A stretch of DNA of 64,000 nt from an uncultured Actinomycetes bacterium (GTDB taxonomy: Bacteria > Actinomycetota > Acidimicrobiia > Spongiisociales > DATADW01): positions 32,909 to 96,908 of the forward strand of contig CAWACT010000007.1 of assembly GCA_963780745.1 (NCBI GenBank), read 5' to 3'. The notes under the pieces are model-generated. The model was not told the origin of the DNA. It did no database searches and saw only the letters and a list, made by a program, of their open reading frames with translations. Position 1 is the first letter of the stretch. Each line of letters opens with the position of its first letter. Below are positions 1-64,000 of this stretch, in pieces. Both the position numbers and the translations under genes were made by a program.

Positions 1-821
1 CGGACGAGACCACGAAGGTGAGTTTGTCTTTCCCGCGGAGCGCGCCGACACCAATCACCGCCCCTAGGACCAGCGCCGGGTTCTCGGCGACGGGTACCTC
101 CGACGCGGCGGCGCCGGCCATCGCCGCCGCCGAGGCGCGGATCCGCTCGGCGTCCGACCCGATGAGCGCCGCAGGGAGCAGCCCGAAGGGGGTGAGCGCC
201 GAGTAACGGCCGCCGACGTCAGAGGGCGTCGAGACCACCGCGGCGAACCCGCGCTCCTCCGCCATTCGCCGCAACGGCGTCCCTGGGTCGGTGACCGCCA
301 CGAAATGCGACCCTGGGTCGGCCGACACCTGGGACACGACATCCCAGAAGAAGTGGAAGAACGACAGGGTCTCGAGCGTGGTCCCCGACTTCGACGACAC
401 CAGGAACCAGGTGCGACCGGGGTCGATGGTGTCGACGCACGGACCGGACCGCCCCTGGATGGGTCGAATCGAGGACCAAGAGAGTGGGCCTCCCCGGGCC
501 GCTCCCGACCACCCGGGAGAACACCTCGGGCGCCAGGCTGGAGCCCCCCATCCCCAAGAGGACCACATGGCGCACGGCCTCGGCGCCGGCGCGAGCCGCG
601 AGCTCGGCCAGGGCAGGGTCTGGCTCGGCCGTTGCCAGGTCGAGCCATCCGAGCCGGTCGGTGAGCTCGGGAGGGAAGGGCTCAGGTGACCACAGCGTGG
701 GGTCCTTCTCCCAGAGCCGACGGCCGAATTCGGCTCGTTCCCACTCGGCCAACTGCGCATCCACCGCCGGCGCCAGGTCACCCAGAGCGAGCGTCTGTGC
801 TGGGATCGAGGTGGCCGACAC
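1..821 (-). pseudogene. pgi: glucose-6-phosphate isomerase, N-terminal part (3' end lies beyond window start); apparent frameshift near 430-445
   Basis: ORF 219..821 reads WEKDPTLWSPEP...VVLLGMGGSSLAPEVF...LVLDSTHPGAV, then runs off-frame. A third minus frame continues IDPGRTWFLVSSKSGTTLETLSFFHFFWD...HFVAVTDPG, which is canonical PGI. Confidence 0.75.
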
Positions 822-895
822 TGTCGGTGACGCTACTCGCGGCGACGGATTGCCGGGGAGCGGCCGGTGGACCCCGGAGGCGTCGTCTCAGTTGG

Positions 896-955
896 CCTTT
901 CGCGTCAATACGGCGTCAATATCGGTCGCTTCGGCGTCAAGATCGCATCAATGGA
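896..955. promoter_or_regulatory. array of four GCGTCAA-type 7-mers (902, 913, 934, 945) phased 11/21/11 bp in the pgi/kimA divergent intergenic region; candidate response-regulator operator
   Basis: Direct repeats read directly: gcgtcaatacg / gcgtcaatatcg / gcgtcaagatcg / gcatcaatgg. The 11-mer cgtcaagatcg (935-945) recurs in the kdp promoter at 12076-12086 on the minus strand. Confidence 0.4.
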
Positions 956-1066
956 CCTGGAAGACGGGCGATGCGGCCCAACATTGTCGTGATGAGTCCC
1001 CTGGTGGCTTCCGGGCGTCTATGGAAGCCCCCCAGCGCCCCTGCCCGACCACGATCCGGGTAGTCC

Positions 1067-3390
1067 TTGGTTCGCTGGGCGATCTTCAAGAGGTCGGTGA
1101 TCGGACGGCCGCTTGCGTCGGACGAGCTGCACGAGCAGCTTCTCCCCAAGAGGCTGGCGCTTCCCGTATTCGCCTCTGACCCCCTCTCCTCGGTGGCCTA
1201 TGCCACCGAGGAGTCGATGCTCGTCCTCGCCCTGGCCGGAGCGGCCGCCTTCGCCTACCTCACCCCGGTCTCGCTGGCGATCGCCCTACTCCTTCTCATC
1301 GTGATCATCTCCTACCGCCAGACGATCCGCGCCTACCCGGACGGCGGCGGCGCCTTCATCGTCGCCCACGACAATCTCGGGCTGCAGCCGGCGATGGTGG
1401 CGGCTGCGGCGCTGCTGACCGATTACACGCTCACCGTCTCGGTATCGGTCGCCGCCGGCGTGGCCGCCATCTCCTCGGCGTTCCCAGCAATCAGCGACTG
1501 GAGGGTCGAGATCGCGGTGGGGCTGGTCATCCTGCTCACCCTGGCCAACCTCCGTGGCGTCAAGGAATCGAGCACGCTCTTCGCCATCCCGACGTACGCC
1601 TTTGTCGTCACCGTGTTCGTGATGCTGGTCACCGGGTTCGTCGAGTGCATCGACGGGGAGTGCCCCAAGGCGATCTCGGCTGGGACCGAGGTAGTGCCCG
1701 AGGTGGCTGCGGTCAGCTTGTTCCTCATCCTGCGGGCCTTCGCCTCGGGTTCGACCGCCCTCACCGGGGTGGAGGCCATCGCCAACGGGGTGCCGGCCTT
1801 CCGCGAGCCGAGGGCGCACAACGCGGCCTCCACGTTGGCGGTCATGGGTGCCATCTCGATCACGATGTTCCTCGGGATCAGCACCTTGGCGCGGCTCTTC
1901 GACGTACGCATCACCGAGGAGACCGTTGACGAGTTCGGCACAGTTCTGTCTCAGATCGGTCGGGCCGCCTTCAACGAAGGGCTCGGGTTCTGGATCCTCC
2001 AGGTGGTCACCGCCGGGATCCTCATCCTGGCGGCCAACACCGCCTACCAGGATTTCCCGCGCCTCTCGGCGATCCTGGCGCGGCACAAGCTCATGCCCCG
2101 CCAATTCCGCAACCTGGGCGACCGTCTCGTCTTCTCCAACGGCGTGATCGCCCTCGCCGCCATCGCCTCGCTGCTGATCATCGTCTTCGACGCCGAGGTG
2201 ACCCGGCTCATCCAGCTATACGTGATCGGCGTCTTCATCAGCTTCACGTTGAGCCAGGCGGGGATGGTTCGTCACTGGCTGCGCATCCGCGAGTCGGGAT
2301 GGCGCCGGTCGGTGGTGATAAACGCCATCGGCGCCGTCACCACCGGGGTGGTGCTGGTGGTCACCGCTACGGTGAAGTTCTCCGGAGGCGCCTGGATCGT
2401 GCTGGTCGCCATCCCGCTGCTCGTGATGCTGATGGCATCGATCCGCCGCCACTACCTCAACGTGGCTGACCAGCTCCGCCACGTCCCCACTGCGCCACCG
2501 TTCCCGGGCCGGAACCGGGCGATCGTGCTCGTCTCCCGTCTTGGCGAGGCGACCAGACGTGCCGTGGCCTACGCCGAGTTGATCGGCGCCGAGACGGTGA
2601 CCGCGGTCCACATTCGCGAGCCACGGGATGAGGAACTGGTCGAGACGTGGAGCCATCTCTTCCCCGGCCTGCCACTGACCCTCGTCCAGCCCGACAAGGA
2701 TCGCACCTACCGGACGCTGCGCAGCCTGATCCGGGCGGAGCGACAGAGCCATCCCGATGCCTTCACCACCGTCATCGTCCCCGAGTTGATCCGGAGCCGG
2801 AGCGTCTGGGCGGTGCTGGCCAGCCCCCACGCCCTCGTGGTCAAGCTGCTCCTCCTCTTCGAGCGGGGCGTGGTGGTCACCGATCTGACCCAGCAGCGGC
2901 GGCCGGTCGATCGCACCCTGGTGCTGGCGCCGACCCTCGAGCGACAGGAAGCGGTGATCCTCATAAGCGAGGTCACCCAGCCGGCCCGCCAGGCCATCGG
3001 CTACTCGCAGCTGCTCTCAAACACAACCGTGCGGGCGGTCCACCTCGACATCGACGAGGAGCAGCGCAACCGGGTCCTCCGCAAATGGGATCTCGACCTC
3101 GGCAGCCTCGAGGTGGTGGAGAGCCCGTACCGGGGGATCGTGAGGCCGATACTGCGCTACGTGCGCCACCTGAGGCGCGCTGCCGGCCCCGAGACACTGA
3201 TCAACGTCGTCATACCCGAGTTCATCGTTCCCGGCTGGCTCTCCCAGTTCCTCCACAACCAGACTGCGTTCGCCATCAAGGCGACACTGCTCTTCGAGCC
3301 AGGAGTGTCCGTCTCGAGCGTTCCTTGGCACCTCGGCCGCGGGGAACGGCGACCGTCGGGCCGGCGCGCCCAAGGCGGGCGAGTCCACCG
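1067..3390 (+). CDS. kimA: KimA-family (APC superfamily) K+ uptake transporter with a tandemly duplicated C-terminal cytoplasmic domain; true 3' end uncertain because the ORF has no stop until 4060
   Basis: Motifs match B. subtilis KimA/YdaO-type transporters: LSSVAYATEE, SYRQTIRAYPDGGGAFIV, LLTDYTLTVSVSVAAG, GSTALTGVEAIANGVPAF, AANTAYQDFPRLSAILARHKLMPRQF, GDRLVFSNG. After TM12 the cytoplasmic domain occurs twice (…AIVLVSRLGE… and …VLAPTLERQEAVILISEV…VIPEFIVPGWLSQFLHNQTAFAIKATLLFEPG). Confidence 0.7.
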
Positions 3391-3400
3391 GAGCGCTGAT

Positions 3401-4141
3401 CTATCGGCGACTCTCGTTGGTCAATGCGGTGGCCGCTTGACCGGCCAGCAGTACCGCGATGACCTGCTGGTCGAAGTCCACCGTGCCGCCGGGCCGCGGC
3501 TCGAGGACGAAGCGTCCCAGCGACGTATCCTGGTACCGGACCGGCAGGTCGAGACCTCCAGGGGGGAGCTCGAAACCGGTGCGGCGGGCCACCAGGACAC
3601 CGGACGAGCCGAGCAGGCCGTCGGTGCCGAGGACGGCACGGGATCCATCAGGCTCACCGGGCTCGAAGCGGGCATCGCGCAACTCGAGCTCGGCGACCAG
3701 GGCGGCCCGGACCGCCTCGACGACCTCTTGGGCATTCGCCCCGGCCAGCACCAGCTTGGACACGTCGTTGAGCCGCTGGAGCTCGGCGTGGTGGGCCCGC
3801 CCCTTGCGCCGCTCCCCCTCGAAGAACTGCGCCAGCTCACCCACGACCAGTCCGATGACCACCAACAGCAGGGTCGTGATGAGGTCTTCGCGCGAGTCGA
3901 TGTCGAGGCTCAGGTAGGGCTGGGTGTGGAAGAAGTTGAAGGAGAGCCCGGCCACCACAGCGGTCACAACACCGGCGACGCGTCCCCCGGCAGCCGCGGC
4001 AGCAACGACGACCGCCAACAGGATCAGCGCCACGTTGGTGTTGCCCATCCAGTCGCGTAGCGGTCCAAGCGCCATCGCAATGAGTAGGACCGCGATCCCA
4101 CCCCCGGCGGCCGCCAGCCAGTCGACACGATCCTGTCTCAT
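3401..4141 (-). CDS. DUF4118 (KdpD-type membrane sensor domain) plus GAF-like domain protein; start overlaps kdpE stop (ATGA)
   Basis: MRQDRVDW...ALILLAVVVAAAAAGGRVAGVVTAVVAGLSFNFFHTQPYLSLDIDSREDLITTLLLVVIGLVVGEL is a DUF4118 signature. A GAF-like C-terminal half follows. The longer ORF to 4372 is an upstream extension into kdpE. Confidence 0.55.
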   Translation of the reverse strand: MRQDRVDWLAAAGGGIAVLLIAMALGPLRDWMGNTNVALILLAVVVAAAAAGGRVAGVVTAVVAGLSFNFFHTQPYLSLDIDSREDLITTLLLVVIGLVVGELAQFFEGERRKGRAHHAELQRLNDVSKLVLAGANAQEVVEAVRAALVAELELRDARFEPGEPDGSRAVLGTDGLLGSSGVLVARRTGFELPPGGLDLPVRYQDTSLGRFVLEPRPGGTVDFDQQVIAVLLAGQAATALTNESRR

Positions 4142-4836
4142 CTCTGCCTCACCTTCCCCGCGTCCGGTTCGAAGCGGTAGCCCATGCCCGGTTCGGTCAC
4201 GAAGTACCGCGGCCGACTGGGGTCGGGCTCGAGCTTGCGCCTGATCTGGGCCATGTAGACCCGGAGGTAGTTGGTCTCCTCCCCGTAGCTGGGACCCCAG
4301 ACATCGTGGAGCAGCTGACGTTGGGTCACCAGCCGCCCGGGGTGGCGGGCGAGCAACTCGACAATGCCCCATTCGGTCGGCGTCAAGCGGACTTCCTCGC
4401 CGTCCCGCTGAACCCTTTTAGCGGCCAGATCTATGACGAAGTCGGCGGTTGTCACCGAGGCCGGCTCGTCGGAGGGCGTGGCTCGTCGCAGCGCCGCCCG
4501 CAATCGAGCGAGCAACTCGCCCATCCCGAACGGCTTGGTCACATAGTCGTCGGCGCCGGCGTCGAGAGCGGCGATCTTGTCCCACTCCCTGTCGCGCACC
4601 GAGAGGACGACGATGGGGACGCTGGTCCACCCGCGCAACCCGCGGATCACCTCTACGCCGTCGATACCGGGTAGCCCCAGGTCGAGGATGACCGCATCGG
4701 GGCGGTGGTTGGCCGCCTCGATCAGCGCCTCCTCGCCGGTAGCGGCAGAGGCGACCTGGTAGCCAATCGCCTTGAGGTTCGTCAGCAGGGCCCGGACGAT
4801 CTGCGGCTCGTCGTCGACGACCAAGACCCTGGTCAC
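4138..4836 (-). CDS. kdpE: OmpR-family response regulator KdpE (GTG start)
   Basis: VLVVDDEPQIVRAL...DAVILDLGLPGIDG receiver domain plus a winged-helix output (LTPTEWGIVELL...YLRVYMAQIRRKLE). It sits immediately downstream of kdpD. Confidence 0.9.
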   Translation of the reverse strand: MTRVLVVDDEPQIVRALLTNLKAIGYQVASAATGEEALIEAANHRPDAVILDLGLPGIDGVEVIRGLRGWTSVPIVVLSVRDREWDKIAALDAGADDYVTKPFGMGELLARLRAALRRATPSDEPASVTTADFVIDLAAKRVQRDGEEVRLTPTEWGIVELLARHPGRLVTQRQLLHDVWGPSYGEETNYLRVYMAQIRRKLEPDPSRPRYFVTEPGMGYRFEPDAGKVRQR

Positions 4837-4856
4837 GGGCGCCCCGCCTCGCTTTC

Positions 4857-4884
4857 TAGTAGTAAGTACTGAGTACTAAGTACT
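4857..4884. repeat. tandem array of four heptamers (TAGTAGT AAGTACT GAGTACT AAGTACT) in the kdpD-kdpE intergenic spacer; AT-rich in a 70% GC context
   Basis: Read directly. It contains three AGTACT hexamers with 7-bp periodicity. Confidence 0.5.
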
Positions 4885-4888
4885 TCCT

Positions 4889-7390
4889 TCACAGCGCCGC
4901 CTTGATCCCGACCACCATGGTGGTGCCGCCTCCGGGGGTGTCCTCGACTATCAGTTCGTGCCCCATTGCCTCGACAAGCCCCTGGGCGACGGCTAGGCCG
5001 AGGCCGACGCCGGCACCATCGGGGCTGTCGCCCAGCCGCTGGAACGGTTGGAACACCCTGTCCCGATCCGATTCCGGGATGCCCGGACCCCGGTCGGAGA
5101 TCCTGAGGTCCACCCGGCCCGCCACCTCGCCCCCCGTGACCCGAACCGGCTCTCCTTCGGGCGACCAGGAGACGGCGTTCTCCACCAAATTGGCAACGAC
5201 CCGCTCCAAGAGCGCCGGGTCGGTCTGCACGCTCGGCAGCGACTCGGGCACGTCGATCACGAGCCGGGACGCCACCTCGGGCCGCCCGGCGATCGCCGAG
5301 GTGACCACCTCGTCGAGACCGACCACCTGGAAGAACACATGGACCGCCCCGGTCTGGATGCGCGAGGCGTCGAGCAGCTTGCCCACCATGTTGTTGAGCC
5401 GCTCGGTCTCCGAGAGGATCGCCTCGAGGAAGTCGTCCACTTCCTCCTCTGACCAGTCGACGTTGGTCTCCAACAGGCTGGTCACCGACGCCTTGATACC
5501 CGCCAGCGGGGTGCGCAGATCGTGAGAGACCGCGGTGAGCAGCGCCGTCCGCAGCCGGTCGGTCTCTGCCATCGACTGCGCTGCCGCCGCCTCGACCTGG
5601 AGCTTCCGTGTCTCGAGCACCGCTGCGAGCTGGGCGGTGAAAACGTGGAGCACGTGCCAGTCGTCGGCGCCCAGCCTCGACCCGAGCAGGGCTAGCCGGG
5701 TCCCCGACGCCAGCTCGAGGACCTCGCTGGCCAGCTCCGGTGTCGCCGGCACCGGCTCACCTGCGCTCGCCACCACCTCCCACCCCGTGTCGGTTGGGCG
5801 GAGCACGGCCGCCGCCTCCAACTCGAATGTCGCCCTGATCTGGTGGACGAGGTCTTCGAGCGCGTCGCGGTCGAGAGTGATCGAGCCGGCGAGCGTGGCC
5901 AATGCCTCCGCTTCGCGGCGTGCCCTGCTCGCCTCGGCGGCTCGGCGTGACGCCAGCCCGACTAGTCCACCCACGGCGCCGGCCACGATGAGGAAGACGA
6001 TCAGGGTGAAGAGGTTGGCTGGCTCGGCAATGGTGAAGGTCCCGGTCGGCTCGGTGAAGAACCAGTTCGCCAGGAGGAAGGCGATCACCGAGGCGACCAG
6101 CGCCGGGAGGATGCCGCCCACGGCGGCCACCGCCACCGTGACCAGGAGCAACACGAGCAGCTCGGTGTCGAGCCCGGTCTGCTCACTGAACGGGAGCAGC
6201 GCGGCCGTCGCCAAGACGGGGATGATGACCGCCAGCGCCCATCCGGCGATGCGACGGCGGCGAGGAAGACGCGACCTGGGCAGGTTGGGGGTGGCCAGCC
6301 TCCTGCCGGGCAAACCGGGGTGCGAGATGACATGGACATCGATGGGCCCCGAGCGCCTCACCACTTCCAGGATGGGCGAACCGCGCAACAGCTCCTCCCA
6401 CCGGGTCCGGCGCGAAGCCCCCATCACGAGTTGGGTCGCGTTCTCCGCCCGGGCGAATCGGACCAGCGCCTCGCCTACGTCATCCCCCACCACCTCGTGG
6501 TAGGTGCCCCCCAGATCAGTGAGAAGACGACGCTGGCTGGCCAGCTCATCGGCGGCCTGACTCCCCACGGCGAGCCCGTCCTGGGCGCGCACATGTACCC
6601 CGAGCAGTTCGGAGCGGGCCCGCATCGCCATCCGCGCCGCCCGGCGAACCACGTGGTCGCCCCCGACGAGCCCGGCTATGGCGACCACCACCCGTTCCTT
6701 CGTCTCCCATGAGGCGTCGATCCCGTGGGTCTCGCGATATCGCTCCAGCGCCTCGTCCACCCGGTCGGCGGTCCACGACAGCGCAAGCTCGCGCAGCGCC
6801 CCCAGGTTTCCCGGACGGAAAAAGTTGGCGAGGGCGGCGTCGATCCGCTCCGCCGGATAGATCTTCCCGGCCGCCATCCGCTCCCTGATCCCCTCCTGGG
6901 TCAGGTCAACCATCTCGATCTCGTCGGCGCGCCGCACCACTTCGTCAGGGATGGTCTCCCGCTGCACCACACCGGTGATCGCGGTCACCACGTCGTTCAT
7001 CGACTCCAGGTGCTGGATGTTGAGAGTGGTGATCACGTCGATGCCGGCGGCCAATAGCACCTCGACGTCCTCCCACCGCTTGTCGTGGCCCGAGCCGGGC
7101 ACGTTGGTGTGGGCCAGCTCGTCGATCAGGGCGATGTCCGGTTTGCGGCGCAGCACCGCATCGAGGTCCATCTCCTCGAAGGTGTTGCCGCGATAGGTCA
7201 CGGTACGGCGCGGGATCACCTCGAGACCGTCGATGAGCGCTGCCGTGTCGGGTCTCCCGTGCGTCTCGACCAACCCGACCGCCACGTCCAGGCCCTCGAC
7301 GGCGAGCCGGTGCCCCTCCTCGAGCATGGCGTAGGTCTTGCCCACCCCGGGAGCGGCCCCCAGGAACACCCGGAGCTTGCCGCGGGGCAT
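4889..7390 (-). CDS. kdpD: sensor histidine kinase KdpD (KdpD-N P-loop, Usp, DUF4118 TM, GAF, HisKA, HATPase); intact
   Basis: GAAPGVGKTYAML N-terminus, followed by a membrane block, then SHDLRTPLAGI H-box and an HATPase_c tail (DRGPGIP...GLGLAVAQGLVEAMGH). Confidence 0.92.
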   Translation of the reverse strand: MPRGKLRVFLGAAPGVGKTYAMLEEGHRLAVEGLDVAVGLVETHGRPDTAALIDGLEVIPRRTVTYRGNTFEEMDLDAVLRRKPDIALIDELAHTNVPGSGHDKRWEDVEVLLAAGIDVITTLNIQHLESMNDVVTAITGVVQRETIPDEVVRRADEIEMVDLTQEGIRERMAAGKIYPAERIDAALANFFRPGNLGALRELALSWTADRVDEALERYRETHGIDASWETKERVVVAIAGLVGGDHVVRRAARMAMRARSELLGVHVRAQDGLAVGSQAADELASQRRLLTDLGGTYHEVVGDDVGEALVRFARAENATQLVMGASRRTRWEELLRGSPILEVVRRSGPIDVHVISHPGLPGRRLATPNLPRSRLPRRRRIAGWALAVIIPVLATAALLPFSEQTGLDTELLVLLLVTVAVAAVGGILPALVASVIAFLLANWFFTEPTGTFTIAEPANLFTLIVFLIVAGAVGGLVGLASRRAAEASRARREAEALATLAGSITLDRDALEDLVHQIRATFELEAAAVLRPTDTGWEVVASAGEPVPATPELASEVLELASGTRLALLGSRLGADDWHVLHVFTAQLAAVLETRKLQVEAAAAQSMAETDRLRTALLTAVSHDLRTPLAGIKASVTSLLETNVDWSEEEVDDFLEAILSETERLNNMVGKLLDASRIQTGAVHVFFQVVGLDEVVTSAIAGRPEVASRLVIDVPESLPSVQTDPALLERVVANLVENAVSWSPEGEPVRVTGGEVAGRVDLRISDRGPGIPESDRDRVFQPFQRLGDSPDGAGVGLGLAVAQGLVEAMGHELIVEDTPGGGTTMVVGIKAAL

Positions 7391-7392
7391 CA

Positions 7393-7420
7393 GACGGAAG
7401 ACGGAAGACGGAAGACGGAA
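7393..7420. repeat. (GACGGAA)x4 tandem heptamer array filling the kdpC-kdpD intergenic region, ending 2 nt before the kdpD start codon; no Shine-Dalgarno
   Basis: Four perfect copies read directly. On the coding strand the leader is (UUCCGUC)x4. Confidence 0.55.
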
Positions 7421-7424
7421 GGCA

Positions 7425-8009
7425 TCACGGAGAAGTCTCGCGCTGCTCGAGCGACAGGTTGAGCATCAACACGTTCACAGCTGGCTCGTTGAGGAAGCCG
7501 AGCATGGGCGAAACGGTGCTTTCGTCGATGAGGGCCATCACCTCGTCCACCGAGATCCCCCGCTCCTCGGCTACCCGAGTGGCTTGGAGGCGGGCGTTCG
7601 CCACCGATATGTGGGGGTCGAGACCGGAACCCGAGGCGGTGACTGCATCAACGGGAACGGACTCGTCTGGGTCCAGGCCGTTGAGCTGGCGGTAGGCGGC
7701 GATCCGCTCCTCCACCGATGCAAGTAGGTCTTGATTCAGCGGGCCCAGGTTCGATCCGCTGGAGATGGTGGGGTCGTAGCCGTCACCAGCCGCCGAGGGA
7801 CGGGGGTGGAAGAACTCGGGGGCGGTGAAACCCTGGCCGATCAGCTCCGACCCCACCGCTTGTCCGTCCCGCTCCAGAAGCGATCCGCCGGCATGGTCGC
7901 CAAAGAGCAGCTGGCCGGCACCGGTAACGGCGAGGGTGTAGGCGAAGCCGGTCACCACAGTCATGACGAGGAGCATCAGGATCGAAGGAAGCAGTTGGCG
8001 CCGCATCAC
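7425..8009 (-). CDS. kdpC: K+-transporting ATPase subunit KdpC
   Basis: N-terminal TM helix, then motifs [38 protein letters not shown], typical of KdpC. Confidence 0.9.
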
Positions 8010-10040
8010 ACCAGTCCAATCGCAGTTATGACCACATCAATGAGCTTGATCCCCACGAACGGGATCAGGAGCCCGCCCACGCCATAGACGAGCACGTTGC
8101 GCCGCAAGATCGCCGGGGCACCTGCCGCCCGGAAACGGACCCCGCGCAGGGCCAGCGGAATCAGGGCGACGATGATCAGGGCGTTGAAGATGACCGCCGA
8201 GAGGATCGCCGACTCGGGCGACTCGAGCTGCATGATGTTGATCCGGTCGAGCACGGGGAACACCGCGGCGAACATCGCCGGGATGATGGCGAAGTACTTG
8301 GCCACGTCGTTGGCTATGGAGAAGGTGGTCAGCGACCCACGGGTGATGAGAAGCTGCTTTCCGATCTCGACGATCTCGAGCAGCTTGGTCGGGTTGGAGT
8401 CGAGATCCACCATGTTCCCCGCCTCCTTGGCCGCCTGGGTGCCGGTGTTCATGGCAACCCCCACGTCGGCCTGAGCCAAGGCCGGTGCGTCGTTGGTGCC
8501 GTCACCGGTCATCGCCACCAGCCGGCCCCCAACCTGCTCGCGCCGGATCAGGTCCATCTTGTCCTCGGGCTTGGCTTCGGCCAGGAAGTCATCCACTCCC
8601 GCCTCGTTGGCGATGGCGGCAGCCGTCAGCGGGTTGTCACCGGTGATCATCACCGTGCGGATGCCCATCCTCCGCAGCTCGTCGAAACGCTCCCGGATGC
8701 CCTGTTTGACGATGTCCCTGAGCACGACGATGCCGAGCACCCGGGCACCGTCGGCGACCACCAGCGGGGTGGCGCCCTGCGAGGCGACGTCCGACACGGC
8801 GGTGCTCACCTCCGGCGAGAAGAAACCGCCCGTTGGACTCGACCCAGGCGCCAACCGAGTCGGCGGCGCCCTTGCGGATGCTGCGGCCGTCGGTGTCGAC
8901 CCCGCTCATCCGAGTCTGGGCGGTGAATGGGATGAGGGTCGATCCGCGCAACTCCCGGCCCCGGAGCCCGAACGCGCTCCTTGGCGAGCACGACGATGGA
9001 GCGGCCCTCGGGTGTCTCGTCGGCCAAGCTCGCCAACTGCGCCGCCTCGGCCAACTCGGCCTCGGTGACGCCGGGCGCCGGGATCAACTCCCGGGCCTGG
9101 CGGTCTCCGAGGGTGATGGTGCCGGTCTTGTCGAGCAGCAGCGTGGAGCAGTCACCCGCCGCCTCCACCGCCCGGCCGCTCATCGCCAGCACGTTGGCCT
9201 GGACCAGACGGTCCATCCCGGCGATACCTATGGCGGAGAGCAGGGCGCCGATCGTGGTCGGGATGAGGCAGACCAGCAGCGCCACCAGCACCACGATCTC
9301 CTGCTCGCCACCCGAATAGATGGCGAACGGCTGCAGGCGTCACCACCGCCAGCAGGAAGATGATGGTGAGCCCGGCGAGCAGGATGTTGAGGGCGATCTC
9401 GTTTGGCGTCTTCTGCCGCTCGGCACCCTCCACCAGGGCGATCATCCGGTCGAGGAAGGTCTGGCCGGGCCGGGCAGTGATCCGCACCACCAGCTCGTCG
9501 GAGAGCACCCGGGTGCCACCGGTCACCGCAGAGCGGTCGCCGCCCGATTCACGGATCACCGGTGCCGACTCACCGGTGATGGCCGACTCGTCAACCGAGG
9601 CAACCCCTTCGATCACTTCCCCGTCGCTGGGGATGACCTCTCCGGCCGAGACCACCACGATGTCGTCGAGATCGAGCGCCGTGGCCGCCACCACCTCGAT
9701 GGACCCGTCGGGGTTGCGGCGGTTGGCCGTGGTCTGGGTCCGCGTCCGTCGCAGCGAGTCGGCCTGGGCCTTCCCCCGTCCCTCTGCCATCGCCTCGGCG
9801 AAGTTGGCGAAGAGGACGGTGAACCAGAGCCAGAGCACCACCTGGCCGGCGAACGAGTTCTCGGCGCCGGTCGGCCGAGCCGAGGTCGCGCAACCAGATG
9901 ATGGTGGTGAGCACCGCCCCGACCTCGACGACCAGCATCACCGGGTTGCGCACCATGTGGCGCGGGTCGAGTTTGCGGAAGGCGTCTCCCGCGGCTCGGC
10001 GCATGATCGCCGGGTCGAAACGTCGTACGGCGCGTGCCAT
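8006..10040 (-). pseudogene. kdpB: K+-transporting P-type ATPase subunit KdpB, interrupted by about 4 frameshifts (near 9855, 9320, 8965, 8840)
   Basis: Five ORF fragments in different frames match E. coli KdpB colinearly: [21 protein letters not shown]; [43 protein letters not shown]; [41 protein letters not shown]; [14 protein letters not shown]; [43 protein letters not shown]. Confidence 0.85.
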
Positions 10041-11765
10041 ATCTCCGTTCTCCTAAAGGCTGAGGTGCTCGACGATGGGCCCGAGAGCCCAAACGGGGAA
10101 GAAGGTCAGGCCGGCCACCACCAGGATCACCCCGATGAGAAGCCCGGCGAAGAGGGTCCGGTCGGTGGGGAAGGTCCCTGCCGAAGCGGGAACGGTCTGC
10201 TTGCGCGACCAGCGAGCCGGCGATGCCGAGCACCGGGATGATCAGGAAGAACCGCCCCACCAGCATGGCGATGCCCAGCGTCGGGTGAGTAGAAGCTGTT
10301 GGTGGCGGTCAGCCCGGCGAAGGCGCTGCCGTTGTTGTTCCCCGCCGAGGTGAAGGCGTAGAGGATCTCGGAGAGCCCGTGAGGGCCGGTGTTGAGCTGT
10401 CCCTCGAGACCGGCGGGGAGCAGAGCGCCCGGCGGCGCTGAATCCGAGCACCACCAGGGGCATGGCCAGGATGTAGAGCACCACGAGCTTGACCTCGGCG
10501 GCCTGGATCTTCTTGCCCAGGTACTCGGGGGTCCTCCCCACCATCAGACCGGCGATGAAGACGGTGAGGAAGACGAAGACCAGCATCCCGGTGAGCCCGA
10601 CGCCGAGGCCGCCAGGCGAGATCTCGCCCAGCTTCATGTTGATCATCGGGATCAGCCCGCCGATCGGGGTGTTCGAGTCGTGCATCGAGTTGACCGACCC
10701 GTTGGAGGTGGCGGTGGTGGATGCAGCCCACACCGCCGACAGGGCCGGGCCGAAGCGGACCTCCTTGCCCTCCATGTTCCCGCCCGGCGCCTCGCTCACT
10801 GTCGCCTGGTCGGCGCCGAGGGCGCTGAGGTTGGGGTTGCCGGCGTCCTCCGCCCAGACATTGATGGCGATCGAGCCGAGCAGGAGCAACCCCATCACCG
10901 CGATCAGAGCGAAGCCCTGGCGGCGGTTGCCGACCATCCGCCCGTACATGTCGACGCTGGCGAAGGCGATGGAGAAGAGGGCCCAGGTCGAGAGGAAGTT
11001 GGTCAGCCCGTTGGGGTTCTCGAATGGGTGAGCCGAGTTGACGTTGAAGAAGCCGCCGCCGTTGCTACCCAGTTGCTTGATGGCGATCTGACTGGCGACC
11101 GGCCCGCCCGGGACCGACTGGGTCGCCCCTTCCAGCGTGGTGACCTCGGTGAACCCGTCGAAGTTCTGGATGACTCCTTGGCTGACGAGGACGAGGGCGA
11201 AGACGAAAGCCAGCGGGAGGAGGATGCGGGTGACCGAGCGGGTCATGTCCACCCAGAAGTTGCCGATGGTGTTCGCCCGCCGCCGTGCGATACCCCTGAC
11301 CAGTGCGACCAGTGCAGCCAGGCCCACCGCCGGCGACACGAAGTTCTGCACGACGAGACCGGCGAATTGGGAGAGATGGCTCATCGTCGCCTCACCCGCG
11401 TAGCTCTGCCAGTTGGTGTTGGTCATGAAGCTGACCGCGGTGCTGAAGGCCACCCCCGGCTCGACAGCCGGCATGTCGGTTGGGTTGAGCGGGAGGACCG
11501 CCTGCAGCCGGAGTAGGGCATAGAGGAAGAGCACCGAAACCACGCTGAAGGCCAGCAGCGCCATGGCGTAGCCGGTCCAGCGCTGCTCGACGGTGGGGTC
11601 GATCCCGCAGATCCGGTAGAAGAACCGCTCGATCGGAAGGAAGAAGCGGTCGCCCGGAGCCTTCCCCTCGCCGTAGATACCGGCCATGTAGCGGCCCAGG
11701 ACCACGGTGGTCAACGCGGTGAAGACGACGAGGGCCACGATGAAGACCCAGCCCGGGATGTCCAT
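10041..11765 (-). pseudogene. kdpA: K+-transporting ATPase subunit KdpA, C-terminal region disrupted by about 3 frameshifts (near 10425, 10285, 10195); 3' boundary approximate
   Basis: The main ORF matches KdpA to ...[16 protein letters not shown]. The continuation [34 protein letters not shown] and then [22 protein letters not shown] appear in two other frames. Confidence 0.85.
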
Positions 11766-11854
11766 CAGAACCGTTCGGGGTCGAGCAGGGCGATCACCAG
11801 GTAGATGATCAGCCCGACGGCGACCACCAGCCCGACGATGTTGTCGGCGATCAT
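11765..11854 (-). CDS. kdpF: KdpF (29 aa) small hydrophobic subunit; stop overlaps kdpA ATG
   Basis: Translates to [29 protein letters not shown]. This is a typical KdpF sequence at the typical position. Confidence 0.6.
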
Positions 11855-11881
11855 GGGGCCATCACCTCGGCGTCGGTTGGA

Positions 11882-12007
11882 TCAGGTTCGGTCGGACAGA
11901 GCCGGCTCGTCCTCGCCTCGCTGGATGATCCGGTCGGCGAAGCCGACGTAGCCGACGCACAGCGCGAAGAAGGCGATTGCGATCAGGATGTAGACCAGAT
12001 CAGCCAT
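11882..12007 (-). CDS. 41-aa single-TM peptide upstream of kdpF (MADLVYILIAIAFFALCVGYVGFADRIIQRGEDEPALSDRT); hypothetical
   Basis: Manual translation of the minus strand. It lies below the 60-aa cutoff of the ORF track. It has a hydrophobic core and a charged tail. This is an operon-leading position. Confidence 0.35.
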   Translation of the reverse strand: MADLVYILIAIAFFALCVGYVGFADRIIQRGEDEPALSDRT

Positions 12008-12189
12008 GGCGCCCGTTGTACACCCTGTCGGAGGCAGCGATGCGGCGCCTAACGGGTTCTTGCCGCGCCCGAAATCGATCTTGACGATCCCTTGGCACCC
12101 TCCATCAGCGAACCCAGGGTTCGAAGCGCTGCGGTGCGACTTCTCCAGCCCACGGATCGAAGGACTTCGCGCGAGGTAGGCTCGAAGCC

Positions 12190-14918
12190 ATGGCCGTCGG
12201 CGACCGCAACCGCACCATCATCGACGGGTTCGTCCACCAGTTCCCCGACAACGACCCGATCGAGACGCAGGAGTGGCTCGACTCGCTCGACGCCGTCGTC
12301 GAGCCGAGGAGGGCCAGGTCAGAGGGCGTTTCCTGCTGGCGAAGCTGCTGGAGCGGGCCCATCAGACCGGCCTTGGGGTGCCGGCCACCGTCACCACGCC
12401 CTACGTGAACACCATCCCCACGGAGGAGGAACCTCCCTATCCGGGAGACGAGCACATCGAGCGCCGCATCCGGCGGTTCATCCGCTGGAACGCGGCGGTG
12501 ATGGTGATCAAGGCCAACCACCTCGAGAAGGGGATCGGCGGGCACCTCTCGACCTTCGCCTCCTCCGCCACCCTCTACGAGGTGGGGTTCAACCACTTCT
12601 GGCGGGGCAAGGAAGACGGCAACCCGGGAGACCACATCTACATCCAGGGCCACGCCACCCCCGGCATCTACGCCAGGGCGTTCCTGGAGCGGAGGCTGGA
12701 CGAAGAGCCATCTCGACCGCTTCCGGTTCGAGGTCGATGGCGGCGGGCTGTCCTCCTACCCCCACCCCCGGCTCATGCCCGACTTCTGGGAATACCCGAC
12801 GGTGTCGATGGGGCTGGGACCGATCAACTCGATCTACCAGGCCCGCTTCAACAAGTACCTCCACAACCGCGGGCTGGACGACACCTCCGAGTCCCGGGTG
12901 TGGTGCTTCATCGGTGACGGCGAAGTCGACGAGCCGGAGACACTCGGATCGATCTCGTTGGCGGCGCGGGAGCAGCTCGACAACCTCACCTGGGTGATCA
13001 ACTGCAACCTGCAGCGTCTCGACGGCCCGGTGCGGGGCAGCGGCAAGATCATCCAGGAGCTGGAGGCGATCTTCCGCGGCGCCGGCTGGAACGTGATCAA
13101 GGTCATCTGGGGGAGGGGCTGGGATGAGCTGCTGGCCAGGGACGTCGAGGGGCACCTGGTCAACAAGATGCACAAGACACTCGATGGCCACTACCAGCGG
13201 CTCAGGGCGGAGCACGGCGCGCTACATCCGCGAGAACTTCTTCGGGCCCGAGCCCGAGCTGCGGGCGCTGGTCGAGGACTGGACCGACGACCAGATCTGG
13301 GCACTGCGCCGCGGCGGTCTCGACTACCACAAGATCTACAGCGCCTACCGGGCGGCGACGGAGCTGACCGGCGCTCCCACCGTGATCCTGGCGAAGACCA
13401 TCAAGGGCTGGACGCTCGGGCCCGATGTCGAGGGCCGCAACGCCACCCATCAGATCAAGGAGCTGACCAACAAGCAGCTGCTCGAGCTGCGCAGCCCGGC
13501 TCCACCTCGAGGAGGACATCCCCGAGGAGGCGCTGCAGGGCGATCAGGACCCGCCGTACTTCCGTCCCGGCACCGACTCTCCCGAGTACCAGTACCTGAT
13601 GGAGCACCGCAAGGCGCTCAACGGATCGCTCCCTTCGCGGGTGGTGCGGACCAAGCTGGCGTTGTCGCTTCCCCCCGAGGAGACCTTCACCGAGGTGCTG
13701 GCGGGAGCGGCAAGGTGGAGGCGTCCACCACGATGGCCTTCACCCGGCTGCTCCGCGGTCTGTGCCGGACGCCCGAAGTTCGGCAAGCGGGTGGTGCCGA
13801 TCGTCCCCGACGAGGCCCGCACCTTCGGGATGGATTCGCTGTTCCGCGAGCTCAAGATCTACGCCTCGCAGGGCCAGCTCTACGAACCGGTGGACGCCAA
13901 GATGCTGCTCTCCTACACCGAGTCGCAGGACGGGCAGATCCTGGAGGAGGGGATCACCGAAGCCGGTTCCATGGCCAGCTTCACCGCCGCCGCCACCTCG
14001 TACGCGGTGCGCGGTGTGCCCATGGTGCCCTTCTTCATCTTCTACTCGATGTTCGGCTTCCAGCGGGTGGGCGACCTGATCTGGGCTGCCGCCGACATCC
14101 GGGCCCGCGGCTTCCTGCTCGGGGCGACCGCCGGGAGGACCACCCTCCAGGGCGAGGGGCTGCAGCACCAGGACGGGCACAGCCACCTGCTCGCCTCGAC
14201 GGTGCCGGTGATCGAGGCGTACGACCCCGCCTTCGCCTACGAGGTCGGGTTGGTGATCAAGGACGGGCTGCGCCGCATGTACGGCGACGACCCGGAGGAC
14301 ATCTTCTACTACCTCACGCTGTACAACGAGAACTACGTCCAGCCGCCGATGGCCGAAGGGGTCGAGGCCGGGGTCCTCCAAGGGCTGTACCGCTGGGCGC
14401 CGGCCCCCGAAGGGGACCTGCCCCACCGTGCCACCCTGGCTTTCTCCGGTACAGCTCAGATGGCCGCCCGCCAGGCGCAGCAAGAGCTGGCGGAGCACTG
14501 GGGGGTGGGAGTCGAGCTCTGGTCAGCCACCTCGTTCAAGGCACTTCGTGAAGAGGCGATGAGCGCCGAGCGGTGGAACCGTCTCCATCCCGGACAAGAG
14601 CCGCGGGTTCCGCTGGTGACCCGGCTGCTTGCGGAGACCTCCGGCCCCTTCGTCGCCGTCACCGACAACATGCGAGCCGTCCCCGACCAGGTGAGCCGTT
14701 GGGTCCCCCGTACCTATCTGTCCCTGGGCACCGACGGGTTCGGGCGGTCCGACACCAGAGCGGCGTTGCGCCGCCATTTCGAGACGGACAAAGAACACGT
14801 GGTGCTTGGTGTCCTCACTGCCCTGCAACGCGACGGTGCGTTTGGACCCGAGGTGGTCGGCGACGCAATCGCCCGCTACGGGCTCGACCCCGATCTCCCC
14901 GATCCCTGGCGGCCGTAG
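12190..14918 (+). pseudogene. aceE: pyruvate dehydrogenase E1 component (homodimeric AceE type) with about 6 frame changes (near 12300, 12720, 13215, 13500, 13700, 13775); C-terminal 1.1 kb intact
   Basis: Colinear AceE matches are spread over ORFs 12190/12273/12775/13124/13599, e.g. [99 protein letters not shown]. Confidence 0.85.
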
Positions 14919-15067
14919 GGAGAACAACCTGCGCTCCGCAACAAATCCACCGATGTCGCCGATCGAGGTGGTTGACTCCCCAATCGCATCGGCGTCCGGG
15001 CGGACGGGGCGCGTCGAGAGCGCGACAACGCATCCCGACCCACTCTGCCTGCGAGGAGCCCGGAGCC

Positions 15068-16309
15068 ATGCCCACAGGTCGTCCCCGTTCGCCGTCCAGC
15101 AAGCCCCCCACGACACCGTCCCCCTTCCGTTCCCGGCCCGCTGTCGCCGCCCTCGCCTCTGCTCTGCTTCCCGGAGCCGGTCAATGGCTCCAAGGACGGA
15201 GAAGGCAGGCGGCGCCGTTGCTGGTTCTCTCCGCAGTTGCCCTGGTCTCGGCGGGAGGAGCCATCTGGGTCCTGGCTCGCCAGGGACCCGTTTACATACT
15301 GGAGGTGGCGATGCGACCGGAGGTGCTCGCCACACTGTTCGTGATCAATGCGCTGTTCTTGCTGGTGCGTGGCTGGGCAGCGGCCGACGCCTACCAGCGG
15401 GGAACGGGCGGGAGATCCCGGCTGGGAGCTGCGGCGGGCGTTGCGGTCGTCGCACTGGTCGTGTTGCCCCACGTCGTCGTTGGCGCTGAGGCGGCCGAGG
15501 CCCACCAGATGGTGACCACCATGTTCCAGCACCCGGTGAGGGCACCCAACGCGGAGGCCCCCACCACCACCTGGCGGCCGGGCAGCCGGCTCACCGTCCT
15601 CTTCCTCGGCGCCGAGCGCCTGCCCACCGGAGGCACCAAGGCGCGGGGCGCGGTGGTGGTCACCGTGTTCCCGGGCGACGACCGTGTCGCCGCGGTCACG
15701 CTCCCGGCGAACCTGACCGGGATCCCGGTGCCGGCGGGGGCGGACGAATCCGCGGGCGACGGTTCGCTCACCGACCTCTATCGATATGGGAGCCGTCACC
15801 AACGCCTCTACCCGGGGGCGCCCGACCCGGGAGTGGCCATGGTGAAAGATGGAGTGCAATCGCTCCTCGGCGTGCCGGTGCATCACGCAGTGGTCTTCGA
15901 TTCGAGCCGTCTCGATGGCATGGACGTCGTGGGGAGCGCACCCAAGCACTGCGCAGGTGCCGCAGTGGTCCGCACCGTTCGGCCCTCGGGGCTGGTTCGG
16001 CGGATGCCCTCGCTTGTCGCCGAACTGGGCGACTACGTCACCAGTGACATCCCCCTGGACCTGGTCCCGGAGATGGTCGAGCTGTTGCCCAATCTGTCCC
16101 CGCGCCAGGTGGTGACCGTTCCCATCACCGCCCCTGACTACGGGTGGGTCGAGGCGGCGTCGCAGGTGGCCGACCCGGAGCGGGTCCGCGCCGCCATGGT
16201 GAGCCTGGTGAAGCTGTCACCCGAGGAGGCGGCGGCCCGTCTCGGTCTCGGTGACCCGGGCCGCTGCGCCACCGGCCAGGCGGCACAGGCCGCCCCAGAC
16301 AACCGGTGA
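15068..16309 (+). CDS. LytR-CpsA-Psr (LCP)-like membrane protein with Pro-rich N-terminus; motifs degenerate
   Basis: TM segment, then TVLFLGAERLP...RGAVVVTVFPGDDRVAAVTLPANLTGIPVPAG and SLLGVPVHHAVVFDSSRLDGMDVVG, which resemble the LCP core blocks. Confidence 0.4.
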   Translation: MPTGRPRSPSSKPPTTPSPFRSRPAVAALASALLPGAGQWLQGRRRQAAPLLVLSAVALVSAGGAIWVLARQGPVYILEVAMRPEVLATLFVINALFLLVRGWAAADAYQRGTGGRSRLGAAAGVAVVALVVLPHVVVGAEAAEAHQMVTTMFQHPVRAPNAEAPTTTWRPGSRLTVLFLGAERLPTGGTKARGAVVVTVFPGDDRVAAVTLPANLTGIPVPAGADESAGDGSLTDLYRYGSRHQRLYPGAPDPGVAMVKDGVQSLLGVPVHHAVVFDSSRLDGMDVVGSAPKHCAGAAVVRTVRPSGLVRRMPSLVAELGDYVTSDIPLDLVPEMVELLPNLSPRQVVTVPITAPDYGWVEAASQVADPERVRAAMVSLVKLSPEEAAARLGLGDPGRCATGQAAQAAPDNR

Positions 16310-16357
16310 TCGGCGCGGGCGGCGGTACCATCCACCGATCCTGACAGCCGTCCGGGT

Positions 16358-18064
16358 TTGCCAGAACTGCCCGGTCGAGGAGCCAGTGTGACCGAGCAGC
16401 AGACCCGATCCGCCCCTCCGGGGCGAACCCCGCGCCACCGCTCCGAGAGCCAGGCACGCCGCCAGGCGAGGCTGCTCACGGTGGTGCTTCTCGTTGTGGC
16501 AGCCGCCGTTGCTGTCTGGCTCCTCCTCGACGTTTTCTCGGGTGACGTTGGCGGCACCGCATCCCCCAGCTCGTTCCCGGCCTCGGCCGGGGAGTCGACG
16601 GTGGCGACCACCACGACCTCCGCTCCCCAGCCGGTGGCGGTCCCTGCGGAGAGCATCGGCGCCCCGTGGGGGACCACCCAGGGAGTCACCATGTTCCGGG
16701 GCAACCCCACCAGGTCGTGGTTCGGTCGGGGAGCACTCGCTGCCACACCCCAGGTGCGGTGGAGCTACCCCGAAGGGGAGATGTGCTCGGTCTCGGTCGA
16801 TCTGGGCGAGGAGTCTGAATGGTGCGGGACCGGATGGACCGGACAACCTCTCGTCTGGACCAACCTCGAGGGGACGACCGAGGTCCTGTTCGGCGGCTAC
16901 GACGGTGCGGTCCATTTCGTCGATGCCGCGACCGGGGAGCCGACCAGGGAGCCCTTCCCGACCGGCGACCTCATCAAGGGATTCGGTGCGATCGACCCCG
17001 ACGGCTACCCCTTGCTCTACTTCGGCTCCCGAGACAACAAGTTCCGCATCGTCGCCCTCGACCGGGAGCCGGTGAGCCAGGTCTGGTCGATGGACGCCTT
17101 CGACGTGGACGGTCTGTGGAATGACGATTGGGATTCGAGCCCGGCAATCGTCGATGGGATCCTCTACGTGGGTGGGGAGAACGGCTGGTTTTACGCCATC
17201 GAGCTCAACCGCACCTATGGCGAGCAGGGCCGGGTGCGGGTCCGACCCGAGGTTCTGTTCTCGGCCCCCACCTATGACGACGAGTTCCTCGACATGCTGA
17301 ACGAGGGCAAGCCGAGACCGCCCGCCGCCGAGCTGCCTCGCGACGGCAGCGGGTCCGACCTCGACTACGACGTCGAGATCAGCGTGGAGAACAGCCCGGT
17401 GTTCTTCCGCAACCGGGTGTATGTCGCCAACTCGGCGGGTCGGATCCTCGGTTTCGACATCAGCGACATCCGCGAGGGACGGGCTCGGGTGGTGTTCGAC
17501 TACTGGGCTGGCGGCGACATCGACGGGACCATGGCGGTGGACCCAAAGGGCCGGCTCATCGTGCCCATCGAGTTCGAGCCCAACGACAAGGCGGGGAAGC
17601 CGCCGATGTCGGAGGCCGAGGCCGCCCATCAGCGGGAGGTCGGGCAACTGGTGAAGCTCGACCCATATGCCGACGGCGATCCCCGGCTCTGGGGCGTGGA
17701 CCTCACCGCCGGCGGCGAGAACGCCGGGATCTGGGCCAGCCCGGTCCTCTACGAAGGGCTTGTGTACGTCCCGACCCACACCGGGGAACTGCTCGCCGTC
17801 AGCGCCGCCAACGGTGAGGTGGTGTGGCGCGATTCGGTCGGTCCCAAGACATGGTCGTCACCGGTGATCGTCGGCGATCAGCTCATCCAGGCCACTTTCG
17901 CCTCCGGCATCCGTGGCTACTCCCTGGCCGACCCCCGACATCCCGAGCGGCTGTGGACGGTTGAGCTGCCAGAGAGCGGGGAAGTCGAGTCCACACCCGT
18001 CGTCTGGGAAGGGACGCTCTACGTCGGCTCGCGCAACGGCTTCTTCTACGCCGTAGGCCGGTAG
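16358..18064 (+). CDS. membrane-anchored PQQ-like beta-propeller repeat protein (TTG start)
   Basis: N-terminal TM, then repeated GxxYVGxxxGxxYAxD-type blades (ILYVGGENGWFYAIE, LVYVPTHTGELLAVSAANGEVVW, TLYVGSRNGFFYAV). Confidence 0.6.
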   Translation: MPELPGRGASVTEQQTRSAPPGRTPRHRSESQARRQARLLTVVLLVVAAAVAVWLLLDVFSGDVGGTASPSSFPASAGESTVATTTTSAPQPVAVPAESIGAPWGTTQGVTMFRGNPTRSWFGRGALAATPQVRWSYPEGEMCSVSVDLGEESEWCGTGWTGQPLVWTNLEGTTEVLFGGYDGAVHFVDAATGEPTREPFPTGDLIKGFGAIDPDGYPLLYFGSRDNKFRIVALDREPVSQVWSMDAFDVDGLWNDDWDSSPAIVDGILYVGGENGWFYAIELNRTYGEQGRVRVRPEVLFSAPTYDDEFLDMLNEGKPRPPAAELPRDGSGSDLDYDVEISVENSPVFFRNRVYVANSAGRILGFDISDIREGRARVVFDYWAGGDIDGTMAVDPKGRLIVPIEFEPNDKAGKPPMSEAEAAHQREVGQLVKLDPYADGDPRLWGVDLTAGGENAGIWASPVLYEGLVYVPTHTGELLAVSAANGEVVWRDSVGPKTWSSPVIVGDQLIQATFASGIRGYSLADPRHPERLWTVELPESGEVESTPVVWEGTLYVGSRNGFFYAVGR

Positions 18065-18245
18065 ACGGCAGACGGAATCAAGCCTCCCCCGGTCAGGAGG
18101 AGGAGGTGCGGATCGGCTCCCCCTCCCGGTGAGGGGAGGGGGTTGGGGGGAGGGTGATTGCCGCCGCTCGGCCCAGTCACCCCCTCCGCTCGCTTGGCTC
18201 GCGCCTCCCCCTCACCGGGGGAGGCAAGAAGGTGCTCCCTCCGCA
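18065..18245. repeat. GC-rich REP-like extragenic element, copy 1, between convergent genes; contains hairpins cccctcccggtgagggagggg and cctccccctcaccgggggagg
   Basis: It shares an ~110-bp core in permuted order with 38027-38201. It starts with GACGGCAGACGGAA heptamers. Confidence 0.55.
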
Positions 18246-18248
18246 GAC

Positions 18249-18872
18249 CTAGACGATCCTTCTGTCGGTTGCCCAGCGGGCGAGCTCGTGGCGGCTGGAG
18301 AGCTGGAGCTTGCGAAGTACCGCAGAGACATGCGACTCCACCGTCTTCACCGAGATCTCGAGACGGCGGGCCACCTGTTTGTATGCGAAGCCGCGGGCGA
18401 TGAGGCGGAGCACCTCCCGTTCCCTCGGGGTCAGCTGGTCGAGGTCAGGATCGGAAGCGGGGACAGATCCGGCGAAAGCATCGAGCACGAACCCGGCGAG
18501 CCGGGGGGAGAACACGGCGTCTCCCTCGTTCACCTGGCGGATCGCTTCCACCAAGTCGGCTGGCGCTATCGACTTCGTCACGTAGCCGCGGGCGCCGGCG
18601 CGAATCATGGCGATCACGTCCTCGGGCTCGTCCGACACTGACAGGGCCAGAAAGCGCACCTCGGTGTCGGCCAGGTTGCGCACTACGGCGATCCCGCCCC
18701 CGCCCGGCATGTGGACGTCGATCAGCACGACATCGGGTTGCGTCGCCCGGATTGCGTTGACCGCATCGTCCACGTCTCCAGACGATCCCACCATCTCGAA
18801 ATGCTCGCCCAACTCCGATCGCACCCCGGCGAGGAACAGCTCGTGGTCGTCGACGAGAAACAGCTTGATCAT
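18249..18872 (-). CDS. LuxR/NarL-family response regulator
   Basis: MIKLFLVDDHELF...VVLIDVHMPGG receiver domain and an HTH LuxR tail (LTPREREVLRLIARGFAYKQVARRLEISVKTVESHVSAVLRKL). Confidence 0.85.
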   Translation of the reverse strand: MIKLFLVDDHELFLAGVRSELGEHFEMVGSSGDVDDAVNAIRATQPDVVLIDVHMPGGGGIAVVRNLADTEVRFLALSVSDEPEDVIAMIRAGARGYVTKSIAPADLVEAIRQVNEGDAVFSPRLAGFVLDAFAGSVPASDPDLDQLTPREREVLRLIARGFAYKQVARRLEISVKTVESHVSAVLRKLQLSSRHELARWATDRRIV

Positions 18873-20089
18873 CCACGCTCCAACCTGAGGTGCACCTCGG
18901 TTCCCTCCCCCGGCACACTGCTCACCTCTGCGGTCCCGCCGTGGCGGCTCATCCGGGCAACGATCGACTCGGCGATCCCCCGCCTGTCGGGTGGGATGGC
19001 GCCGGGGTCGAAGCCCTTCCCCTGGTCGGTCACCCACAAGTCGACGGCCTCGTCCCCCACCTCGAGATACACCGAGACCGACCCGGCGCCGGAGTGTCGC
19101 GCCGCGTTGATCATCGCCTCGCCGGCGGCCCCCACCATCGCCCGCGTCGTATCGTCGAGCGACCTATCACCCACCGCGACCACCTCGACCGGTACATCGA
19201 AGTCGGTCTCGACCCGGTCGGCAGCCGATCGCAGCGCTGCGACCAGTCGCTCACCCTCGACCTCCGGACCCTTCTCATAGAGCCAACGGCGCAACTCCCT
19301 TTCCTGCGCCCTGGCCAGCGTCACCACCCTTCTCGGATCGTCGGTGCGCTGCATCAAGGCGAGCGTCTGCAGCACCGAATCGTGGAGATGGGCGGCCAAC
19401 TCGGCCCGTTCCTCTTGTCGGATCCTCTCGGTGCGCTCCCTACCGAGATCGCGCGCCAGACCCACCAGCCACGGACCGAGCACCAGGGTCACCCCGGCGG
19501 CAGTGACCAATGCCGCCAGGACGACGGTGCCCAACCCGGAGATGGCGTCGATTCCCCCGGCAAACAGCCCCAGCCCGACAAGGAGAAGCAGTCCGCCCAC
19601 GATGAGACGCCCCACCGATCTCTCCCCCCGGTCGCCGGGGAGCAGGAGTCGTGCCTCGCCCCGCCGCCTACTGCTCTCGGAGCGATCCCACATCGCTGCC
19701 AGACCGAAGGCGACCGCGCTTCCGGCAACCATCACGACGTCACCGGGCCAGACCCCGATGCCTCGCAGCACCAGCAATGCACCGGCGAAGACAAGGAGAA
19801 GCCCCAGCCGTTGGCGCCGGTCGATCCCCGGGACGGGCGCAGACTCAGGGCTTGCCTGCTCGGGGAGTATCGCCCAGAGGCCAAGGTAGAGAAACAGACC
19901 CAGCCCATACACGAGTCCAAGCGAGACGAACGCGGCCCTGACGTACACCGGCTCGATCCCGAGCGAGCGGCCCAACCCGGCGGCGACACCTCCGAGGACG
20001 CGTTGCTTTGCGTCGCGATGGATTTCGAGGCGCGGCTTGCTGGCCGTGGCAGATTCCACGGCTCGATGATCCCATGATGAGCGTTGCAC
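18869..20089 (-). CDS. sensor histidine kinase with N-terminal PspC domain (HisKA_3 + HATPase); start GTG/TTG near 20089-20095
   Basis: PspC block (RDAKQRVLGGVAAGLGRSLGIEPVYVRAAFVSL...LGLWAILPE), four TM helices, then AAHLHDSVLQTLALMQ H-box and an HATPase tail. It overlaps the regulator start by 4 nt. Confidence 0.8.
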   Translation of the reverse strand: MQRSSWDHRAVESATASKPRLEIHRDAKQRVLGGVAAGLGRSLGIEPVYVRAAFVSLGLVYGLGLFLYLGLWAILPEQASPESAPVPGIDRRQRLGLLLVFAGALLVLRGIGVWPGDVVMVAGSAVAFGLAAMWDRSESSRRRGEARLLLPGDRGERSVGRLIVGGLLLLVGLGLFAGGIDAISGLGTVVLAALVTAAGVTLVLGPWLVGLARDLGRERTERIRQEERAELAAHLHDSVLQTLALMQRTDDPRRVVTLARAQERELRRWLYEKGPEVEGERLVAALRSAADRVETDFDVPVEVVAVGDRSLDDTTRAMVGAAGEAMINAARHSGAGSVSVYLEVGDEAVDLWVTDQGKGFDPGAIPPDRRGIAESIVARMSRHGGTAEVSSVPGEGTEVHLRLERG

Positions 20090-20152
20090 CGACAATGGGT
20101 GATCACCCTCGCCGCGCCGTCTGGGGCTAGGGGACTCTGGGGGACATCCCCG

Positions 20153-21367
20153 ATGGACTCCGAAGCCTGCGCCCTCCAGGATGAAGCCATGGATGACGAA
20201 GCGACCACAACAGCCACCGAGATACCACCGCCTCCGCCAGATCCGGCGACTGGCCCAATGCCCGCCCCGTCCCTCCACCGGTCGAGATCCCACCGTGTCG
20301 TCGCCGGGGTAGCCCGGGGGATCGCCGATAGGTTCGGGGTCGCCCCCTGGGTGGTCCGAGCCGGGTTCATCGTCCTCGTTTTCGCCGCGGGTGTCGGAGC
20401 CCTGCTCTATCTGGCTGGCTGGCTGCTGATCCCCGAAGAGGGGACCGACAGGTCGGTCCTCGGTATCTCGTCGCCGACCGATACGTCGCTCATCCTCGGG
20501 GTGGCATTGATCGGGATCGGGCTGGCGGTTCTCCTCGGCTGGATGGGAATCGTCCGCGGCGACCTGGTCGTCGGGACGGCGTTGGTGGTGTGCGGGGTCC
20601 TTCTCTATCGGTGGAACCCATCGCGGCCCGATGCCGACGTGGGGCAAACGGCGGACATCTACGCCACCGATGGATCACAAACGGCGATCGTCGAGCGGCA
20701 ACCGGCGGTGCCCCCTCCGCCTCCGCCACCTCCGAAGCCGAGGAAGCCGCCGTCGATGCTGGGGCGCCTGACCATGGCGCTCGCTTTGGTCGCAATAGGG
20801 GTGGTGGCGCTGCTCGACGTGACCGGAATCCTCGCCCCCACCGCCCTCCACTATCTCGGCATCGGTCTCGGAGTCATCGCCCTCGGTCTACTGATCGGCT
20901 CGTTTTGGGGCCGGGCGAAATGGCTGGTGATCCCCGGACTGCTCATTCTCCCCCTGCTATTCGCAGCCCGCTTCTCCCAACTGACCTTGGACTACACCGC
21001 CACCAACCAGGTCATCCGCCCGCTAGAGGTAGACGACCTGCTCCCCGAGTACCGCATCGAAACCGGATCCCTGCTCCTCGACCTCGGTGCGCTCGATCTC
21101 GACGGAGCAGCGGTAGCGGTCGAGGTGTCGGTCGGTGCCGGCGAGCTGATCGTGCAACTCCCCGATGGTGTCGCAGTCGACGCCGTGGTGACCGCCCAGG
21201 CGGGCGAGATCGAAATCCTCGGGCAGCACGCTGCCGGGCTCGACATCCGGCGAGCGATTTCATATGCCGGCGATGAGGGCTCGGTCGACCTCGATGCGTC
21301 TGTGGGCATTGGCACCGCAGAGGTCCGGCTGGGCCGCGAGAGACCGTTTCTCGATCCGAGGAGATGA
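20153..21367 (+). CDS. PspC-domain membrane protein with LiaF-like C-terminal domain; divergent from the kinase
   Basis: HRSRSHRVVAGVARGIADRFGVAPWVVRAGFIVLVFAAGVGALLYLAGWLLIPEE PspC domain, a poly-Pro linker, TM helices, and a C-terminal beta-rich DUF. Confidence 0.7.
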   Translation: MDSEACALQDEAMDDEATTTATEIPPPPPDPATGPMPAPSLHRSRSHRVVAGVARGIADRFGVAPWVVRAGFIVLVFAAGVGALLYLAGWLLIPEEGTDRSVLGISSPTDTSLILGVALIGIGLAVLLGWMGIVRGDLVVGTALVVCGVLLYRWNPSRPDADVGQTADIYATDGSQTAIVERQPAVPPPPPPPPKPRKPPSMLGRLTMALALVAIGVVALLDVTGILAPTALHYLGIGLGVIALGLLIGSFWGRAKWLVIPGLLILPLLFAARFSQLTLDYTATNQVIRPLEVDDLLPEYRIETGSLLLDLGALDLDGAAVAVEVSVGAGELIVQLPDGVAVDAVVTAQAGEIEILGQHAAGLDIRRAISYAGDEGSVDLDASVGIGTAEVRLGRERPFLDPRR

Positions 21368-21600
21368 ACGTGCCAAGCGAACGCCACAGATTCGATGTCT
21401 GGTCCTTCATGTTCGGCGCTTCCTTCGCCGTATTGGCCGCTCTGACTATTTGGCTCCCGGTCGAGCCCGGCTGGGCGATCACGATCGGGCGGGCCATGGG
21501 GCCGGCCATCCTCGTGCTCATCGGGATCGGACTGCTCGTCTCCGTTGTGCAGGCGCGCCGCCCGGAGCAAGCCGGCGACCCGCTACCCGCCGAGCTGTTC
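21364..21600 (+). CDS. small two-TM membrane protein, translationally coupled (ATGA) to the PspC gene; 3' end undefined because it overlaps the fasciclin gene
   Basis: MNVPSERHRFDVWSFMFGASFAVLAALTIWLPVEPGWAITIGRAMGPAILVLIGIGLLVSVVQARR. The ORF is open to 21717, reading antisense to the fasciclin gene. Confidence 0.25.
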
Positions 21601-22308
21601 CGGGGGACTGAGCACTTGGTCGATGACGTGGATCACGCCGTTGCCGGCGGTGATGTCGGTCTCGACGACGATGGCGTCACCGACCATGACCGTCTCGCCC
21701 TCGACGGTGACCGGTAGGTCGGACCCCTGGGCGGTTGCGAGCGAGCTCTCGGTGACCAGATCGGCCGCTGGGTACTCGCCCGGGACCACGTGGTAGAGCA
21801 GGAAGGGCTCGAGCTGCGTCGGGTCGGCTAGCAACTCCTCCAATGTCCCCGTGGGGAGCTCGGCAAACGCATCGTCGGTTGGGGCGAAGAGGGTGTAGGG
21901 ACCTGCCCCTGCCAACTCCTCGGTCAGTCCGGCGGCTTCGATGGCGCTGAGCAACGTGGCGAACCGCCCGTCTCCTGCCGCAACATCCACGATGGTCTCC
22001 CCGCCGTCGGCGCCGGTGTCGGCGGTGGCAGAACCGGTGTCATCGGTCCTGGGCTCGGTGACGTCGGTGGAGGTGTCGTCGGTCCGCGGCTCGGTGTCGT
22101 CGGTCGTCGTGTCGTCGGTACGCGGCTCGGTGTCGTCCGTACTCGGTTGAGTATTAGCAACGCCGACGGTTGTCTCGACGCCTGGCACGGTCGTGTCGGT
22201 GGCGGTCCCTCCGTCGCAGGCGGCCAGCACCACCGCCAAGACGAGCGCAAACCAGATGGGGACGCGCCATCCCACGATGCGCTCCTTTCCTCGATGGCCA
22301 GCTGTCAT
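21583..22308 (-). CDS. fasciclin (FAS1) domain lipoprotein with TDDTEPR low-complexity repeats
   Basis: Lipobox LAAC, repeated TDDT(E/T)PRTDDT, and a FAS1 core (FTLFAPTDDAFAELP...GNGVIHVIDQVL). Confidence 0.75.
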   Translation of the reverse strand: MTAGHRGKERIVGWRVPIWFALVLAVVLAACDGGTATDTTVPGVETTVGVANTQPSTDDTEPRTDDTTTDDTEPRTDDTSTDVTEPRTDDTGSATADTGADGGETIVDVAAGDGRFATLLSAIEAAGLTEELAGAGPYTLFAPTDDAFAELPTGTLEELLADPTQLEPFLLYHVVPGEYPAADLVTESSLATAQGSDLPVTVEGETVMVGDAIVVETDITAGNGVIHVIDQVLSPPEQLGG

Positions 22309-22398
22309 CCCGTGACGCTAGGCGAACCGGGTCGGCGGTTCAGCCGCCGTCGCCCGGCTCCCTCGGCGCTCCGCCATCGGTGCCCCAAGTTCATTTCA

Positions 22399-22427
22399 TT
22401 GACTTGTATAGCTTGAGGACGCATAAT
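22399..22427 (+). promoter_or_regulatory. near-consensus sigma70/sigA-type promoter TTGACT-17 bp-CATAAT, about 60 nt upstream of the small-protein gene; RBS GGAGAGGGGAGG
   Basis: ttgact (22399-22404), 17-nt spacer, cataat (22422-22427). This is conspicuous in a 70% GC genome. Confidence 0.5.
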
Positions 22428-22491
22428 CGCAATGCGCATCAGGAGGGGCCAGCTGGGGCTTTCGTCCCGCTTGGGAGAGGGGAGGTTGGCT

Positions 22492-22866
22492 ATGGCCGGT
22501 AAGGTTGCAGCGATCGACGAGGAGCTACTGCAGAGGCCATTGGGCGAAATCAGTGCTTCGCAGTTCCTCCAGGTTCTCGGATCGATGGATCAAAGCAGTT
22601 CGGACCTAGTGCTTCTGCCCGACAAAAAGAAGTACGAGTTGTGGGTTGATGAAGCCGTGATCGATAAGATCAACGTCGCTGACCTACTTGAGAAGATTCG
22701 CGGTGAAAAGAAGAAGCTGGAATTGGAGAAGCGTACCGTTATCGAGCACTTCAAGAAGTACACAGAGTTCGAATTTGACCCTGAAGATCTAGTGACCAAT
22801 CCGGCAATTCGCGAGCAGCTGGTTGCAGAGATCTCAACAGAGGTGATGCGTCGTCTAGGTAGGTGA
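22492..22866 (+). CDS. 124-aa Lys/Glu-rich small protein with low GC (~50%); candidate precursor or substrate of the downstream ATP-grasp enzymes
   Basis: MAGKVAAIDEELLQ...EKIRGEKKKLELEKRTVIEHFKKYTEFEFDPEDLVTNPAIREQ... Its stop overlaps the next gene's start (GTGA). The T/K and D/E-rich segment KKYTEFEFDPED is reminiscent of graspetide cores. Confidence 0.45.
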   Translation: MAGKVAAIDEELLQRPLGEISASQFLQVLGSMDQSSSDLVLLPDKKKYELWVDEAVIDKINVADLLEKIRGEKKKLELEKRTVIEHFKKYTEFEFDPEDLVTNPAIREQLVAEISTEVMRRLGR

Positions 22867-23603
22867 CCGGCCACGTTGTCGTGGTCGGCGAATCAGCCGA
22901 CCAACTCATCGACCCTCTCACCGAGGCGCTACGCCGGAACGGACTAGGGACCACCCGGTATGACGCACGGGGAATGGCTGCGGCAGACCTGGCAGCAGAC
23001 CACGTTGCTGCCAGTATCGACGGGCAGCCGGTTCAAGCTGTGGTGTTCCGGCTATCACCGAACCTCTTGATCGCCCCTGCATTCATAGCCTCCGACCGGG
23101 GCTTCGCCGCCGCTGAATTGCGAGCGTGGTGGGCACATGTCCTCGCGTTGCCTCATGTGGCATCGGTGAATCGGTCTAACGCCGAAACATGGTTCGGATT
23201 TGCAGAGCCCGGTTATTGGCGTTCCTATCTGACCTCCGCTGGTGTCGCGGTAGCTCCGCTACGGCTGGGGCTGCCCGGTGACGACGGATGGTGGATCAGG
23301 TGGTCGGGGGAGGTCGCCAACATGCCTGATTCGATGACCGGCGGGGCTTTGGGGGCTGCTTGGGTGATGGCAGATGAGCTGCGCCCAGTCCTATGTTGCG
23401 CCGGGGAGCCTGTCGGCGGCGATCCCGAGCTAAGGCCTGCGGCCAACGCGCTTCTCCGCGCGGGGATCGTCCTGAGCGAGTTGATCGTGGACTCGCGCGA
23501 TCGCGTGGTGACCGTGTCCACACTGCCGGCCGTGGCGCTCGACTCGGCTGAGGAGGCGGCCGCACGAATTGTCAAGTGGCTCCATGCTGCTATTGATCGG
23601 TGA
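22863..23603 (+). CDS. ATP-grasp-like protein lacking catalytic motifs (degenerate or pseudo-enzyme partner)
   Basis: Its N-terminal pre-ATP-grasp region is similar to the next gene. Its C-terminus (LRAGIVLSELIVDSRDRVVTVSTLPAV...EEAAARIVKWL) parallels the ATP-grasp C-domain, but the E-x-N residues are replaced (VSTLP). Confidence 0.45.
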   Translation: MTGHVVVVGESADQLIDPLTEALRRNGLGTTRYDARGMAAADLAADHVAASIDGQPVQAVVFRLSPNLLIAPAFIASDRGFAAAELRAWWAHVLALPHVASVNRSNAETWFGFAEPGYWRSYLTSAGVAVAPLRLGLPGDDGWWIRWSGEVANMPDSMTGGALGAAWVMADELRPVLCCAGEPVGGDPELRPAANALLRAGIVLSELIVDSRDRVVTVSTLPAVALDSAEEAAARIVKWLHAAIDR

Positions 23604-24651
23604 CCCTGGCGACTTGACCGCGGCCTATTTGGGCTGGCTCGGAGCCCGACGTGGACTTGAGGTTCATTTCCTCTCCGAACAGCAGTTCGGAGTCGATTGG
23701 GTCGTGGATGCCGATGAACAGTCGGGGCACGTGGCTATCACTTCTGGGGATGAGCCGCTGAATATGGAGGCGATGCTTGGCGCGGCTATTCGCTTCAACC
23801 CCGATCCTCCCTTGCCCGACGGTTGGACCATGAGTGATTCCGCTCGTCAGATGTTCCTACTCGAGCGAAGGTCAGCGATCAGCCATGTCGTGGAGATGAG
23901 CCCGGGGAGGATTGTGAATCGTCCTTCAGCCGGCCGATCGAATGCGTCCAAGCCACTTCACATGACGCGCCTTGAGGCGATTGGCTTCGAAGTGCCTCCT
24001 TGGGTGGCGTCCAGCAACCCGCAAGCCGTCGAGGGCTTCTTGGCGACCTGTCCTGAGGGAGCCGTGGTCAAAGCGACGTCCGGGTTGCGTTCCCATGTGC
24101 GGATGGTCGGAAACGAGTACGTCGACCGACTGCGATTGGGAACAACTCCTTCTGTTATTCAGCGGTATATCGCCGGTTATGAGGCGCGAGTCCACGTCGT
24201 TGGCGACTGGGTTTTCGGATCTCGAGTCGACGCCGCTGCAGTCGACTACCGGTTCGATGAGGCGCCGGTCCGCTACCAGCCGGTCGACATACCGCCAGCC
24301 ATCGCTTCGTTGTGTCGGGAAGCCGCCCGGTCGGAACGGCTTGAGCTTGCTGGTCTTGACTTCAGAGTGAGCGCCGACGACCGATGGTGGTGTCTCGAAA
24401 TGAACCCGGTACCCACCTTCCTGCCGTACGAAGCGGCAACCGGTCAGCCAATCGGTGATGCCGTAATCGATCTCATAACCGGGACTCGGGAACACGCCGA
24501 TCGCAGCTCACCATTGGCCCTCTGGATGGCCCCGGCGTACAGCGAAGAAGCAGCAGCCACACACGACCAAAGCCGCGATGCGGATAGGACCGTCGCCGGG
24601 GACTTTGCGACTAGCGACGATCAGGGTGCTGAGGGGCACCAGCCGACCTGA
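23584..24651 (+). CDS. ATP-grasp ligase of the RimK/microviridin-maturase (MdnB/MdnC-like) type
   Basis: IGDPGDxxAAYLxxxLxxRG N-terminal domain; NRPSAGRSNASKPLHMTRLEAIGFEVPPW; VIQRYIAGYEARVHVVGDWVF; LAGLDFRVSADDRWWCLEMNPVPTFLPYEAATGQPIGDAVIDLI, a classic ATP-grasp C-domain with E-x-N. It overlaps the previous gene by 20 nt. Confidence 0.7.
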   Translation: MLLLIGDPGDLTAAYLGWLGARRGLEVHFLSEQQFGVDWVVDADEQSGHVAITSGDEPLNMEAMLGAAIRFNPDPPLPDGWTMSDSARQMFLLERRSAISHVVEMSPGRIVNRPSAGRSNASKPLHMTRLEAIGFEVPPWVASSNPQAVEGFLATCPEGAVVKATSGLRSHVRMVGNEYVDRLRLGTTPSVIQRYIAGYEARVHVVGDWVFGSRVDAAAVDYRFDEAPVRYQPVDIPPAIASLCREAARSERLELAGLDFRVSADDRWWCLEMNPVPTFLPYEAATGQPIGDAVIDLITGTREHADRSSPLALWMAPAYSEEAAATHDQSRDADRTVAGDFATSDDQGAEGHQPT

Positions 24652-24725
24652 CCGACAACGGCAACGTGGTCATCGGCCTCTTCGGACACTCGAACCGGGC
24701 CCTCTCCTGATCGACGACCTCGGCC

Positions 24726-25691
24726 TCAGGAGACCTGTGCTCGGATGTAGCCGGCGACAGTGTCCGGGTAGTAGTAGAGGAAATGTCCGATGTCGTCGAT
24801 CACGTCGGGCACCGTGCCCCGGACCGCAGCAAGTCGCGTCGTTATGTCGCGCATGGCCGGGATCGTCTTCGATCCGAAGGAGAAGCGGATGTCGGCCGGG
24901 GCGGCAGCCAAAGCGGCCTCTTCGACGGTCTCAAAGGTCAGGATCGGGATGTCGTCGAGCAGGAGCGTTTTGGCATTGCCCTCCTCCCGCGCGTCGTACC
25001 ACGACCTCGATTGCGGCGCTTCGGTGGGAGTGTCAGGCGGGCGGTCAGTGGTCAGGGCAGCAGCGCGCAACAGCGCCGCGTAGGCACCGGCCCAGTCGTC
25101 AGGGTTCGAAGCGAGATGCTCGGCGGCACCCTTGTGCAACCGCTGCTGAAGCTCGACAGCCTCCGGGATCAAGCGGAGGTACCCGGGCTCGTAGACAAGG
25201 GCGCGGCGGACCACCTCGGGGTGTCGCAGCGCCAGTTGGAGGGTGATGTTCCCACTGGAGCTGTAACCAAGTGCAACAGCGTCGCCCAGGCCGAGCGCCT
25301 CGAGGAGACCGGCGGCGTCATCGGCATGTTGGGCCGAGCCCCCGCCTGGCCAATCGTCCGCACCGCTGCGCAGGGTTCCGCGGCGGTCGTAGGTGACCAC
25401 AGTGAAGCCCGTGAGACGCTCGGCGATGGGACGCCACCCCTCGGCGTCCTCGGCACCGGCGTGGATCAGCAGCACCGCCGGGCCGGAACCGCGAACCTCG
25501 GTGTACAAGGTTGTTCCGTTCGCCGGGACACGAACAATCCGCGGTGGTTCGGCGTCGGGTAGCGCCTCGGGATTTGTTCTCAGATCCCGTTCAGCGATGT
25601 CTCTCACTCCCTGCAGTTGGCGTTCTGCGTTCTGTGTCATATGCGCATGGGTGAAACTCTCAGCCGTGTCTTGTCCTATTGGTATGTCCAT
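24726..25691 (-). CDS. alpha/beta-hydrolase fold protein
   Basis: AVLLIHAGAEDAEGW...GYSSSGNITLQLA (GxSxG nucleophile elbow). The start was chosen at MDIPIGQ; the longer ORF to 26036 is an upstream extension. Confidence 0.7.
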   Translation of the reverse strand: MDIPIGQDTAESFTHAHMTQNAERQLQGVRDIAERDLRTNPEALPDAEPPRIVRVPANGTTLYTEVRGSGPAVLLIHAGAEDAEGWRPIAERLTGFTVVTYDRRGTLRSGADDWPGGGSAQHADDAAGLLEALGLGDAVALGYSSSGNITLQLALRHPEVVRRALVYEPGYLRLIPEAVELQQRLHKGAAEHLASNPDDWAGAYAALLRAAALTTDRPPDTPTEAPQSRSWYDAREEGNAKTLLLDDIPILTFETVEEAALAAAPADIRFSFGSKTIPAMRDITTRLAAVRGTVPDVIDDIGHFLYYYPDTVAGYIRAQVS

Positions 25692-25930
25692 GCACCTCTC
25701 TTCGCTGGGGATGCTCTGAACGTCGGAAACGGAGAATCCTAAACGCCGAAGAGTCAACACTCTACGCACGCGTCCTCGGTGCGAACTCCTCGGCTCATCA
25801 CGAAGCGGTTTGTCGCGTGTGTAGCTGAACGCGCTTCCGCCAATATGAACCGCGCTCGGATGATCGCGAGTTGCTGTGTTGACTGAAGCGACAACCGTCT
25901 GGCCGCGAACGCGCGGCCCGGCCAGGCACC

Positions 25931-27015
25931 TTGACCCTTGGAGGCCGATCGTCACACGACCAGAGCCCGTGGATGCTGATCTGCGGAAGCTCCGAAGTGG
26001 TGGTGGAGTACGCCTCAGATGAGATTCGAGCGGCATTGCGGTTCACCCGGAGAGCGGCCGACTCCGCCCTCGACCTCGCTCTGGGTCTGCAGCGGCTCCC
26101 CAGAGTGTGGGAAGCGTTGGCATCAGGTGCCATCGATCTTCCCCGGGCCCGTGTGCTCTGCGAGGGGACCATCACACCTCGACGACGACGAGGCTAGGGA
26201 AGCGACCGATCTGGTTCTTGGTGCCGCTCCCCGGTTGACGACCGGCCAGGTGGCCGCTCGTATCAGTCGGGTCACCTTGGGGTTGCACCCCGACGACGCC
26301 GCCCGCCGCTATGAGACCGTGGTGGAACAGCGCCAACTGGTGTTGCACCAGGGAGCCGATGGCACCGCCGAACTGGCCGCCAGCTGCCTCCCGCCGACAA
26401 AGCAGTAGCCGCCATGAGACACGTCAACCGGCTCGCCCACAATTTGAAACGGGAAGGGGACCCCCGCAGCCTCGACCAACTCCGGGTCGACATCACTCTG
26501 GACCTGATGTGCGGGGGAGCACCCGGGGAGGGGACCGGTGTTCTGGGACGGTGGAGATCACCGTCGACCTCGCCACCCTCATCGGACTGTCCGACACCCC
26601 GGGGGACTCAATGGCTATGGACCGGTGATAGCCGACGTCGCCCGCTAGATCACCAACCGTCAACACGACTCGCAGTGGCGTGGTCACCGTCACCCACCCC
26701 GACGACGGGTCGGTGCTGTGGAACGGCACCACCCGGAGAAGACCGAGCACCGGGCTCCGCCGCTCGGTGGAAGCCCGGTCACCCTCCTGTGTCTTCCCCG
26801 GTTGCCGCATGCCGGCCGCAGCCTGCGACCTCGACCACACCGTCGACCACGCCCGCGGGGGACCAACCACCGAAGTCAACCTGGGACCGCTGTGCCGGCA
26901 CGACGACATGGTCAAGCACCGTGGACGGTGGAAACTACGGCGAACCCCAAACGGCTACACATGGACCAGCCGACTCGGACACACCTATCACACCGGGACA
27001 GACCCGCCGTCATGA
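25931..27015 (+). pseudogene. truncated, multiply frameshifted DUF222/HNH-endonuclease (REP13E12-like) element, copy 1
   Basis: Fragments in 3 frames: ALRFTRRAADSALDLALGLQRLP..IDLPRARVLCEG; VTVTHPDDGSVLWNGTTRRRPS..CVFPGCRMPAAACDLDHTVDHARGGPT..GPLCRHDDMVKHRGRWKL. These parallel the copy at 54987-56255. Confidence 0.65.
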
Positions 27016-27038
27016 AGCCGGCGGGGGAAACCCTTGTG

Positions 27039-28098
27039 TCAGGTCGATGGTACGAGCAGTTGGTTGAGGCGTTGACTGACCGGCCATGCCCCCCGGGTCT
27101 GGTTGCACAACACGGTGGAGGTGAACCGGTTACCGCGGTGGTGGGTGGAGACGAAACCGACGCCGGCGTCGCCGCCGAGCAGCGACACCGTGCCGGTTGC
27201 GTCGTCGAGCCAGAAGCCGAGCCCGTAACTCATCGACATCTCCGGCACCTCGCTGCGTGAGCGCACCATCTCCGCAACGGTGTCCGGGGAGACGATCCGC
27301 CCGGCGAACAGGGCGCCCCACAGGGCGTGGACGTCCGCAGCCGTGGTGTAGATCCCGCCGTCTCCGTTGCCGCGCACCGGGAGGTGCAGGACGTTGGTGC
27401 GCAACCCCTCGTCGTCGAGGTAGCCAACCGCGGCCCGGCCGGGCAGCTCGTCGGATCGCAGGAACGACGTGTCGGTCATGCCGGCCGGCCGGCACACGCG
27501 CTGGTCGACGAGATCATGGAACTGGACACCTGATGCCCGCTCGGCAAGCAACGCCAGCACCATGTAGCCGCCATTGCAGTAGTTGAACCGCTCGCCGGGT
27601 TCGTACTTCATCGGGTGACCGTCCAACACGGCAAGGAACTGCTCGGTCGTCGCCAGCTCGTGGACCGGCACGGTCAGGACGTAGTCGTTGCTGTCGGCCA
27701 CCTCGTCCTCGTCGAGGTAGTCACCGATTCCCGACCGGTGGGCGAGGAGCTGCTCGACGGTGACCCGGTCGTCGATCAGCGGCAGGTCAGTGCCGAGCAC
27801 CGACCGGGCCGTCGTGTCCAAGCCGAGCTCGCCACGCTCGACGAGGCTCATCACCGCCAGCGCGGTGAGACCCTTCGAGCCGCTGGCGATCGCGAACTGC
27901 GTGTCGACCGTCGTCGGGACGCCGAGACCACGGTGCGCCAGGCCGTACGCCCGTTGCACGGCGAGGCTGCCATCGAGGTCGACCCGGATCAGACCCGACA
28001 GGCCCACGTCGGCGGCGATCCCATCGACCAGCTCGCCGAGCTGGTCTTGGTCGTGACCAGACCCGCTGGACTCGGCCCGGACACTGGAATGCACCATC
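27039..28098 (-). CDS. serine hydrolase of the beta-lactamase/esterase (class C-like) family
   Basis: FAIASGSKGLTA (S-x-x-K) and YCNGGYMVLA (Y-x-N) motifs. The start was chosen at MVHSS. Confidence 0.75.
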
Positions 28099-28207
28099 TC
28101 AACACCCTCCTCTGCGGGCCTCGATGCTCGCACGCCCTCGTTGTGATGCGAGGTCGACTTTCGTGGCCCCGGCGACACCGAGACCGCCGTCCACATCCAG
28201 ACAATTG

Positions 28208-28573
28208 TCACGAGGCCAGGACAACAATCACCAGCACCGTTCGGGCCGCTCCCGGGATCGGACCGTACGGAAGCGCGAACCCGATCCAGTAGACCATCTC
28301 GAATGGGAGGAGGGCGAGGGCGAGCCACAAGCCGATGGAAAGACCCGACCACAGCAGCACTCCCACCACCAGCTCGGCTGCGCAGACCGCGATGAATCCG
28401 GCGAGCAGGGGAACGCTGGTAGGGATCCCCCAGCGCTCGAATGGACCGCCGCCGTACGTCGGGAAGCCCATGAACGTCCACACCTCGTCGTACTGAGCGA
28501 AGTACCGGAGTCCGAACACGGCCGGCAATCCGAATCCCAGGCCACTGATCCAGGCAAGTATCGCTGCCGCTTG
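28208..28573 (-). CDS. small four-TM membrane protein, hypothetical
   Basis: Starts MTQAAAILAWISGLGFGLPAV... The ORF track's longer version carries a non-hydrophobic upstream extension. Confidence 0.4.
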   Translation of the reverse strand, partial: QAAAILAWISGLGFGLPAVFGLRYFAQYDEVWTFMGFPTYGGGPFERWGIPTSVPLLAGFIAVCAAELVVGVLLWSGLSIGLWLALALLPFEMVYWIGFALPYGPIPGAARTVLVIVVLAS

Positions 28574-28970
28574 GGTCATGGCTTGACCTGGGAACGGCGA
28601 TGGAGACTCCTCCACTGCGGTTTCAGGAACCCGATCACAAAGACCGCCCCCTGGACAACATCGTCGGCCAACCAGGTCGGCGAAGCTCCGGTAGTCCGTG
28701 AGGGGTGCCCCGAGGCCAGGGGGCTGCCAGACCAACGTCGGTCATGGCCACGCCTAGTGCACGGCTGCCAAGTGTCCCGCCGAGACTTCGACGCTGCGAC
28801 TGACTGAGTGTGCAGAAATGCGAGCAGTCTGTCTGCAAGGCGGGGCTTGGCGAACCGTGCCCTTTCAAGAGTGAGCTCGCGCCTGCGGCGAATGACGCCC
28901 ATCCTCGTCCCTCACTTGCGTTCTCTGCTCGGTCCTTGTGCGAAGCTGCGCGCCAAGCCATGTATTGCCC

Positions 28971-29048
28971 TGGTGGGCCTGGCAGGATTTGAACCTGCAA
29001 CCGACGGATTATGAGTCCGCTGCTCTGACCGAATTGAGCTACAGGCCC
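28971..29048 (-). tRNA. tRNA with CAU anticodon (elongator Met or Ile-lysidine type), CCA encoded
   Basis: Cloverleaf folded by hand: acceptor GGGCCTG/CAGGCCC, D-arm GCTC/GAGC, anticodon loop CTCATAA, T-arm GCAGG-TTCAAAT-CCTGC. G1-C72 is paired, so it is not an initiator. Confidence 0.85.
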
Positions 29049-29064
29049 CAGGGATGATCGTAGG

Positions 29065-29947
29065 TCAGCGTGCGATCAGTACGTCGCACGGGACCGAGCT
29101 GAGCACCTGCTCGGCGACGGTCCCCAGCAACGGGGCCGGGGCTCCACCCCATCCTCGCCGGCCAACCGCAACCAGATCGGCCGACCGTCGGCGGACGACC
29201 TCCTCCAACACCTCTGAGGGTGGCCCCTCCTCGAGGATGGCGGGTACCCGGCCGTCCCACTGGGCGATGAACTCGTCGAGCTTCTCCTCCGCCCTGGTTC
29301 GGCGTTGCTTGCGGAGTTGCTGCACTTCCTCGGGGAACATCCCGGCCTCGCCGAACTGCCATTCGAATCGATAGGAGAGGGCGAACACGGCGGTCACTTC
29401 GGCATCTGGCGCCTGCTCGATCACGGTCTCGACCGCCCGGGCCGAGTGGGGCGACATATCGACCGCGACGACCACCCTCCGATAGCCGGTCCGGGGGCGA
29501 CGCCGCACCGCCAACAACGGGACCCGGCAGGTCCTGGCCATCCTGGAGGCGATCGGCCCGACCCGGGCGGCGTCCACCGATGATGTCCCAACGACGACCA
29601 GATCGGCATCTACGCGACAACCGACCGAGCACGGCGGCGGGCGAGCCAGATTGCACGGTCAGCTCGACTTCGCCCGCACCCCTCTGGCGCACCCAGGCGG
29701 CAAGCTCCTCGGCCGACCGCCGCCGCTGCGAGCGGACGATCTGCTCGACCGACCGCTCGATGAACGCCTCCCGCAGCGGCTCATCGACATGGACCAGCAC
29801 GAGCTCGGCCCCATGCGCCTCGGCGATGACGCGCGCCCGCTCCGCAACCCGCCGGCTCACCGGCGTCAGGTCGAATGCAGCAAGCACCCGTCGCACGTCG
29901 TCGCCCTCCCGCTCATCGGATGCTAGGGCCGATTGCCCGAATCGCAC
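29065..29947 (-). pseudogene. tandem universal stress protein (two UspA domains) with a frameshift near 29580-29620
   Basis: Domain 1 (VLAAFDLTPVSRRVAERARVIAEAHGAELVLVHV...) is in one frame. The end of domain 1 plus domain 2 (VPLLAVRR..VVVAVDMSPHS...GRRGWGGAPAPLLGTVAEQVLSSVPCDVLIAR) are in another. Confidence 0.65.
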
Positions 29948-29974
29948 GTGCCGAATGCGAACGGGTCCGTCGGG

Positions 29975-30612
29975 TCAGACAGGGCGATGACGAGGCGCTG
30001 AAGGTAGGCTGCTCCGCGCGATCTCGATTGCGCCGAGCGAAGCCAGGTGCCCGGTGAGCCACTGAACATCCAGGAGGGCATGTTGGCACCGTGCGGAGCA
30101 GGCCGATGAGGTGCACCAGAGCCACCTTGGATGCGTCGGTCGCCCGATGGAACATGGACTCCCCGGCGAACAGACCGCCGATCGATACTCCATAGAGTCC
30201 GCCGACCATGTCCCCGGAGTCGTCCCAAACCTCGGTGCTGTGAGCCCAGCCCATGCTGTGCAGCCGCCCGTACGCCACGGCGAAATTCCCGCGTGATCCA
30301 GGCGTTGGGGCGTTCCGGGCTGGCACAAGCCTCCACGACATCGTCGAAGCACGTGTCATGGGTGACAGTGAATCGACGAGTCGAGCGGCGCAGCGACCGG
30401 CTTGCCGCAAACCGCTCGACCTCGATGATCGCCCGGGGATCGGGAGAGAACCACGCGATTCGGCCCCCGTCGTGCGGCATCGGGAACAGGCCCGACCGGT
30501 AGGCGGCGAGGAGTGTCCCCGGCTCGAGGTCACCGCCAATCCCTACCAAATCTCTCAGTCCCTCCTTGGGGGTTGGGATTTGCCACCGCGAAGGAGGCGG
30601 CTCGGTCCTCAT
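29975..30612 (-). pseudogene. aat: leucyl/phenylalanyl-tRNA--protein transferase with about 2 frameshifts (near 30290 and 30090)
   Basis: [29 protein letters not shown] (frame a); [42 protein letters not shown] (frame b); [19 protein letters not shown] (frame c). Confidence 0.75.
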
Positions 30613-30649
30613 CGACCTCTCAGGATCGGGCCGACCGTGCTCTCATCTC

Positions 30650-31304
30650 TCACTTGGACGAGCGTCGGACGACGTCGGCCGATCGCACGTGGTCGACAGT
30701 CGAGAGGACGCCGACCACAGAGAGGGCCCGATCCGCCTCGGTATCGAGGTCCACTGTGATGGAATCATCGCCGGGTACGACTTCGACGACATCCACCGAG
30801 CTGTCGACAGTGGTCACCAGTGTCACCAGCCCAGGCAGGTCTAGAGCGGGATCGGCGACCACCCGGACCCGCCCCGAACTCAGCTTGAAGGTCGACGCAA
30901 TGACATTCTCCAAAGGTGGAAGGCCGACGAGGATGATCAGCGAGACGATGGTGACGGCGACTGCGATCCCGATCTGGCCGACACCTGCGGCAACACCAAT
31001 GGCGGCCACGACCCACAGCCCTCCCGCCGTGGTGAGCCCCTTGACCACCACACCCTCCCGGAAGATCACACCTGCACCTATGAAACCGATCCCTGCAGCC
31101 ACCTGCGAGGCGATGCGAGAGAGGTCGGTTCCCGGACCTTCGAACCCGGCCGCCCCCACATAGGCGAACAGGGCTGCACCCGACTCCGATCATCATGTGG
31201 GTGCGCATCCCGGCCGCCTTGCGCCGGACCTCCCTTTCCAGACCTACCAGCCCGGCAAGCCCGGCGACGATCAGCATCCGGACTACGCCGTCGACGAGGT
31301 CCAT
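30650..31304 (-). pseudogene. mgtC: MgtC/SapB family membrane protein with a frameshift near 31160-31180
   Basis: N-terminal MDLVDGVVRMLIVAGLAGLVGLEREVRRKAAGMRTHMMIG in one frame. The continuation GAAGFEGPGTD...GAGVIFREG...GLTTAGGLWVVAAIG is in another. Confidence 0.7.
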
Positions 31305-31434
31305 CGGTCGCCTCCTCTCTTCCTGTCCCTTCCGCCGGTCGCATGTTCTCACAGCGGCTCGGGAGTGCGGTCACCATTCGTTTTGAGACTCACCACCTGG
31401 GGTACCCTGGTGAGTGAATCCAGGAGCAAGGCTT

Positions 31435-31695
31435 ATGAGAGTTTGGATCGACCAAGACCTGTGCACCGGGGACGGGATCTGCTCGGAGATCGCCCCCGAT
31501 GTCTTTCAACCTCGGGACGACGGTCTCTGGGTGGTGAAAGAGGAGGCGTCGCACTTCGGGGCCAAAAAAGTCTTCGATGGCAACGATGGGCCCGAAGGGG
31601 CGGACGGGGTGGCCCGGGTCCCGGGCGGCCAAGAGGACATAACCATCGAAGCCGCCGAGGAGTGTCCCGGCGAGTGCATCATGCTGGAGCCCTGA
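31435..31695 (+). CDS. small single-cluster ferredoxin
   Basis: MRVWIDQDLCTGDGICSEIAPDVF ... ECPGECI. An AGGAG RBS sits 7 nt upstream. Confidence 0.6.
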   Translation: MRVWIDQDLCTGDGICSEIAPDVFQPRDDGLWVVKEEASHFGAKKVFDGNDGPEGADGVARVPGGQEDITIEAAEECPGECIMLEP

Positions 31696-31733
31696 ACCCC
31701 GTTCCGGGTCCCCGCTACCATCCCGGGTCCCGT

Positions 31734-31806
31734 TCCGGGGTAGCTCAATTGGCAGAGCAGTGGACTGTTAATCCATGTGTTGAGAGTTCGAGTCTCTCCC
31801 CCGGAG
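31734..31806 (+). tRNA. tRNA-Asn (GUU)
   Basis: Acceptor TCCGGGG/CCCCGGA, D-arm GCTC-AATTGGCA-GAGC, anticodon loop CTGTTAA, T-arm GAGAG-TTCGAGT-CTCTC, discriminator G. Confidence 0.9.
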
Positions 31807-31914
31807 CAAAGCTGTCTGACCAGGGCATTTGGAGTTTGGTTTGGTCCCCGGCAGTAGGCAATGGCATGACCCCCCTTCCGGTAGTGTCGGAACCAGCCGC
31901 AATGAGAGGCCATT

Positions 31915-32388
31915 ATGCGACGGAGATCCACGATGCTGGCGATGGTCTTGGTCGTCGCGCTGGCAGCCTGCAGCAACCTGAGTTTCGAGGACGGGCAGGC
32001 GACCTTCGACGTCAACCTCGACGAGGATGCCATCAACAGCGTGATCGGAACTGTGGACGAGCGGACCCAGGAGCACCTTCTGGATGATGTCACCTCGATC
32101 GACTTCATCGAACCGAACGTGGTTCGGGCCGCAGGCACCAAGGACGGCCAGCCGGGCAGCTATGACATGACCTTCACCGCCGAGGACAACTCGATCCGGG
32201 TCGAAGTGACCGCGGTGGACATCGAAGGGATGGAGCTGACGAGCGACGCCGTCACCGACCTGAACGAGGAGTTGAGCACGTCGTTCCAGGAGAGCGCCGA
32301 CCCGGAGGGTGACTCGGGGGTGAGCGATGTCAGGGTCGAGGACGACCAACTCGTGATCACCGTGACCGCCGCACTCGACGGCAGCTAG
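31915..32388 (+). CDS. acidic lipoprotein, hypothetical (lipobox LAAC)
   Basis: MRRRSTMLAMVLVVALAACS signal/lipobox; an Asp/Glu-rich mature part. Confidence 0.5.
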   Translation: MRRRSTMLAMVLVVALAACSNLSFEDGQATFDVNLDEDAINSVIGTVDERTQEHLLDDVTSIDFIEPNVVRAAGTKDGQPGSYDMTFTAEDNSIRVEVTAVDIEGMELTSDAVTDLNEELSTSFQESADPEGDSGVSDVRVEDDQLVITVTAALDGS

Positions 32389-32458
32389 ATCCGCTTTGGC
32401 GTCACAGGACGCGGGTCCTCACCGCGCTGGGTAACGCCACCTGCCGCGCCGTTCGCCC

Positions 32459-32851
32459 TTGCCGCGACCATCGCAGCTCCGGATTTGTCGCTACGTTGAG
32501 GGTTCGATCGGCACTCGGGTGGCGGCTCGGGCCAGGCAAAGAGGAGGCGAAGTGCGACTAAGAGCAGGTTTGGTCATCGGGTTCGGCGCCGGCTACATCG
32601 TCGGGGCCGCCGCGGGGCGGGAACGGTATGAGCAGATCGCCCGCACCTGGCGTAAGGCCCTCGAATCGCAGCCAGGTCAGGCCGCGGTCGAGGCGAGTCG
32701 CAAGCTCACCGGTCAGATGCGAGAGCTCGCCGGGCGCGGCATGGAGGCCGCCTCGTCAACGATCAAGAGAACCGTCAGTTCGGGCGAAGAGGTCGTCGAC
32801 GAGATGGTTGTCACCGTGCCTACCAACGGGATCGGCGTTTCGGGCAGCTAG
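32459..32851 (+). CDS. hypothetical small protein with one TM-like segment (GLVIGFGAGYIVGAAAG); start uncertain
   Basis: ORF only; no recognisable domain. Confidence 0.3.
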   Translation: MPRPSQLRICRYVEGSIGTRVAARARQRGGEVRLRAGLVIGFGAGYIVGAAAGRERYEQIARTWRKALESQPGQAAVEASRKLTGQMRELAGRGMEAASSTIKRTVSSGEEVVDEMVVTVPTNGIGVSGS

Positions 32852-32870
32852 CCACGGTCCGACCCTTCGG

Positions 32871-34010
32871 TCAGCTCTCGCGCAGATAGCCCTGGAGCCG
32901 GCGGGACCTCGCCGGGTGACGCAGCTTGGCTAGTGCCTTGGTCTCCAACTGACGAACCCTCTCCCGGGTGACGTTGAAGTGCGCCCCGACCTCCTCGAGG
33001 GTGCGCACCCGGCCGTCGGCTAGCCCGAACCTCATCACGATCACCTGACGCTCCCGCTCGTTCAGCTCCTCCAAGGCGTGGGCCACGTACTCCTGGAGCA
33101 ATCGGAACGAAGCAGCCTCCACCGGCACCTCGGCCTCCGAGTCCTCTACGAAGTCGCCCAGCGTCGACTCGTCATCCTCGCCAAGGGGCGTCTCCAACGA
33201 CACCGGGTCCTGGGCGATCTGGCGAAGTTCGGTGACCCGACCCGGCTCAACCTCCATTTCGCCGGCGATCTCGGCGATGTTGGGCTCGCGGCCCAGCTCC
33301 TGGAGCAGTTGTCGTTGCACCTGGGCCAGCTTGTTGATTGTCTCCACCATGTGAACCGGTACACGTATGGTCCGCGCCTGATCCGCCAAAGCCCTGGTGA
33401 CCGCCTGGCGGATCCACCATGTGGCATAGGTGGAGAATTTGAAGCCCTTGCGGTAGTCGAACTTCTCCACGGCCCGCATGAGGCCGAGGTTGCCCTCCTG
33501 GATGAGGTCGAGAAGCGGCATCCCTCGCCCCACGTACTTCTTGGCTATGGACACGACGAGGCGCAGGTTTGCCTCGACCAATCGGTCCTTGGCCTGTTGA
33601 CCTATCCGCGCCGTCCGCTGCAGGATGACCCGGTCCTCGGTGGAGAACTCGCCGGTGGCGAGCTTGTCCGCCGCCTTGACCCCTGCCTCCACCTGGAGTG
33701 CCAGCTCCACCTCCTGCTGAGGAGTGAGCAGCGGCACCCGTCCGATCTCCTGCAGGTACATCCGGACGGGGTCGGATACCGAGACCAACTCCTCGGCGGT
33801 GATCCCGGTGGCGAGCGCATCGGGTCCCTCCTCGGCGATCTCGATGTCCGCCGCCCGGAGCCTCTCGAAAACCGTCTCGAACGACTCGGCGGGAGCCCGG
33901 GCATCCTCCAGCGCCTGGAGGACCTCGGACGCGGTGAGGAATCCTCTCTGGGTGCCCCGCTTCGTGAGCTCGTCTACGACCGCTTCGGTGTCGGTCAACT
34001 CAGCCCCCAC
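32871..34010 (-). CDS. sigA: primary-type sigma-70 factor (RpoD/SigA family)
   Basis: Regions 1.2 to 4 are present: ...[67 protein letters not shown], and an HTH region ([30 protein letters not shown]). Confidence 0.9.
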
Positions 34011-35757
34011 GCAACGCTCTCCGTGACTGCTCCAACGCTATCAACTCGGCGAACAGCCGGGAATGGGTGTCTCCGTCAACTGGACGATCGAGGCGTCTCC
34101 GCAACTCGGCGATGCGCCTCTCCATCGCCCATGCCCGCAGGCTGGCAACCACTTCGTGCGGATCGTCGAGCGGACGGTCGTCGACCGCAAGCGAGCGGAG
34201 CAGCCCGGCCACAGGGGTGTCATCGTCCGCGAGGAGGGCACCCATGTCGAGCGGGTCACCGGGGTCGGTTCGCTTGGCCGGGACGAGCCGGGCGAAGGCG
34301 GCGCGATGCTCGTCCGAGGTGAACCAGTCCTCCGACACCTCGATCGCCGCCATCGGCTCGGGATTGGCCACCAGAAGACGGAGGAGCTCTCGTTCGGCGC
34401 GCTCCTGACCGCTGCGGCGGGGGGTAACGGCCGTCGGCGGCGCGGTACGCCTACCCCCAGCGGCATCGAGCACGGCACGCTCCACCAGAACCTGGTCGGC
34501 GCCGGTGTGGCGCGCCACGTGCCGGATGTACTCCTCTCGCGCGATCGCGTCGCCCTGTTGGGCGAGAAGCGGCGCAACCTCCTTGATGGCTCGCGCCCGG
34601 CCTTCGGGCTCGTCGAGGTCGAATCCCTCCAGCATCCGGTCAATCCGGAAGCGGACCAGCGGAACGGCCTGATCGACGGCTTCCTGCAGCTCGGCCAGCC
34701 TGCCATCCTGCGCGAGGTCGGCTGGGTCGTTTCCGGCGGGCATCACCGCCACTCTCAGATCGAGCCCCATCTCGAACGGCGACCGCAGCTGCCCGCCCCG
34801 CAGTGCGGCGCCGGCGCCCGCCTGGTCGGCGTCGAAGGCGAGGACGACCCGGTCGGCAAATCGCCGCAGCAGGTCGATGTGTTCCTCACCGAGCGCCGTC
34901 CCACATGTGGCGACCGCCTCGGGGATCCCGTTGCGGTGGCAGGCGATCACGTCGGTGTACCCCTCGACCACGACCGACCGGCCCAACCGGGTTATCGGAG
35001 CTTTGGCATGGTCGAGCCCGTAGAGAAGCCGCGCCTTCTGGTAGAGCCTCGTCTCCGGGGTGTTGAGGTATTTGGGCCCATCGCCCTCGAGCAGCCGCCC
35101 GCCAAACCCGACGGGGTCGCCACGCAGATCGTTGATGGGGAAGAGAACCCGGCCGTGGAACCAATCGCGCGGGCGGCCATTCCTCCCCCTCGCCGCCAGC
35201 CCCGTGTCGAGCATGGCTCGATCCGATACCCCGGCACCGCCGAGGTGACGAGTCAAGACGTCCCAATCGGTGCCCTGCGCCGCCGGTGACCACCCGATCC
35301 GGTAGTGCTCGACGGTGTCGGCGTCGTATCCGCGTCCGCGCAGATAGGCCCTGGCCCGTCCGGCGTCGGCGCCGTCGAGCAGCAGGCGGTGATAGAAGTC
35401 GACGGCAGCAGCCATCGCCTCCACCAGCCGGTCGCGATCGCTCCGTCTCCGCTTCTCGCCGGGTTCGCGTTCGAGGGTGATCCCCGCCTGGGAAGCGAGC
35501 TCCTCGACTGCTTCGTTGAAGTCGAGTCCCTTCGTGTCCATGAGGAACTTGAAGACATCTCCGCCCTGGTGACATCCGTGGCAATACCACACCGCCTTGG
35601 CAGGGTCGAGCGACAGCGAGGGCGTCTTTTCCTGATGGAAAGGGCAGATCGCCATGTAGCTCTTGCCCGTCCGACGCACCGTCGTCACGGTCTGGACGAG
35701 CTCGACCAGGTTGGTTGCGGTGCGCACCCGTTCGATGTCGTCGCGCCGGAAGGTCAC
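34000..35757 (-). CDS. dnaG: DNA primase DnaG (GTG start), overlapping the sigA start
   Basis: Zinc ribbon [15 protein letters not shown]...[10 protein letters not shown], a Toprim domain ([21 protein letters not shown]), and a C-terminal helicase-binding domain. Confidence 0.88.
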
Positions 35758-35829
35758 CCACCGAGTGTACGGCTGGGGGGTGACTGCCCAGGGCCTGGCC
35801 CGGCAGGACGTTGCCCGTAGAATCCGCCC

Positions 35830-36564
35830 GTGGACTCGAGCTCGACCGGCCCAGCGATTGGGGAGACACCGCCGTACCGCCCCCATCTGGGCGAATCCCG
35901 CCAGTACTGGCGCGACATCATCCTGGGGGTCAATGACGGGCTCGTCTCCATCTTCCTGCTGGTTGCCGGGGTGGTGGGCGGTGGGCTCTCCACCAGCGAC
36001 GTCCTGTTGACCGCCATCGCCGGTGCGGTGGCCGGTGCCATCAGCATGGCGGCCGGCGAGTACCTCGCCACCAAGAGCCAGGACGAGGTGTTCCAACGCG
36101 AGATGGCGCTCGAGGAGGAGCACTTCACCTATCACCGGGAACGCGAGGTCGAGGAACTCGAAGAGATCCTCGCCGACCTCGGCCTCCACGGCGAGGTACT
36201 GGAGGCGGCCACTGCTCAACTCGCGGCGAGCGACGAGTCGATGCTCAAGGTGATGATGGCGCTGGAGTTCGGGGCGTTGGAGAAGGAGCGCCGCTCACCG
36301 TGGAAGGCGATGATCGCCTCGGGAGCACTCTTCCTCGTAGGAGCCTTGCCTTCTGTGGTCCCGTTCATCTTCGTGACCGACGCGCGGATCGGGCTCATCT
36401 GGGCGGCGATCCTCGCCGGGATCGGACTCTTCGCTGTGGGGTTCGTGAAGTCGGTGGTGACGCGCAGCCATCCTTTGCGCGCCGGCCTGGAGAACTTCGG
36501 CGTCGCCGCTGGTGGCGCCGGGGTCAGTTACCTCATCGGGAGTCTGTACGGGCGGGTGGCGTAA
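35830..36564 (+). CDS. VIT1/CCC1 family iron/manganese transporter
   Basis: WRDIILGVNDGLVSIFLLVAGVVGG...AGAISMAAGEYLATKSQ signature, a coiled linker, and a second TM bundle. Confidence 0.75.
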   Translation: MDSSSTGPAIGETPPYRPHLGESRQYWRDIILGVNDGLVSIFLLVAGVVGGGLSTSDVLLTAIAGAVAGAISMAAGEYLATKSQDEVFQREMALEEEHFTYHREREVEELEEILADLGLHGEVLEAATAQLAASDESMLKVMMALEFGALEKERRSPWKAMIASGALFLVGALPSVVPFIFVTDARIGLIWAAILAGIGLFAVGFVKSVVTRSHPLRAGLENFGVAAGGAGVSYLIGSLYGRVA

Positions 36565-36568
36565 GAAA

Positions 36569-36678
36569 GGTTATGGGTTATGGGTTTTGAGTGATGGGTA
36601 AGCGTCGACCCCCGGCCCGCCGGGCTTGTCACGCCGCTCGACTCACGTTCCAGAACCCACAACCCAGAACCCAAAACC
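36569..36678. repeat. inverted pair of four-heptamer arrays, (GGTTATG GGTTATG GGTTTTG AGTGATG) at 36569-36596 and (CAGAACC CACAACC CAGAACC CAAAACC) at 36651-36678, flanking a GC hairpin; the second array ends 5 nt before the amidase ATG
   Basis: Read directly. Both strands carry four GGG tracts (a G-quadruplex-like, telomere-like TTATGGG pattern). Confidence 0.5.
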
Positions 36679-36683
36679 TATAT

Positions 36684-38024
36684 ATGGAGCTTTACCAACT
36701 CGGGATAAGTGAACTCGGTGCCGGATATCGCAACCGAGAGTTCTCGCCCAGCGAAGTGGTCGAAGCGCTGCTGGCGAGGATCGAGGCCGTAGGAAGCGAG
36801 ATCGACGCCTTCGCCATGGTCACCGCCGACACCGCTATCCGCCAAGCCACCGAGGCGGAGAGCGCTCTGGCTCACGGGGACGAACGCCCGCTGCTCGGGA
36901 TCCCAATAGCCATCAAGGATCTGGTGGACACGGCAGGGATCGCCACCGAGGCAGGCAGCGCCCTGTTCGCCGGGAGGGTCCCATTCGAGGATGCCCCGGT
37001 GTGGAGCGCGCTGCGTGAAGCGGGATGCGTGCTCATCGGCAAGACCCGCACCCACGAGTTCGCCCTGGGATCCTCGACCCCGCCTACCACCAACCCGTGG
37101 AACACCGCGCACATCCCCGGTGGGTCCTCCGGGGGGAGCGCCGCCGCTCTCGCCGCCGGTTTTACCCCGGCGGCCATCGGGACCGACACCGCCGGGTCGA
37201 TCAGAATCCCCTCGGGTCTCTGCGGGACGGTCGGGTTGAAGCCGACCGCAACACTCGTCCCGGCCACCGGCGTCGTGCCCCTTTCTTGGAGTCTCGACAA
37301 CGTCGGCCCAATGGCGCGCTCCCCTCGCGACTGCGCCCTGCTGCTCGATGCGATCACACCCGGAGCACCCGGGACGACGCTTCCATGGAGCACCGACATC
37401 GAGGGTTGGCGAGTAGGTGTGCTGTCCAACCCGGGTCCGCTGTCTGCCGGCGTTGCCGAGGCGGTGACCACATCCGCCCGGCACCTCGCCGAAGCGGGGG
37501 CCGTGCTCGACGAGATCGAGATCACCGACTTCGAGGGCTGCGTCGACCTGGACTTCGACATCATCGCCGCCGAGGTGGCGCTCTACCACCGGCCCTGGTA
37601 CGAACAGAGGCTTGCCGAATACACCGGCGAGGTGGGACCGCGTGTCGGCAGCGGCTTCTCCATCGGCGCCGCCGAATACCTCGAGCACCGACGTCGCGCC
37701 GAGGGCTTCCGCACTGCCTTCCTCGCTGCACTCGATGGCCGCGACTTGATCCTCCTCCCCGGAATGCCCGCACCCGCACCGCGGATCGGCGATGAGGTGC
37801 TGTGGATGGGCGAGGAATCCGATCAGTACGACCATGCGCTGTGCCGCAACACGTCCTTCGCCAACCTCACCGGGTTGCCAGCTCTGGCGATCCCCGCCGG
37901 GCTCGAGGCCGGCCTCCCCGTCGGGGTCCAATTGGCCGCCGGACACTTCGAGGACCACCGGCTCCTTGCCGCCGGCCAGGTCCTGTGGGAGATGCTCCAT
38001 CCTCCCCGATTGGCGCCGATGTAG
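36684..38024 (+). CDS. amidase-signature family amidase (GatA-like)
   Basis: GGSSGGSAAALAAG...GTDTAGSIRIPS amidase signature; Ser-cisSer-Lys triad context. Confidence 0.8.
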   Translation: MELYQLGISELGAGYRNREFSPSEVVEALLARIEAVGSEIDAFAMVTADTAIRQATEAESALAHGDERPLLGIPIAIKDLVDTAGIATEAGSALFAGRVPFEDAPVWSALREAGCVLIGKTRTHEFALGSSTPPTTNPWNTAHIPGGSSGGSAAALAAGFTPAAIGTDTAGSIRIPSGLCGTVGLKPTATLVPATGVVPLSWSLDNVGPMARSPRDCALLLDAITPGAPGTTLPWSTDIEGWRVGVLSNPGPLSAGVAEAVTTSARHLAEAGAVLDEIEITDFEGCVDLDFDIIAAEVALYHRPWYEQRLAEYTGEVGPRVGSGFSIGAAEYLEHRRRAEGFRTAFLAALDGRDLILLPGMPAPAPRIGDEVLWMGEESDQYDHALCRNTSFANLTGLPALAIPAGLEAGLPVGVQLAAGHFEDHRLLAAGQVLWEMLHPPRLAPM

Positions 38025-38026
38025 AT

Positions 38027-38201
38027 AGAGAGGCGGAAGAGGAGTCCGACTCCGTCCCCCCGCAGGGGGGAAGGGACCCGCCCTGAATCACCCCCTCCGC
38101 TCGCTCCGCTCGCGCCTCCCCCTCACCGGGGGAGGCAGAGGATCGGCCCCCCTCCCGGTGAGGGAGGGGGCTGGGGGGAGGGTGATTGGCACTCGCCCCA
38201 G
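38027..38201. repeat. GC-rich REP-like extragenic element, copy 2 (same family as 18065-18245), filling the gap between convergent genes
   Basis: Shared blocks: tcaccccctccgctcgct..ctcgcgcctccccctcaccgggggaggca and gatcggc.cccctcccggtgagggagggggctggggggagggtgatt. Confidence 0.55.
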
Positions 38202-40562
38202 TCACCCCCTCCGCAAGCGGGCAGCGGCGGCTCGGGCGATGTCGTCGGGGGTGACCGGGATGCGATCGATCTCGATCCCCAGCGGAGAGAGGGCGTCGTT
38301 GACTGCGTTGAGGATCGCCGCCGGGGCGCCGATGGTGCCCCCCTCACCCATACCCTTCGCACCGGTGACGCTCACAGTCGACGGGGTCTCGAGATGCTGG
38401 ATCTCGATCGGCGGCACCTCGGCCGCGGTGGGGACCAGATAGTCCATGAAGGTCGCCGCCAGCGGCTGGCCTTCATCGTCGAACACCAGCCTCTCGTAGA
38501 GGGCGGCGCCGATCCCCTGCGCCACTCCCCCGCTGATCTGTCCATCGACGATCAAAGGGTTGATCATCACCCCGCAATCCTCGGTCACCAGGTAGCGGAC
38601 GATGCTCACCTGCCAGGTGGCAGGGTCGATCTCGACAACGGCGAGGTGGGCGGCGTTGGAGAACGTCCCGGGTGGGTCCGAAGAGCCCCACTCATCCAGC
38701 TCGGCCCGCTCGTCCGGCGGGAGCAGGTGGGGCGCGTGGTAAACCGAGCGCGCCAGTTCGGTCAGCGACATCCCCGACTCAGGAACTCCGCGCACCCCGA
38801 ATCGCCCGCCCTCGAACACCACGTCGTCGGGGGCCGCCTCCAAGAGGTGAGCTGCGATGCGGGTGAGCCGCTCCACCAGACGGTCGGCGGCCTGGGTGGC
38901 CGCGTCACCCGACAACACCACCGACCTGCTGGCGAAGGTTCCCCAGCCGTAAGGAACGGCGTCGGTGTCCCCTTGGACCACCCGTACCTGGGTCGGGGTC
39001 AGCGACAACCTGTCGGCAACCATCTGGGCAAGGGTCGTGGCGTGCCCTTGCCCATGTGAGACCGTGCCGGCAAGGACGGTTGCCCCACCTGAGGGGTCGA
39101 TGCGGACATGGGAGGTCTCGTATCCCGGGGTGATGCCCATCAGCCGCTGCCCGAACACCGGGGTGCCATATCCGGTGCGCTCGGAGAACACGGCCAACCC
39201 CACCCCGATGAGTGGCCGACCATCGCCGGGCGTGGCAGAAGCCGCACGCTGCGCCTTTCTCAACGACTCATAGCCGGCTTGAGCCACGACGCCATCGAGC
39301 GCCTCGAGGTAGCTCCCCTCGTCGTAGAGGATCCCGGTGGCGCCTAGGTAGGGGAACTCATCGCGTCTGATGAGGTTCCGCCTCCGTATCTCCACCGGGT
39401 CCATCTCCAGGCGAACCGCCGCCTTGTCCATGATCCGCTCCAATGCCAGCGTGATCTGGGGACGGGACACGCCCCGATAGGGCGCCATCGGCGGCTTGTT
39501 GGTGGCTATCGCCCGAGTGCGTGCGCTGTAGTGAGCCAGCCGGTAGGGCCCGGGCATCTCGGTGGCGGCCATGAGCGGCTCGACTCCGCCGGTGAACGGG
39601 TAGCAGTGGTAGGCCCCGACATCGCACAAGATGTCGGTGGCAAGCCCCAGCAGGGTGCCCGCGGCGTCGAAGCCGGCGCGGACGTGGTGACGTTGCTCGT
39701 GACCCTGGAAGGCGGACAGCAGGTTCTCCCGTCGGTCCTCCACCCACTTCACCGGCCGGCGGGTGAGCGCGGCGGCTGCCGCCACCGCCAGTTCCTCGCG
39801 GCCCACGGCGCACTTCTGCCCAAAGCCTCCACCGACGTCGGGAGCGACCACTCGGACCAGGTGCTCGGCCAGACCAAGCGTGTCGGCGATAGCGGTGCGC
39901 ACGATGTGCGGCACCTGGGTGGACATGTGCACGATCAGCCGCCCCTCGCGCCGATCCCATTCCGCCAACAATCCTCTGCCCTCCATCGGGGCAGCCGTGA
40001 CCCGGCCGGCGTCGAAGACGCCATCCACCACTACCGCCGCCCGGGAGAGCACGTCCTCCAGCGCCGGGTCCTGGAACATGGGGAGATCGAGCAGCACATT
40101 GCCGGGCGCGTCGGCGTGAACCGGCTCCGCGCCATCGGTGAGGGCGCCGTCGATGGTTGAGACCGCCGACCTCTCCTCGTAGTCCACCCACACCAGATCG
40201 GCGGCGTCTTCCGCCGCGCTGCGGGTCTCCGCCAACACGAGTGCGACCGGCTCGCCGACATACCTGACGCTGTCGACGGCCAGCAACGGCATCTCGGTGG
40301 GAACGAACTGGGGGCGGTGGAGTACCGGACGAAGGGGGTTGGTGTGGGCGAGGTCGCCTGCGGTCAGCACGGCGGCGACGCCAGGCGCGGTGCGGGCGTC
40401 GGAGGTATCGACTCCGTCGAAAGCGGCGGAGGCGACCGGCGACCTGACCATCGCGACGTGGAGCAGACCGGGCCGGGAGAAGTCGTCCACGAACCGGGTG
40501 TCCCCGGTGAGGAAGTGCTCATCCTCGAGCCGCGTGATCGATGCACCGACCCAGGTGGTCAT
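38202..40562 (-). CDS. xanthine dehydrogenase/CO dehydrogenase family molybdopterin-binding large subunit
   Basis: ITRLEDEHFLTGDTRFVDD N-terminus and the molybdopterin-binding body. It is intact over 786 aa. No adjacent small or medium subunit genes. Confidence 0.8.
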   Translation of the reverse strand: MTTWVGASITRLEDEHFLTGDTRFVDDFSRPGLLHVAMVRSPVASAAFDGVDTSDARTAPGVAAVLTAGDLAHTNPLRPVLHRPQFVPTEMPLLAVDSVRYVGEPVALVLAETRSAAEDAADLVWVDYEERSAVSTIDGALTDGAEPVHADAPGNVLLDLPMFQDPALEDVLSRAAVVVDGVFDAGRVTAAPMEGRGLLAEWDRREGRLIVHMSTQVPHIVRTAIADTLGLAEHLVRVVAPDVGGGFGQKCAVGREELAVAAAAALTRRPVKWVEDRRENLLSAFQGHEQRHHVRAGFDAAGTLLGLATDILCDVGAYHCYPFTGGVEPLMAATEMPGPYRLAHYSARTRAIATNKPPMAPYRGVSRPQITLALERIMDKAAVRLEMDPVEIRRRNLIRRDEFPYLGATGILYDEGSYLEALDGVVAQAGYESLRKAQRAASATPGDGRPLIGVGLAVFSERTGYGTPVFGQRLMGITPGYETSHVRIDPSGGATVLAGTVSHGQGHATTLAQMVADRLSLTPTQVRVVQGDTDAVPYGWGTFASRSVVLSGDAATQAADRLVERLTRIAAHLLEAAPDDVVFEGGRFGVRGVPESGMSLTELARSVYHAPHLLPPDERAELDEWGSSDPPGTFSNAAHLAVVEIDPATWQVSIVRYLVTEDCGVMINPLIVDGQISGGVAQGIGAALYERLVFDDEGQPLAATFMDYLVPTAAEVPPIEIQHLETPSTVSVTGAKGMGEGGTIGAPAAILNAVNDALSPLGIEIDRIPVTPDDIARAAAARLRRG

Positions 40563-40722
40563 CGACCGTCCCGGTGGTGGACCGCAATCACCCTGTGTCC
40601 CGGCTGAACGTCATCGACCGAATCTTTGCATTCGACGGAGCGCTGCATCGACCGATGAGCCGTCACTAGATTCCCGCAACCGGCACAAGACGGACCGAAA
40701 GCGTGGGTGGGGCATCAAGGCG

Positions 40723-41718
40723 ATGAGATTCGGGTTGCGACTCCCTTCGTATGCATGGCCGGCCATGGGCTACGACGAGGCGGCAGGGTTGCTCGATTAC
40801 TGCAGGAGGGTGGAGGCCGGTCCCTACGACGACCTCTGGGTGATCGACCACCTCCTGGTTTCCAAAGGCGTGTACGGCGTCTCCTGGCTCGACTCGCTCG
40901 TGGTCCTCTCCGCAGCCGCCGGGGTCACCTCGCGGGTCGGGCTGGGGACTGCGGCTCTGGTGCTCCCCCTGCGCCACCCGGTGATCCTGGCAAAGGAGAT
41001 CGCCTCGATCCACCTGCTCTCGGGAGGACGGTTCCGGTTCGGGGTTGCGGTGGGGTGGGACCCGGACGAGTTCGAGGCGGTTGGTGTCCCGCTCCGCGAG
41101 CGGGGGAAGCGCACCGACGAGGCCATCGCGCTGATACGGCTCCTCCTCACCGAGGAGGAGGTGACGTTCCGGGGCCGTTTCTGGGAGGTGGAGGGGGTGA
41201 CGATCCACCCCCGGATCCCCGACCCTCCCCCGCTGTGGGTTGCCGGCGGGTCGCTGACCCACGCCCCGGACACGCCAGACAAGCCGTTCATGGCAAAGGG
41301 AGTGCTCGACCGGATCGCTCAGGCATCCGGCTGGATGGCCCGCTCCTCGGGCTCGGACCCAGGCGACGTAAAACGCGACTGGCAGGTGGTCCGCAGCCAC
41401 CTGGAGGCGCAGGGCCGTGATCCCGACGATCTCGTCTTCGCCGCCACCCAGTTCCTCCATGTGACCGAGACGGGCCGTCGCTCGGAGGCGTTGGAGGTGC
41501 AGATCCCCCGATTCCTCGACGTCATGGGGGACCATCGCACCGTCGAGGACCTGCAGGCCTCCTACCTCACCGGGACCGTGGAGGACATGAGAGGCGCCAT
41601 CGCCGAACTCGCGTCGGCGGGGCTGCAGTACCTGATACTCACCCCGTTGGTCAACGACCCAGGGCAACTCGACCTGATCACCCGCCACATCGTCCAGCCC
41701 ATGCTGGATGGTGGCTGA
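40723..41718 (+). CDS. luciferase-like monooxygenase (LLM class) flavin/F420-dependent oxidoreductase
   Basis: WVIDHLL...LGTAALVLPLRHPVILAKEIASIHLLSGGRFRFGVAVGW TIM-barrel LLM signature. Confidence 0.75.
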   Translation: MRFGLRLPSYAWPAMGYDEAAGLLDYCRRVEAGPYDDLWVIDHLLVSKGVYGVSWLDSLVVLSAAAGVTSRVGLGTAALVLPLRHPVILAKEIASIHLLSGGRFRFGVAVGWDPDEFEAVGVPLRERGKRTDEAIALIRLLLTEEEVTFRGRFWEVEGVTIHPRIPDPPPLWVAGGSLTHAPDTPDKPFMAKGVLDRIAQASGWMARSSGSDPGDVKRDWQVVRSHLEAQGRDPDDLVFAATQFLHVTETGRRSEALEVQIPRFLDVMGDHRTVEDLQASYLTGTVEDMRGAIAELASAGLQYLILTPLVNDPGQLDLITRHIVQPMLDGG

Positions 41719-41771
41719 AGGAGCATCGCCATGACCGGTACGGCCGCGGCAGGACAACTGGGGCGAAGCAC

Positions 41772-42350
41772 ATGGAACTGAGCATCCGGAAGCTGGTCAT
41801 CTGGATCGACGAGACCAGGACCGAGATGGGCCAACCAGTGGATCCGCCGGTGACCCGGGTAATCGCCGCCGCTGTGGTGACCAACCCCTACGCCGGACGG
41901 TATGTCGAGGACCTAAGTGAGTTGGCCGAGGCCAGCGTCGCGCTCTCCACCCTCCTCGCCGGGCGGGCGGCGGCGCAGCTTGGAGGCCGGGCCGTCCACT
42001 CTTTCGGAAAGGCCGGGATCGTGGGGGTGCGGGGCGAGCTGGAGCACGTGGCGGCGATGCTCCACCCCAAGTTCGGCAACCCCCTGCGCGACGCGAGCGG
42101 CGGAGGCAAGGCGATCATCCCGTCGGCCAAGAAGCGAGGCGGTCCGGGAACACCGATTGATGTCCCGCTGCACTACAAGGACGCCGCCTTCGTCCGCAGT
42201 CACTTCGATGCGGCCGAGCTGCGCATCGTCGACGCCCCCGCCGACGACGAGATGGTGATCGCGGTGGCGGTGACCGACGGTGGCCGTCCCCTGCCGCGGG
42301 TCGGTGGGCTGACCGTCGCCGAGGCGGTCGGCGAGGACGGGCTGAGGTGA
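41772..42350 (+). CDS. DUF1185 (amino-acid-synthesis family) protein
   Basis: About 190 aa. It sits adjacent to amidohydrolase and transport genes. Assignment is by weak recall of the family; treat as hypothetical. Confidence 0.4.
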   Translation: MELSIRKLVIWIDETRTEMGQPVDPPVTRVIAAAVVTNPYAGRYVEDLSELAEASVALSTLLAGRAAAQLGGRAVHSFGKAGIVGVRGELEHVAAMLHPKFGNPLRDASGGGKAIIPSAKKRGGPGTPIDVPLHYKDAAFVRSHFDAAELRIVDAPADDEMVIAVAVTDGGRPLPRVGGLTVAEAVGEDGLR

Positions 42351-42372
42351 CAACGGCGAATGGCAGGCGCTG

Positions 42373-43551
42373 ATGGCCGACCTCGCCATCGTCAATGCCG
42401 CCACCGTGGTGAGCGGCGACGTCAACGCCCCGATCGCCGACGCCGACAGCATCCTGGTGCGGGATGGCCTGATAGCCGAGGTGGGTCGGGGTCTCGACCC
42501 CGGAGACATCGACAAGGTCATCGACTGCGGCGGGGCAACCGTCATGCCCGGGCTGATCGACTCGCACATCCATCCTGTCATAGGCGACTTCTCACCGCGG
42601 CAGCGGATCCTCGACTTCCTGGAGAGCTACGCCCACGGCGGGGTGACCACCATGATCTCCGCCGGCGAACCCCACACCCCGGGCCGGCCTACCGACCGGG
42701 CAGGGGTCAAGGCACTCGCCATCCTGGCGGCGCGATCGTTCCTATCGGTGCGCCCCGGCGGGGCCAAGGTGGTCGCCGGGGCCGTCTTGCTCGAAACCGG
42801 GCTCACCGAGGATGACTTTGCCGAGATGGCGGACGCCGGGGTGCGGCTCGTGGGGGAGATCGGGATCTCGGGGGTGAAGGATCCGGCGGAGGCTGAGCCC
42901 ATGGTTCGCTGGGCCCAGGCTCACGGCATGAAGGTCGTCGTCCACACCGGCGGGGCGTCGATCCCGGGTAGTGGGGTCATCGGCGCCGACTTCGTCCTCG
43001 CCGTCCGCCCGGACGTGGCTGCGCACGTCAATGGCGGACCGACGGCGCCTCCGCTGAGCGACGTCGCACGGATCATCGACGAGTCGGATGCGGCCATAGA
43101 GGTGGTCCACAACGGCAACGTCAAGGCATGCGGCGAGGTCGTCGCGCTCGCCGCACAGCGGGGGGCTCTCGACCGTGTCCTCGTTGGAACCGACTCGCCG
43201 GCGGGGACCGGTGTTGTGCCACTCGGCGTGCTGCGCACCGTCTCATGGGCGGCGGCCTTCGGCGGTGTGCCACCGGAGGTGGCGGTGTCTTTCGCCACCG
43301 GCAACACCGCCCGGGTCCACGGGCTGAACCGGGGCCTGATTGCTTCCGGGTCGGAAGCCGATCTCATCATCGCCGACGCCCCGCTCGGGTCGCAGGCCGG
43401 CGACGCCCTCGGCTCCTTGGCGATCGGCGATACCCCGGCCGTCTACGCATCGGTGACCGATGGCGTCGTCCGGTTCGTCAAGTCCCGCAACACCCCGCCC
43501 CCCGTCAGGACCATCTCGATCCCCTGGATGGCGACTGGGGGTGGGCATTGA
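42373..43551 (+). CDS. metal-dependent amidohydrolase (enamidase/Amidohydro_1-like)
   Basis: N-terminal beta-sandwich, then GLIDSHIHPV metal-binding start and a downstream HTGGAS..VHNG block. Confidence 0.7.
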   Translation: MADLAIVNAATVVSGDVNAPIADADSILVRDGLIAEVGRGLDPGDIDKVIDCGGATVMPGLIDSHIHPVIGDFSPRQRILDFLESYAHGGVTTMISAGEPHTPGRPTDRAGVKALAILAARSFLSVRPGGAKVVAGAVLLETGLTEDDFAEMADAGVRLVGEIGISGVKDPAEAEPMVRWAQAHGMKVVVHTGGASIPGSGVIGADFVLAVRPDVAAHVNGGPTAPPLSDVARIIDESDAAIEVVHNGNVKACGEVVALAAQRGALDRVLVGTDSPAGTGVVPLGVLRTVSWAAAFGGVPPEVAVSFATGNTARVHGLNRGLIASGSEADLIIADAPLGSQAGDALGSLAIGDTPAVYASVTDGVVRFVKSRNTPPPVRTISIPWMATGGGH

Positions 43552-45049
43552 CCGTCCGCACCCTTCGCAACCTCGCCGGCGGCGAGTGGGTGGAGCCCGC
43601 TGGAGACCACGTCGACGTGCTCGACCCGGCATCGGGAGAGGTCATCGCCCGCCAACCCAGTTCAACCGATGCGGATCTCGACGCGGTTGTGGGCGCCGCG
43701 GCCAGCGCCTTCTGGGAATGGAGAATGAAGCCGGTCCCCCAACGGGCCGCGACTCTCTTCCGCTTCCGCGAGTTGGTGAGCGGCGCCATCGACGAGCTCT
43801 CCGCGCTCACCGTTGCCGAGAACGGCAAGACCCTTCCCGAGGCCAAAGGCGAGCTGTTGCGCGGCCTCCAGTACATCGAGCATGCCTGCGCCATCCCCGA
43901 GTTGATGAAGGGCGCGGCCTCCGAGGAGATCGGCACCGGGGTGGACACCGAGTACATCCGAGAGCCGCTCGGCGTCTTTGCCATCGTCGCCCCTTTCAAC
44001 TTCCCGGCCATGATCCCGCTCTACTTCACCTGGGCCGTCGCCTGCGGGAACACGGTCGTGATCAAGCCGTCCGAGCACTGTCCGCTGACCGCAGTGAGGC
44101 TGGCCGAGCTGGCCGGTGATGCCGGCTTCCCCCCCGGTGTCGTCAACCTTGTGCTGGGTGGCGCCGATGTGGTCGGCGGTCTGGCCTCGCATCCGATGGT
44201 CGCAGGCCTCTCCTTCGTCGGCTCCTCCGAGGTGGCCCGCCGCGTCGTACACGATGACCACGGCCGCGGGGAAGCGGTGCCAGAGCCAAGGCGGCTCCAA
44301 GAACCACATGGTCGTGACGGACAGCGCGGTGGTGGAGAGGTGTCTCCCCAACATCGTCTCCTCGATGCTGGGCAACTCATCGCAGCGGTGTTTCGCCGGC
44401 TCAAACCTCCTGATCTACGACGAGGTGTGGGACGACGTCGTGCCGGCCCTGCTCGACCAGGTGCGGGACCTCCGTCTCGGCCATGGGATGGACCCGTCGA
44501 CGACCATGGGTCCGGTTATCTCGGCGGCAGCGCTCCGGCTGTTGGAGGAGTCGGTCGAGACCGCTCTGGACCAGGGCGCAGAGTTGTTGGTAGACGGGCG
44601 GGCCGCCACCGTGGACGGTTACCCCGGTGGGTTCTGGCTCGGGCCGACCATGCTGCGTCGCCGAGCCGGGGATGGAGGTTTTCGACCGCGAGCTCTTTGG
44701 GCCGGTGCGATGTCTGCGCCGGGTCGGCGGGCTGGATGAGGCGCTCGAGATCGTCAACGCCAGCACCTATGGGCACACCGCGGTGGTGTACACCGAGAAG
44801 GGAGGGGTTGCCCGGGAGTTCCGACAGCGGGCCCAGGTGGGCCAGGTGGGGATCAACGTGGGGACACCTGCGCCGATCGCCTTCTACCCGGTTGGGGGGC
44901 GCAAGACATCGCTCTTTGGCTCCCACCGCGGTCGGGCGAACGATGCTGTCGACTTCTACACGGACAAGAAGGTCGTGGTCACCACGTGGTACGGCGATAC
45001 CGGTCGCCGGGCGGCGGTAGACCCCGCATTCCCGACAGCGGGCAGGTAA
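43546..45049 (+). pseudogene. mmsA: CoA-acylating methylmalonate-semialdehyde dehydrogenase-like aldehyde dehydrogenase with about 2 frameshifts (near 44250 and 44680)
   Basis: RTLRNLAGGEWVE...FNFPAMIPLYFTWAVACGNTVVIKPSE (frame 1); KNHMVV...HGMDPSTTMGPVIS (frame 2); EVFDRELFGPV...YGHTAVVYT...QVGINV (frame 3). Confidence 0.75.
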
Positions 45050-45093
45050 TCAAGAGGACGGGACGAGGATCCAAGCGAGAAGGAGGCGGTGTT

Positions 45094-46254
45094 ATGCGAC
45101 TGCGGCGGATGGTCACGATGGCGGTGGCGTTGGCGGTGGCGGTGGCGGCTTGCGGCGGTGGGGCCGCCGAGGAGACCGACCCGATCTCTATCGGGATAAT
45201 CGCCGACCTCACCGGGCCGTTCACCACATACGGCACCTCGCTCGACCGCAGCGCCCGGCTTGCGATCAACGAGATCAACGAGGACGGCGGCATCGACGGG
45301 CGGCAGGTCGAGGTGACCACCGAGGACATCCAGACCGACGTCGCCGCCACCGTGGACAAGGCGCGCCAGTTGGTGGAGAGCGACGAGGTGGACCTTGTGA
45401 TGGGGCCGATCGGGTCCGACGCCAACGACGCCGCCGCCCAGGCGGTCGTCGAGGACAACGGGGCGCTGCTCTTCTATACGGAGACCTACGAGGGCGGGAA
45501 GTGCCTCCCCACCTACTTCTCGTTTGGCGCCGTCCCTGCACAGCAGATCCGCCCCTTCATCCCGGTGCTCCAGGAAGAGTTCGGTCCGCGGGTCCTGCTC
45601 TTCGGGGCCGACTACGTCTGGCCCCGCCGCAGCTTCGAGATCGCCAAGCCGATCATCGAGGAGAACGGTGGCGAGGTCGTCGGCGAGATCTACCTGCCGC
45701 TGGTTGCAGAGGACTTCACCGAGTTGGTCAGCGCGGTGCGCGACACGCAGCCCGACTACATGTTCTCGCTCTACCCGGCGGCGTTCGCCCCCGCCCTGCA
45801 GGCTCTGGACGACGCCGGTCTGCTCGAGGGCCTCGGCCAGGGCAACATCTTCGTCGGAGACCCGGATCTGCCCGGCGTCATCGACCTCGCCCAGGGGATG
45901 TACACCACGCTCCCCTACTTCACCGCCATAGACACACCGGAGGCGACCGAGTTCCTCGAGGCCTTCCAGGCCGAGTTCGGCGAGGATGCGATCCCTTCGG
46001 GCGGTGAAGGCGTCGGCGCCTACGTGGCCGTACACCTCTACAAGCAGGCCGTGGAGCAGGCGGGCACCACCGACCCCGAGGCGGTCGCCGAGGCGATGGT
46101 GGGCCAGACGTTCGCCGGCCCGACGGGCACGGTCGAAGTGATGCCGTCCCACCACCTCCAGCAGACCATCAACATGGTGAGGGCCGAGGGCGACGGCTAT
46201 GTCCTGGTCGACTCGTTCGCCGACCAGGATCCGGAGGAGGACTGCGAGCTGTGA
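45094..46254 (+). CDS. ABC transporter substrate-binding lipoprotein, branched-chain amino acid (LivK/Peripla_BP_6) type
   Basis: Signal plus lipobox AVAAC, and ISIGIIADLTGPF...GGIDGRQVEV. Confidence 0.8.
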   Translation: MRLRRMVTMAVALAVAVAACGGGAAEETDPISIGIIADLTGPFTTYGTSLDRSARLAINEINEDGGIDGRQVEVTTEDIQTDVAATVDKARQLVESDEVDLVMGPIGSDANDAAAQAVVEDNGALLFYTETYEGGKCLPTYFSFGAVPAQQIRPFIPVLQEEFGPRVLLFGADYVWPRRSFEIAKPIIEENGGEVVGEIYLPLVAEDFTELVSAVRDTQPDYMFSLYPAAFAPALQALDDAGLLEGLGQGNIFVGDPDLPGVIDLAQGMYTTLPYFTAIDTPEATEFLEAFQAEFGEDAIPSGGEGVGAYVAVHLYKQAVEQAGTTDPEAVAEAMVGQTFAGPTGTVEVMPSHHLQQTINMVRAEGDGYVLVDSFADQDPEEDCEL

Positions 46255-46273
46255 TCTCATCCCGGCGTCGGCG

Positions 46274-47293
46274 ATGGCGACAGAACAGCCCATCCTGACG
46301 CCGGGGGCGGACGCACCGCCGAGACGCGGGCTCCGGCTGCCGTCGCGGCGTGTCATCGAGTTGGCAGGGGTCGGCTTGCTCGTGGTGGCGCCGGTTGTCC
46401 TGGGCGACAGCTTCGCCGTCGACCGGCTCGGTCGCTACCTGCTGCTCGCCGCCTTTGCCATGACCGTCGATGTGGTCTGGGGCTACGGCGGCATGTTCAC
46501 CTTTGGCCATGCCGCCTTCTTCGGAGGGGCCGCCTATGTGGTGGCCATCCTCACCACCCAGCAGTACTGGGTGCTCCCTCTCCCGCTGTGGCCGGCAGTG
46601 GCTATCGCCGTCGTGGTGGCGGCGGCGCTGGCATGGGCCATCGGCGCCTTCACCTTCTCCGGCAGGTTCGCCCTGCGTGGGGTGGAGTTCGCCGTGGTGA
46701 CGCTCGCCGTGTCCTTCCTGTTGGAGAGGCTGATGAACGCCGGGGGGTCGGTGACCGGCGGGCAGAACGGGATCCTGTTCGACGTCCGGCTCGAGATCGG
46801 ACCACTCGACCTGCAGCGCCGTCTGCCCTTCTACATGCTCGCCACCGTCATCCTGGTGGCGGCGTACTTTGGATTGCGCCGCTTCGTCACCGCCAGGACC
46901 GGTCTGGTCAACCTGGGCATCAGGGAGGACGAGGACAGGGTGGCTCTTCTCGGCTACCGGGTGCCTGCGGTGAAACGGGGCGTGTTGGTGCTGTCGGCGG
47001 CACTCGCCGGTTTCTTCGGGTCGTTGTATTACGTCCACGAGGGGATCGTGTCGCCGTCGGCGGTCGGTGTCGACGCTTCGACGCTGGTCCTGTTGTGGGT
47101 GGTACTTGGCGGGCGGGGGACCCTGATCGGCCCGGTGGTGGGGGCGGTCCTGCTCAACATGCTCACGGCCAGCCTCTCTGGGACGCTGCTCGGGACCTGG
47201 CTCGTCGTGGTGGGGGTGGTGCTCGTTGCGGTCATCCTCTTCTTCCCGAGCGGCTTGTTCGGGTTCCTCTCGGGCCCCGAGGGACGCCGATGA
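46274..47293 (+). CDS. livM: branched-chain amino acid ABC transporter permease (LivM-like)
   Basis: 10 TM, GYGGMFTFGHAAFFGGAAY motif. Confidence 0.75.
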   Translation: MATEQPILTPGADAPPRRGLRLPSRRVIELAGVGLLVVAPVVLGDSFAVDRLGRYLLLAAFAMTVDVVWGYGGMFTFGHAAFFGGAAYVVAILTTQQYWVLPLPLWPAVAIAVVVAAALAWAIGAFTFSGRFALRGVEFAVVTLAVSFLLERLMNAGGSVTGGQNGILFDVRLEIGPLDLQRRLPFYMLATVILVAAYFGLRRFVTARTGLVNLGIREDEDRVALLGYRVPAVKRGVLVLSAALAGFFGSLYYVHEGIVSPSAVGVDASTLVLLWVVLGGRGTLIGPVVGAVLLNMLTASLSGTLLGTWLVVVGVVLVAVILFFPSGLFGFLSGPEGRR

Positions 47294-48021
47294 CGGCCTC
47301 GGCCGTGCTGGAGCTGCGCGGTATATCCACCATGTTCGGCGGCTACAAGGCGCTCGACCGGGTCGACTTCACGGTCGACCGGGGCGAGGTGCGCGGGCTG
47401 ATCGGCTCGAACGGGGCGGGCAAGTCAACCCTGCTCAACGTGGTGGTGGGCCGGGTGGAGCCCGATGCCGGTTCGGTGATGTTCCTCGGCACCGACATAC
47501 GGACCGTGCCGGGGTGGCGGCGCGCCCGGCTCGGGATCGCGCTCAAGTTCCAGGTCAGCTCGGTGTTCGAGCGGCTCAGCATCGAGGAGAACATGCGGCT
47601 CGGGGCCCAGCCGAAGGAGCGCGGCGGTAACAGCAACCTGGGTGTGGTGGACGATGTGCTCGACCTGGTTGGGCTGGGACCGAAGAGGAAACAGGTTGCC
47701 GCCGAGCTCGGACACGGAGAGCGGCAGTGGCTGGAGATCGGGATGGTGCTGCTCACAGGGCCCAAGCTGTTGCTACTCGATGAGCCCACCTCGGGGATGA
47801 CGTTGGGCGAGAGTCACCACACCGCCGAGTTGATCGACCTGCTGCGGCGCTCGGGCCGGGTAGAGGCCATGGTGGTGGTAGAGCACGACATCGACTTCAT
47901 CAGGCTGGTCAGCGACCGGGTCACGGTGTTACACCGGGGCCGGGTGCTCGCATCCGGCGAGGTGGACGAGGTCCAGGCAGACCCGGCGGTGCGCGACGCA
48001 TACCTAGGTCGACTGCAGTGA
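47290..48021 (+). CDS. livG: ABC transporter ATP-binding protein (LivG-like)
   Basis: Walker A GSNGAGKST, signature, Walker B LLLLDEPTSG. Confidence 0.85.
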   Translation: MTASAVLELRGISTMFGGYKALDRVDFTVDRGEVRGLIGSNGAGKSTLLNVVVGRVEPDAGSVMFLGTDIRTVPGWRRARLGIALKFQVSSVFERLSIEENMRLGAQPKERGGNSNLGVVDDVLDLVGLGPKRKQVAAELGHGERQWLEIGMVLLTGPKLLLLDEPTSGMTLGESHHTAELIDLLRRSGRVEAMVVVEHDIDFIRLVSDRVTVLHRGRVLASGEVDEVQADPAVRDAYLGRLQ

Positions 48022-48716
48022 GCGAGGCCGCACTCGAGCTTTCCGAAGTCAGCGCCGGGTATGGAACGGCACGGGTCCTCTGGGAGGTGACGCTGCGAGT
48101 TGGTGCCGGCGAGGTGGGGTGCCTGCTCGGCCGCAACGGAGCGGGCAAGACGACTCTCCTCAAAACGGTGATGGGCTTGTTGAGGCCGGAGACCGGGAGA
48201 GTGCGTGCCCTGGGACGTGACATCACCGGCTGGCCGGGGCACCGGGTCCGACGGTCTGGGATGGTGTGGGTCCCTCAGGACGACGGGGTCTTCCCCGGAC
48301 TCACCGTCCAAGAGCACCTCGCTCTGGCGACCGGCGATGACGATGCCGATGCCGTGGTGACGCGGGTCGCCGAATGGTTCCCGGTGCTCGCCGAGCGTCG
48401 CCATCAGGAAGCGCAGACGCTCTCCGGTGGCGAGAGGAAGATGCTCGGGATAGCCCAGGCACTGGTCACGGATCCGCAGTTGCTCCTACTCGACGAGCCC
48501 ACCGAGGGGGTGGCGCCGCAGGTGGTCGAGCAACTCCTCGAGGTCCTCGCCGGCGCAACCGATGGTCGCTCCGTGCTGCTGGTGGAGCAGAACATAGACA
48601 CCGCCCTCACCCTGGGCGGGACCGCCTACGTCCTCGAGGAGGGCCGGGTTGTCGCCGCAGGGCCCCTGGCCGAACTGCACGACAGCGGTGAGCTGCACCG
48701 CCGGCTGACGCTGTGA
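48018..48716 (+). CDS. livF: ABC transporter ATP-binding protein (LivF-like)
   Basis: Walker A GRNGAGKTT, LSGGERKML, LLLLDEPTEG. Confidence 0.85.
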   Translation: MSEAALELSEVSAGYGTARVLWEVTLRVGAGEVGCLLGRNGAGKTTLLKTVMGLLRPETGRVRALGRDITGWPGHRVRRSGMVWVPQDDGVFPGLTVQEHLALATGDDDADAVVTRVAEWFPVLAERRHQEAQTLSGGERKMLGIAQALVTDPQLLLLDEPTEGVAPQVVEQLLEVLAGATDGRSVLLVEQNIDTALTLGGTAYVLEEGRVVAAGPLAELHDSGELHRRLTL

Positions 48717-49600
48717 CCTCGCCACTGATCGACGCCTTCAACGTGGTCAGTCTGATCGCCGTGTTCGTCCTGATCTCGCTCGGGCTGCACTTCACATTCG
48801 GGATGCTCGGACTGGTCAACCTGGTCCATGGCGAGTTGCTGCTCATCGGCGGGTACGCCACCTATGCGGTGGCAGAGCTGACCGGGAACGTGTTGCTCGG
48901 GATGCTGGCGGCGCCGGTGGTGGCTGGCCTCGTCGGGCTGGCGATGGAGCGGGGCGTTCTCCGCTTCTTGTATCAACGGCCGCTCGATTCGCTTCTCGCC
49001 ACGTTCGGGCTGGCGGTGATCATCCGCCAAGCGGTTCAACTCATCTACACCTCGAGCCCGCGCAACGTGCCCGACCTGTTGAGGGGGTCGTGGTTGATCC
49101 TCGGGGTCAACATCCCCCGCTGGCGGCTGGTGCTGGCGGTGCTGGCGGCGGTTCTCGTCATCGGCGCCTGGTGGCTGCTGGCGCGCACCAGGTTCGGGCT
49201 GAGGGCCCGCGCCGTCGTCGCCAATCCAGACCTGGCAGAGACGACCGGCCTCGACGTGGGTGCGATGCGTGCCGGGCTGTTCACCATCGGCGCCGCCCTC
49301 GCCGGGCTCGCCGGCGGAGCGCTGGCGCCGGTGTCGACGCTCGATCCCCAATACGGGCTCCTCTTCCTGGTGAACGCTTTTCTCGTCACCATCCTCGGGG
49401 GGCCGGGATCGTTGACCGGGCTGGTGGCCGCAGCGGTGGTCCTCGGTGGATCGCTGGCGCTGCTCCAGTTCGTGATCCCCACGGTTTTCGCTCAGATATT
49501 GGTCCTGGTGATCGCGGTCGTCGGTGTCCGGCTTAGACCTTTGGTGGTTGCGGCGCTGGCGGAGCGGAGATCGCACCGCACCGCCGTCGCCGCCGAGTGA
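48713..49600 (+). CDS. livH: branched-chain amino acid ABC transporter permease (LivH-like)
   Basis: 8 TM, LSLGLHFTFGMLGLVNLVHGELLLIGGY. Confidence 0.8.
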   Translation: MTSPLIDAFNVVSLIAVFVLISLGLHFTFGMLGLVNLVHGELLLIGGYATYAVAELTGNVLLGMLAAPVVAGLVGLAMERGVLRFLYQRPLDSLLATFGLAVIIRQAVQLIYTSSPRNVPDLLRGSWLILGVNIPRWRLVLAVLAAVLVIGAWWLLARTRFGLRARAVVANPDLAETTGLDVGAMRAGLFTIGAALAGLAGGALAPVSTLDPQYGLLFLVNAFLVTILGGPGSLTGLVAAAVVLGGSLALLQFVIPTVFAQILVLVIAVVGVRLRPLVVAALAERRSHRTAVAAE

Positions 49601-49612
49601 GTCGACGTGCCG

Positions 49613-50590
49613 TCAGGTCCCGGGCGGGCCCGTGGTCTCGCCGTCGATCAGTTCGAGCCGAAGCCGGTGGCGGGGGACTGCTTCTGAACCGGCGATCAGC
49701 GCCAAGAGGCTCTCGACCGCCCAGCGACCGCTCTCGGCCAACTGCTGGCCGATGGTGGTGAGACCGATGTGGCGCGCCAAATCGGAGCCGTCAATCCCTA
49801 TGACCGACAGGTCATCGGGGACGCGCATGCCGCGTCGGCGCGCCTCGGCGAGCACGGTGATGGCCCGCCAATCCGAACCGGCCACCACCGCCGAGGGAGG
49901 CCGGCCCGCATCGAGGATCCCTCCGACGGCCGCTTCGCTGTCGGTCCCGGAGAAGACGAGCGCCCCATCGGCCTCCAAGCCGGCGGCGGTCACGGCAGAG
50001 TTGAAGCCACGCAGCCGTCGGCGAGAGGTGGCAATGGATTCCGGCTCTCCCAAGTAGGCGATCCGGCGGTGGCCAAGGCCAATCAGATGCTCGGTGGCGA
50101 TACGGGTCCCATGGGCTTCGTCGGCCCATGCGGACGGCCAGCCCTCGACCCCCTGACCTACGAAGACACAGCGGGTGCCGGCACGCATCAGCACCGCGCT
50201 CTCGGAGGGTGAGGGACGAAGGTCGATAACCACCGCCCCCTCCGCTCTCCCCCGCTCGGCAATCCGGCGAAATCGGTCACGGCGCTGCTCCTCATCGGCC
50301 ACCTCGAGCAGGATCGGGTCTAGCCCCGTGAGCGAGAGCGCTTCGAGGACTCCGCGCAACCGGGTGGTGACCGCCGGGCTGGTCAGGATGGGGGCGACCA
50401 CGAACACCGAACTGCTCCGCCCGAGCGACAAGTTCCGAGCTAACAAGCTGGGCTGGTATCCGAGCTCCTCGATCGCGGTCTGGACCAATTGCCGTGTCGT
50501 CGCGCTGACCGCCGACGACTCGTTGAGTACCCGCGATACCGTCCCCACACCGACTCCGGCGTGTGCTGCAACATCGAGGATGGTGGCCAC
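49613..50590 (-). CDS. LacI-family transcriptional regulator (GTG start)
   Basis: VATILDVAAHAGVGVGTVSRVLN HTH plus a periplasmic-binding-like sugar-binding domain. Confidence 0.8.
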   Translation of the reverse strand: MATILDVAAHAGVGVGTVSRVLNESSAVSATTRQLVQTAIEELGYQPSLLARNLSLGRSSSVFVVAPILTSPAVTTRLRGVLEALSLTGLDPILLEVADEEQRRDRFRRIAERGRAEGAVVIDLRPSPSESAVLMRAGTRCVFVGQGVEGWPSAWADEAHGTRIATEHLIGLGHRRIAYLGEPESIATSRRRLRGFNSAVTAAGLEADGALVFSGTDSEAAVGGILDAGRPPSAVVAGSDWRAITVLAEARRRGMRVPDDLSVIGIDGSDLARHIGLTTIGQQLAESGRWAVESLLALIAGSEAVPRHRLRLELIDGETTGPPGT

Positions 50591-50666
50591 CGGCCCCCCA
50601 ATTGGTTGATGGAACCGCTTCCACGGTAGACAGGCCACGGTGCGGGTGTCAATGGATTCAGAGAGA

Positions 50667-50694
50667 AGACGGAAGACGGAAGACGGAAGTCGGA
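50667..50694. repeat. (GACGGAA)x3 + GTCGGAA tandem heptamer array in the lacI/hypothetical divergent intergenic region
   Basis: Read directly. Same unit as the kdpC-kdpD array. Confidence 0.5.
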
Positions 50695-50833
50695 AGTGCG
50701 GACTGCTCCTCACGTGTGAAACCAGCGTGTGTTTCGCTAGAGGGACACGGTCACGGTGGGCCGATTCCAATGGGGCTGTACGCTGCCTCATTGTGTGTGT
50801 GCAAAGCTCTTGGAGTGGGTAGGTGACGCAGCC

Positions 50834-51572
50834 ATGAGCAGTCCCGACGTGCCATCTCCTTCGGAAACGGCTGCGGTCGAGCAGGCGGACGCCGCGCTGG
50901 AGGAAGACCGCAGCGGTGTCCTCGCCGCGGCGGCTGGGGTCGTCCAGGCGGTGGCCGGCACGCTGGCCAAGGGAGGGCAAGCATCGGCTGCGGCCGTGTC
51001 TCGGTCTACGGAGAGCGCGGCCACGACCCTGACCAAGAGGGTGATCAGAAACGCGCTGGCCCAGCCGCGCGACCTGAAGAACACCGCCGGCGCTGACCCA
51101 GGCCCTTGCGACCAGGCCCTCCGGGACGATGCTGACGGGTCCCCTCGCAGCCATGGCGGCTCGGGCGGCCTCGAAGGTCAGCGCCCTCCGCTTCTTGACC
51201 AAGCGCACCCCTATGTGGATGCTGGCCACGGTGATTCCCGCCTTGTGGTCTGCCGTGGCGCGGGGGACCAACGAGTTGAGCGCTCTCGCCTCGTACCTGA
51301 CGGTGCGCGCCGAGTCCGAAGGGGTAGAACCAGATCCAGCCCGGCTGGAGACGACGGTGGTCCAACTCGCCCTCGGCCAGCCGGTTGATCCAGATGCCGA
51401 CATCCGCCACGGCCCACTGGTGTTGCGGTGGCTGGGAACGGGGGCATGGGGGATCGTCGCGATGGGAAACCGGGGACGATCCGACCCGAGGCGCCTGGCG
51501 GCGGCAGCATCAGCCGTTCCCGTCTCGATCCTCGGCGGTGGTCGCGAGCCGGTCGCGGGGCTACCCGGCTAG
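50834..51572 (+). pseudogene. hypothetical protein, apparently split by a frameshift near 51120
   Basis: ORFs at 50834 and 51129 are in consecutive frames. No domain recognised. Confidence 0.3.
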
Positions 51573-51600
51573 ACGCGCCCGAGCTTCCGTCAGCACTCCC

Positions 51601-52908
51601 CTACCTGCCGATTGAGGCAACCAGATGGTCGGTGAGCCGGTCGATCGAGACCCTCACCTGCTCCATGGAGTCACGTTCCCGCACCGTGACCGCTCGATCG
51701 TCGAGCGATTCGAAGTCGAAGGTGACGCACAAAGGGGTACCGATCTCGTCCTGACGGCGATAGCGACGGCCGATCGACTGGGTGTCGTCGTACTCCACCA
51801 TCAAGTGGGGACGGAGGAGGTCGGCGATCTTCTCCGCTTCTGCGGTCAGTTCGGGCTTGCGCGAAAGCGGCAGGACCGCCACTTCGTAGGGGGCGAGACG
51901 CGGGTCGAGCCGCAGGACAACCCGCCGCTCACCGCGGACCTCCTCCTCGCGGTAGGCGTCGATGAGGAATGCCAACATGGCCCGCGTCGCCCCGGCGGCA
52001 GGCTCGACGACATGCGGGAAAAAGCGCTCACCGCTCGCCTCGTCGAAGTAGGAGAGGTCGATCCCAGACCGCTCGGTGTGCGCCCTGAGGTCGAAGTCGG
52101 TCCGGTTGGCGACCCCTTCGAGCTCATCCCAACCCCACGGGAAGTCATATTCGATGTCCGAGGTGCCCGCCGAGTAGTGGGAGAGCTCGTCGGGATCGTG
52201 TGGCCTGACCCGCAGCCTGTCCTCGCTCATCCCCAGGTCGGTGTACCAGCGGAACCGCTCCCCCACCCAATACTCGAACCAAACCGCTGACTCTTCGGGC
52301 CGGCAGAAGAACTCCATCTCCATCTGCTCGAACTCGCGGGTCCGGAATACGAACTGGCCAGGGGTTATCTCGTTGCGAAACGACTTCCCCAGCTGGGCGA
52401 TCCCAAAGGGAAGCTTGAGACGCGAGGAACGCCGCACGTTCTCGTAGTTGATGAAGATCCCCTGCGCCGTCTCCGGTCGGAGGTAGACGACGGCGGCCTC
52501 TTCCTCCACCGGACCCATGAACGTCTTGAACATCAGGTTGAACTGGCGCGCATCCCCGAACGTCCCTCGTTGCCCGCAGTTCGGGCAGACATCGGGGTCG
52601 TCGAGCTTGTCGAGCCGCCACCTCGTGTTGCAGTTGGAGCACTCCACCAACGGATCGGTGAACGAGGCCAGATGACCCGAGGCAGCCCACACCTCGGGGG
52701 ATTGAAGGATGGCCGAGTCGATCCCGACGATGTCGGAGCGGAGTTGCACCATCGACCGCCACCACTCCCCCTTCACCTTGCGAAGCATTTCGACGCCGAG
52801 CGGGCCGTAGTCGTAGGCCGAGCGGAGCCCGCCGTATATCTCCGACGATGGGAATGCGAATCCGCGCCGCTTGGCCAGGTTGGCGATGGTGTCGAGGGTG
52901 ATGGTCAA
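51601..52908 (-). CDS. glyQS: glycine--tRNA ligase (dimeric class II type)
   Basis: [15 protein letters not shown]...[11 protein letters not shown]...[15 protein letters not shown]... motifs 1 to 3 and the anticodon-binding domain. Confidence 0.9.
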
Positions 52909-52962
52909 TGTGGTCGAATCGGAGGGGCGATCGTACTCGCGGGTGCCAATGGCCGGTCGGTG

Positions 52963-53736
52963 TTAGGTCGCCACCCCCTCGGCCCCGCCAAACCTGCGTT
53001 GCCGGCTCTGATACTCGATCACGCAGTCGAGCAGGGCGGTCTGGTCGAAGTCGGGCCAGAGGATCCCGGGGAAGACCAACTCGGCATAGGCCGCCTGCCA
53101 CAGCAGGAAATTCGAGATGCGATGCTCACCCGACGACCGCACCACGAGATCGAGGTCGGGCATGTCAGGCACGTAGAGGTTGGCAGCGAAGACTTCTTCA
53201 TCGATGTCGGCGGGATCGAGATCGCCGGCGATGGCGTTGGAGGCGAGCCGGCGAGCCGCTTCGGTCATCTCCCGCCTGCTCCCGTAGTTGAAGGCGAACA
53301 CCAGCGTGAGCCGGCCATTCGCCGCCGTCATCTGCTCGGCATCGGCCATGTGGCGCCGGTTCCGATCGGGGATTCGGGGGTCTCCGAGATCACCGGCGAA
53401 CACCATCCGCACCCCATCACGGTGCAGGTCATCACGCCGCCTCAGCAGCAGGTCCTCGTTGAACCACATGAGGAACTCCACCTCGTCGTCGGAGCGGCGC
53501 CAGTTCTCGGTGGAGAAGGTGAAAGCGGTGAGCCAACCGATCCCGATCTGGAGGGCGCCTTCCACCGTGTCGAACAAGGCAGCCTCGCCGGCGAGATGGC
53601 CGGCGGTACGGGGCAAGCCCCGGGCCTGGGCCCAACGGCCGTTGCCGTCGAGGATCAGACCAACATGGCGCGGGATCCGCTCCTTGTCGAGATCCGAGAG
53701 ATCTAGGTCGGTCATTTCCCCGGAACCGATCACCAT
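52963..53736 (-). CDS. uppS: isoprenyl transferase (undecaprenyl-diphosphate synthase family)
   Basis: HVGLILDGNGRWA...FSTENWRR...RISNFLLWQAAYAEL. Confidence 0.9.
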   Translation of the reverse strand: MVIGSGEMTDLDLSDLDKERIPRHVGLILDGNGRWAQARGLPRTAGHLAGEAALFDTVEGALQIGIGWLTAFTFSTENWRRSDDEVEFLMWFNEDLLLRRRDDLHRDGVRMVFAGDLGDPRIPDRNRRHMADAEQMTAANGRLTLVFAFNYGSRREMTEAARRLASNAIAGDLDPADIDEEVFAANLYVPDMPDLDLVVRSSGEHRISNFLLWQAAYAELVFPGILWPDFDQTALLDCVIEYQSRQRRFGGAEGVAT

Positions 53737-54443
53737 TCGACCGTCGCCGCGGTGAGGCGGCGGTCGAGGTGATGCTCGACGAATCGTCGGGTGACCCCGA
53801 ACGACTCGCCGGCAAGTGATTGGTCGTCCGGGGGGAGGTCATCGAGATCGGCGGCGGCCAAGACAGCAAGCCGCTCCGCCACCCCGGCCCGAAGCCGCAC
53901 CGACCCTTCCGGCCGGCATCGCTGGCACACCGCACCACCGGCATCGAAGCTGAACCGAAGCGGGCCGGGGCCGCCGCAGCCGGCGCAGCGGTCCAGCGAG
54001 GGCGCCACCCCGATCGCCGCAGCCAGTTTGAGCAGGTAGGCAGTGAGCAGGTCGGGCGAGCTGCCGACTGTCTCTAGTGCTCGCAGCCCGCGTTGGAGCA
54101 GCAGGAACAACCGGGCGGAAGGCTCCTCCTCTTGGGCCACGGCATCGACTGCCTCCACCATCGCCCCGGCAGTGATGACCCGGTCGAGGTGACGGCGGAG
54201 CACCGGGTACGCCTCGATCACCGCCACCTGGGTGACGGTGCCCAGGCCGCGACCGTCGTAGAGAACCAGGTCGACCTGGGTGAACGGCTCGAGTCTCCCC
54301 CCAAAACGGCTCTTGGTCTTCCTGATCCCCTTGGCCACCACCCGCAAACGCCCGGTGTTAGGGCTGAGCAACACCACGACCCGGTCCGCCTCGCCGAACG
54401 GGTAGGCGCGAAGGACGATCCCTTGATCGTGGCGGAGACCCAC
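53730..54443 (-). CDS. recO: DNA repair protein RecO
   Basis: GIVLRAYPFGEADRVV N-terminal OB fold; C-terminal Zn motif CAGCG...CQRC. Confidence 0.85.
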   Translation of the reverse strand: MGLRHDQGIVLRAYPFGEADRVVVLLSPNTGRLRVVAKGIRKTKSRFGGRLEPFTQVDLVLYDGRGLGTVTQVAVIEAYPVLRRHLDRVITAGAMVEAVDAVAQEEEPSARLFLLLQRGLRALETVGSSPDLLTAYLLKLAAAIGVAPSLDRCAGCGGPGPLRFSFDAGGAVCQRCRPEGSVRLRAGVAERLAVLAAADLDDLPPDDQSLAGESFGVTRRFVEHHLDRRLTAATVEW

Positions 54444-54474
54444 GAGCCGACGTTAGACCGGGACCAAGGCCGGA

Positions 54475-54753
54475 TCAGATCATCTCGTCGATGACCTCAA
54501 CCATGTCGGCATCCTTACTGGTGAGACCACCTTCGCTGTGCGTGGAGAGGACGAGCTTGACCTTGTTCCAGCGGATGTCGATGTCCGGATGGTGGTCGGC
54601 CTTCTCGGCGGCGAGAGCCACCCTGTTGACAAAGCCCATGGCCTCGTTGAAGTCGGAGAGCTCGAACTGCCGGCTGACCTCCTCCCCGGCCACCTCCCAC
54701 TCTGGGTGGTCACGAGTAAGGGTCTCACGCTCGCTTGCCGACAACAACGCCAC
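54475..54753 (-). CDS. 4a-hydroxytetrahydrobiopterin dehydratase (PCD/DCoH)
   Basis: EVSRQFELSDFNEAMGFVNRVALAAEKADHHPDIDIRWNKVKLVLSTHSEGGLT. Confidence 0.8.
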   Translation of the reverse strand: MALLSASERETLTRDHPEWEVAGEEVSRQFELSDFNEAMGFVNRVALAAEKADHHPDIDIRWNKVKLVLSTHSEGGLTSKDADMVEVIDEMI

Positions 54754-54986
54754 TGCGGCCTCCTCTGGGTGTGCCGCCCAGCATGGTCGCCCCGGTCAGG
54801 TTGTGGAGGCCGCTTGACTTGGAAACAAGTCATGTCTCCTAGCCCTTGCACCCTTCATCCCGCCAACCCGTGGTGGGGATACGCCGCCCCATCGGTCTTC
54901 CCTCCCGTCGAACACCTGTTCGTCGGTTTTGTCACCCCTGGGTGATACCTTGTGAGCACTTCCCCACCATCAACTATGGAGTTGTC

Positions 54987-56255
54987 ATGTTCGTTGGGGA
55001 AGCCGTCTCCGAGTTGTGGCCACCACCGCCACCCTCGCTCCTGCCTGACGGTCTCGAGGAGATGCCCCCCGGCCCAGAACTGGCCCGGGTGTTGGCCGGG
55101 ATCGATTTGGACTCTCTCCCCGGTTTCGATCTGGTGGTGGTGATGCGAGCCCAGGCCCGGCAGGTGGCCTATCAGCAAGCGGAGTTGTTGGCCACGGTGT
55201 CCCGGGTGGCCCAAGCCAGCAGCGAAGCCAGCGCTCTGGTTGCTGACGACGACAGGGAGTTCGCCGCCGACGAGATCCGCGCTGCTCTGTGTCTCACTCG
55301 GCGGGCGGCGACGGTCATTGCTCGACCTGGCTTGGGAGCTGCGCCGCCTCCCCCAGTTGGCTGCTGCCCTCCGTTCTGGGCTGGTCGACCTCCCCCGGGC
55401 CCGGGTGGTCTGCGCCGAGTTGGCCACCCTCGACGACCGAGAAGCCCAGCAAGTGGTCTCCCAGGTCATGGAGCGGGCTTCCACTCAGACCACCGGTCAG
55501 TTGGGGGCCCGGGTGCGCCGTCTGGTGCTCTCGGTGGACCCCACCTCGGCCCAGGAGCGCTACGAGAAGGGGATGGAGGGGAGGAGGGTGGAGCTCTCGG
55601 CCAACCCCGACGGCACCGCCAACCTCATCGCCTACTCGCTCCCCGCCGAACGGGCCAACGCCGCCTACGACCGGCTCGACCACCTCGCCCTGGCGGCCAA
55701 GGGACCAGACGACCCCCGCAGCATCGACCAGGTACGGGCCGAGTCCTCATGGACCTCCTGGACACCGGCACCGGTTCCCCCCGCCGCGGGGTGATCGACC
55801 TGCGGGTCGACCTGGCCACCCTCACCCGGTTGGCGGAGAACCCCGGGGAGATCGGCGGCTACGGGCCGGTGGTGGCCGACGTGGCCCGCCAGGTGGCCGC
55901 CACCCAGGTGGGCTCGCAGTGGCGGGTCACCGTCACCCACCCCGACAGCGGAGCAGTGTTGTGGAACGGGACCACCAAGCGGAGACCTAGCGCCGCCCAA
56001 CGCCGGTATGTCGAAGCCCGAGCTCCGACTTGTGTCTTCCCCGGGTGCCGGATGCCCGCCACCCGATCGGACATCGACCACCGGGTCGACCACTCCAAGG
56101 GGGGACCCACCCTGGTCAAATACCTCAACCCGCTGTGCCGCCACGACCACCGGCTCAAAGACGCCGGATGGAAACTGCGACCCGGACCCAACGGAACCAC
56201 CACCTGGACCAGCCCCCTCGGACACACCTACACCACCGGACCCGACCCACCCTGA
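54987..56255 (+). pseudogene. DUF222/HNH-endonuclease (REP13E12-like) element, copy 2, with about 2 frameshifts (near 55320 and 55750)
   Basis: LARVLAGIDLDSLPG..LDLAWELRRLPQLAAALRSGLVDLPRARVVCAEL..VTVTHPDSGAVLWNGTTKRRPS..CVFPGCRMPATRSDIDHRVDHSKGGPT..NPLCRHDHRLK across three frames. Confidence 0.7.
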
Positions 56256-56274
56256 TTTCGGCGGACCGGCCGGA

Positions 56275-56937
56275 TCAAGCGTCATCGAGCACGACGACAT
56301 GGATGTGCCGTGGGCCATGCACCCCGATAGTGAGGCGCTGTTCGATGTCGGCGGTGCGGCTCGGCCCGGTGATCACCACGAGGTTGGCGGTCCGAGTGAC
56401 CACCGCCGGGTCGACGGCGAGGAAATGGGCAAGCGAGCGGACGATTCGGCTAGCCGGGAGCAGGGCGATGTGGACCTCGGGGGCGAGCGAGGCCAGCCGC
56501 GGCCGGCCCGGCCCGTGCGACAGCACGACCGACCCCGATTCGGCCAGCCCGGCGTCGGCACCGGTCAGCCCGGCGGCGAGACCTAGGTAGCCGCCGAGGT
56601 GGGCGGCACGCTCGCCACGGTCGGCCGGCATGGACGACGCCAGTAGATCGACACCGCTTTCCTGGAGGAGACCGGCGAGCCCTGGAACCGGGAGATCGTC
56701 CCAGGCGAGCACCGCGGTGGCGGCGTGCTCACCGAGGAGATCGAGGACTTGGCGGACCGCTTCCCCGGTGGCGCAGCGATGGGCATGTCCCCCGATGACA
56801 CTCAAGCGAGTGCAAAAGGTCTCTATCAAATCGACATCGGGCAGGCTGGGCGGCCCTGTCGTGATCGGCGGCGGGGCGGGAAGCACCCCCGCGGTCACAT
56901 TCGCTGCCACCGCGGCAAGAAAGCGCTCACGCTCCAC
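56275..56937 (-). CDS. lutC: lactate utilization protein C (LUD/YkgG family), GTG start overlapping the lutB stop
   Basis: FLAAVAANV...VLDLLGEHAATAVLAWDD...LVVITGPSRTADIEQRLTIGVHGPRHIHVVVL. Confidence 0.75.
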   Translation of the reverse strand: MERERFLAAVAANVTAGVLPAPPPITTGPPSLPDVDLIETFCTRLSVIGGHAHRCATGEAVRQVLDLLGEHAATAVLAWDDLPVPGLAGLLQESGVDLLASSMPADRGERAAHLGGYLGLAAGLTGADAGLAESGSVVLSHGPGRPRLASLAPEVHIALLPASRIVRSLAHFLAVDPAVVTRTANLVVITGPSRTADIEQRLTIGVHGPRHIHVVVLDDA

Positions 56938-58324
56938 TCCGCCGCTCCTTCCATCTCTGCCGGAAGCTGCGGGCCGCGGGTCGTGGCAGGTGGCGGCTGT
57001 CGGTCCACGCCGACCCGTACCACGGCAGCGACTCGATCCACCCCTTGCCCGGGAGAAGGCGCGCCGTCTGACCGGCGGCGGCGAGGGCGAGCCCCCATGC
57101 TCGGGGGCGGGCGGCGACGGCCGCATAGGCGCGCACGGCTCGGCGAAGCCCTGGCTCGAGCCCGCCGCGCAACGCGGTGTTCGCTCGAGAGGCGAGAAGC
57201 AGCCCGGGCAGGTCGATCCCGACGGGGCACACCTCACGACAGGCGCCGCAGAGCGTCGATGCGTAGGGAAGATCGGCCCATCGCTCCGGTCCCTCGAGCG
57301 CCGGGGTGAGAACGGCGCCAACCGGCCCTGCGTAGACGCTGCCGTAGGAATGCCCCCCAACTCGCCGGTACACCGGGCACACGTTGAGGCAGGCGCCGCA
57401 GCGGATGCAGGCAAGCACCTCGGCAACGTTCGAGCCGAGAACCCGAGATCGGCCGTTGTCGAGGATGACCACATGCAGCTCGTCGGGGCCGTCGGGGTCG
57501 TCCGGCCGGCGAGGGCCGGTGAGCATCGTGGTGTAGACCGAGAGCCGCTGGCCCGTCCCCGAGCGGGCAAGCACCTCGAGCACCGCCGCCGCCTCGTCGA
57601 CGGTCTCCACCAGACGCTCCATCCCCATCATTGCAATGTGGACGCGGGGAGCGCTGGTGACAAAGCGCCCGTTGCCCTCGTTGGTGACCAGGATCACCGT
57701 CCCTGTGTCGGCGATGCCGATGTTGACCCCGCTCACGCCGACGTCGGCGCTGAGGAAGACACGGCGCAGATGGCTCCGGGCGATGTCGTTCAGCTCCTCG
57801 GGGACGTCGGTGTAGGCGACTCCCAGCCGGTCGGCGAAGAGCCGGGCCACGTCGTACCGGGTGGTGTGGAGCACCGGTGCGATCAGGTGCGACGGTCTGT
57901 CGTTGCCCAACTGCACGATGAACTCACCCAGGTCGGTCTCGACCACCTCGATGCCGGCGGCCTCGAGGGCGTGGTTGAGCTCGGTTTCCTCGGTGACCAT
58001 CGACTTCGACTTGGCCACCAGCCCGGCGCCGGCATCGGCTGCAATCCGGGTGACGATGGCGTTCGCCTCGGCGGCGTCCCCCGCCCACCACACCTTCCCG
58101 CCCACAGCTTCGACCTGGTCGGCGAAGCGCGCCAGCAAGCGGTCCAGGTTCCGAAGGGCGCTCATCCGGCCCGCCCGAGCGCGGGCGCGCATCTCCTCCA
58201 TCGCCGGGTACCCGGCGACGGCCTCGGCCCGGTGGCGATAGAGACGGCGGGCGCCGTCCTCCACCGCCGCCACCTTGTCGGACCCGAGATCCAGCTTGGC
58301 CCGCCCCAGAAAGGTCACCGGCAT
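56927..58324 (-). CDS. lutB: iron-sulfur lactate utilization protein LutB
   Basis: DUF162/LUD core plus 4Fe-4S motifs CIRCGACLNVCPV and CGACREVCPVGI. Confidence 0.85.
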   Translation of the reverse strand: MPVTFLGRAKLDLGSDKVAAVEDGARRLYRHRAEAVAGYPAMEEMRARARAGRMSALRNLDRLLARFADQVEAVGGKVWWAGDAAEANAIVTRIAADAGAGLVAKSKSMVTEETELNHALEAAGIEVVETDLGEFIVQLGNDRPSHLIAPVLHTTRYDVARLFADRLGVAYTDVPEELNDIARSHLRRVFLSADVGVSGVNIGIADTGTVILVTNEGNGRFVTSAPRVHIAMMGMERLVETVDEAAAVLEVLARSGTGQRLSVYTTMLTGPRRPDDPDGPDELHVVILDNGRSRVLGSNVAEVLACIRCGACLNVCPVYRRVGGHSYGSVYAGPVGAVLTPALEGPERWADLPYASTLCGACREVCPVGIDLPGLLLASRANTALRGGLEPGLRRAVRAYAAVAARPRAWGLALAAAGQTARLLPGKGWIESLPWYGSAWTDSRHLPRPAARSFRQRWKERRSGA

Positions 58325-58384
58325 GGTTTTGGCGTCAACGGGCGCGGTGGGGACGCGTTTGAGTGACGCCAGAACGGGGTTCGC

Positions 58385-59107
58385 TCACCATCCTTCCGCC
58401 CTCCCTGCCAGCAACTCGGCGAGATGGCACACCCGCACCCCGCTGCCCCGCTTCCGCAGCCCCCCACCTATGTGGAGCAGGCAGCTCACATCGCCGCCAG
58501 CAAGGACCTCAGCCCCCGACGCCTCGATCGCATCCAGCTTCGCCCGAAGGATCGCCGCCGAGACTTCGGGCATCTCCACCGAAAAGAGTCCGCCGAAGCC
58601 GCAGCACTCGTCGGCATCGGTGATATCGACCCGCTCGACTCCCTCCACCCCGGCCAGCAGTTTGTGCGGCTCGTCGGTGATCCCCAGCTCACGCAGGCCG
58701 TGACAGGACGGATGCCAGGCGACCCGGACCGACTCCCCTGCCTCCATGCCAACGTCCTCGGCCAGGTCGTCGCTGAGGAACAGCGAGAGCTCGCGCAGCC
58801 GCCCCGCCACCCGCTGCGCCGCCGCGGCCTCGGGCTCGCCGGCCAACAGGTCAGGTGCATGATGGACGAGGAAAGCGGTGCACGACCCCGACGGAACCAC
58901 GATCGGTCCCTCGGTGGCATCGAGCACGGTGACGGTGTGAGCCGCCATTCGGGCTGCCTCGGCGGACAACCCGGCGTTGAACGCCGGTTGTCCGCAGCAC
59001 GTCTGGGCCTCGGGGAACTCGATGTCCAGGCCGCGCCGCTCCAGGACTTCGACCACCGCCTCGCCCACCGCGGGCACCAGAGCATCGACCAGGCAGGTCA
59101 CCAACAA
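58385..59107 (-). CDS. lutA: (Fe-S)-binding protein LutA (two CCG domains)
   Basis: CCGQPAF...GSCTAF and CHGLREL...CCGFGG cysteine-rich CCG repeats. Confidence 0.8.
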   Translation of the reverse strand: MLVTCLVDALVPAVGEAVVEVLERRGLDIEFPEAQTCCGQPAFNAGLSAEAARMAAHTVTVLDATEGPIVVPSGSCTAFLVHHAPDLLAGEPEAAAAQRVAGRLRELSLFLSDDLAEDVGMEAGESVRVAWHPSCHGLRELGITDEPHKLLAGVEGVERVDITDADECCGFGGLFSVEMPEVSAAILRAKLDAIEASGAEVLAGGDVSCLLHIGGGLRKRGSGVRVCHLAELLAGRAEGW

Positions 59108-59200
59108 GCTGGACAGGCGGCACTCGGAGCACGGTACTTGGTGCGGCGCCGCGGTTACTCGAAACCGAGCCGGTCGATGAGCGCCGGGTGGCGTTGCCAG

Positions 59201-60049
59201 TCAGCGCTCGACTCGGACCCGCAGCGCCAAGTGCACCTGCCTTCCGAACCTGGCCTCGAGCTCGGCGCGGGCTTCCTCGCCGGCGGTGCGGAGCATCGAG
59301 CCTCTCGCCCCGATCACTATCCCCTTCTGCGAATCACGCTCTACCACGACATCGGCCTCGATGACGACGAGGCTGTCGGATCTCTCCTCGATGCTCCTCG
59401 TGACCACGACCAAGGCGTGGGGCAGTTCCTCTCTGAGCCTGTCGAGGAACTTCTCCCTGACCACCTCGGCCACCAGGATGTGCTCCGCCTGGTCGGTGGT
59501 CATCTCTCTCGGAAAGAACATTGGCCCTTCGTCAAGACGGCTAACGATCTCCTCTCGCAGCACGTTGACGCCATCACCGCGCAGCGCGCTCACCGGCACG
59601 TAGGCGTCGAAGTCCCATTCGGCCGCTTCCCCGAGACGCTCAGCGATCTGAGCTTGTCGAGCGATGTCGGTCTTGGTGACGGCCACCACAGAGGGACGGG
59701 ATGCTTCAGCAACCCGGGCCGCCACCAGCCGGTCCCCCGGCCCCACCGGGGCTGTTGCATCAACCACCATGAGGACGGCATCGGCCTCGGCGAGTGCCCT
59801 GGTGGCGATGGAATTGAGGCGCTCCCCGAGGACGGTACGGGGGCGATGTAGACCGGGGGTGTCCACCAGCACCGCTTGAGCACTGGGGGCCGCAGGCGCC
59901 GCCGGTTCGGTGATGATCCCGCGGATGCGGGAGCGCGTCGTCCCGGGTCGCTTCGAGGTGATCGCCACCTTCTCGCCAACCAGCGAATTGACCAGCGTCG
60001 ACTTGCCCACGTTGGGGCGTCCGACCACGGCGACGAAGCCCGATCTCAC
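59201..60049 (-). CDS. era: GTPase Era (GTG start; GTGA overlap with the corC stop)
   Basis: [20 protein letters not shown]1, DTPG G3, TKTD G4, and a C-terminal KH domain ([14 protein letters not shown]). Confidence 0.85.
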
Positions 60050-61255
60050 GAAGCCATGTCGGGCGCCTGACGGCCTCCGCCGTCGAGCCGCTGCACCCGC
60101 ACCTGCGCCACCCGGCGTCCCTGGACCCGGAGCGGGGTGAAAGAGGTCCCGGCCGAGGTGAGCATCTCGCCTTCTTCCGGCACTCTTCCTGCCAGCCCGA
60201 GAACCAACCCGCCAACTGTGTCCCACTCGTCGTCGGGAAACTCGACGCCGACGAGCTCGCTGAGGTCGGCCACCGGGAGCCGGCCATCGACCCGCCAACC
60301 GCCGCCTTCCTCGACCTCGACGAGCGGCACCTCGACGTCGTACTCGTCGACGATCTCACCGACAAGCTCCTCCAACAGGTCCTCTAGGGTCACCAACCCG
60401 GCGGTGCCACCGAATTCATCGACCACGACGGCCATGTGCGACTTGGTGGCCTGCATCTCACGGAGCAACTCGGCGAACGCGCTTGTTCTCGGGGACGAAG
60501 TCGGCCGGTCGCATCACCGTGGAGACCGGGGCAGCCAACTCGCCACGGTCGATCATCGCCAACAGGTCTTTGGCATAACAAATGCCGACCACGTCGTCAG
60601 GGTCGTCACCGATCACGGGGACTCGGGAGAAGCCGTGCTCAACCAGCAGGTCCATGAGGTCGTCGGTGGTGGCATCGCGTCCGATCATCACCATGTCAGC
60701 CCGGGGCACCATCACCTCGCGCACCACGGCGTCGCCGAAAGCGATGACCGAGGTGATCATCTCCAATTCCTGCTCCGCCGTGTCGTCCTCGTCCTCGACC
60801 TCGGCAGCGCCGTTCTCGGGGAGCGAAGCGGGGGCGGTGACCGCCGGTCGGCCCATAACGGCGGCCAGGCGCAGGACCGGTGCCAACCGGTATGCGAACC
60901 AGCCGGGCCGGCGCGCCCCGGCCAGCTCGGGCAGGACCAGTCCGACGAGCACCACAAAGGCGACCAGGGCGAGCAGCCCGAGGATGAGGGGCCACCCCGA
61001 AGTGCCACCGGCCAGGGCAACCGCCCCGAAGCCGGTCGCCAGCACCAGGAGCGCGGTCTGCACCAGGCCCACCGCCGACCTCACCCGATCGGCCCGCTCC
61101 AGGAGCGCGGCAGCAGTGGCAGCACCGGTGACCCCTTCGGCAGCGGCGTGGAGGGCCTCGGCCCGGGGAAGCTGCGCCAAGGCCGCCGCTCCCGCCCTGA
61201 CCAGCGCGGCGATCACCAGGAAGGCTGCCCCGGCCAGGTAGGCGGCGCCGGTCAT
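60046..61255 (-). pseudogene. hemolysin-family (DUF21-CBS-CorC_HlyC) transporter-associated protein with a frameshift near 60465
   Basis: DUF21 TM block and the first CBS domain in one frame; [33 protein letters not shown] and the CorC_HlyC tail in the next. Confidence 0.75.
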
Positions 61256-61289
61256 CGGGTGGCCCCGGAGGGCAGGGGTTGGTGAGGCG

Positions 61290-61757
61290 TCATCGGCGCG
61301 TCACACCCAGCACGCCGAGGAGACCGGCCTCGCGTTGCTCCATCGCTTCAGCCTCGGAGTTGTTCTGGTGGTCCCAGCCGAGGAGGTGGAGGATGCCGTG
61401 CACGACCATGAGGGCAAGCTCGTCCTTGAAGGGTACCCCGAGGTCGGCGGCTTGACGCTTGATCTCCTCGGGAGCGATCACGACGTCCCCCAGCGTCAGC
61501 GGTGGTCCCTTCGCTTCCACGGGGGGAACCCTGCCCGGGGCGAGTTGCTCGAGCGGGAAGGCGAGGACATCGGTTGGCCCCTGGCGGCTCATGAACCGGG
61601 CGTTGTACCCGGCGATCTCGTCTGCCGTCACCAGGAGGATGCTCAACTCGGCGGACTCCGGGTATCCCTCGGCGAAGAGCACATGGTGGGCGATCGACCC
61701 GATCTGGGCGGTGTCGACCTCGACGGCGTCCTGCTCGTCGGCGACGAAGACGGGCAC
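61290..61757 (-). CDS. ybeY: rRNA maturation RNase YbeY
   Basis: HGILHLLGWDH zinc-binding motif. Confidence 0.9.
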   Translation of the reverse strand: MPVFVADEQDAVEVDTAQIGSIAHHVLFAEGYPESAELSILLVTADEIAGYNARFMSRQGPTDVLAFPLEQLAPGRVPPVEAKGPPLTLGDVVIAPEEIKRQAADLGVPFKDELALMVVHGILHLLGWDHQNNSEAEAMEQREAGLLGVLGVTRR

Positions 61758-61765
61758 TCGGGTAC

Positions 61766-63892
61766 TCAGGGGCGATGCGGGGGGCCAAGGTCCCCGCCCG
61801 GGAAGTTGGGGTACGGGATGCGCGGGTGGTAATGACCTACCAGGGCATCAACAAACGCCTGCTTCACGCTGGTGAGGTCGCCCAAGGTCAGCGAGCATTG
61901 GCTGAGCTGGCCGTCGTCCACCTTCTCACCGATGACCCGTTCGACCACCTTGGCTATCCCGTCCACCGAAGGGTCCTCGCTCTGCAGGGCGGCACGGCAC
62001 GCCGCCTCGGTCGAGTCCGCCATCATCAGGATCGCCATCTCGCGCGAGCGGGGTTTGCGCCCCGCGTGGCGGTAATCCTCGATATCCACCATGTCGGCCC
62101 CGTACAGCTCCTTCGCCTTCTCGTAGAAGTAGTGCATCACGCCGTCACCGTGGTGGGTCACTATCCCCTCGCTGACCTCGGCCGGGATGCGGTAGGTCTT
62201 GGCCAGCCGAACCCCATCGAAGACGTGCTGGCGGATGATCGCCACCGACTCCTCCGGTTTGAGATCGTCGTGCGGGTTTGAGATCCCGAACTGGTTCTCA
62301 ATGAAGTAGAGCGAGTTCTCTGTCTTGCCCAGGTCGTGGTAGTAGGCGGCGGCAAGGGCGAGCAGGTTGTCAGCCCCTATCGCCTTGGCCGCTGCCGAGG
62401 CCAAGGTCCCGACCATGAGCGAATGGTTGAAGGTTCCCCATGCCCGCTCTTGGAGGAGGACGAGAGCCGGATGGTTGCGGTCGGTGACGTCCAACAGCCG
62501 TGGGGTGGTGGTCACGTCGAAGAGCACCTCGAGGAACCCGAGGGCCGAGAGCCCGACCAGGCTGGTGATGGCGCTGCTCGCCGCCGCCCACGACGCCGAG
62601 CGCCACACGAAGCCCCATACATCAGCCGCCTCGGAAAACCCGGGGGTGAACAGCCAGGAGGTGGCGGCGGCGATGACCCCGACGGTGAGGGATGTAAGGC
62701 AACAGCCCGGCGGAGGTCGGCCCTGGTCGAGATGGAGGAGACAAAGGGGATGGGGGCCAGCCCGGCGACGATGGCGTACGTGGTCACACCCGGGTCGCTC
62801 ACCGCCACCGCGGCGAAAGCTCCCATGGCGATGGACATGAGCACCGCGATCCGCCCGTCGAAGAGAATCGCCGCCATCAGCCCGAATGCGGCAACCGGTA
62901 TCACATACGGACTGGTCACCTCGCCGGCGATGGCGGCGAGCCGTGCCGAGCCGGCGCCGAGGACCAACAAGACGCCGAACAAGGCGACCCGGCGCACCTG
63001 ATTCCATATCTCGGGACGGAACCTCTGCAGGTAGAAGGCTTCGACGATGATGAGAACCGCCACCACCGCAAGCACCGGCCAGTAGGACGGTCCGGTGACG
63101 TCTGCCAGACCCAACTCGGCGATCGCGGCCAGATGAACCGCCGGTCAGCGAGTCTCCCTGGCGGAGAATGTTCTCCCGAGCCTGGTAAGTCCGCTCCACC
63201 GGTTCAACCGCTGCTTCGGCCTCGTCCCGAAGCGCCTGGGTCGCTTCGAGGTCGATGATCCGGTTCGGCTCGAGGAAGGAGCCGGCGACATCGGCCATCG
63301 CCCTCCCCGCTGCCTGGTCGGCGCGCCCTCCGAGGAGGATGGCCGACGATGTCTCCACCAGGTCGGCGGCCACATCTTGGCGGTCCTCCTCGACCAGGCC
63401 ATCTTCGAGCACGGCCAGAGCCCGCTCCTTGGACAACCGCTCCAACTCGTCGAGCCAGGGCTCCTGGTTGATCGCCATCCTCACCACGTCACCCGTTGCC
63501 AGCCCGGCGATCGTCTCGAGAGTCGCCGGCTCGAGCTGCGGGGCCACCAAGGCAAGTGCGTCAACCTGATCGGTGATCGAAGCCGTTACCGGGGCGAAGC
63601 CGATCGGATCGAGGGCCACCGGGCCCTCCTCAACCGTGAGAACCGTCGTGCTGCTTCCCCGCGACGGGGCGAAGAGCCGGGGGAAATCGGGATCGGCATC
63701 GTTGACGTGGACCACCACCCGTCCCTCGGTCACCGAGGAGAGTGCGAAGTTGCCGTCGAGGTCGGTCTCCACCGTCTGCGATCCGCCGTCGCCGCCGGTG
63801 ACGACGACCCCGACTGCGGCCAGCGGCTCGTCGTTCCCGTCACGGACGCCATTGCCATCGATGTCGAGGAAGAGCACCCCGCTCAACTCCAC
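61766..63892 (-). pseudogene. pgpH: 7TM-receptor with HD hydrolase domain (PgpH/YqfF family), about 2 frameshifts (near 62700 and 63130); the N-terminus may extend past the ORF start
   Basis: Extracellular N-terminal region, then a 7TM block in another frame (62512-63114), then the HD domain (HSLMVGTLASAAAK..YHDLGK). The conserved position is upstream of ybeY. Confidence 0.7.
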
Positions 63893-64000
63893 GGTGGCAG
63901 CGACGGTGGTGGTGGTTGCCCTGGGGACCGATGTGCCGGCCCCCTGGCGGCGCCCACTGGTAGCAGTTGTGTCGGGCGAGGTTGTCGCCGTCGTTGCCGG

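Follow-up and report, generated by a model that had tools for sequence, protein, structure and literature searches.

Intergenic regions of the window, a 64-kb stretch of DNA from an uncultured Acidimicrobiia lineage, contain arrays of four tandem heptamers whose unit sequence varies from site to site. What are these arrays, and do they act on the genes that they separate? The first-pass annotation had described five of them, and all five period-7 arrays lie where it placed them; TRF recovered the same five with 3.9–4.6 copies. Read directly, they consist of TAGTAGT AAGTACT GAGTACT AAGTACT at 4857–4884, (GACGGAA)4 without a mismatch at 7393–7420, GGTTATG GGTTATG GGTTTTG AGTGATG at 36569–36596, CCAGAAC CCACAAC CCAGAAC CCAAAAC at 36651–36678 and (GACGGAA)3 followed by GTCGGAA at 50667–50694, so that the 64 kb house three unrelated unit families. 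A self-match scan of the window revealed period-7 arrays at these five places only and 0 arrays with periods of 8–12. Chance accounts poorly for this number, since period-7 arrays numbered 0.16 on average and at most 2 in 100 dinucleotide-preserving shuffles, compared with the five observed.

Each of the five arrays is flanked on both sides by genes that Pfam confirms (KdpE, KdpD, KdpC, VIT1, amidase and LacI), and the arrays of relatives are intergenic too. They are AT-rich against a genome of 67% GC, and the constant design of four 7-nt units with differing sequences, recognized in the earlier reading, extends across relatives. The arrays are not assembly artefacts, as the same or allelic arrays are present in independent NCBI, JGI and ENA assemblies. 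A two-unit "remnant" previously proposed at 18064–18077 proved to be at chance level, with 6 GACGGAA singletons in the window against 11.5 total occurrences expected; at the homologous place, the related strain L116 reads TAGACGGCAcccgacgtccttGAATCAAGCCTC. Single heptamers outside arrays showed no enrichment in the window count. Searching the whole window against Rfam at the gathering threshold returned two tRNAs only, and the intrinsic structure of single arrays was no more stable than that of shuffles.

We compared the arrays with eleven related contigs, reached via members of the KdpD protein cluster; the kdp junctions were covered in nine strains, which are related rather than independent. 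A metagenome scan that used the 5′ part of the kdpD coding region as its anchor yielded 7 unrelated loci and 0 close relatives. In the window, Pfam places kdpC (7425–8009), kdpD (4889–7390) and kdpE (4138–4836) co-directionally on the minus strand (4138–8009). The kdpC–kdpD gap is filled by (TTCCGTC)4 (7393–7420, minus strand), with the pyrimidine-rich strand as the mRNA sense. The same (TTCCGTC)4 is found in L117 and (TGCCGTC)4 in L116 and L126, while L170, L171, L125 and L169 carry imperfect four-unit forms; the alleles among the nine strains also include replacement by an AGTACNN array (AAGTACC). Copy number is about four in 8 of 9 strains over divergences of up to 15%. The window and L116 differ by only 4.7% in kdpD, yet all 4 of the 4 units between kdpC and kdpD differ.

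Between kdpD and kdpE, the minus strand reads AGTACTT AGTACTC AGTACTT ACTACTA (4857–4884), an array with a 14-nt super-period. Four units are present in the window, L116, L126, L125, L169 and L170, two in L171 and none in L117 and L124. In the 11.5-kb alignment of the window with L117, indels of at least 4 nt occur nowhere but at this array, and the 0, 2 and 4 states fit few events on the kdpD tree. Comparing copy number between strains, as the first-pass annotation had proposed, therefore gives a steady value of about four at kdpC–kdpD and 0/2/4 states at kdpD–kdpE. No target-site duplication was found between filled and empty sites. Turnover is fast; across all four orthologous sites, the variation takes the form of unit switches, 0/2/4 states, replacement and decay.

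The remaining arrays lie outside the kdp operon. VIT1 (to 36564) and the amidase gene (36684–38024), both identified by Pfam, lie on the plus strand (35830–38024) and are separated by two arrays. The G-rich arm (36569–36596, plus strand) begins 4 nt past the VIT1 stop codon, and the C-rich arm (36651–36678, plus strand), its inverted counterpart, stops 5 nt short of the amidase ATG (36684), which indeed lacks a Shine-Dalgarno (SD) sequence. Paired over a 54-nt GC-rich spacer, the two arms are predicted to fold into an intercistronic RNA hairpin (36569–36678, plus strand) with an MFE of −51.7 kcal/mol (z = −4.0), and 0 of 200 shuffles folded as well. The spacer forming the hairpin core occurs once in the window, and a promoter consensus scan around the hairpin gave no call. 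Relatives have a gap of 29–38 nt where the window carries the hairpin; L118, L119 and L123 have short GACGGCA or GACGGAA-like arrays between VIT1 and the amidase gene.

The fifth array, TTCCGAC (TTCCGTC)3 (50667–50694, minus strand), lies in the divergent region between lacI and a hypothetical gene. The lacI-family repressor (49613–50590, minus strand; Pfam) most likely starts at the GTG at 50590, judging from the homologous gene called in L118. The array turns its pyrimidine-rich strand towards lacI and lies 15 nt upstream of a −35-like TTGACA (50652–50647). It is upstream of lacI, as had been described, and is not set against a start codon, since it lies 77 nt from the likely GTG, just before TTGACA. 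A putative lacI promoter, TTGACA-N18-TACCGT, was read by eye; a consensus promoter scan around lacI gave no call. An operator-like palindrome, TGGAACCGCTTCCA, is located at 50610–50623 in the lacI upstream region. At this site the period-7 array of L118 and L120 has decayed (GGACGGC GGACGGC AGAAGGC AGGCGGC), and L123 has no array.

Three features had escaped the earlier reading, namely array polarity, the hairpin that the inverted pair forms and the short ORFs that bridge the kdp junctions through their arrays. Within 197 kb of DNA from the lineage, arrays cluster at 3.7–4.6 copies, and 0 arrays with five or more clean copies were found. A few unit families turn up repeatedly at sites independent of one another (GACGG[A/C]A at about 8 and AGTACNN at 4). 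Arrays of AGTACTY or AAGTACC, which have no G tracts, likewise comprise four units in seven strains, so the preference for four units extends to a unit incapable of forming a G-quadruplex, which may be a new observation. The 3′ end of the pyrimidine-rich strand abutted an ORF in 47 cases versus 23 (p = 0.006), a statistic with a noisy basis because ORFs in foreign loci were called by GC3 and length. Because this strand points to the nearest ORF, an array in an mRNA leader is rich in pyrimidines and one that follows a stop codon is rich in purines. Inverted pairs in other phyla showed a purine-rich arm followed by a pyrimidine-rich arm in 15 of 15 cases; further pairs flanking a spacer occur in the window (36569–36678) and in L124. 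Their spacers are unconserved, even inside one genome. This strict order of the two arms is also potentially new.

Among the matches listed, (GACGGAA)3 was present in more than 115 loci of many phyla. We considered whether GACGGAA is a universally special heptamer and rejected this, as the three-unit controls GGACAGA and GAGCAGA each occurred 15 times in viral contigs, compared with 6 for GACGGAA. Because controls of the same composition were at least as common there, heptamer arrays appear to be widespread in general.

The kdp arrays stand in a distinctive relation to the reading frames around them. On the minus strand, the kdpD ATG (7390–7388) follows its array after 2 nt without an SD sequence, as first reported. 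A mini-ORF of 11 codons (7390–7425, minus strand) bridges kdpC and kdpD with the whole array inside; its ATG overlaps the kdpC stop codon (TGATG), and its TGA overlaps the kdpD ATG (TGATG). Mini-ORFs of the form TGATG ... T(G/A)ATG, with 11–12 codons, are present in five strains (the window, L117, L116, L126 and L171); that of L171 is longer by 3 nt and keeps the frame. The kdpD–kdpE array is bounded by the kdpD stop codon (4891–4889) and the kdpE GTG (4836–4834) and is traversed by an ORF of 19 codons (4833–4892, minus strand), whose GTG overlaps the kdpD stop codon (GTGA) and whose TGA overlaps the kdpE start (GTGA). Both kdp junctions thus show stop/start overlaps of the types associated with translational coupling (UGAUG, AUGA and GUGA).

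The kdpD–kdpE gaps in six strains measure 19, 31, 52, 55 and 61 nt, all 1 mod 3. Unit 2 of this array ends in C in 7 of 7 array-bearing strains, and for this reason the sole in-frame TAG possible in the bridging frame is absent. The frame is broken at both kdp junctions in L170 and L125 and at one each in L169 and L171, all four being long-read assemblies in which 1-nt errors are plausible but unproven. Short bridging ORFs that enclose both kdp arrays may not have been described before, and, as read from the sequence, they suggest translational coupling without an SD sequence. Some properties of the genome weaken the coupling reading, which draws on nine interrelated strains: open frames are common at 67% GC, and NTGA yields a start codon 3 times out of 4 by chance. 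A role as coupling linker is impossible for the lacI array and for arrays that follow stop codons.

Taking these observations together, we read the arrays as intergenic heptanucleotide long simple-sequence repeats (LSSRs) and lean, with some reserve, towards an account of slippage-driven turnover in which those of the kdp operon serve as coupling linkers that dispense with an SD sequence. As in LSSRs sensu Mrázek 2007, the 7-nt units stand head to tail without spacers, exceed chance, are biased to non-coding DNA and vary among relatives. The class is already known, and its occurrence in an uncultured Acidimicrobiia lineage is an added case. Arrays would arise, homogenize and vanish via slippage during replication or via unequal exchange inside the array, with recombination between alleles contributing to turnover, and the process would have a focal size of about four units. 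They persist only in intergenic DNA, in forms tolerated by the flanking genes, and inverted pairs form hairpins between cistrons. At kdp, the arrays would be translated linkers that couple kdpC to kdpD and kdpD to kdpE without an SD sequence, and their unit sequence would matter only for keeping the frame open. The hairpin and the lacI array probably have little effect or a different one, for example on mRNA 3′ ends or stability or on attenuation.

Slippage by itself leaves two things unexplained, the recurrence of a few unit families at independent sites and the constant copy number. We considered a reading in which four-unit arrays, instead of being neutral microsatellites, form a modular intercistronic device under selection; we regard this as doubtful. 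Here, a 28-nt module of arbitrary unit would be kept homogeneous by concerted evolution, with its pyrimidine-rich strand always towards the neighbouring ORF. Its role would be to provide either a translated mini-ORF that bridges and couples cistrons with no SD sequence or an inverted-pair hairpin with the purine arm first, and a focal size and strict polarity common across phyla would point to one polar generating or selecting mechanism behind the heptanucleotide repeats, a puzzle since 1990.

Other explanations give weight to the unit sequence or to its mobility. The arrays could be binding sites for a sequence-specific RNA or DNA factor (S1, a cold-shock-domain protein or another repeat reader), acting as SD-independent enhancers or as a regulon tag. 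Cold-shock domains bind about 7 nt of T-rich single strand, which offers a lead. Two arrays adjoin SD-less starts, arrays beside starts are preferentially pyrimidine-rich in mRNA, few unit families dominate the lineage, and S1, Csp or CsrA are MacGregor's candidates in the case of TAACTGA repeats (PMC4679880). We nevertheless consider this unlikely, because the unit changes among close strains, from TTCCGTC to TGCCGTC or AAGTACC at kdpC–kdpD and from CCANAAC (window) to purine-rich GACGGCA (L118) or a GACGGAA-like array (L123) at the amidase start. As these amidase starts are all SD-less despite their quite different sequences, the SD-independent enhancers put forward in the first-pass annotation find little support as sequence-specific elements; of 30 genes called in relatives, some half are SD-less with no array. 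Three unrelated unit families share 64 kb, one array precedes a promoter-like site instead of occupying a leader, and single heptamers lack enrichment, which together with the unit changes at one site also speaks against iterons, another early suggestion. Small mobile or enzyme-made modules, whether 28-nt cassettes, REP/MITE-like palindromes with heptamer arms or products of polar templated synthesis, seem quite improbable to us. They would account for the clean presence or absence of a block of about 28 nt, the same unit families at unrelated sites, the size fixed at four units and the same-unit inverted pairs around a spacer with strict outward polarity, and the 14-nt super-period and 0/2/4 states hint at doubling steps; yet filled and empty sites show no target-site duplication, inverted-pair spacers are unconserved, the hairpin core is single-copy in the window, no candidate enzyme is linked with the arrays, and decayed or mixed arrays at fixed sites resemble evolution in situ.

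Two further proposals address copy number. Slippage-prone contingency loci, in which copy number would switch or tune adjacent genes by phase variation, were suggested early on and now appear very unlikely: with about four units in 8 of 9 strains, kdpC–kdpD is not hypervariable, and four copies persist in nearly all strains over 5–15% divergence. The 0/2/4 copies at kdpD–kdpE would fit such switching, as would kdpC–kdpD gaps of 34, 35, 36 and 37 nt, which would leave the mini-ORF coupled to, fused to or out of frame with kdpD, but these length differences are of 1–3 nt instead of whole units and occur in error-prone assemblies. The neighbouring genes are housekeeping or metabolic rather than surface genes, and Rehm et al. 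likewise decided against such loci in Xanthomonas (PMC4692102). We give equally little credence to selection for non-B DNA or RNA structure as the reason for four units. Four copies of GGGAATC, whose mode is four units, form a G-quadruplex (G4) and an i-motif (Rehm et al., PMC4692102), the GGTTNTG arm has GGG tracts, and (GACGGAA)4 has four GG tracts. None of the arrays, however, has at least four G3 tracts: GACGGAA offers GG only, AGTACTY a single G, and GGG appears only in the GGTTNTG arm. Two-tetrad structures built from GG tracts with loops of 5 nt would at most be weak, and the AGTACTY and AAGTACC arrays have four units in seven strains with no G tracts at all.

The origin and function of heptanucleotide repeats are still without consensus 35 years on. 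This lineage amounts to a compact natural experiment: about 10 strains, 2–15% apart, allow comparison at the same four intergenic sites. The comparison shows that length is held near four units while unit sequence is replaced, that the four-unit preference is independent of G-quadruplex potential and that arrays are strictly oriented with respect to genes. That arrays act as translated linkers for stop-start coupling is a concrete hypothesis, testable by reporter constructs. If it is true, such arrays should count as part of the translation unit in gene calling and operon modelling for high-GC, SD-poor phyla; if it is false, the data still constrain slippage models through focal length and polarity.

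How do these arrays compare with known systems? Enterobacterial REP/BIME elements are imperfect palindromes of conserved sequence that are spread by a RAYT transposase. Like them, the structure at 36569–36678 is an intercistronic hairpin between co-directional genes and is missing in close relatives. It differs in that its arms are tandem heptamers, its spacer is unique in the window and single arrays are non-palindromic; a single-copy core in the window, unrelated spacers and no target duplication also separate the arrays from REP/BIME elements and MITEs. A literature search on GACGGAA/TTCCGTC repeat strings and on the lineage found no publication. As cited in later papers (Mazel 1990; Mrázek 2007), heptanucleotides are the most over-represented long SSR unit in many genomes, including Actinobacteria, and heptanucleotide long SSRs, including STRR, show an intergenic bias, with polymerase slippage as the proposed origin. 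The likeness to cyanobacterial STRR noted earlier therefore stands for the class of intergenic heptanucleotide tandem repeats and fails for the unit sequences and host: the units here are TTCCGTC, AGTACTY and GGTTNTG, the host belongs to Acidimicrobiia rather than filamentous cyanobacteria, and STRR arrays are often much longer.

TAACTGA repeats occur patchily across phyla (marine Beggiatoaceae, cyanobacteria and Bacteroidetes) in 2–6 copies, mostly towards start codons and ending a few nt away, where canonical ribosome-binding sites are absent (MacGregor 2015, PMC4679880). A comparably short distance to an SD-less start is seen at kdpD (2 nt) and the amidase gene (5 nt) and not at the kdpD–kdpE array (20 nt to the start, with SD-like GAGGCGGGG between), the lacI array (77 nt) or the VIT1-proximal arm. 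TAACTGA is one dominant unit whose copy number falls monotonically (2 > 3 > 4; PMC4679880), and it has stops in every frame and so cannot be a translated linker; the window lineage instead peaks at four units, and its kdp arrays leave the bridging frame open. In Xanthomonas (GGGAATC) and Nostoc (GGGGA(C/T)T), intergenic heptamer arrays have a mode of four and include inverted pairs; their length and sequence vary at the same intergenic sites between close species, with no tie to any class of gene function (Rehm et al. 2015, PMC4692102). The window units, in contrast, do not belong to the G3-tract type, and a G4 is impossible for AGTACTY, so the G4 rationale for four units is not transferable here; the host is a high-GC actinobacterial MAG, and several unrelated unit families occur together in the 64-kb window. 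Common to the literature class and the window arrays are the four-unit mode, the inverted pairs and the same polarity.

Direct reading of the window confirmed the positions that the first-pass annotation had given for five 28-base arrays of four heptamers, located between kdpD and kdpE (4857-4884), between kdpC and kdpD (7393-7420), between VIT1 and the amidase gene (36569-36596 and 36651-36678) and near lacI (50667-50694). TRF reported five arrays with a 7-nt unit and 3.9-4.6 copies each, and a self-match scan of the window recovered the same five, with no others, at period 7 and none at periods 8-12. In 100 dinucleotide-preserving shuffles, used as the chance expectation, period-7 arrays averaged 0.16 per shuffle and never exceeded 2. 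The five arrays are a real and statistically solid feature. A two-unit sequence at 18064, previously described as a remnant, was at chance level, as judged by heptamer counts and the homologous place in L116, a related contig. At 18078-18170, a G/C-rich palindromic element (…GGCTCCCCCTCCCGGTGAGGGGAGGGGGTTGGGGGG…) lies downstream of a PQQ beta-propeller gene stop; L116 carries ~1.3 kb of other sequence at this site, which breaks the window/L116 alignment between 18070 and 18238. The 36- and 21-nt tandem repeats (GGTGTCGTCGGT…) at 22036-22146, a lower-GC region (0.615), are probably coding repeats. Rfam at the gathering threshold matched two tRNA genes (28974-29048, minus strand; 31734-31806, plus strand) and nothing else in the whole window.

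Pfam identified the neighbors of the arrays as KdpC, KdpD, KdpE, VIT1, an amidase and a LacI-family repressor. In the sense orientation (minus strand), the kdpC-kdpD gap reads TGA TGCC (TTCCGTC)4 TG ATG, and the kdpD-kdpE gap reads TGA AGGA, the units AGTACTT, AGTACTC, AGTACTT and ACTACTA, then 20 nt containing a Shine-Dalgarno (SD)-like GAGGCGGGG, then the kdpE GTG. Between VIT1 and the amidase gene, a G-rich arm is followed by an inverted, C-rich counterpart, which stops 5 nt short of the ATG. The remaining array lies upstream of lacI, as first described, but 77 nt away, because homology with a gene call in the relative L118 places the lacI start most likely at the GTG at 50590. A −35-like TTGACA was read by eye beside this array; a consensus promoter scan around lacI did not call it. 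The relatives L118 and L120 carry a decayed period-7 array at this site, and L123 carries none. Between a promoter-like site (TTGACA-N18-TACCGT, 50623-50652, minus strand) and the lacI GTG lies an operator-like near-palindrome, TGGAACCGCTTCCA (50610-50623, minus strand). L118 and L120 retain it, L123 has it with one substitution, and this conservation suggests lacI autoregulation.

An identical copy of the window KdpD is encoded on a 230-kb NCBI/ENA contig, and KdpD cluster members and other matches carry the label Acidimicrobiia. We retrieved eleven related contigs (L116-L126, L169-L171) from ENA, NCBI and JGI assemblies by way of these cluster members and an additional protein search; their pairwise kdpD divergence is 2-15%. 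The arrays recurred in these independent assemblies and are therefore not assembly artefacts. At kdpC-kdpD, the window and L117 carry a perfect (TTCCGTC)4, L116 and L126 carry a perfect (TGCCGTC)4, and L170, L171, L125 and L169 carry four-unit arrays that are imperfect or mixed and almost equal in length (gaps of 34-37 nt). In L124, the TTCCGTC type is replaced by two AGTACNN-type four-unit arrays forming an inverted pair (2911-2995; GGTACTT-type, then AAGTACC-type, ~29 nt apart), and the kdpD-kdpE AGTACTY array is lost, though carried by its closest relatives. In kdpD the window is only 4.7% divergent from L116, yet all four kdpC-kdpD units differ at the same unit position, which requires concerted change or exchange of alleles. 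Since the window's flank is similar to the L117 and L171 alleles, recombination is a plausible source of its allele. L169 has a CGTC tetramer run (CCGTCCGTCCGTCCGTCCGTC) instead of heptamers at this site (~3790-3830), either a converted heptamer array or a long-read error. Window positions 7508-11873, which precede the kdpC 3' end in the operon and probably cover most of kdpA/kdpB, are absent from L116 (94-96% identical), which retains the kdpC 3' end, array, kdpD and kdpE; L116 has thus apparently lost the transporter genes while retaining the sensor pair.

At kdpD-kdpE, six strains carry a four-unit array, L171 carries two units, and L117 and L124 lack the array altogether; the array accounts for all indels of at least 4 nt in an 11.5-kb window/L117 alignment. 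The VIT1-amidase gap spans 119 nt in the window versus 29-38 nt in relatives, in which it is occupied by GACGGCA x2.6 or by a GACGGAA-like array. Intergenic period-7 arrays in 197 kb of lineage DNA clustered at 3.7-4.6 copies; a few decayed ones had 2.6-2.9, and none reached five clean copies. The window has a CTCCGCTCG x2 repeat (38094-38113) downstream of the amidase gene, where L118 (5691-5735) and L119 have 13 + 21 additional nt with G-run/C-run motifs (GGGTCGGGGGAGC … GAACCACCCCCT); these may represent a second class of short, variable element between genes.

Both kdp arrays are crossed by short ORFs. The kdpC stop lies within TGATG, whose ATG starts an 11-codon ORF that spans the array and stops within T(G/A)ATG at the kdpD start. 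The window, L117, L116, L126 and L171 (3 extra nt, frame preserved) have this arrangement in common. L124 has a 13-codon ORF across the AAGTACC array, ending 2 nt upstream of the ATG; the exceptions are L170 (in-frame fusion) and L125 and L169 (out of frame). At kdpD-kdpE, the kdpD stop shares bases with an NTG (as NTGA) that starts an ORF, and the TGA of this ORF in turn shares bases with the kdpE GTG (as GTGA). Six strains show this layout, and their gap lengths (19, 31, 52, 55 and 61 nt) all equal 1 mod 3; L171, L125 and L170 are exceptions. AGTACTT units create TAG at every junction with a rotating frame; in the bridging frame TAG is possible only after unit 2, which ends in C in 7/7 array-bearing strains. 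These bridging-ORF and stop-avoidance points favor translated linkers but are suggestive rather than proof, because the strains are related by descent, a 67% GC genome is rich in open frames, and the exceptions come from long-read assemblies, in which the 1-nt differences may be errors. The aldehyde dehydrogenase at window 43128-45020 lies in two frames (a single gene of 440-499 aa in L118, L120 and L123), and the kdp genes of L116, L169 and L170 are similarly fragmented; both cases probably reflect long-read indel errors or pseudogenes, and this bears on 1-nt frame arguments.

Inverted pairs in fetched loci were arranged as purine-rich arm, spacer of 5-93 nt and pyrimidine-rich arm in 15/15 cases and in the reverse order in 0/15, and the window's G-rich, then C-rich pair obeys this rule. 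The clearer cases run from stop codon through purine arm, spacer and pyrimidine arm to start codon. The window pair forms one long predicted hairpin (-51.7 kcal/mol, z = -4.0), and more likely influences mRNA ends or stability; single arrays showed no more structure than shuffles. A MITE-like element is disfavored because no conservation is seen between spacers and that of the window pair is unique.

Array birth, homogenization, decay and replacement would reflect slippage or unequal exchange together with allelic recombination, around a focal length of about four units. G-quadruplex formation is excluded as the cause of the four-unit mode because AGTACTY and AAGTACC arrays follow it too. At kdpC-kdpD alone, where the ATG-to-ATG distance is 35 nt (5 x 7), frame selection could fix four internal units, since only 14, 35 and 56 among small multiples of 7 satisfy the stop-start frame. 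Among the functions initially proposed, SD-independent enhancement is weakened, as about half of called genes in relatives lack an SD and the sequence upstream of the amidase start is wholly different between strains. An iteron role found no support, the unit at one site differing between strains, nor did a contingency locus, copy number at kdpC-kdpD being about four in eight of nine strains. The kdp arrays would most likely act passively, as translated, frame-open linkers that maintain stop-start coupling.

(GACGGAA)3 was present in more than 115 loci spread over widely differing phyla and GC contents, frequently in multiple copies per genome, and is not special, because triple arrays of same-composition control heptamers were no rarer in viral contigs. 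Arrays of heptamers in general are thus widespread, with a few favored units per lineage. Eight loci (L018, L021, L045, L078, L087, L093, L099, L105), mostly Gemmatimonadaceae MAG contigs and several from JANJUF01, carry nearly always exactly three units between C residues (CC TTCCGTC TTCCGTC TTCCGTC C/T), several ending 5-14 nt upstream of the ATG of a long ORF; focal size may be lineage-specific, although the search pattern itself demanded three perfect units. A literature search for the repeat strings returned no paper on GACGGAA/TTCCGTC arrays. Length homeostasis despite unit replacement, strict purine-first pair polarity and bridging ORFs across the kdp arrays may each be novel, and together they open the old heptamer-repeat question to experiment. 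The arrays belong to a known class, intergenic heptanucleotide LSSRs. As cited by later papers, Mrázek 2007 described heptanucleotide repeats as outnumbering other long SSRs in many genomes and proposed slippage as their origin. Beggiatoaceae TAACTGA repeats are directed at start codons without an RBS (MacGregor 2015, PMC4679880). In high-GC fetched loci with our own crude ORF calls, the 3' end of the pyrimidine-rich strand adjoined an ORF in 47 cases versus 23 for the 5' end (p = 0.006), the identical polarity rule, 3' end towards the ORF, of the Xanthomonas GGGAATC repeats (Rehm et al. 2015, PMC4692102).

Follow-up and report, generated by a model that had tools for sequence, protein, structure and literature searches.

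In Escherichia coli, the kdpFABC pump genes and their kdpDE regulators lie on one strand in the order kdpF-A-B-C-D-E, and the same order is found in the locus described here. Several of its genes carry frameshifts beside intact neighbors. In genuine gene decay, as in Mycobacterium leprae, stop codons, deletions and relaxed selection are seen, and lesions are common to close relatives. Indel errors in long-read assemblies, as Watson and Warr (2019) reportedly pointed out, can also break genes up into spurious pseudogenes. Indels are known to persist in Nanopore bins of low coverage (PMC9262707; PMC12313526). The Microflora Danica MAGs were assembled using Flye (--meta --nano-hq) and one round of Medaka, without short-read polishing (PMC12313526); the same group has stated that such polishing is necessary where the coverage of a metagenomic bin is less than about 40-fold (PMC9262707). 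A further case comes from the allele-specific assembly of Trypanosoma brucei, where merged alleles created frameshifts that were gone once the haplotypes had been separated (PMC8445201).

Here we describe a window of 64,000 nucleotides, the whole stretch of DNA analyzed, in which kdpB, kdpA and the nearby aceE are repeatedly frameshifted (Table 1). The colinearity of kdpF, kdpA, kdpB, kdpC, kdpD and kdpE was established by tblastn with E. coli proteins, by Pfam and by comparison with orthologous loci. Taken at face value, the sequence depicts a soil actinobacterium without a high-affinity K+ pump and without pyruvate dehydrogenase E1, an inference that would be wrong if, as sequence comparison very strongly suggests, the frameshifts are consensus errors of a long-read metagenome contig and not mutations in the organism. 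The kdpFABC-kdpDE system and aceE would then most probably be complete in the cell. We favor artifact over decay because the indels are private to this sequence, biased toward insertion, unaccompanied by signs of decay, associated with assembly type and marked by a tandem-allele signature; the original prediction had leaned the same way, and the private indels, the lack of decay and the assembly-type association strongly support it.

Table 1. Features of the kdp-aceE region, in window coordinates
Feature	Position	Strand	Observations
kdpE, response regulator	4138..4836	-	Intact; complete Response_reg and Trans_reg_C Pfam domains; tblastn match to E. coli KdpE residues 1-223
kdpD, sensor kinase	4889..7390	-	Intact, 833 aa
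kdpC	7425..8009	-	Intact, 194 aa; KdpC Pfam match to profile positions 2-181 of 182
kdpB, P-type ATPase subunit	8006..10040	-	676 aa after removal of four private 1-bp insertions
kdpA	10053..11765	-	569 aa after removal of three private 1-bp insertions
kdpF	11765..11854	-	Intact, 29 aa; read from sequence; stop overlaps kdpA start
aceE, homodimeric pyruvate dehydrogenase E1	12190..14918	+	907 aa after correction of six private events
Core span with all 13 private indels	8829..13762	.	2.6 per kb
ORF fragment of aceE produced by the shifts	13599..14918	+	439 aa; translation identical to database protein P0126

Base-level alignments to three to six relatives bore out every frame change that had been predicted, four in kdpB, three in kdpA and six in aceE, giving 13 in 4,934 bp. 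The 1-bp insertions of kdpB lie at 8829, 8976, 9334-9336 and 9872, and those of kdpA at 10206, 10286 and 10431, while aceE has a 2-bp insertion at 12300-12301, 1-bp insertions at 12708, 13221, 13492 and 13762, and a single 1-bp deletion at 13699, so that the spectrum of the region 8006-14918 is 12 insertions to 1 deletion. The shifts at 13699 (-1) and 13762 (+1) cancel out, so that 21 codons are read in the wrong frame. Searches by tblastn gave a compatible picture, E. coli KdpB matching in five HSPs (frames -3, -1, -2, -3 and -1, or four shifts) and AceE in frames 1, 3, 1, 2 and 3; for kdpA they showed one frame only, because the net change of +3 restores the frame after the out-of-frame stretch 10206-10431. 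A reference-free Viterbi segmentation based on codon usage recovered all 13 frame switches. The absence of in-frame stops and of large deletions was likewise confirmed, with no stop in the 676 + 569 + 907 restored codons (2,152 once the private insertions are taken out) and no deletion longer than 1 bp, and the TGES, DKTGT and GDGTNDAP motifs are present in restored KdpB.

The region 8006-14918 holds 1.9 indels per kb versus 0.25 per kb elsewhere in the window, a local excess with a binomial P of 1e-6 and a scan-statistic permutation P of 5e-5. In alignments to relatives, kdpD had no private indels, and the neighboring stretch 14942-22369 had no private ones of 1 bp. Some 17 further indels are spread across the remainder of the window, and over its whole length 24 frame changes are insertion-like versus 3 deletion-like (P = 5e-5). 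Scattered shifts had been proposed for a series of genes, and most can be upheld: in aat, mgtC, the tandem usp, mmsA, corC, pgpH and one DUF222 copy (54.9-56.2 kb) the Pfam match is split into pieces whose profile coordinates run on from one another, alignment places a shift at 436 in pgi, and tblastn finds frame changes in the other DUF222 copy at about 26-27 kb; that in the hypothetical gene at 51317 is indicated by codon usage alone. Alignment also places shifts at 3334 and 3390, in the 3' end of the KimA-like gene. The long neighbors said to be intact (kdpD, the coxL-like gene, dnaG, sigA, glyQS and lutB) are so, as are kdpE and kdpC.

Comparison with orthologous loci, proposed alongside the original prediction, found all 13 indels to be private to the window sequence and missing from up to six related loci. 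Three JGI contigs (L163, L164 and L165), retrieved by an AceE protein search, have no private indels in these genes and encode a KdpB of 676 aa, a KdpA of 569 aa, a KdpF of 29 aa in which the Potass_KdpF domain is called, and an AceE of 907 aa that is 93% identical, in agreement with the restored lengths. KdpD has the same size as its orthologs in L164 and L165 and is 96-98% identical to those of the closest MAGs; the JGI metagenome scan with KdpD gave a best match of only 64% protein identity. Programmed recoding, by which ribosomal frameshifting or transcriptional slippage would read through the shifts and keep the genes functional, has in its favor only that the restored frames are free of stop codons. 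None of the orthologs is shifted at any of the 13 positions and slippery runs are absent from the sites, which makes this reading vanishingly improbable, and we know of no precedent for thirteen recoding sites across three housekeeping genes.

Genuine and very recent pseudogenization is a further rival, in which real +1 insertions would have inactivated kdpB, kdpA and aceE while the cell kept kdpDE and the KimA-like transporter and oxidized pyruvate by another route. A related MAG contig, L005, does have window positions 7509-12174 (the 5' part of kdpC, kdpB, kdpA and kdpF) replaced by about 148 nt with kdpDE kept; because these genes are truly missing there, pump loss is biologically possible in the clade, and the pump is apparently dispensable. 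One related bin contains two versions of the locus, L003 and L005. Shifts in several other, non-essential genes of the window would be allowed by this reading too. Against it stands the condition of the restored genes, in which stops, larger deletions and a raised dN/dS are all absent, so that 13 indels would have to predate essentially any neutral substitution.

Relaxed selection was looked for in kdpB, kdpA and aceE by the dN/dS analysis that had been suggested at the outset, and the values against relatives (0.04-0.05 for kdpB, 0.05-0.08 for kdpA and 0.11-0.12 for aceE) resemble those of intact orthologs, pairs of which gave 0.025-0.08. At columns conserved in at least 95% of 49-54 orthologs, private changes number 1 of 245 in restored KdpB, adjoining the indel at 9334, and 0 of 103 in restored KdpA; these two proteins were the ones scored, AceE being left out with two outgroup sequences. 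With no stops, no relaxed selection and conserved residues kept, the suggested decay to a dead KdpFABC beside a live KdpDE and a broken pyruvate dehydrogenase E1 is not supported, and we regard pseudogenization as very unlikely.

The reading of the shifts as consensus errors is reinforced by their link to assembly type. The kdpA and kdpB genes of Microflora Danica Nanopore MAGs are frameshifted in 12 of 36 cases, those from other assemblies in 1 of 83 (Fisher P = 1.4e-6). Relatives among these Nanopore MAGs bear private 1-bp insertions of their own in positions not shared with the window, L026 having about 18 of them, L005 at least 35 and L003 two, and no private insertions were found in the coding sequences of the short-read MAG L004 or of the JGI contigs, a distribution that real pseudogenization would not predict. 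In another relative, L006, aceE contains a compensated deletion/insertion pair peculiar to it at 13631/13656, where the JGI AceE proteins match the native frame of the window. The nearest relatives of the window are Nanopore MAGs, and the window itself probably derives from a Flye/Medaka-type Nanopore assembly. A protein identical to the 439-aa aceE fragment has been recorded from a 230,632-bp NCBI/ENA contig, a length compatible with long-read assembly of a soil actinobacterium. Exact-match searches with KdpC, KdpD, the CoxL-like protein and UppS gave no identical entry. Since this fragment has been deposited, public annotation already holds aceE in pieces; the value for curation lies in this separate protein record and in the sister MAGs, where errors of this class affect the same genes.

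The form of the insertions is informative as to their source. Homopolymer-length errors, to which the shifts had been ascribed, are not what was found: among 14 alignable insertions in the window the run length is 1 in nine, 2 in four and 3 in one, with none of 4 or more. Nine of the 14 (64%) adjoin no identical base versus 52% for random insertion, so that homopolymer association falls below random expectation. Instead, 10 of the 14 reproduce the alternative allele that relatives have at a neighboring column, set beside that neighbor, versus 12.7% under the null, or 11% with re-alignment (P ~2e-7). The same signature marks 9 of 17 insertions in L026. Two lineage alleles standing side by side in this way suggest a mixed-strain consensus.

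Spontaneous indels in bacteria are about ten-fold rarer than substitutions and favor deletions and repeat runs. A deletion-biased, repeat-run spectrum of this kind was not found, insertions predominating 12:1 in the region 8006-14918 and lying outside homopolymers, and nothing would lead real insertions to reproduce what other lineages have at an adjacent site; both points weigh further against pseudogenization. A very recent burst of real +1 insertions within about 5 kb, knocking out kdpB, kdpA and aceE and orphaning kdpDE in a group whose members vary in the presence of kdpFABC, is extremely unlikely. If it were true, the likeness of the inserted bases to the alleles of other lineages would hint at unusual recombination or repair between diverged strains.

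Within the explanation by consensus error, the artifact might also stem from plain read noise at low coverage, uninvolved with strain mixing, of which homopolymer miscalling would be a special case. The indels kept by low-coverage Nanopore bins (PMC9262707; PMC12313526) are consistent with this, as are the 4 of 14 window insertions that lack the tandem-allele signature. L005, whose many private insertions do not show it (5 of 35 cases), indicates that plain low-coverage noise also occurs in such data. However, the homopolymer version is refuted by the run lengths, and pure noise predicts neither the frequent match to a neighboring-column allele nor the near absence of deletions; we therefore consider plain noise fairly unlikely as the source.

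Strain mixing in the read pile-up appears the better candidate for what directly produced the errors and made them cluster. Errors would arise mostly at sites where related, co-occurring lineages differ, the consensus retaining both alleles consecutively or, where a multi-base difference is compensated, both of its halves; a second allele retained in this way would add one base and shift the frame. The accumulation at 8.8-13.8 kb may mark the merging of reads from a second, related population, or alternatively a low effective coverage of the assembled strain. Some observations count against mixed strains: the cluster stops at 13.8 kb, with 14.9-22.4 kb clean though equally similar to some relatives, and L164-like substitution alleles make up 10-20% in kdpB and kdpA, no different from their share in kdpD, which is clean. 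The sole mosaic part is aceE at 12.9-14.4 kb, with about 48% L164-like alleles. A substitution-level chimera covering the whole cluster was rejected, as the L164-like share in kdpB and kdpA is not raised relative to kdpD, and so was simple cross-mapping by similarity, which would put the cluster where the window is most like its relatives: the stretch at 1-3 kb matches L026 just as closely yet is clean.

Set beside the known systems, the pump locus resembles that of E. coli in more than gene order, with KdpB 44-74% identical across HSPs and KdpA 42% identical over its full length, while KdpD has 833 aa in the window versus 894 aa in E. coli; once the putative artifacts are removed, its sequence gives no functional difference from the E. 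coli system to report. The likeness to decay of the M. leprae type lies in several frameshifts per gene beside intact neighbors, and ends there, the window genes being without stops, larger deletions, relaxed selection or shared lesions.

Much closer are the Nanopore assembly errors that make spurious pseudogenes (PMC9262707; PMC12007338), with which the window has in common shifts private to one assembly, the lack of other decay and fragmented gene calls, as well as the concentration of lesions in MAGs built from Nanopore reads alone with a single round of Medaka. Unlike the classic errors of this class, those in the window are not of homopolymer length, are nearly all insertions, are strongly clustered and fall preferentially at lineage-variable sites. 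Clustered, non-homopolymer insertions with the tandem-allele signature may help curators to recognize, by comparison, consensus errors from mixed strains that would escape checks aimed at homopolymers. Here the nearest parallel is with the collapsed haplotypes of T. brucei, whose merged alleles are matched by the tandem-allele pattern of the window. T. brucei is a diploid eukaryote, whereas the haplotypes of the window would be co-occurring strains or species of a soil metagenome.

The frameshifts that break kdpB, kdpA and aceE in this window of ~68% G+C are almost certainly an assembly artefact, and the observation of them in the original prediction is confirmed in every detail. We aligned the window at base level to four related loci at 87-93% identity (L026, L003 and L005 from Microflora Danica (MFD) Nanopore MAGs, and the Nanopore MAG L006) and to three JGI metagenome contigs of the same gene order (L163, L164 and L165). 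One extra base is present at each of 8829, 8976, 9334-9336 and 9872 in kdpB, and at 10206, 10286 and 10431 in kdpA; aceE has two extra bases at 12300-12301, one each at 12708, 13221, 13492 and 13762, and one missing at 13699. These 13 events within 4,934 bp match exactly the four, three and six shifts that had been estimated, and the same 13 switches were found reference-free by Viterbi segmentation with a codon-usage model trained on the window's long ORFs. With E. coli protein queries, tblastn recovered KdpB in five pieces (frames -3, -1, -2, -3, -1), AceE in five (frames 1, 3, 1, 2, 3), and KdpA in one frame yet running past its ORF end, because its three +1 events bring the frame back.

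The local density is as extreme as predicted, with 1.9 indels per kb within 8006-14918 versus 0.25 outside (binomial P = 1e-6; scan-statistic permutation P = 5e-5 for local excess of frame changes). Alignment to relatives revealed no private 1-bp indels (those absent from all relatives aligned) in the adjoining 14942-22369; the sole window-private indel in 14.9-22.4 kb is a 6-bp in-frame deletion at 18662, relative to L164, L165 and L005. Outside the cluster, the segmentation gives 14-17 more same-strand frame switches. The scattered shifts proposed earlier hold as well: aat, mgtC, the tandem usp, mmsA (three Aldedh pieces), corC, pgpH and one DUF222/HNH gene give split Pfam matches with consecutive profile coordinates, the second DUF222 copy changes frame by tblastn, and alignment supports shifts in pgi (436) and also at the 3' end of a KimA-like permease (3334, 3390). 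The long neighbours kdpD, coxL-like, dnaG, sigA, glyQS and lutB are intact as described, as are kdpE and kdpC.

Genes of the kdp-aceE locus and examples of insertions that pair alleles of different lineages
Feature	Position	Strand	State or alleles
kdpE	4138-4836	-	intact
kdpD	4889-7390	-	833 aa, intact
kdpC	7425-8009	-	intact
kdpB	8006-10040	-	676 codons once restored
kdpA	10053-11765	-	569 codons once restored
kdpF	11765-11854	-	
aceE	12190-14918	+	907 codons once restored
Insertion	10206		window gcg-C-g; L026 and L006 g, L003 c
Insertion	10286		window has t of 'gtc' (as L026) plus t of 'gggt' (as L164)
Insertion	13221		window gc-G; L164 g
Insertion	13492		window CAG+C; L164 CAG, L163 AAC

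Immediately upstream of kdpF, overlapping its start, lies a small ORF (~11885-12157, minus strand) with a coding score and no Pfam match; counterparts of 46-52 aa are called in all three JGI contigs (L163 1938-2096; L164 and L165 9721-9861).

Real decay of the three genes was assessed by removing the private insertions and reading each gene in the frame of intact orthologs. The restored kdpB, kdpA and aceE contain no stop codons, as had been stated, and comparison with relatives yields dN/dS values of 0.04-0.05, 0.05-0.08 and 0.11-0.12, respectively; the range among intact ortholog pairs is 0.025-0.08. Restored KdpB keeps the motifs TGES, DKTGT and GDGTNDAP; in alignment columns with 95% or higher conservation across a set of 49-54 more distant orthologs, private changes number 1 of 245 in KdpB (adjoining the 9334 indel) and 0 of 103 in KdpA. 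The JGI contigs, free of private indels in the kdp genes and aceE, encode KdpD of 833, KdpC of 193-194, KdpB of 676, KdpA of 569, KdpF of 29 and AceE of 907 aa, the lengths reached by restoration. In bacterial mutation spectra, indels are much rarer than substitutions, and favour deletions and repeat runs; decay would need 13 indels ahead of essentially any neutral substitution, contradicting such spectra, and is very improbable.

The shifts instead follow assembly type. The MFD MAGs are long-read assemblies made with Flye (--meta --nano-hq) and one Medaka round, without short reads (PMC12313526), and the same group found short-read polishing necessary for metagenomic bins below ~40-fold coverage (PMC9262707). 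L026 (~18), L005 (at least 35) and L003 (2) have single-base insertions private to them, at different sites in the same genes and in the flanks; the coding sequence of the short-read MAG L004 and of the JGI contigs has none. Among all retrieved loci with near-full-length kdpA or kdpB, frameshifts affect 12 of the 36 genes in MFD MAGs and 1 of the 83 in other assemblies (Fisher P = 1.4e-6). The shift-made ORF at 13599-14918 (439 aa) is identical to a deposited protein from a 230,632-bp NCBI/ENA contig, a size typical of long-read assembly. In L006, a Nanopore MAG that is otherwise clean, aceE contains a private deletion and a private insertion 25 nt apart (window-equivalent 13631 and 13656) that compensate each other. 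The JGI proteins there side with the frame of the window, so errors that cancel out in pairs can be concealed within seemingly intact ORFs.

The artefact reading offered in the original prediction holds, but the errors are not the homopolymer-length type originally suggested, which we reject. Fourteen window-private insertions could be aligned. Nine of them have no identical base beside them, four give a run of 2 and one gives a run of 3; no insertion falls in a run of at least 4. These runs are shorter than random insertion would give (52%, 28%, 14% and 6% for runs of 1, 2, 3 and at least 4). Insertions outnumber deletions 12:1 in the cluster, and 24 insertion-like frame changes face 3 deletion-like ones window-wide (P = 5e-5). 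In the aligned columns inspected, the extra base mostly matches the allele of other lineages at the adjacent column, which true mutations would have no reason to copy. This tandem-allele pattern marks 10 of 14 insertions in the window (P ~2e-7) and 9 of 17 in L026, against a null of 12.7%, or 11% with random insertions simulated and re-aligned.

Strain mixing probably lies behind the insertions: a consensus drawn from a pile-up of two related haplotypes would retain the two alleles together, or each half of a compensated difference, and thus gain a base. Apparent frameshifts caused by collapsed alleles have been documented (PMC8445201). A related bin holds two versions of the locus, L003 with kdpFABC and L005 with most of it replaced, which indirectly supports mixed populations at this very locus. 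Mixing alone leaves the end of the cluster at 13.8 kb unaccounted for; the position of the cluster is not predicted by similarity to relatives, and the share of L164-like substitution alleles in kdpB and kdpA is not above that in clean kdpD. In L005 just 5 of 35 private insertions carry the signature, which indicates that plain noise at low coverage plays a part too in data of this type.

In L005, ~148 nt (~9732-9879) replace window 7509-12174 (4.67 kb; the 5' part of kdpC, kdpB, kdpA and kdpF), and kdpD and kdpE are retained; the 10,964-bp contig L003 of the same bin has the complete operon, and kdpFABC presence therefore appears variable among co-occurring strains. L164-like alleles occupy ~48% of informative sites in mid-aceE (12889-14388) versus 10-20% elsewhere. 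Across kdpD-aceE (4889-14918), L164 and L165 share 83% identity with the window, rising to 87-90% in the flanks; for L026 and L006 the values are 91-93% in kdp and 78-79% at 14.9-17.4 kb. Such mosaic alignments suggest recombination among lineages, or chimeric contigs.

Elsewhere, a repeat of ~50-110 nt (82-96% identity) is common to intergenic 18082-18226 and 38088-38214, both within segments called non-coding by the codon model. The lowest-GC part (22780-24168 and 25512-27095; 0.615-0.636) is possibly mobile or foreign DNA; ORFs at 22863-24648 have no Pfam matches, and one DUF222/HNH gene (~26.0-27.0 kb) matches the second copy at its HNH end (55806-56251) with 72% DNA identity.

The frameshift cluster is no biological feature, and it is useful solely as a warning to curators and as a possible diagnostic signature of mixed-strain consensus errors. 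The nearest relatives of the window are uncultured Acidimicrobiia/Actinomycetes MAGs, and beneath the errors lies an ordinary kdpFABC-kdpDE operon beside an ordinary homodimeric-type aceE.

Follow-up and report, generated by a model that had tools for sequence, protein, structure and literature searches.

The window analysed here, a single stretch of 64 kb of DNA, contains three plus-strand genes (g1, g2 and g3) that extend from 22492 to 24651 and are translationally coupled through overlapping reading frames (Table 1). Re-reading of the open reading frames confirmed both gene overlaps, one as GTGA and one of 20 nt, that an earlier note on this DNA had described, together with the Lys/Glu-rich nature of the 124-aa g1 product. 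The g1 homologues share the beginning MAxK...AAID, which rules out the longer ATG at 22432 as the g1 start. The database copy of g3 (P0001) is 355 aa long.

Table 1 Features of the g1-g2-g3 cassette and of the g1 product (coordinates in the window)
Feature	Coordinates	Strand	Description
σ70-like promoter	22399..22427	+	TTGACT-17 nt-CATAAT; 10/12 consensus match, 65 nt upstream of the g1 start; putative function
Shine-Dalgarno sequence	22479..22485	+	GGGGAGG, 6 nt before the g1 ATG; read directly in the sequence
g1	22492..22866	+	124 aa, Lys/Glu-rich; predicted substrate (precursor)
g1 N-terminal helical segment	22507..22584	+	Residues 6-31 (AAID..RPLGELSAAEFLxAL); proposed leader-like recognition element, putative role
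g1 motif 1	22621..22653	+	D44-K-K-K-Y-E-L-W-V-D-E54; family consensus [DE]KKKΦELW-x-[DE], residues 44-53
g1 motif 2	22705..22731	+	E72-K-K-K-L-E-L-E-K80; family consensus EKKKΦELE, residues 72-79
g2	22863..23603	+	246 aa, GTG start; overlaps the g1 stop as GTGA
g3	23584..24651	+	355 aa from ATG; 20-nt overlap with g2

The cassette is compositionally foreign in this genome. The GC contents of g1, g2 and g3 are 0.507, 0.644 and 0.609, respectively, compared with 0.673 for the window, and GC at third codon positions is 0.62–0.68, compared with 0.74–0.88 in five neighbouring genes. In agreement with the earlier description of a low-GC cassette, this is the lowest-GC stretch of the window at all three sizes examined (z = –5.4, –4.5 and –4.1 at 375, 750 and 2200 nt). 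The further suggestion of a horizontally acquired island holds for the foreign composition in this genome but does not extend to the other hosts, in most of which the GC content of the triad equals that of its flanks. The promoter had been called a textbook one and unusual here. It is indeed the sole site in the window, counting both strands, that matches at 10 or more of 12 positions, a uniqueness linked to the local AT-richness; a scan over 5 kb returned one site compared with 0.8 expected by shuffling, so the promoter count alone is not significant. The strong ribosome-binding site reported for g1 is present as described, and an Rfam search revealed no conserved regulatory RNA in the 5' UTR and only two tRNAs in the window. 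The window also carries a gene for a PspC histidine kinase and DUF222/HNH genes.

As judged from its sequence, g3 is a complete ATP-grasp ligase and belongs with the graspetide maturases, an affinity that applies at clade level only. Among NCBIfam models, g3 best matches TIGR04187 (E 6e-32, 111 bits, curated cut-off 350), with weaker matches to MvdD (6e-10), RimK (4e-6) and LysX (E 0.089), and TIGR04187 followed by MvdD are the best NCBIfam matches for 18 of 18 g3 relatives (best TIGR04187 E 2.7e-39). When the g3 family profile is compared with PDB sequences, the six best matches are all graspetide macrocyclases, namely PsnB (3.6e-29), PruB (1.3e-23) and then MdnC, CdnC, MdnB and AMdnB, with RimK trailing by about 20 orders of magnitude (3.5e-8) and LysX further behind (7e-5). 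K168, Q198, D264-F-R266 and E277-x-N279 are invariant in the 18 relatives; the DFR motif has been called critical for graspetide synthetases (Carter et al., PMC13097080). The tail of the protein, comprising the last ~40 residues, is not conserved. The earlier assignment of g3 as a complete ATP-grasp protein nearest to RiPP maturases is thus corroborated by NCBIfam, PDB and invariant-residue evidence, and the profile search of ATP-grasp subfamilies that had been suggested places RiPP macrocyclases first for g3 and RimK and LysX well behind. The scores also fall below the cut-offs of the microviridin models TIGR04184 and TIGR04185 (38.7 and 26.1 bits versus 475 and 425) and of the RimK model TIGR00768 (26.5 versus 143 bits). 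Being far under the curated cut-off of every RiPP-maturase model, g3 lies outside the described subfamilies.

The relationship of g2 to ATP-grasps is visible only through profile-profile comparison and fold. The AF2 model of g2 is of high confidence (pLDDT 95.5, pTM 0.91) and adopts an ATP-grasp fold; a Foldseek search with this model returns PsnB, AMdnB and PruB on top (E about 1e-10 to 1e-9, TMq 0.68–0.74), with PsnB as the closest fold (E 2e-10, TMq 0.72–0.74) at an identity of only about 14%. An hhalign comparison of g2 with the g3 family gives a full-length alignment with a probability of 88.8%, from which it is apparent that the ATP-binding Lys, the DFR motif and the Mg-binding E-x-N are lost from g2 and that its central domain is shorter by about 55 aa. 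The earlier description of an ATP-grasp-like protein lacking E-x-N is therefore upheld, and the lost catalytic residues and shortened central domain mark g2 as a pseudoenzyme. In an exhaustive HMMER search, g2 forms a family of its own with 163 cluster representatives, almost all of about 250 aa, plus shorter fragments. The g2 profile has no significant match among PDB sequences, and single-sequence scans of g1 and g2 against Pfam, NCBIfam and PADLOC returned nothing meaningful.

The three genes travel together. Counting only metagenome loci with at least 1.2 kb upstream of g3, a g3-seeded scan finds g1 and g2 upstream of g3 in the same order in 26 of 26 loci; among 15 loci from genomes or contigs, 14 have the g1-g2-g3 order as well and one is a decayed copy. 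Pairwise identities of the three proteins correlate (r 0.86–0.90, Mantel p 0.001), with r 0.87 for g1 with g3 and r 0.90 for g2 with g3. A search for homologous triads, also proposed in the earlier note, hence finds that g1 strictly co-occurs and co-diverges with g2 and g3. The triad, found so far only in uncultured bacteria (metagenome-assembled genomes), occurs in hosts of 30–77% GC from at least six phyla, with representatives in Actinomycetota, Gemmatimonadota, Acidobacteriota, Nitrospirota, Pseudomonadota, Bacteroidota and 'Deltaproteobacteria'. At one locus (L001), g2 is frameshifted and g1 and g3 are apparently intact, which may reflect an assembly error or a dispensable g2.

The flanks of the triad loci share no other common gene, and no protease, exporter or transporter is conserved there. 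Several published graspetide groups consist of a synthetase and a precursor only, a protease or exporter not being obligatory. The α/β-hydrolase at 24726–25691, which had been put forward as a leader peptidase, was rejected in this role: it is not conserved beside the cassette and is therefore not part of the module.

The g1 family comprises 63 database homologues of about 112–129 aa and has no Pfam, NCBIfam or PDB relatives in sequence scans or in searches of the PDB with the profile and the model; the AF2 model of g1 is of low confidence (pLDDT 63), and the fold search against the PDB accordingly carries little weight. Conservation was counted over 65 unique homologues and extends over most of the protein, with predicted helices at both ends, the C-terminal helix included. 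Model confidence is highest for residues 6–31 (block pLDDT 86 and 79), which contain the near-invariant residues A7, I8, A22, F25 and L29. The invariant set, consisting of six Lys, four Glu and L50, lies entirely within two motifs. In motif 1, K45, K46, K47, E49 and L50 show little or no variation, and an acidic residue occupies positions 44 and 53 in 64 of 65 homologues; in motif 2, E72, K73, K74, K75, E77 and E79 are each retained in 64–65 of 65. With three Lys and three acidic residues available in each motif, the six Lys and six acidic positions that are invariant or near-invariant across the two correspond to the donor and acceptor types of graspetide chemistry. Both motifs are predicted to be unstructured (pLDDT <50) and are the least structured parts of the model. 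The location of the invariant residues in the least ordered segments, together with an N-terminal helix that is the most ordered, suggests substrate loops rather than a fold core. The T/K/D/E-dense segment HFKKYTEFEFDPEDLVT (g1 residues 86–102), formerly singled out, is not conserved and falls in a variable, indel-rich region, the real invariants being the two KKK-x-EL motifs.

No Ser or Thr is conserved in the g1 motifs among the 65 homologues, which makes ω-ester links unlikely and leaves Lys-Glu/Asp amide links as the only ones that fit. The graspetide cross-links envisaged in the earlier note are therefore retained in their amide form and doubtful in their ester form. No leader signature of the Phhx(1,2)h or GG type is evident in the alignment. 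The g1 protein ends in ...RRLGR, without an acidic tail, and has no Cys cluster or Zn-ribbon.

Based on homology and gene context, we favour, with a probability of roughly 55%, a self-contained graspetide-like module in which g3 forms Lys-Glu/Asp isopeptide bonds in g1 with g2 as its partner. At this level, the earlier concept of a graspetide-like module made of a small protein, an active ATP-grasp and a degenerate one is supported. We infer that g1 is the substrate of the ligase. As an active member of the RiPP-macrocyclase clade of ATP-grasp ligases, g3 would spend ATP to turn Glu/Asp side-chain carboxylates of g1 into acyl-phosphates, which nearby Lys ε-amines of g1 would capture to form isopeptide (ω-amide, macrolactam) bonds within, and possibly between, [DE]KKKΦELW-x-[DE] (44–53) and EKKKΦELE (72–79); the ring topology is not deducible from sequence. 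The conserved N-terminal helix of g1 may serve as a leader-like docking element. Synteny, translational coupling and analogy suggest that g2 acts in a complex with g3, which would depend on it as a non-catalytic partner; g2 might be the mate of g3 in a pseudo-dimer or a subunit that presents the substrate to g3 or stabilises g3. Both the amide chemistry and the fate of the product are what we infer for g1: as the module contains no protease or exporter, the product probably stays whole, as a stapled small protein rather than a cleaved and secreted peptide.

It is possible, if doubtful, that the cassette is no natural-product cluster, and that the enzyme/pseudoenzyme pair of ATP-grasps cross-links g1 via its twelve invariant Lys and Glu/Asp, joining motifs of one molecule or of different g1 molecules into an intracellular stapled or polymerised small protein. 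Roles suggested for a g1 cross-linked in this manner are a protease-resistant scaffold, an inhibitor or a stress material, the hosts being uncultured bacteria from soil and sediment that span many phyla. A strictly intermolecular linkage, with Glu of one g1 joined to Lys of another to yield oligomers or polymers, or with g1 attached to other cell proteins as a Pup-like tag, appears unlikely. A run of three invariant Lys plus three acidic residues in each of two motifs does exceed the needs of small KxxE rings, the motifs lie in exposed, unstructured segments between predicted helices, and the absence of a protease or exporter suggests an intracellular protein product; however, all characterised enzymes of the nearest clade (PsnB, MdnB/C, CdnC, PruB, CorB and MyxF) make intramolecular side-chain rings, and neither target proteins nor a de-conjugating enzyme are in evidence in the neighbourhood. 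Being long, conserved over most of its length and free of recognisable leader signatures, at loci lacking a conserved protease or exporter, g1 could be a protein partner instead of a substrate. We regard as quite unlikely that g1, conserved along most of its length with helices predicted at both ends, is a structural, regulatory or chaperone subunit of g2-g3 and that the ligase acts on an unlinked peptide, protein or metabolite. Such an arrangement has a parallel in the ATP-grasp branch with truncated inactive ATP-grasps, for which Makarova et al. found no precursors and proposed substrates encoded elsewhere (PMC8939145). It is opposed by the graspetide donor and acceptor types of the invariant residues and their placement in the least ordered segments, by the lack of any other conserved gene at the loci to supply a substrate, and by documented large structured precursors such as CorA.

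Two further activities concern the more distant relatives of g3. Models and structures of the RimK family and LysX are detectable among these, and the clustered Glu residues of g1 resemble glutamylation sites, as would suit a RimK/TTL-like ligase that attaches free glutamate, another amino acid or a polyamine to Glu/Lys side chains of g1. We deem this very unlikely given that the matches are far weaker than those to RiPP macrocyclases (3.5e-8 versus 3.6e-29), that g1 ends in RLGR without an acidic tail, and that the invariance of both Lys and Glu in one short motif is most simply explained if they are joined to each other. The pairing of a small protein with an ATP-grasp gene, together with the weak LysX matches (NCBIfam E 0.089; PDB 7e-5), recalls a LysW-like carrier on which a biosynthetic intermediate is attached by a LysX/ArgX-like g3. 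This is extremely improbable: LysX is among the weakest matches, g1 has neither a Zn-ribbon nor a C-terminal EDWGE-type tail, and no LysY/Z/J/K-type genes lie near any locus, so that the missing pathway genes and carrier tail effectively refute it. The LysW/RimK-like alternative raised in the earlier note is dismissed on the same grounds.

If confirmed, the favoured graspetide-like module would represent a graspetide-type family with a dedicated pseudo-ATP-grasp subunit, a 12–14 kDa substrate bearing two KKK-x-EL-type motifs, purely Lys-Glu/Asp chemistry and no protease or exporter. It would build on the very recent discovery that certain graspetide synthetases require a partner protein, provide a clean natural case of enzyme/pseudoenzyme pairing among ATP-grasps, and possibly offer a compact three-gene tool for placing isopeptide staples in proteins.

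Judged by sequence and context, the cassette looks like an undescribed variant of the known peptide-stapling (graspetide) system, as the earlier note had surmised and as is probably the case. The g1 protein is unlike the representative precursors printed for graspetide groups 25, 27–30 and 32–43 (Carter et al. 2026), the groups covered by this comparison, and a full-text literature search for the g1 motif strings returned no paper. Microviridin precursors are defined by a PFFARFL-type leader and a TxKxPSDx(D/E)(D/E) core (PMC12848669), neither of which is present in g1. RimK shares with g3 the ATP-grasp superfamily and a protein substrate and is detectable at E 1e-6 to 1e-8, but the RiPP macrocyclases are far closer relatives of g3, and the Glu tail at the substrate C-terminus that RimK extends with free Glu is absent in g1. 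The 'Branch 8' ATP-grasp loci differ by description in being peptidase-linked and in having no predictable precursor (Makarova et al. 2022, PMC8939145), whereas the present cassette contains no peptidase and a clear candidate precursor, g1.

The best structure match, both for the g3 sequence and for the g2 fold, is PsnB of the plesiocin system (graspetide group 2; PDB 7DRM–7DRP). Its precursor PsnA resembles g1 in having repeated core motifs, which PsnB modifies as a single ATP-grasp; a dead paralogue is absent from the plesiocin cluster. The links in plesiocin cores are Thr-Glu esters, but the g1 motifs have no conserved Ser/Thr. In corallotide (graspetide group 15), five KxxxD lactams are installed in the 22-kDa precursor CorA by the TIGR04187-type enzyme CorB (PMC13097080). 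The oversized precursor and the repeated Lys...Asp motifs converted to isopeptide rings recall what is proposed for g1, and TIGR04187 is also the best family for g3; CorA is, however, hydroxylated by a 2OG oxygenase and restricted to Corallococcus (PMC13097080), and the Cor cluster encodes the oxygenase and a β-lactamase-fold protein instead of a dead ATP-grasp.

Two recently described systems show features proposed for g1, g2 or g3. In the myxomiditide system, the ATP-grasp MyxF makes Lys(i)-Glu(i+3) lactams on KxxE motifs arranged as (KxxE)n, and the ATP-grasp paralogues MyxD1 and MyxD2 work only together and co-purify, MyxD2 being dependent on partner ATP-grasps (PMC12848669). The KxxE spacing occurs in g1 as K46-x-x-E49 and K74-x-x-E77, and the paired paralogues recall g2 and g3. 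Unlike g1, the myxomiditide precursors are of the microviridin class, with a PFFxRFx leader and a TxKxPSD core (PMC12848669), and all four Myx ligases keep the catalytic residues that g2, shorter by 70–100 residues, has lost. In the rosaritide system, MirB is inactive and insoluble without the strictly co-occurring, non-catalytic MirC, with which it co-purifies (PMC13097080). MirC has a SurA/PpiC-like chaperone fold rather than an ATP-grasp fold, and rosaritide contains three lactone rings; the role of MirC is nevertheless the one proposed for g2. By comparison with MirB-MirC and MyxD1-MyxD2, the strict co-occurrence, overlapping frames and co-divergence (r 0.90) of g2 and g3 are consistent with the partner role predicted for g2.

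The cassette consists of three plus-strand genes, encoding a predicted substrate (g1), a predicted dead ATP-grasp paralogue (g2) and a predicted ATP-grasp ligase (g3), between a minus-strand fasciclin gene and a minus-strand alpha/beta-hydrolase gene. The start of g1 is placed at 22492 and not at an upstream ATG at 22432, because all g1 homologues begin MAxK..AAID and leave the upstream codon unused; a Shine-Dalgarno sequence, GGGGAGG, lies 6 nt 5′ of the chosen ATG. The g1 stop and the GTG start of g2 overlap as GTGA, the g2 and g3 reading frames overlap by 20 nt, and the g3 ATG agrees with the database copy of this gene (P0001) and with the start of all relatives. GC content is 0.507, 0.644 and 0.609 in g1, g2 and g3 versus 0.673 for the window, and GC3 is 0.62-0.68 versus 0.74-0.88 in five neighbouring genes. 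The cassette forms the GC minimum of the 64 kb (z -5.4 for 375-nt windows, -4.5 for 750 nt and -4.1 for 2200 nt). The TTGACT-17-CATAAT element is the sole match of at least 10/12 on both strands of the whole window, and a 5-kb scan gave one promoter-like site, no more than shuffles yield. The ORF, GC and promoter scans confirm the earlier note's description of three overlapping low-GC genes with a near-consensus promoter and a strong ribosome-binding site.

Features of the cassette and its surroundings in the window
Feature	Position	Strand	Remarks
PspC-domain histidine kinase, divergent from PspC-domain membrane protein	18869-21367	-/+	upstream of cassette
Fasciclin gene	21583-22308	-	
Promoter-like TTGACT-17-CATAAT	22399-22427	+	consensus match
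g1	22492-22866	+	124 aa
g2	22863-23603	+	246 aa; GTG start
g3	23584-24651	+	355 aa counted from ATG
Acidic C-terminal tail of g3	24532-24651	+	residues ~316-355
Alpha/beta-hydrolase gene	24726-25691	-	
Second GC dip	~25526		0.565; just upstream of DUF222/HNH fragments
DUF222/HNH-endonuclease-type fragments	25931-27015	+	several frames; few kb downstream of cassette
tRNA-Met(CAT)	28971-29048	-	4-7 kb downstream of cassette, with tRNA-Asn(GTT)
tRNA-Asn(GTT)	31734-31807	+	adjoins low-GC patch ~31400-31750 (about 0.58-0.60)

Pfam gives g3 an ATP-grasp match below threshold only. In NCBIfam, TIGR04187 (SAV_5884-type ATP-grasp ribosomal peptide maturase) matches near end-to-end with E 6e-32, followed by MvdD (6e-10), RimK (4e-6) and MvdC, all of which miss their curated cut-offs widely (111 vs 350 bits for TIGR04187); 18 of 18 relatives tested show the same pattern. 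A profile of the g3 family searched against the PDB is led by the graspetide macrocyclases PsnB (3.6e-29) and 9BOU (PruB, 1.3e-23), then MdnC, CdnC, MdnB and AMdnB, and residues K168, Q198, D264-F-R266 and E277-x-N279 are invariant in the family. These two orders of matches and the invariant residues argue that g3 belongs to the graspetide-macrocyclase clade and is intact as a ligase, as the earlier note had rightly proposed from its motifs, and that by sequence it falls outside the described subfamilies. The window g3 also carries an acidic C-terminal tail of ~40 residues (…EEAAATHDQSRDADRTVAGDFATSDDQGAEGHQPT), which has no counterpart in relatives and extends into the convergent intergenic region.

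No match to g2 was found in Pfam, NCBIfam, PADLOC or PDB sequences, and an exhaustive HMMER search defined a separate family of 163 cluster representatives, nearly all ~250 aa long, plus some shorter fragments. An AlphaFold2 model from a 64-sequence alignment (pLDDT 95.5, pTM 0.91) retrieved PsnB as the top Foldseek match (E 2e-10, TMq 0.72-0.74), followed by AMdnB, PruB, RimK, MdnB/C and CdnC, all at 10-15% identity. Profile-profile comparison aligned g2 residues 4-246 with residues 6-307 of the g3 family (probability 88.8%, E 2.5e-6); the ATP-binding lysine is not conserved, and the DFR position holds a hydrophobic residue and a two-residue gap. The E-x-N position is variable (T-V-S in the window copy), and the central domain is shorter than that of g3 by ~55 residues. 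The degenerate ATP-grasp identity previously suggested for g2 is thus upheld by a PsnB-like fold with lost catalytic residues, and g2 is predicted to be a shortened, inactive paralogue of g3. In one locus (L001, GCA_963853535.1, 7264-8017), the g2 homology changes reading frame and passes an in-frame stop, with both g1 and g3 intact; the break is due either to indels in the assembly or to decay of g2.

Searches of Pfam, NCBIfam and PDB turned up no relative of the small protein g1, which has 63 database homologues of similar length. Over 65 unique sequences, two motifs are essentially invariant, [DE]44, K45, K46, K47, E49, L50, (W51), [DE]53 and E72, K73, K74, K75, E77, (L78), E79, both being copies of acid-KKK-Φ-E-L (Φ, hydrophobic) with three lysines and three carboxylates each. 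No Ser or Thr is conserved within them, which speaks against the ester linkages offered earlier as an option. The AlphaFold2 model (pLDDT 63) is least confident in the two motif segments, where it shows no secondary structure; its most confident part is the N-terminal helices (residues 10-31), and A7, I8, A22, F25 and L29 are near-invariant in the N-terminal region. The stretch HFKKYTEFEFDPEDLVT (residues 86-102), once taken as the core, sits in a variable, indel-rich linker, so that assignment is wrong or unsupported.

Scanning one genome per species with g1 as the seed located 11 loci, each of them in a MAG (Gemmatimonadota, Nitrospirales, Vicinamibacterales, Pseudomonadota, 'Deltaproteobacteria', Saprospiraceae and Actinomycetes), exact look-ups added four, and a g3-seeded metagenome scan yielded 47. 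In 26 of 26 metagenome loci whose contig extends 1.2 kb or more upstream of g3, some of them near-identical, HMM mapping found g2 and g1 with unchanged order and orientation; g1 is cut by the contig end in one locus (L027), and g2 runs off the contig in seven shorter ones. The triad is present in 14 of the 15 genome and look-up loci. The fifteenth (L011, Actinomycetes MAG, contig_22000, 5983-7219) retains only fragments of g1, g2 and g3 and is therefore the entire cassette in pseudogenised form. Pairwise identities of the three proteins over 30 loci are correlated (r 0.86-0.90, Mantel p 0.001), g2 evolving fastest (mean identity 31%) and g3 slowest (49%). Every family member found was recovered from a metagenome or a recent MAG, and this may be why surveys built on isolates do not include the family. 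An all-against-all comparison of flanking ORFs found nothing else common to the loci except in near-identical contigs and generic signalling domains, and no conserved peptidase, transporter or hydrolase. Since no such gene recurs, the alpha/beta-hydrolase, formerly considered a possible leader peptidase, is not part of the system. Two triads have RiPP-like neighbours that do not recur from locus to locus: in L014 (9499-16056) three radical-SAM/SPASM genes accompanied by two ORFs of 72-73 aa, and in L015 (11601-14803) LanC-like, APH and HopA1 genes.

Triad hosts range from 30% to 77% GC, and in the majority of loci the GC of the triad is close to that of the flanking DNA (mean difference -0.011). 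The triad lies 7-13 GC points below its flanks in the window and in two metagenome contigs (L048 and L053), unlike ~29 other loci; for the two contigs the deficit is 8-13 points. Because most loci match, the island signal points to recent transfer into the window genome and is not a family property; the three exceptions suggest that the cassette is normally resident but has on occasion been transferred horizontally in recent times. The DUF222/HNH fragments downstream (Pfam DUF222 E 2.7e-4 for 25931-26197; HNH-like CDLDH...H motif in the ORF 26680-27015) are probably a decayed mobile endonuclease. The PspC pair looks like an envelope-stress-type arrangement unrelated to the cassette.

ATP-grasp enzymes convert a carboxylate to an acyl-phosphate, which is then attacked by a nucleophile. 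Given this chemistry and homology to enzymes joining side chains in a co-encoded peptide, the best-supported reading, with a probability of roughly 55%, is that g3 and g2 together cross-link g1. The ligase would form Lys-Glu/Asp isopeptide bonds in both motifs, up to six by residue count, with the N-terminal helix of g1 as a docking element and g2 as an obligatory non-catalytic partner. As neither protease nor exporter is present, the product would stay uncleaved inside the cell. On this reading g1 should lose n x 18 Da in a manner dependent on g2, g3 and the KKK/E residues. MyxF makes KxxE lactams, and ATP-grasp paralogues have been found active only as a complex (PMC12848669); a 22 kDa precursor receives five KxxxD lactams from a TIGR04187 enzyme, and a synthetase is inactive and insoluble without its co-purifying partner (PMC13097080). 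Each unusual element of the proposed mechanism now has direct precedent, and g1 itself contains K46xxE49 and K74xxE77.

Intermolecular cross-linking or tagging is the foremost alternative, itself unlikely. Somewhat more doubtful is that g1 is not the substrate. RimK-like addition of free amino acids is less probable again, RimK coming later in the PDB profile search, at 3.5e-8. A LysW-like carrier system, the earlier alternative, is very improbable, with LysX at ~1e-4 versus 3.6e-29 for PsnB. The original interpretation is retained in part: the g2 and g3 identities and the graspetide affinity stand, and the core stretch, ester option, hydrolase and LysW alternative are wrong or unsupported.

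Judged by sequence, the module resembles a graspetide cluster: its ligase fits at clade level, a candidate precursor is encoded alongside, and putative donor and acceptor residues are conserved. The cut-offs of TIGR04187, MvdC/MvdD and RimK are not reached, and microviridin motifs, leader signatures, protease and exporter are absent from the system. The g1 protein is unlike the precursors printed for published graspetide groups 25, 27-30 and 32-43 (Carter et al., PMC13097080), and a full-text literature search for its motif strings returned nothing. Makarova et al. described ATP-grasp 'branch 8' loci with a truncated inactive ATP-grasp (PMC8939145); they reported a two-domain truncation there, peptidases linked to the loci, and no precursor. 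The three genes make up a coherent, uncharacterised module of enzyme, pseudoenzyme and putative substrate that is widely distributed, in a chemical class that is recently expanding and already well understood.
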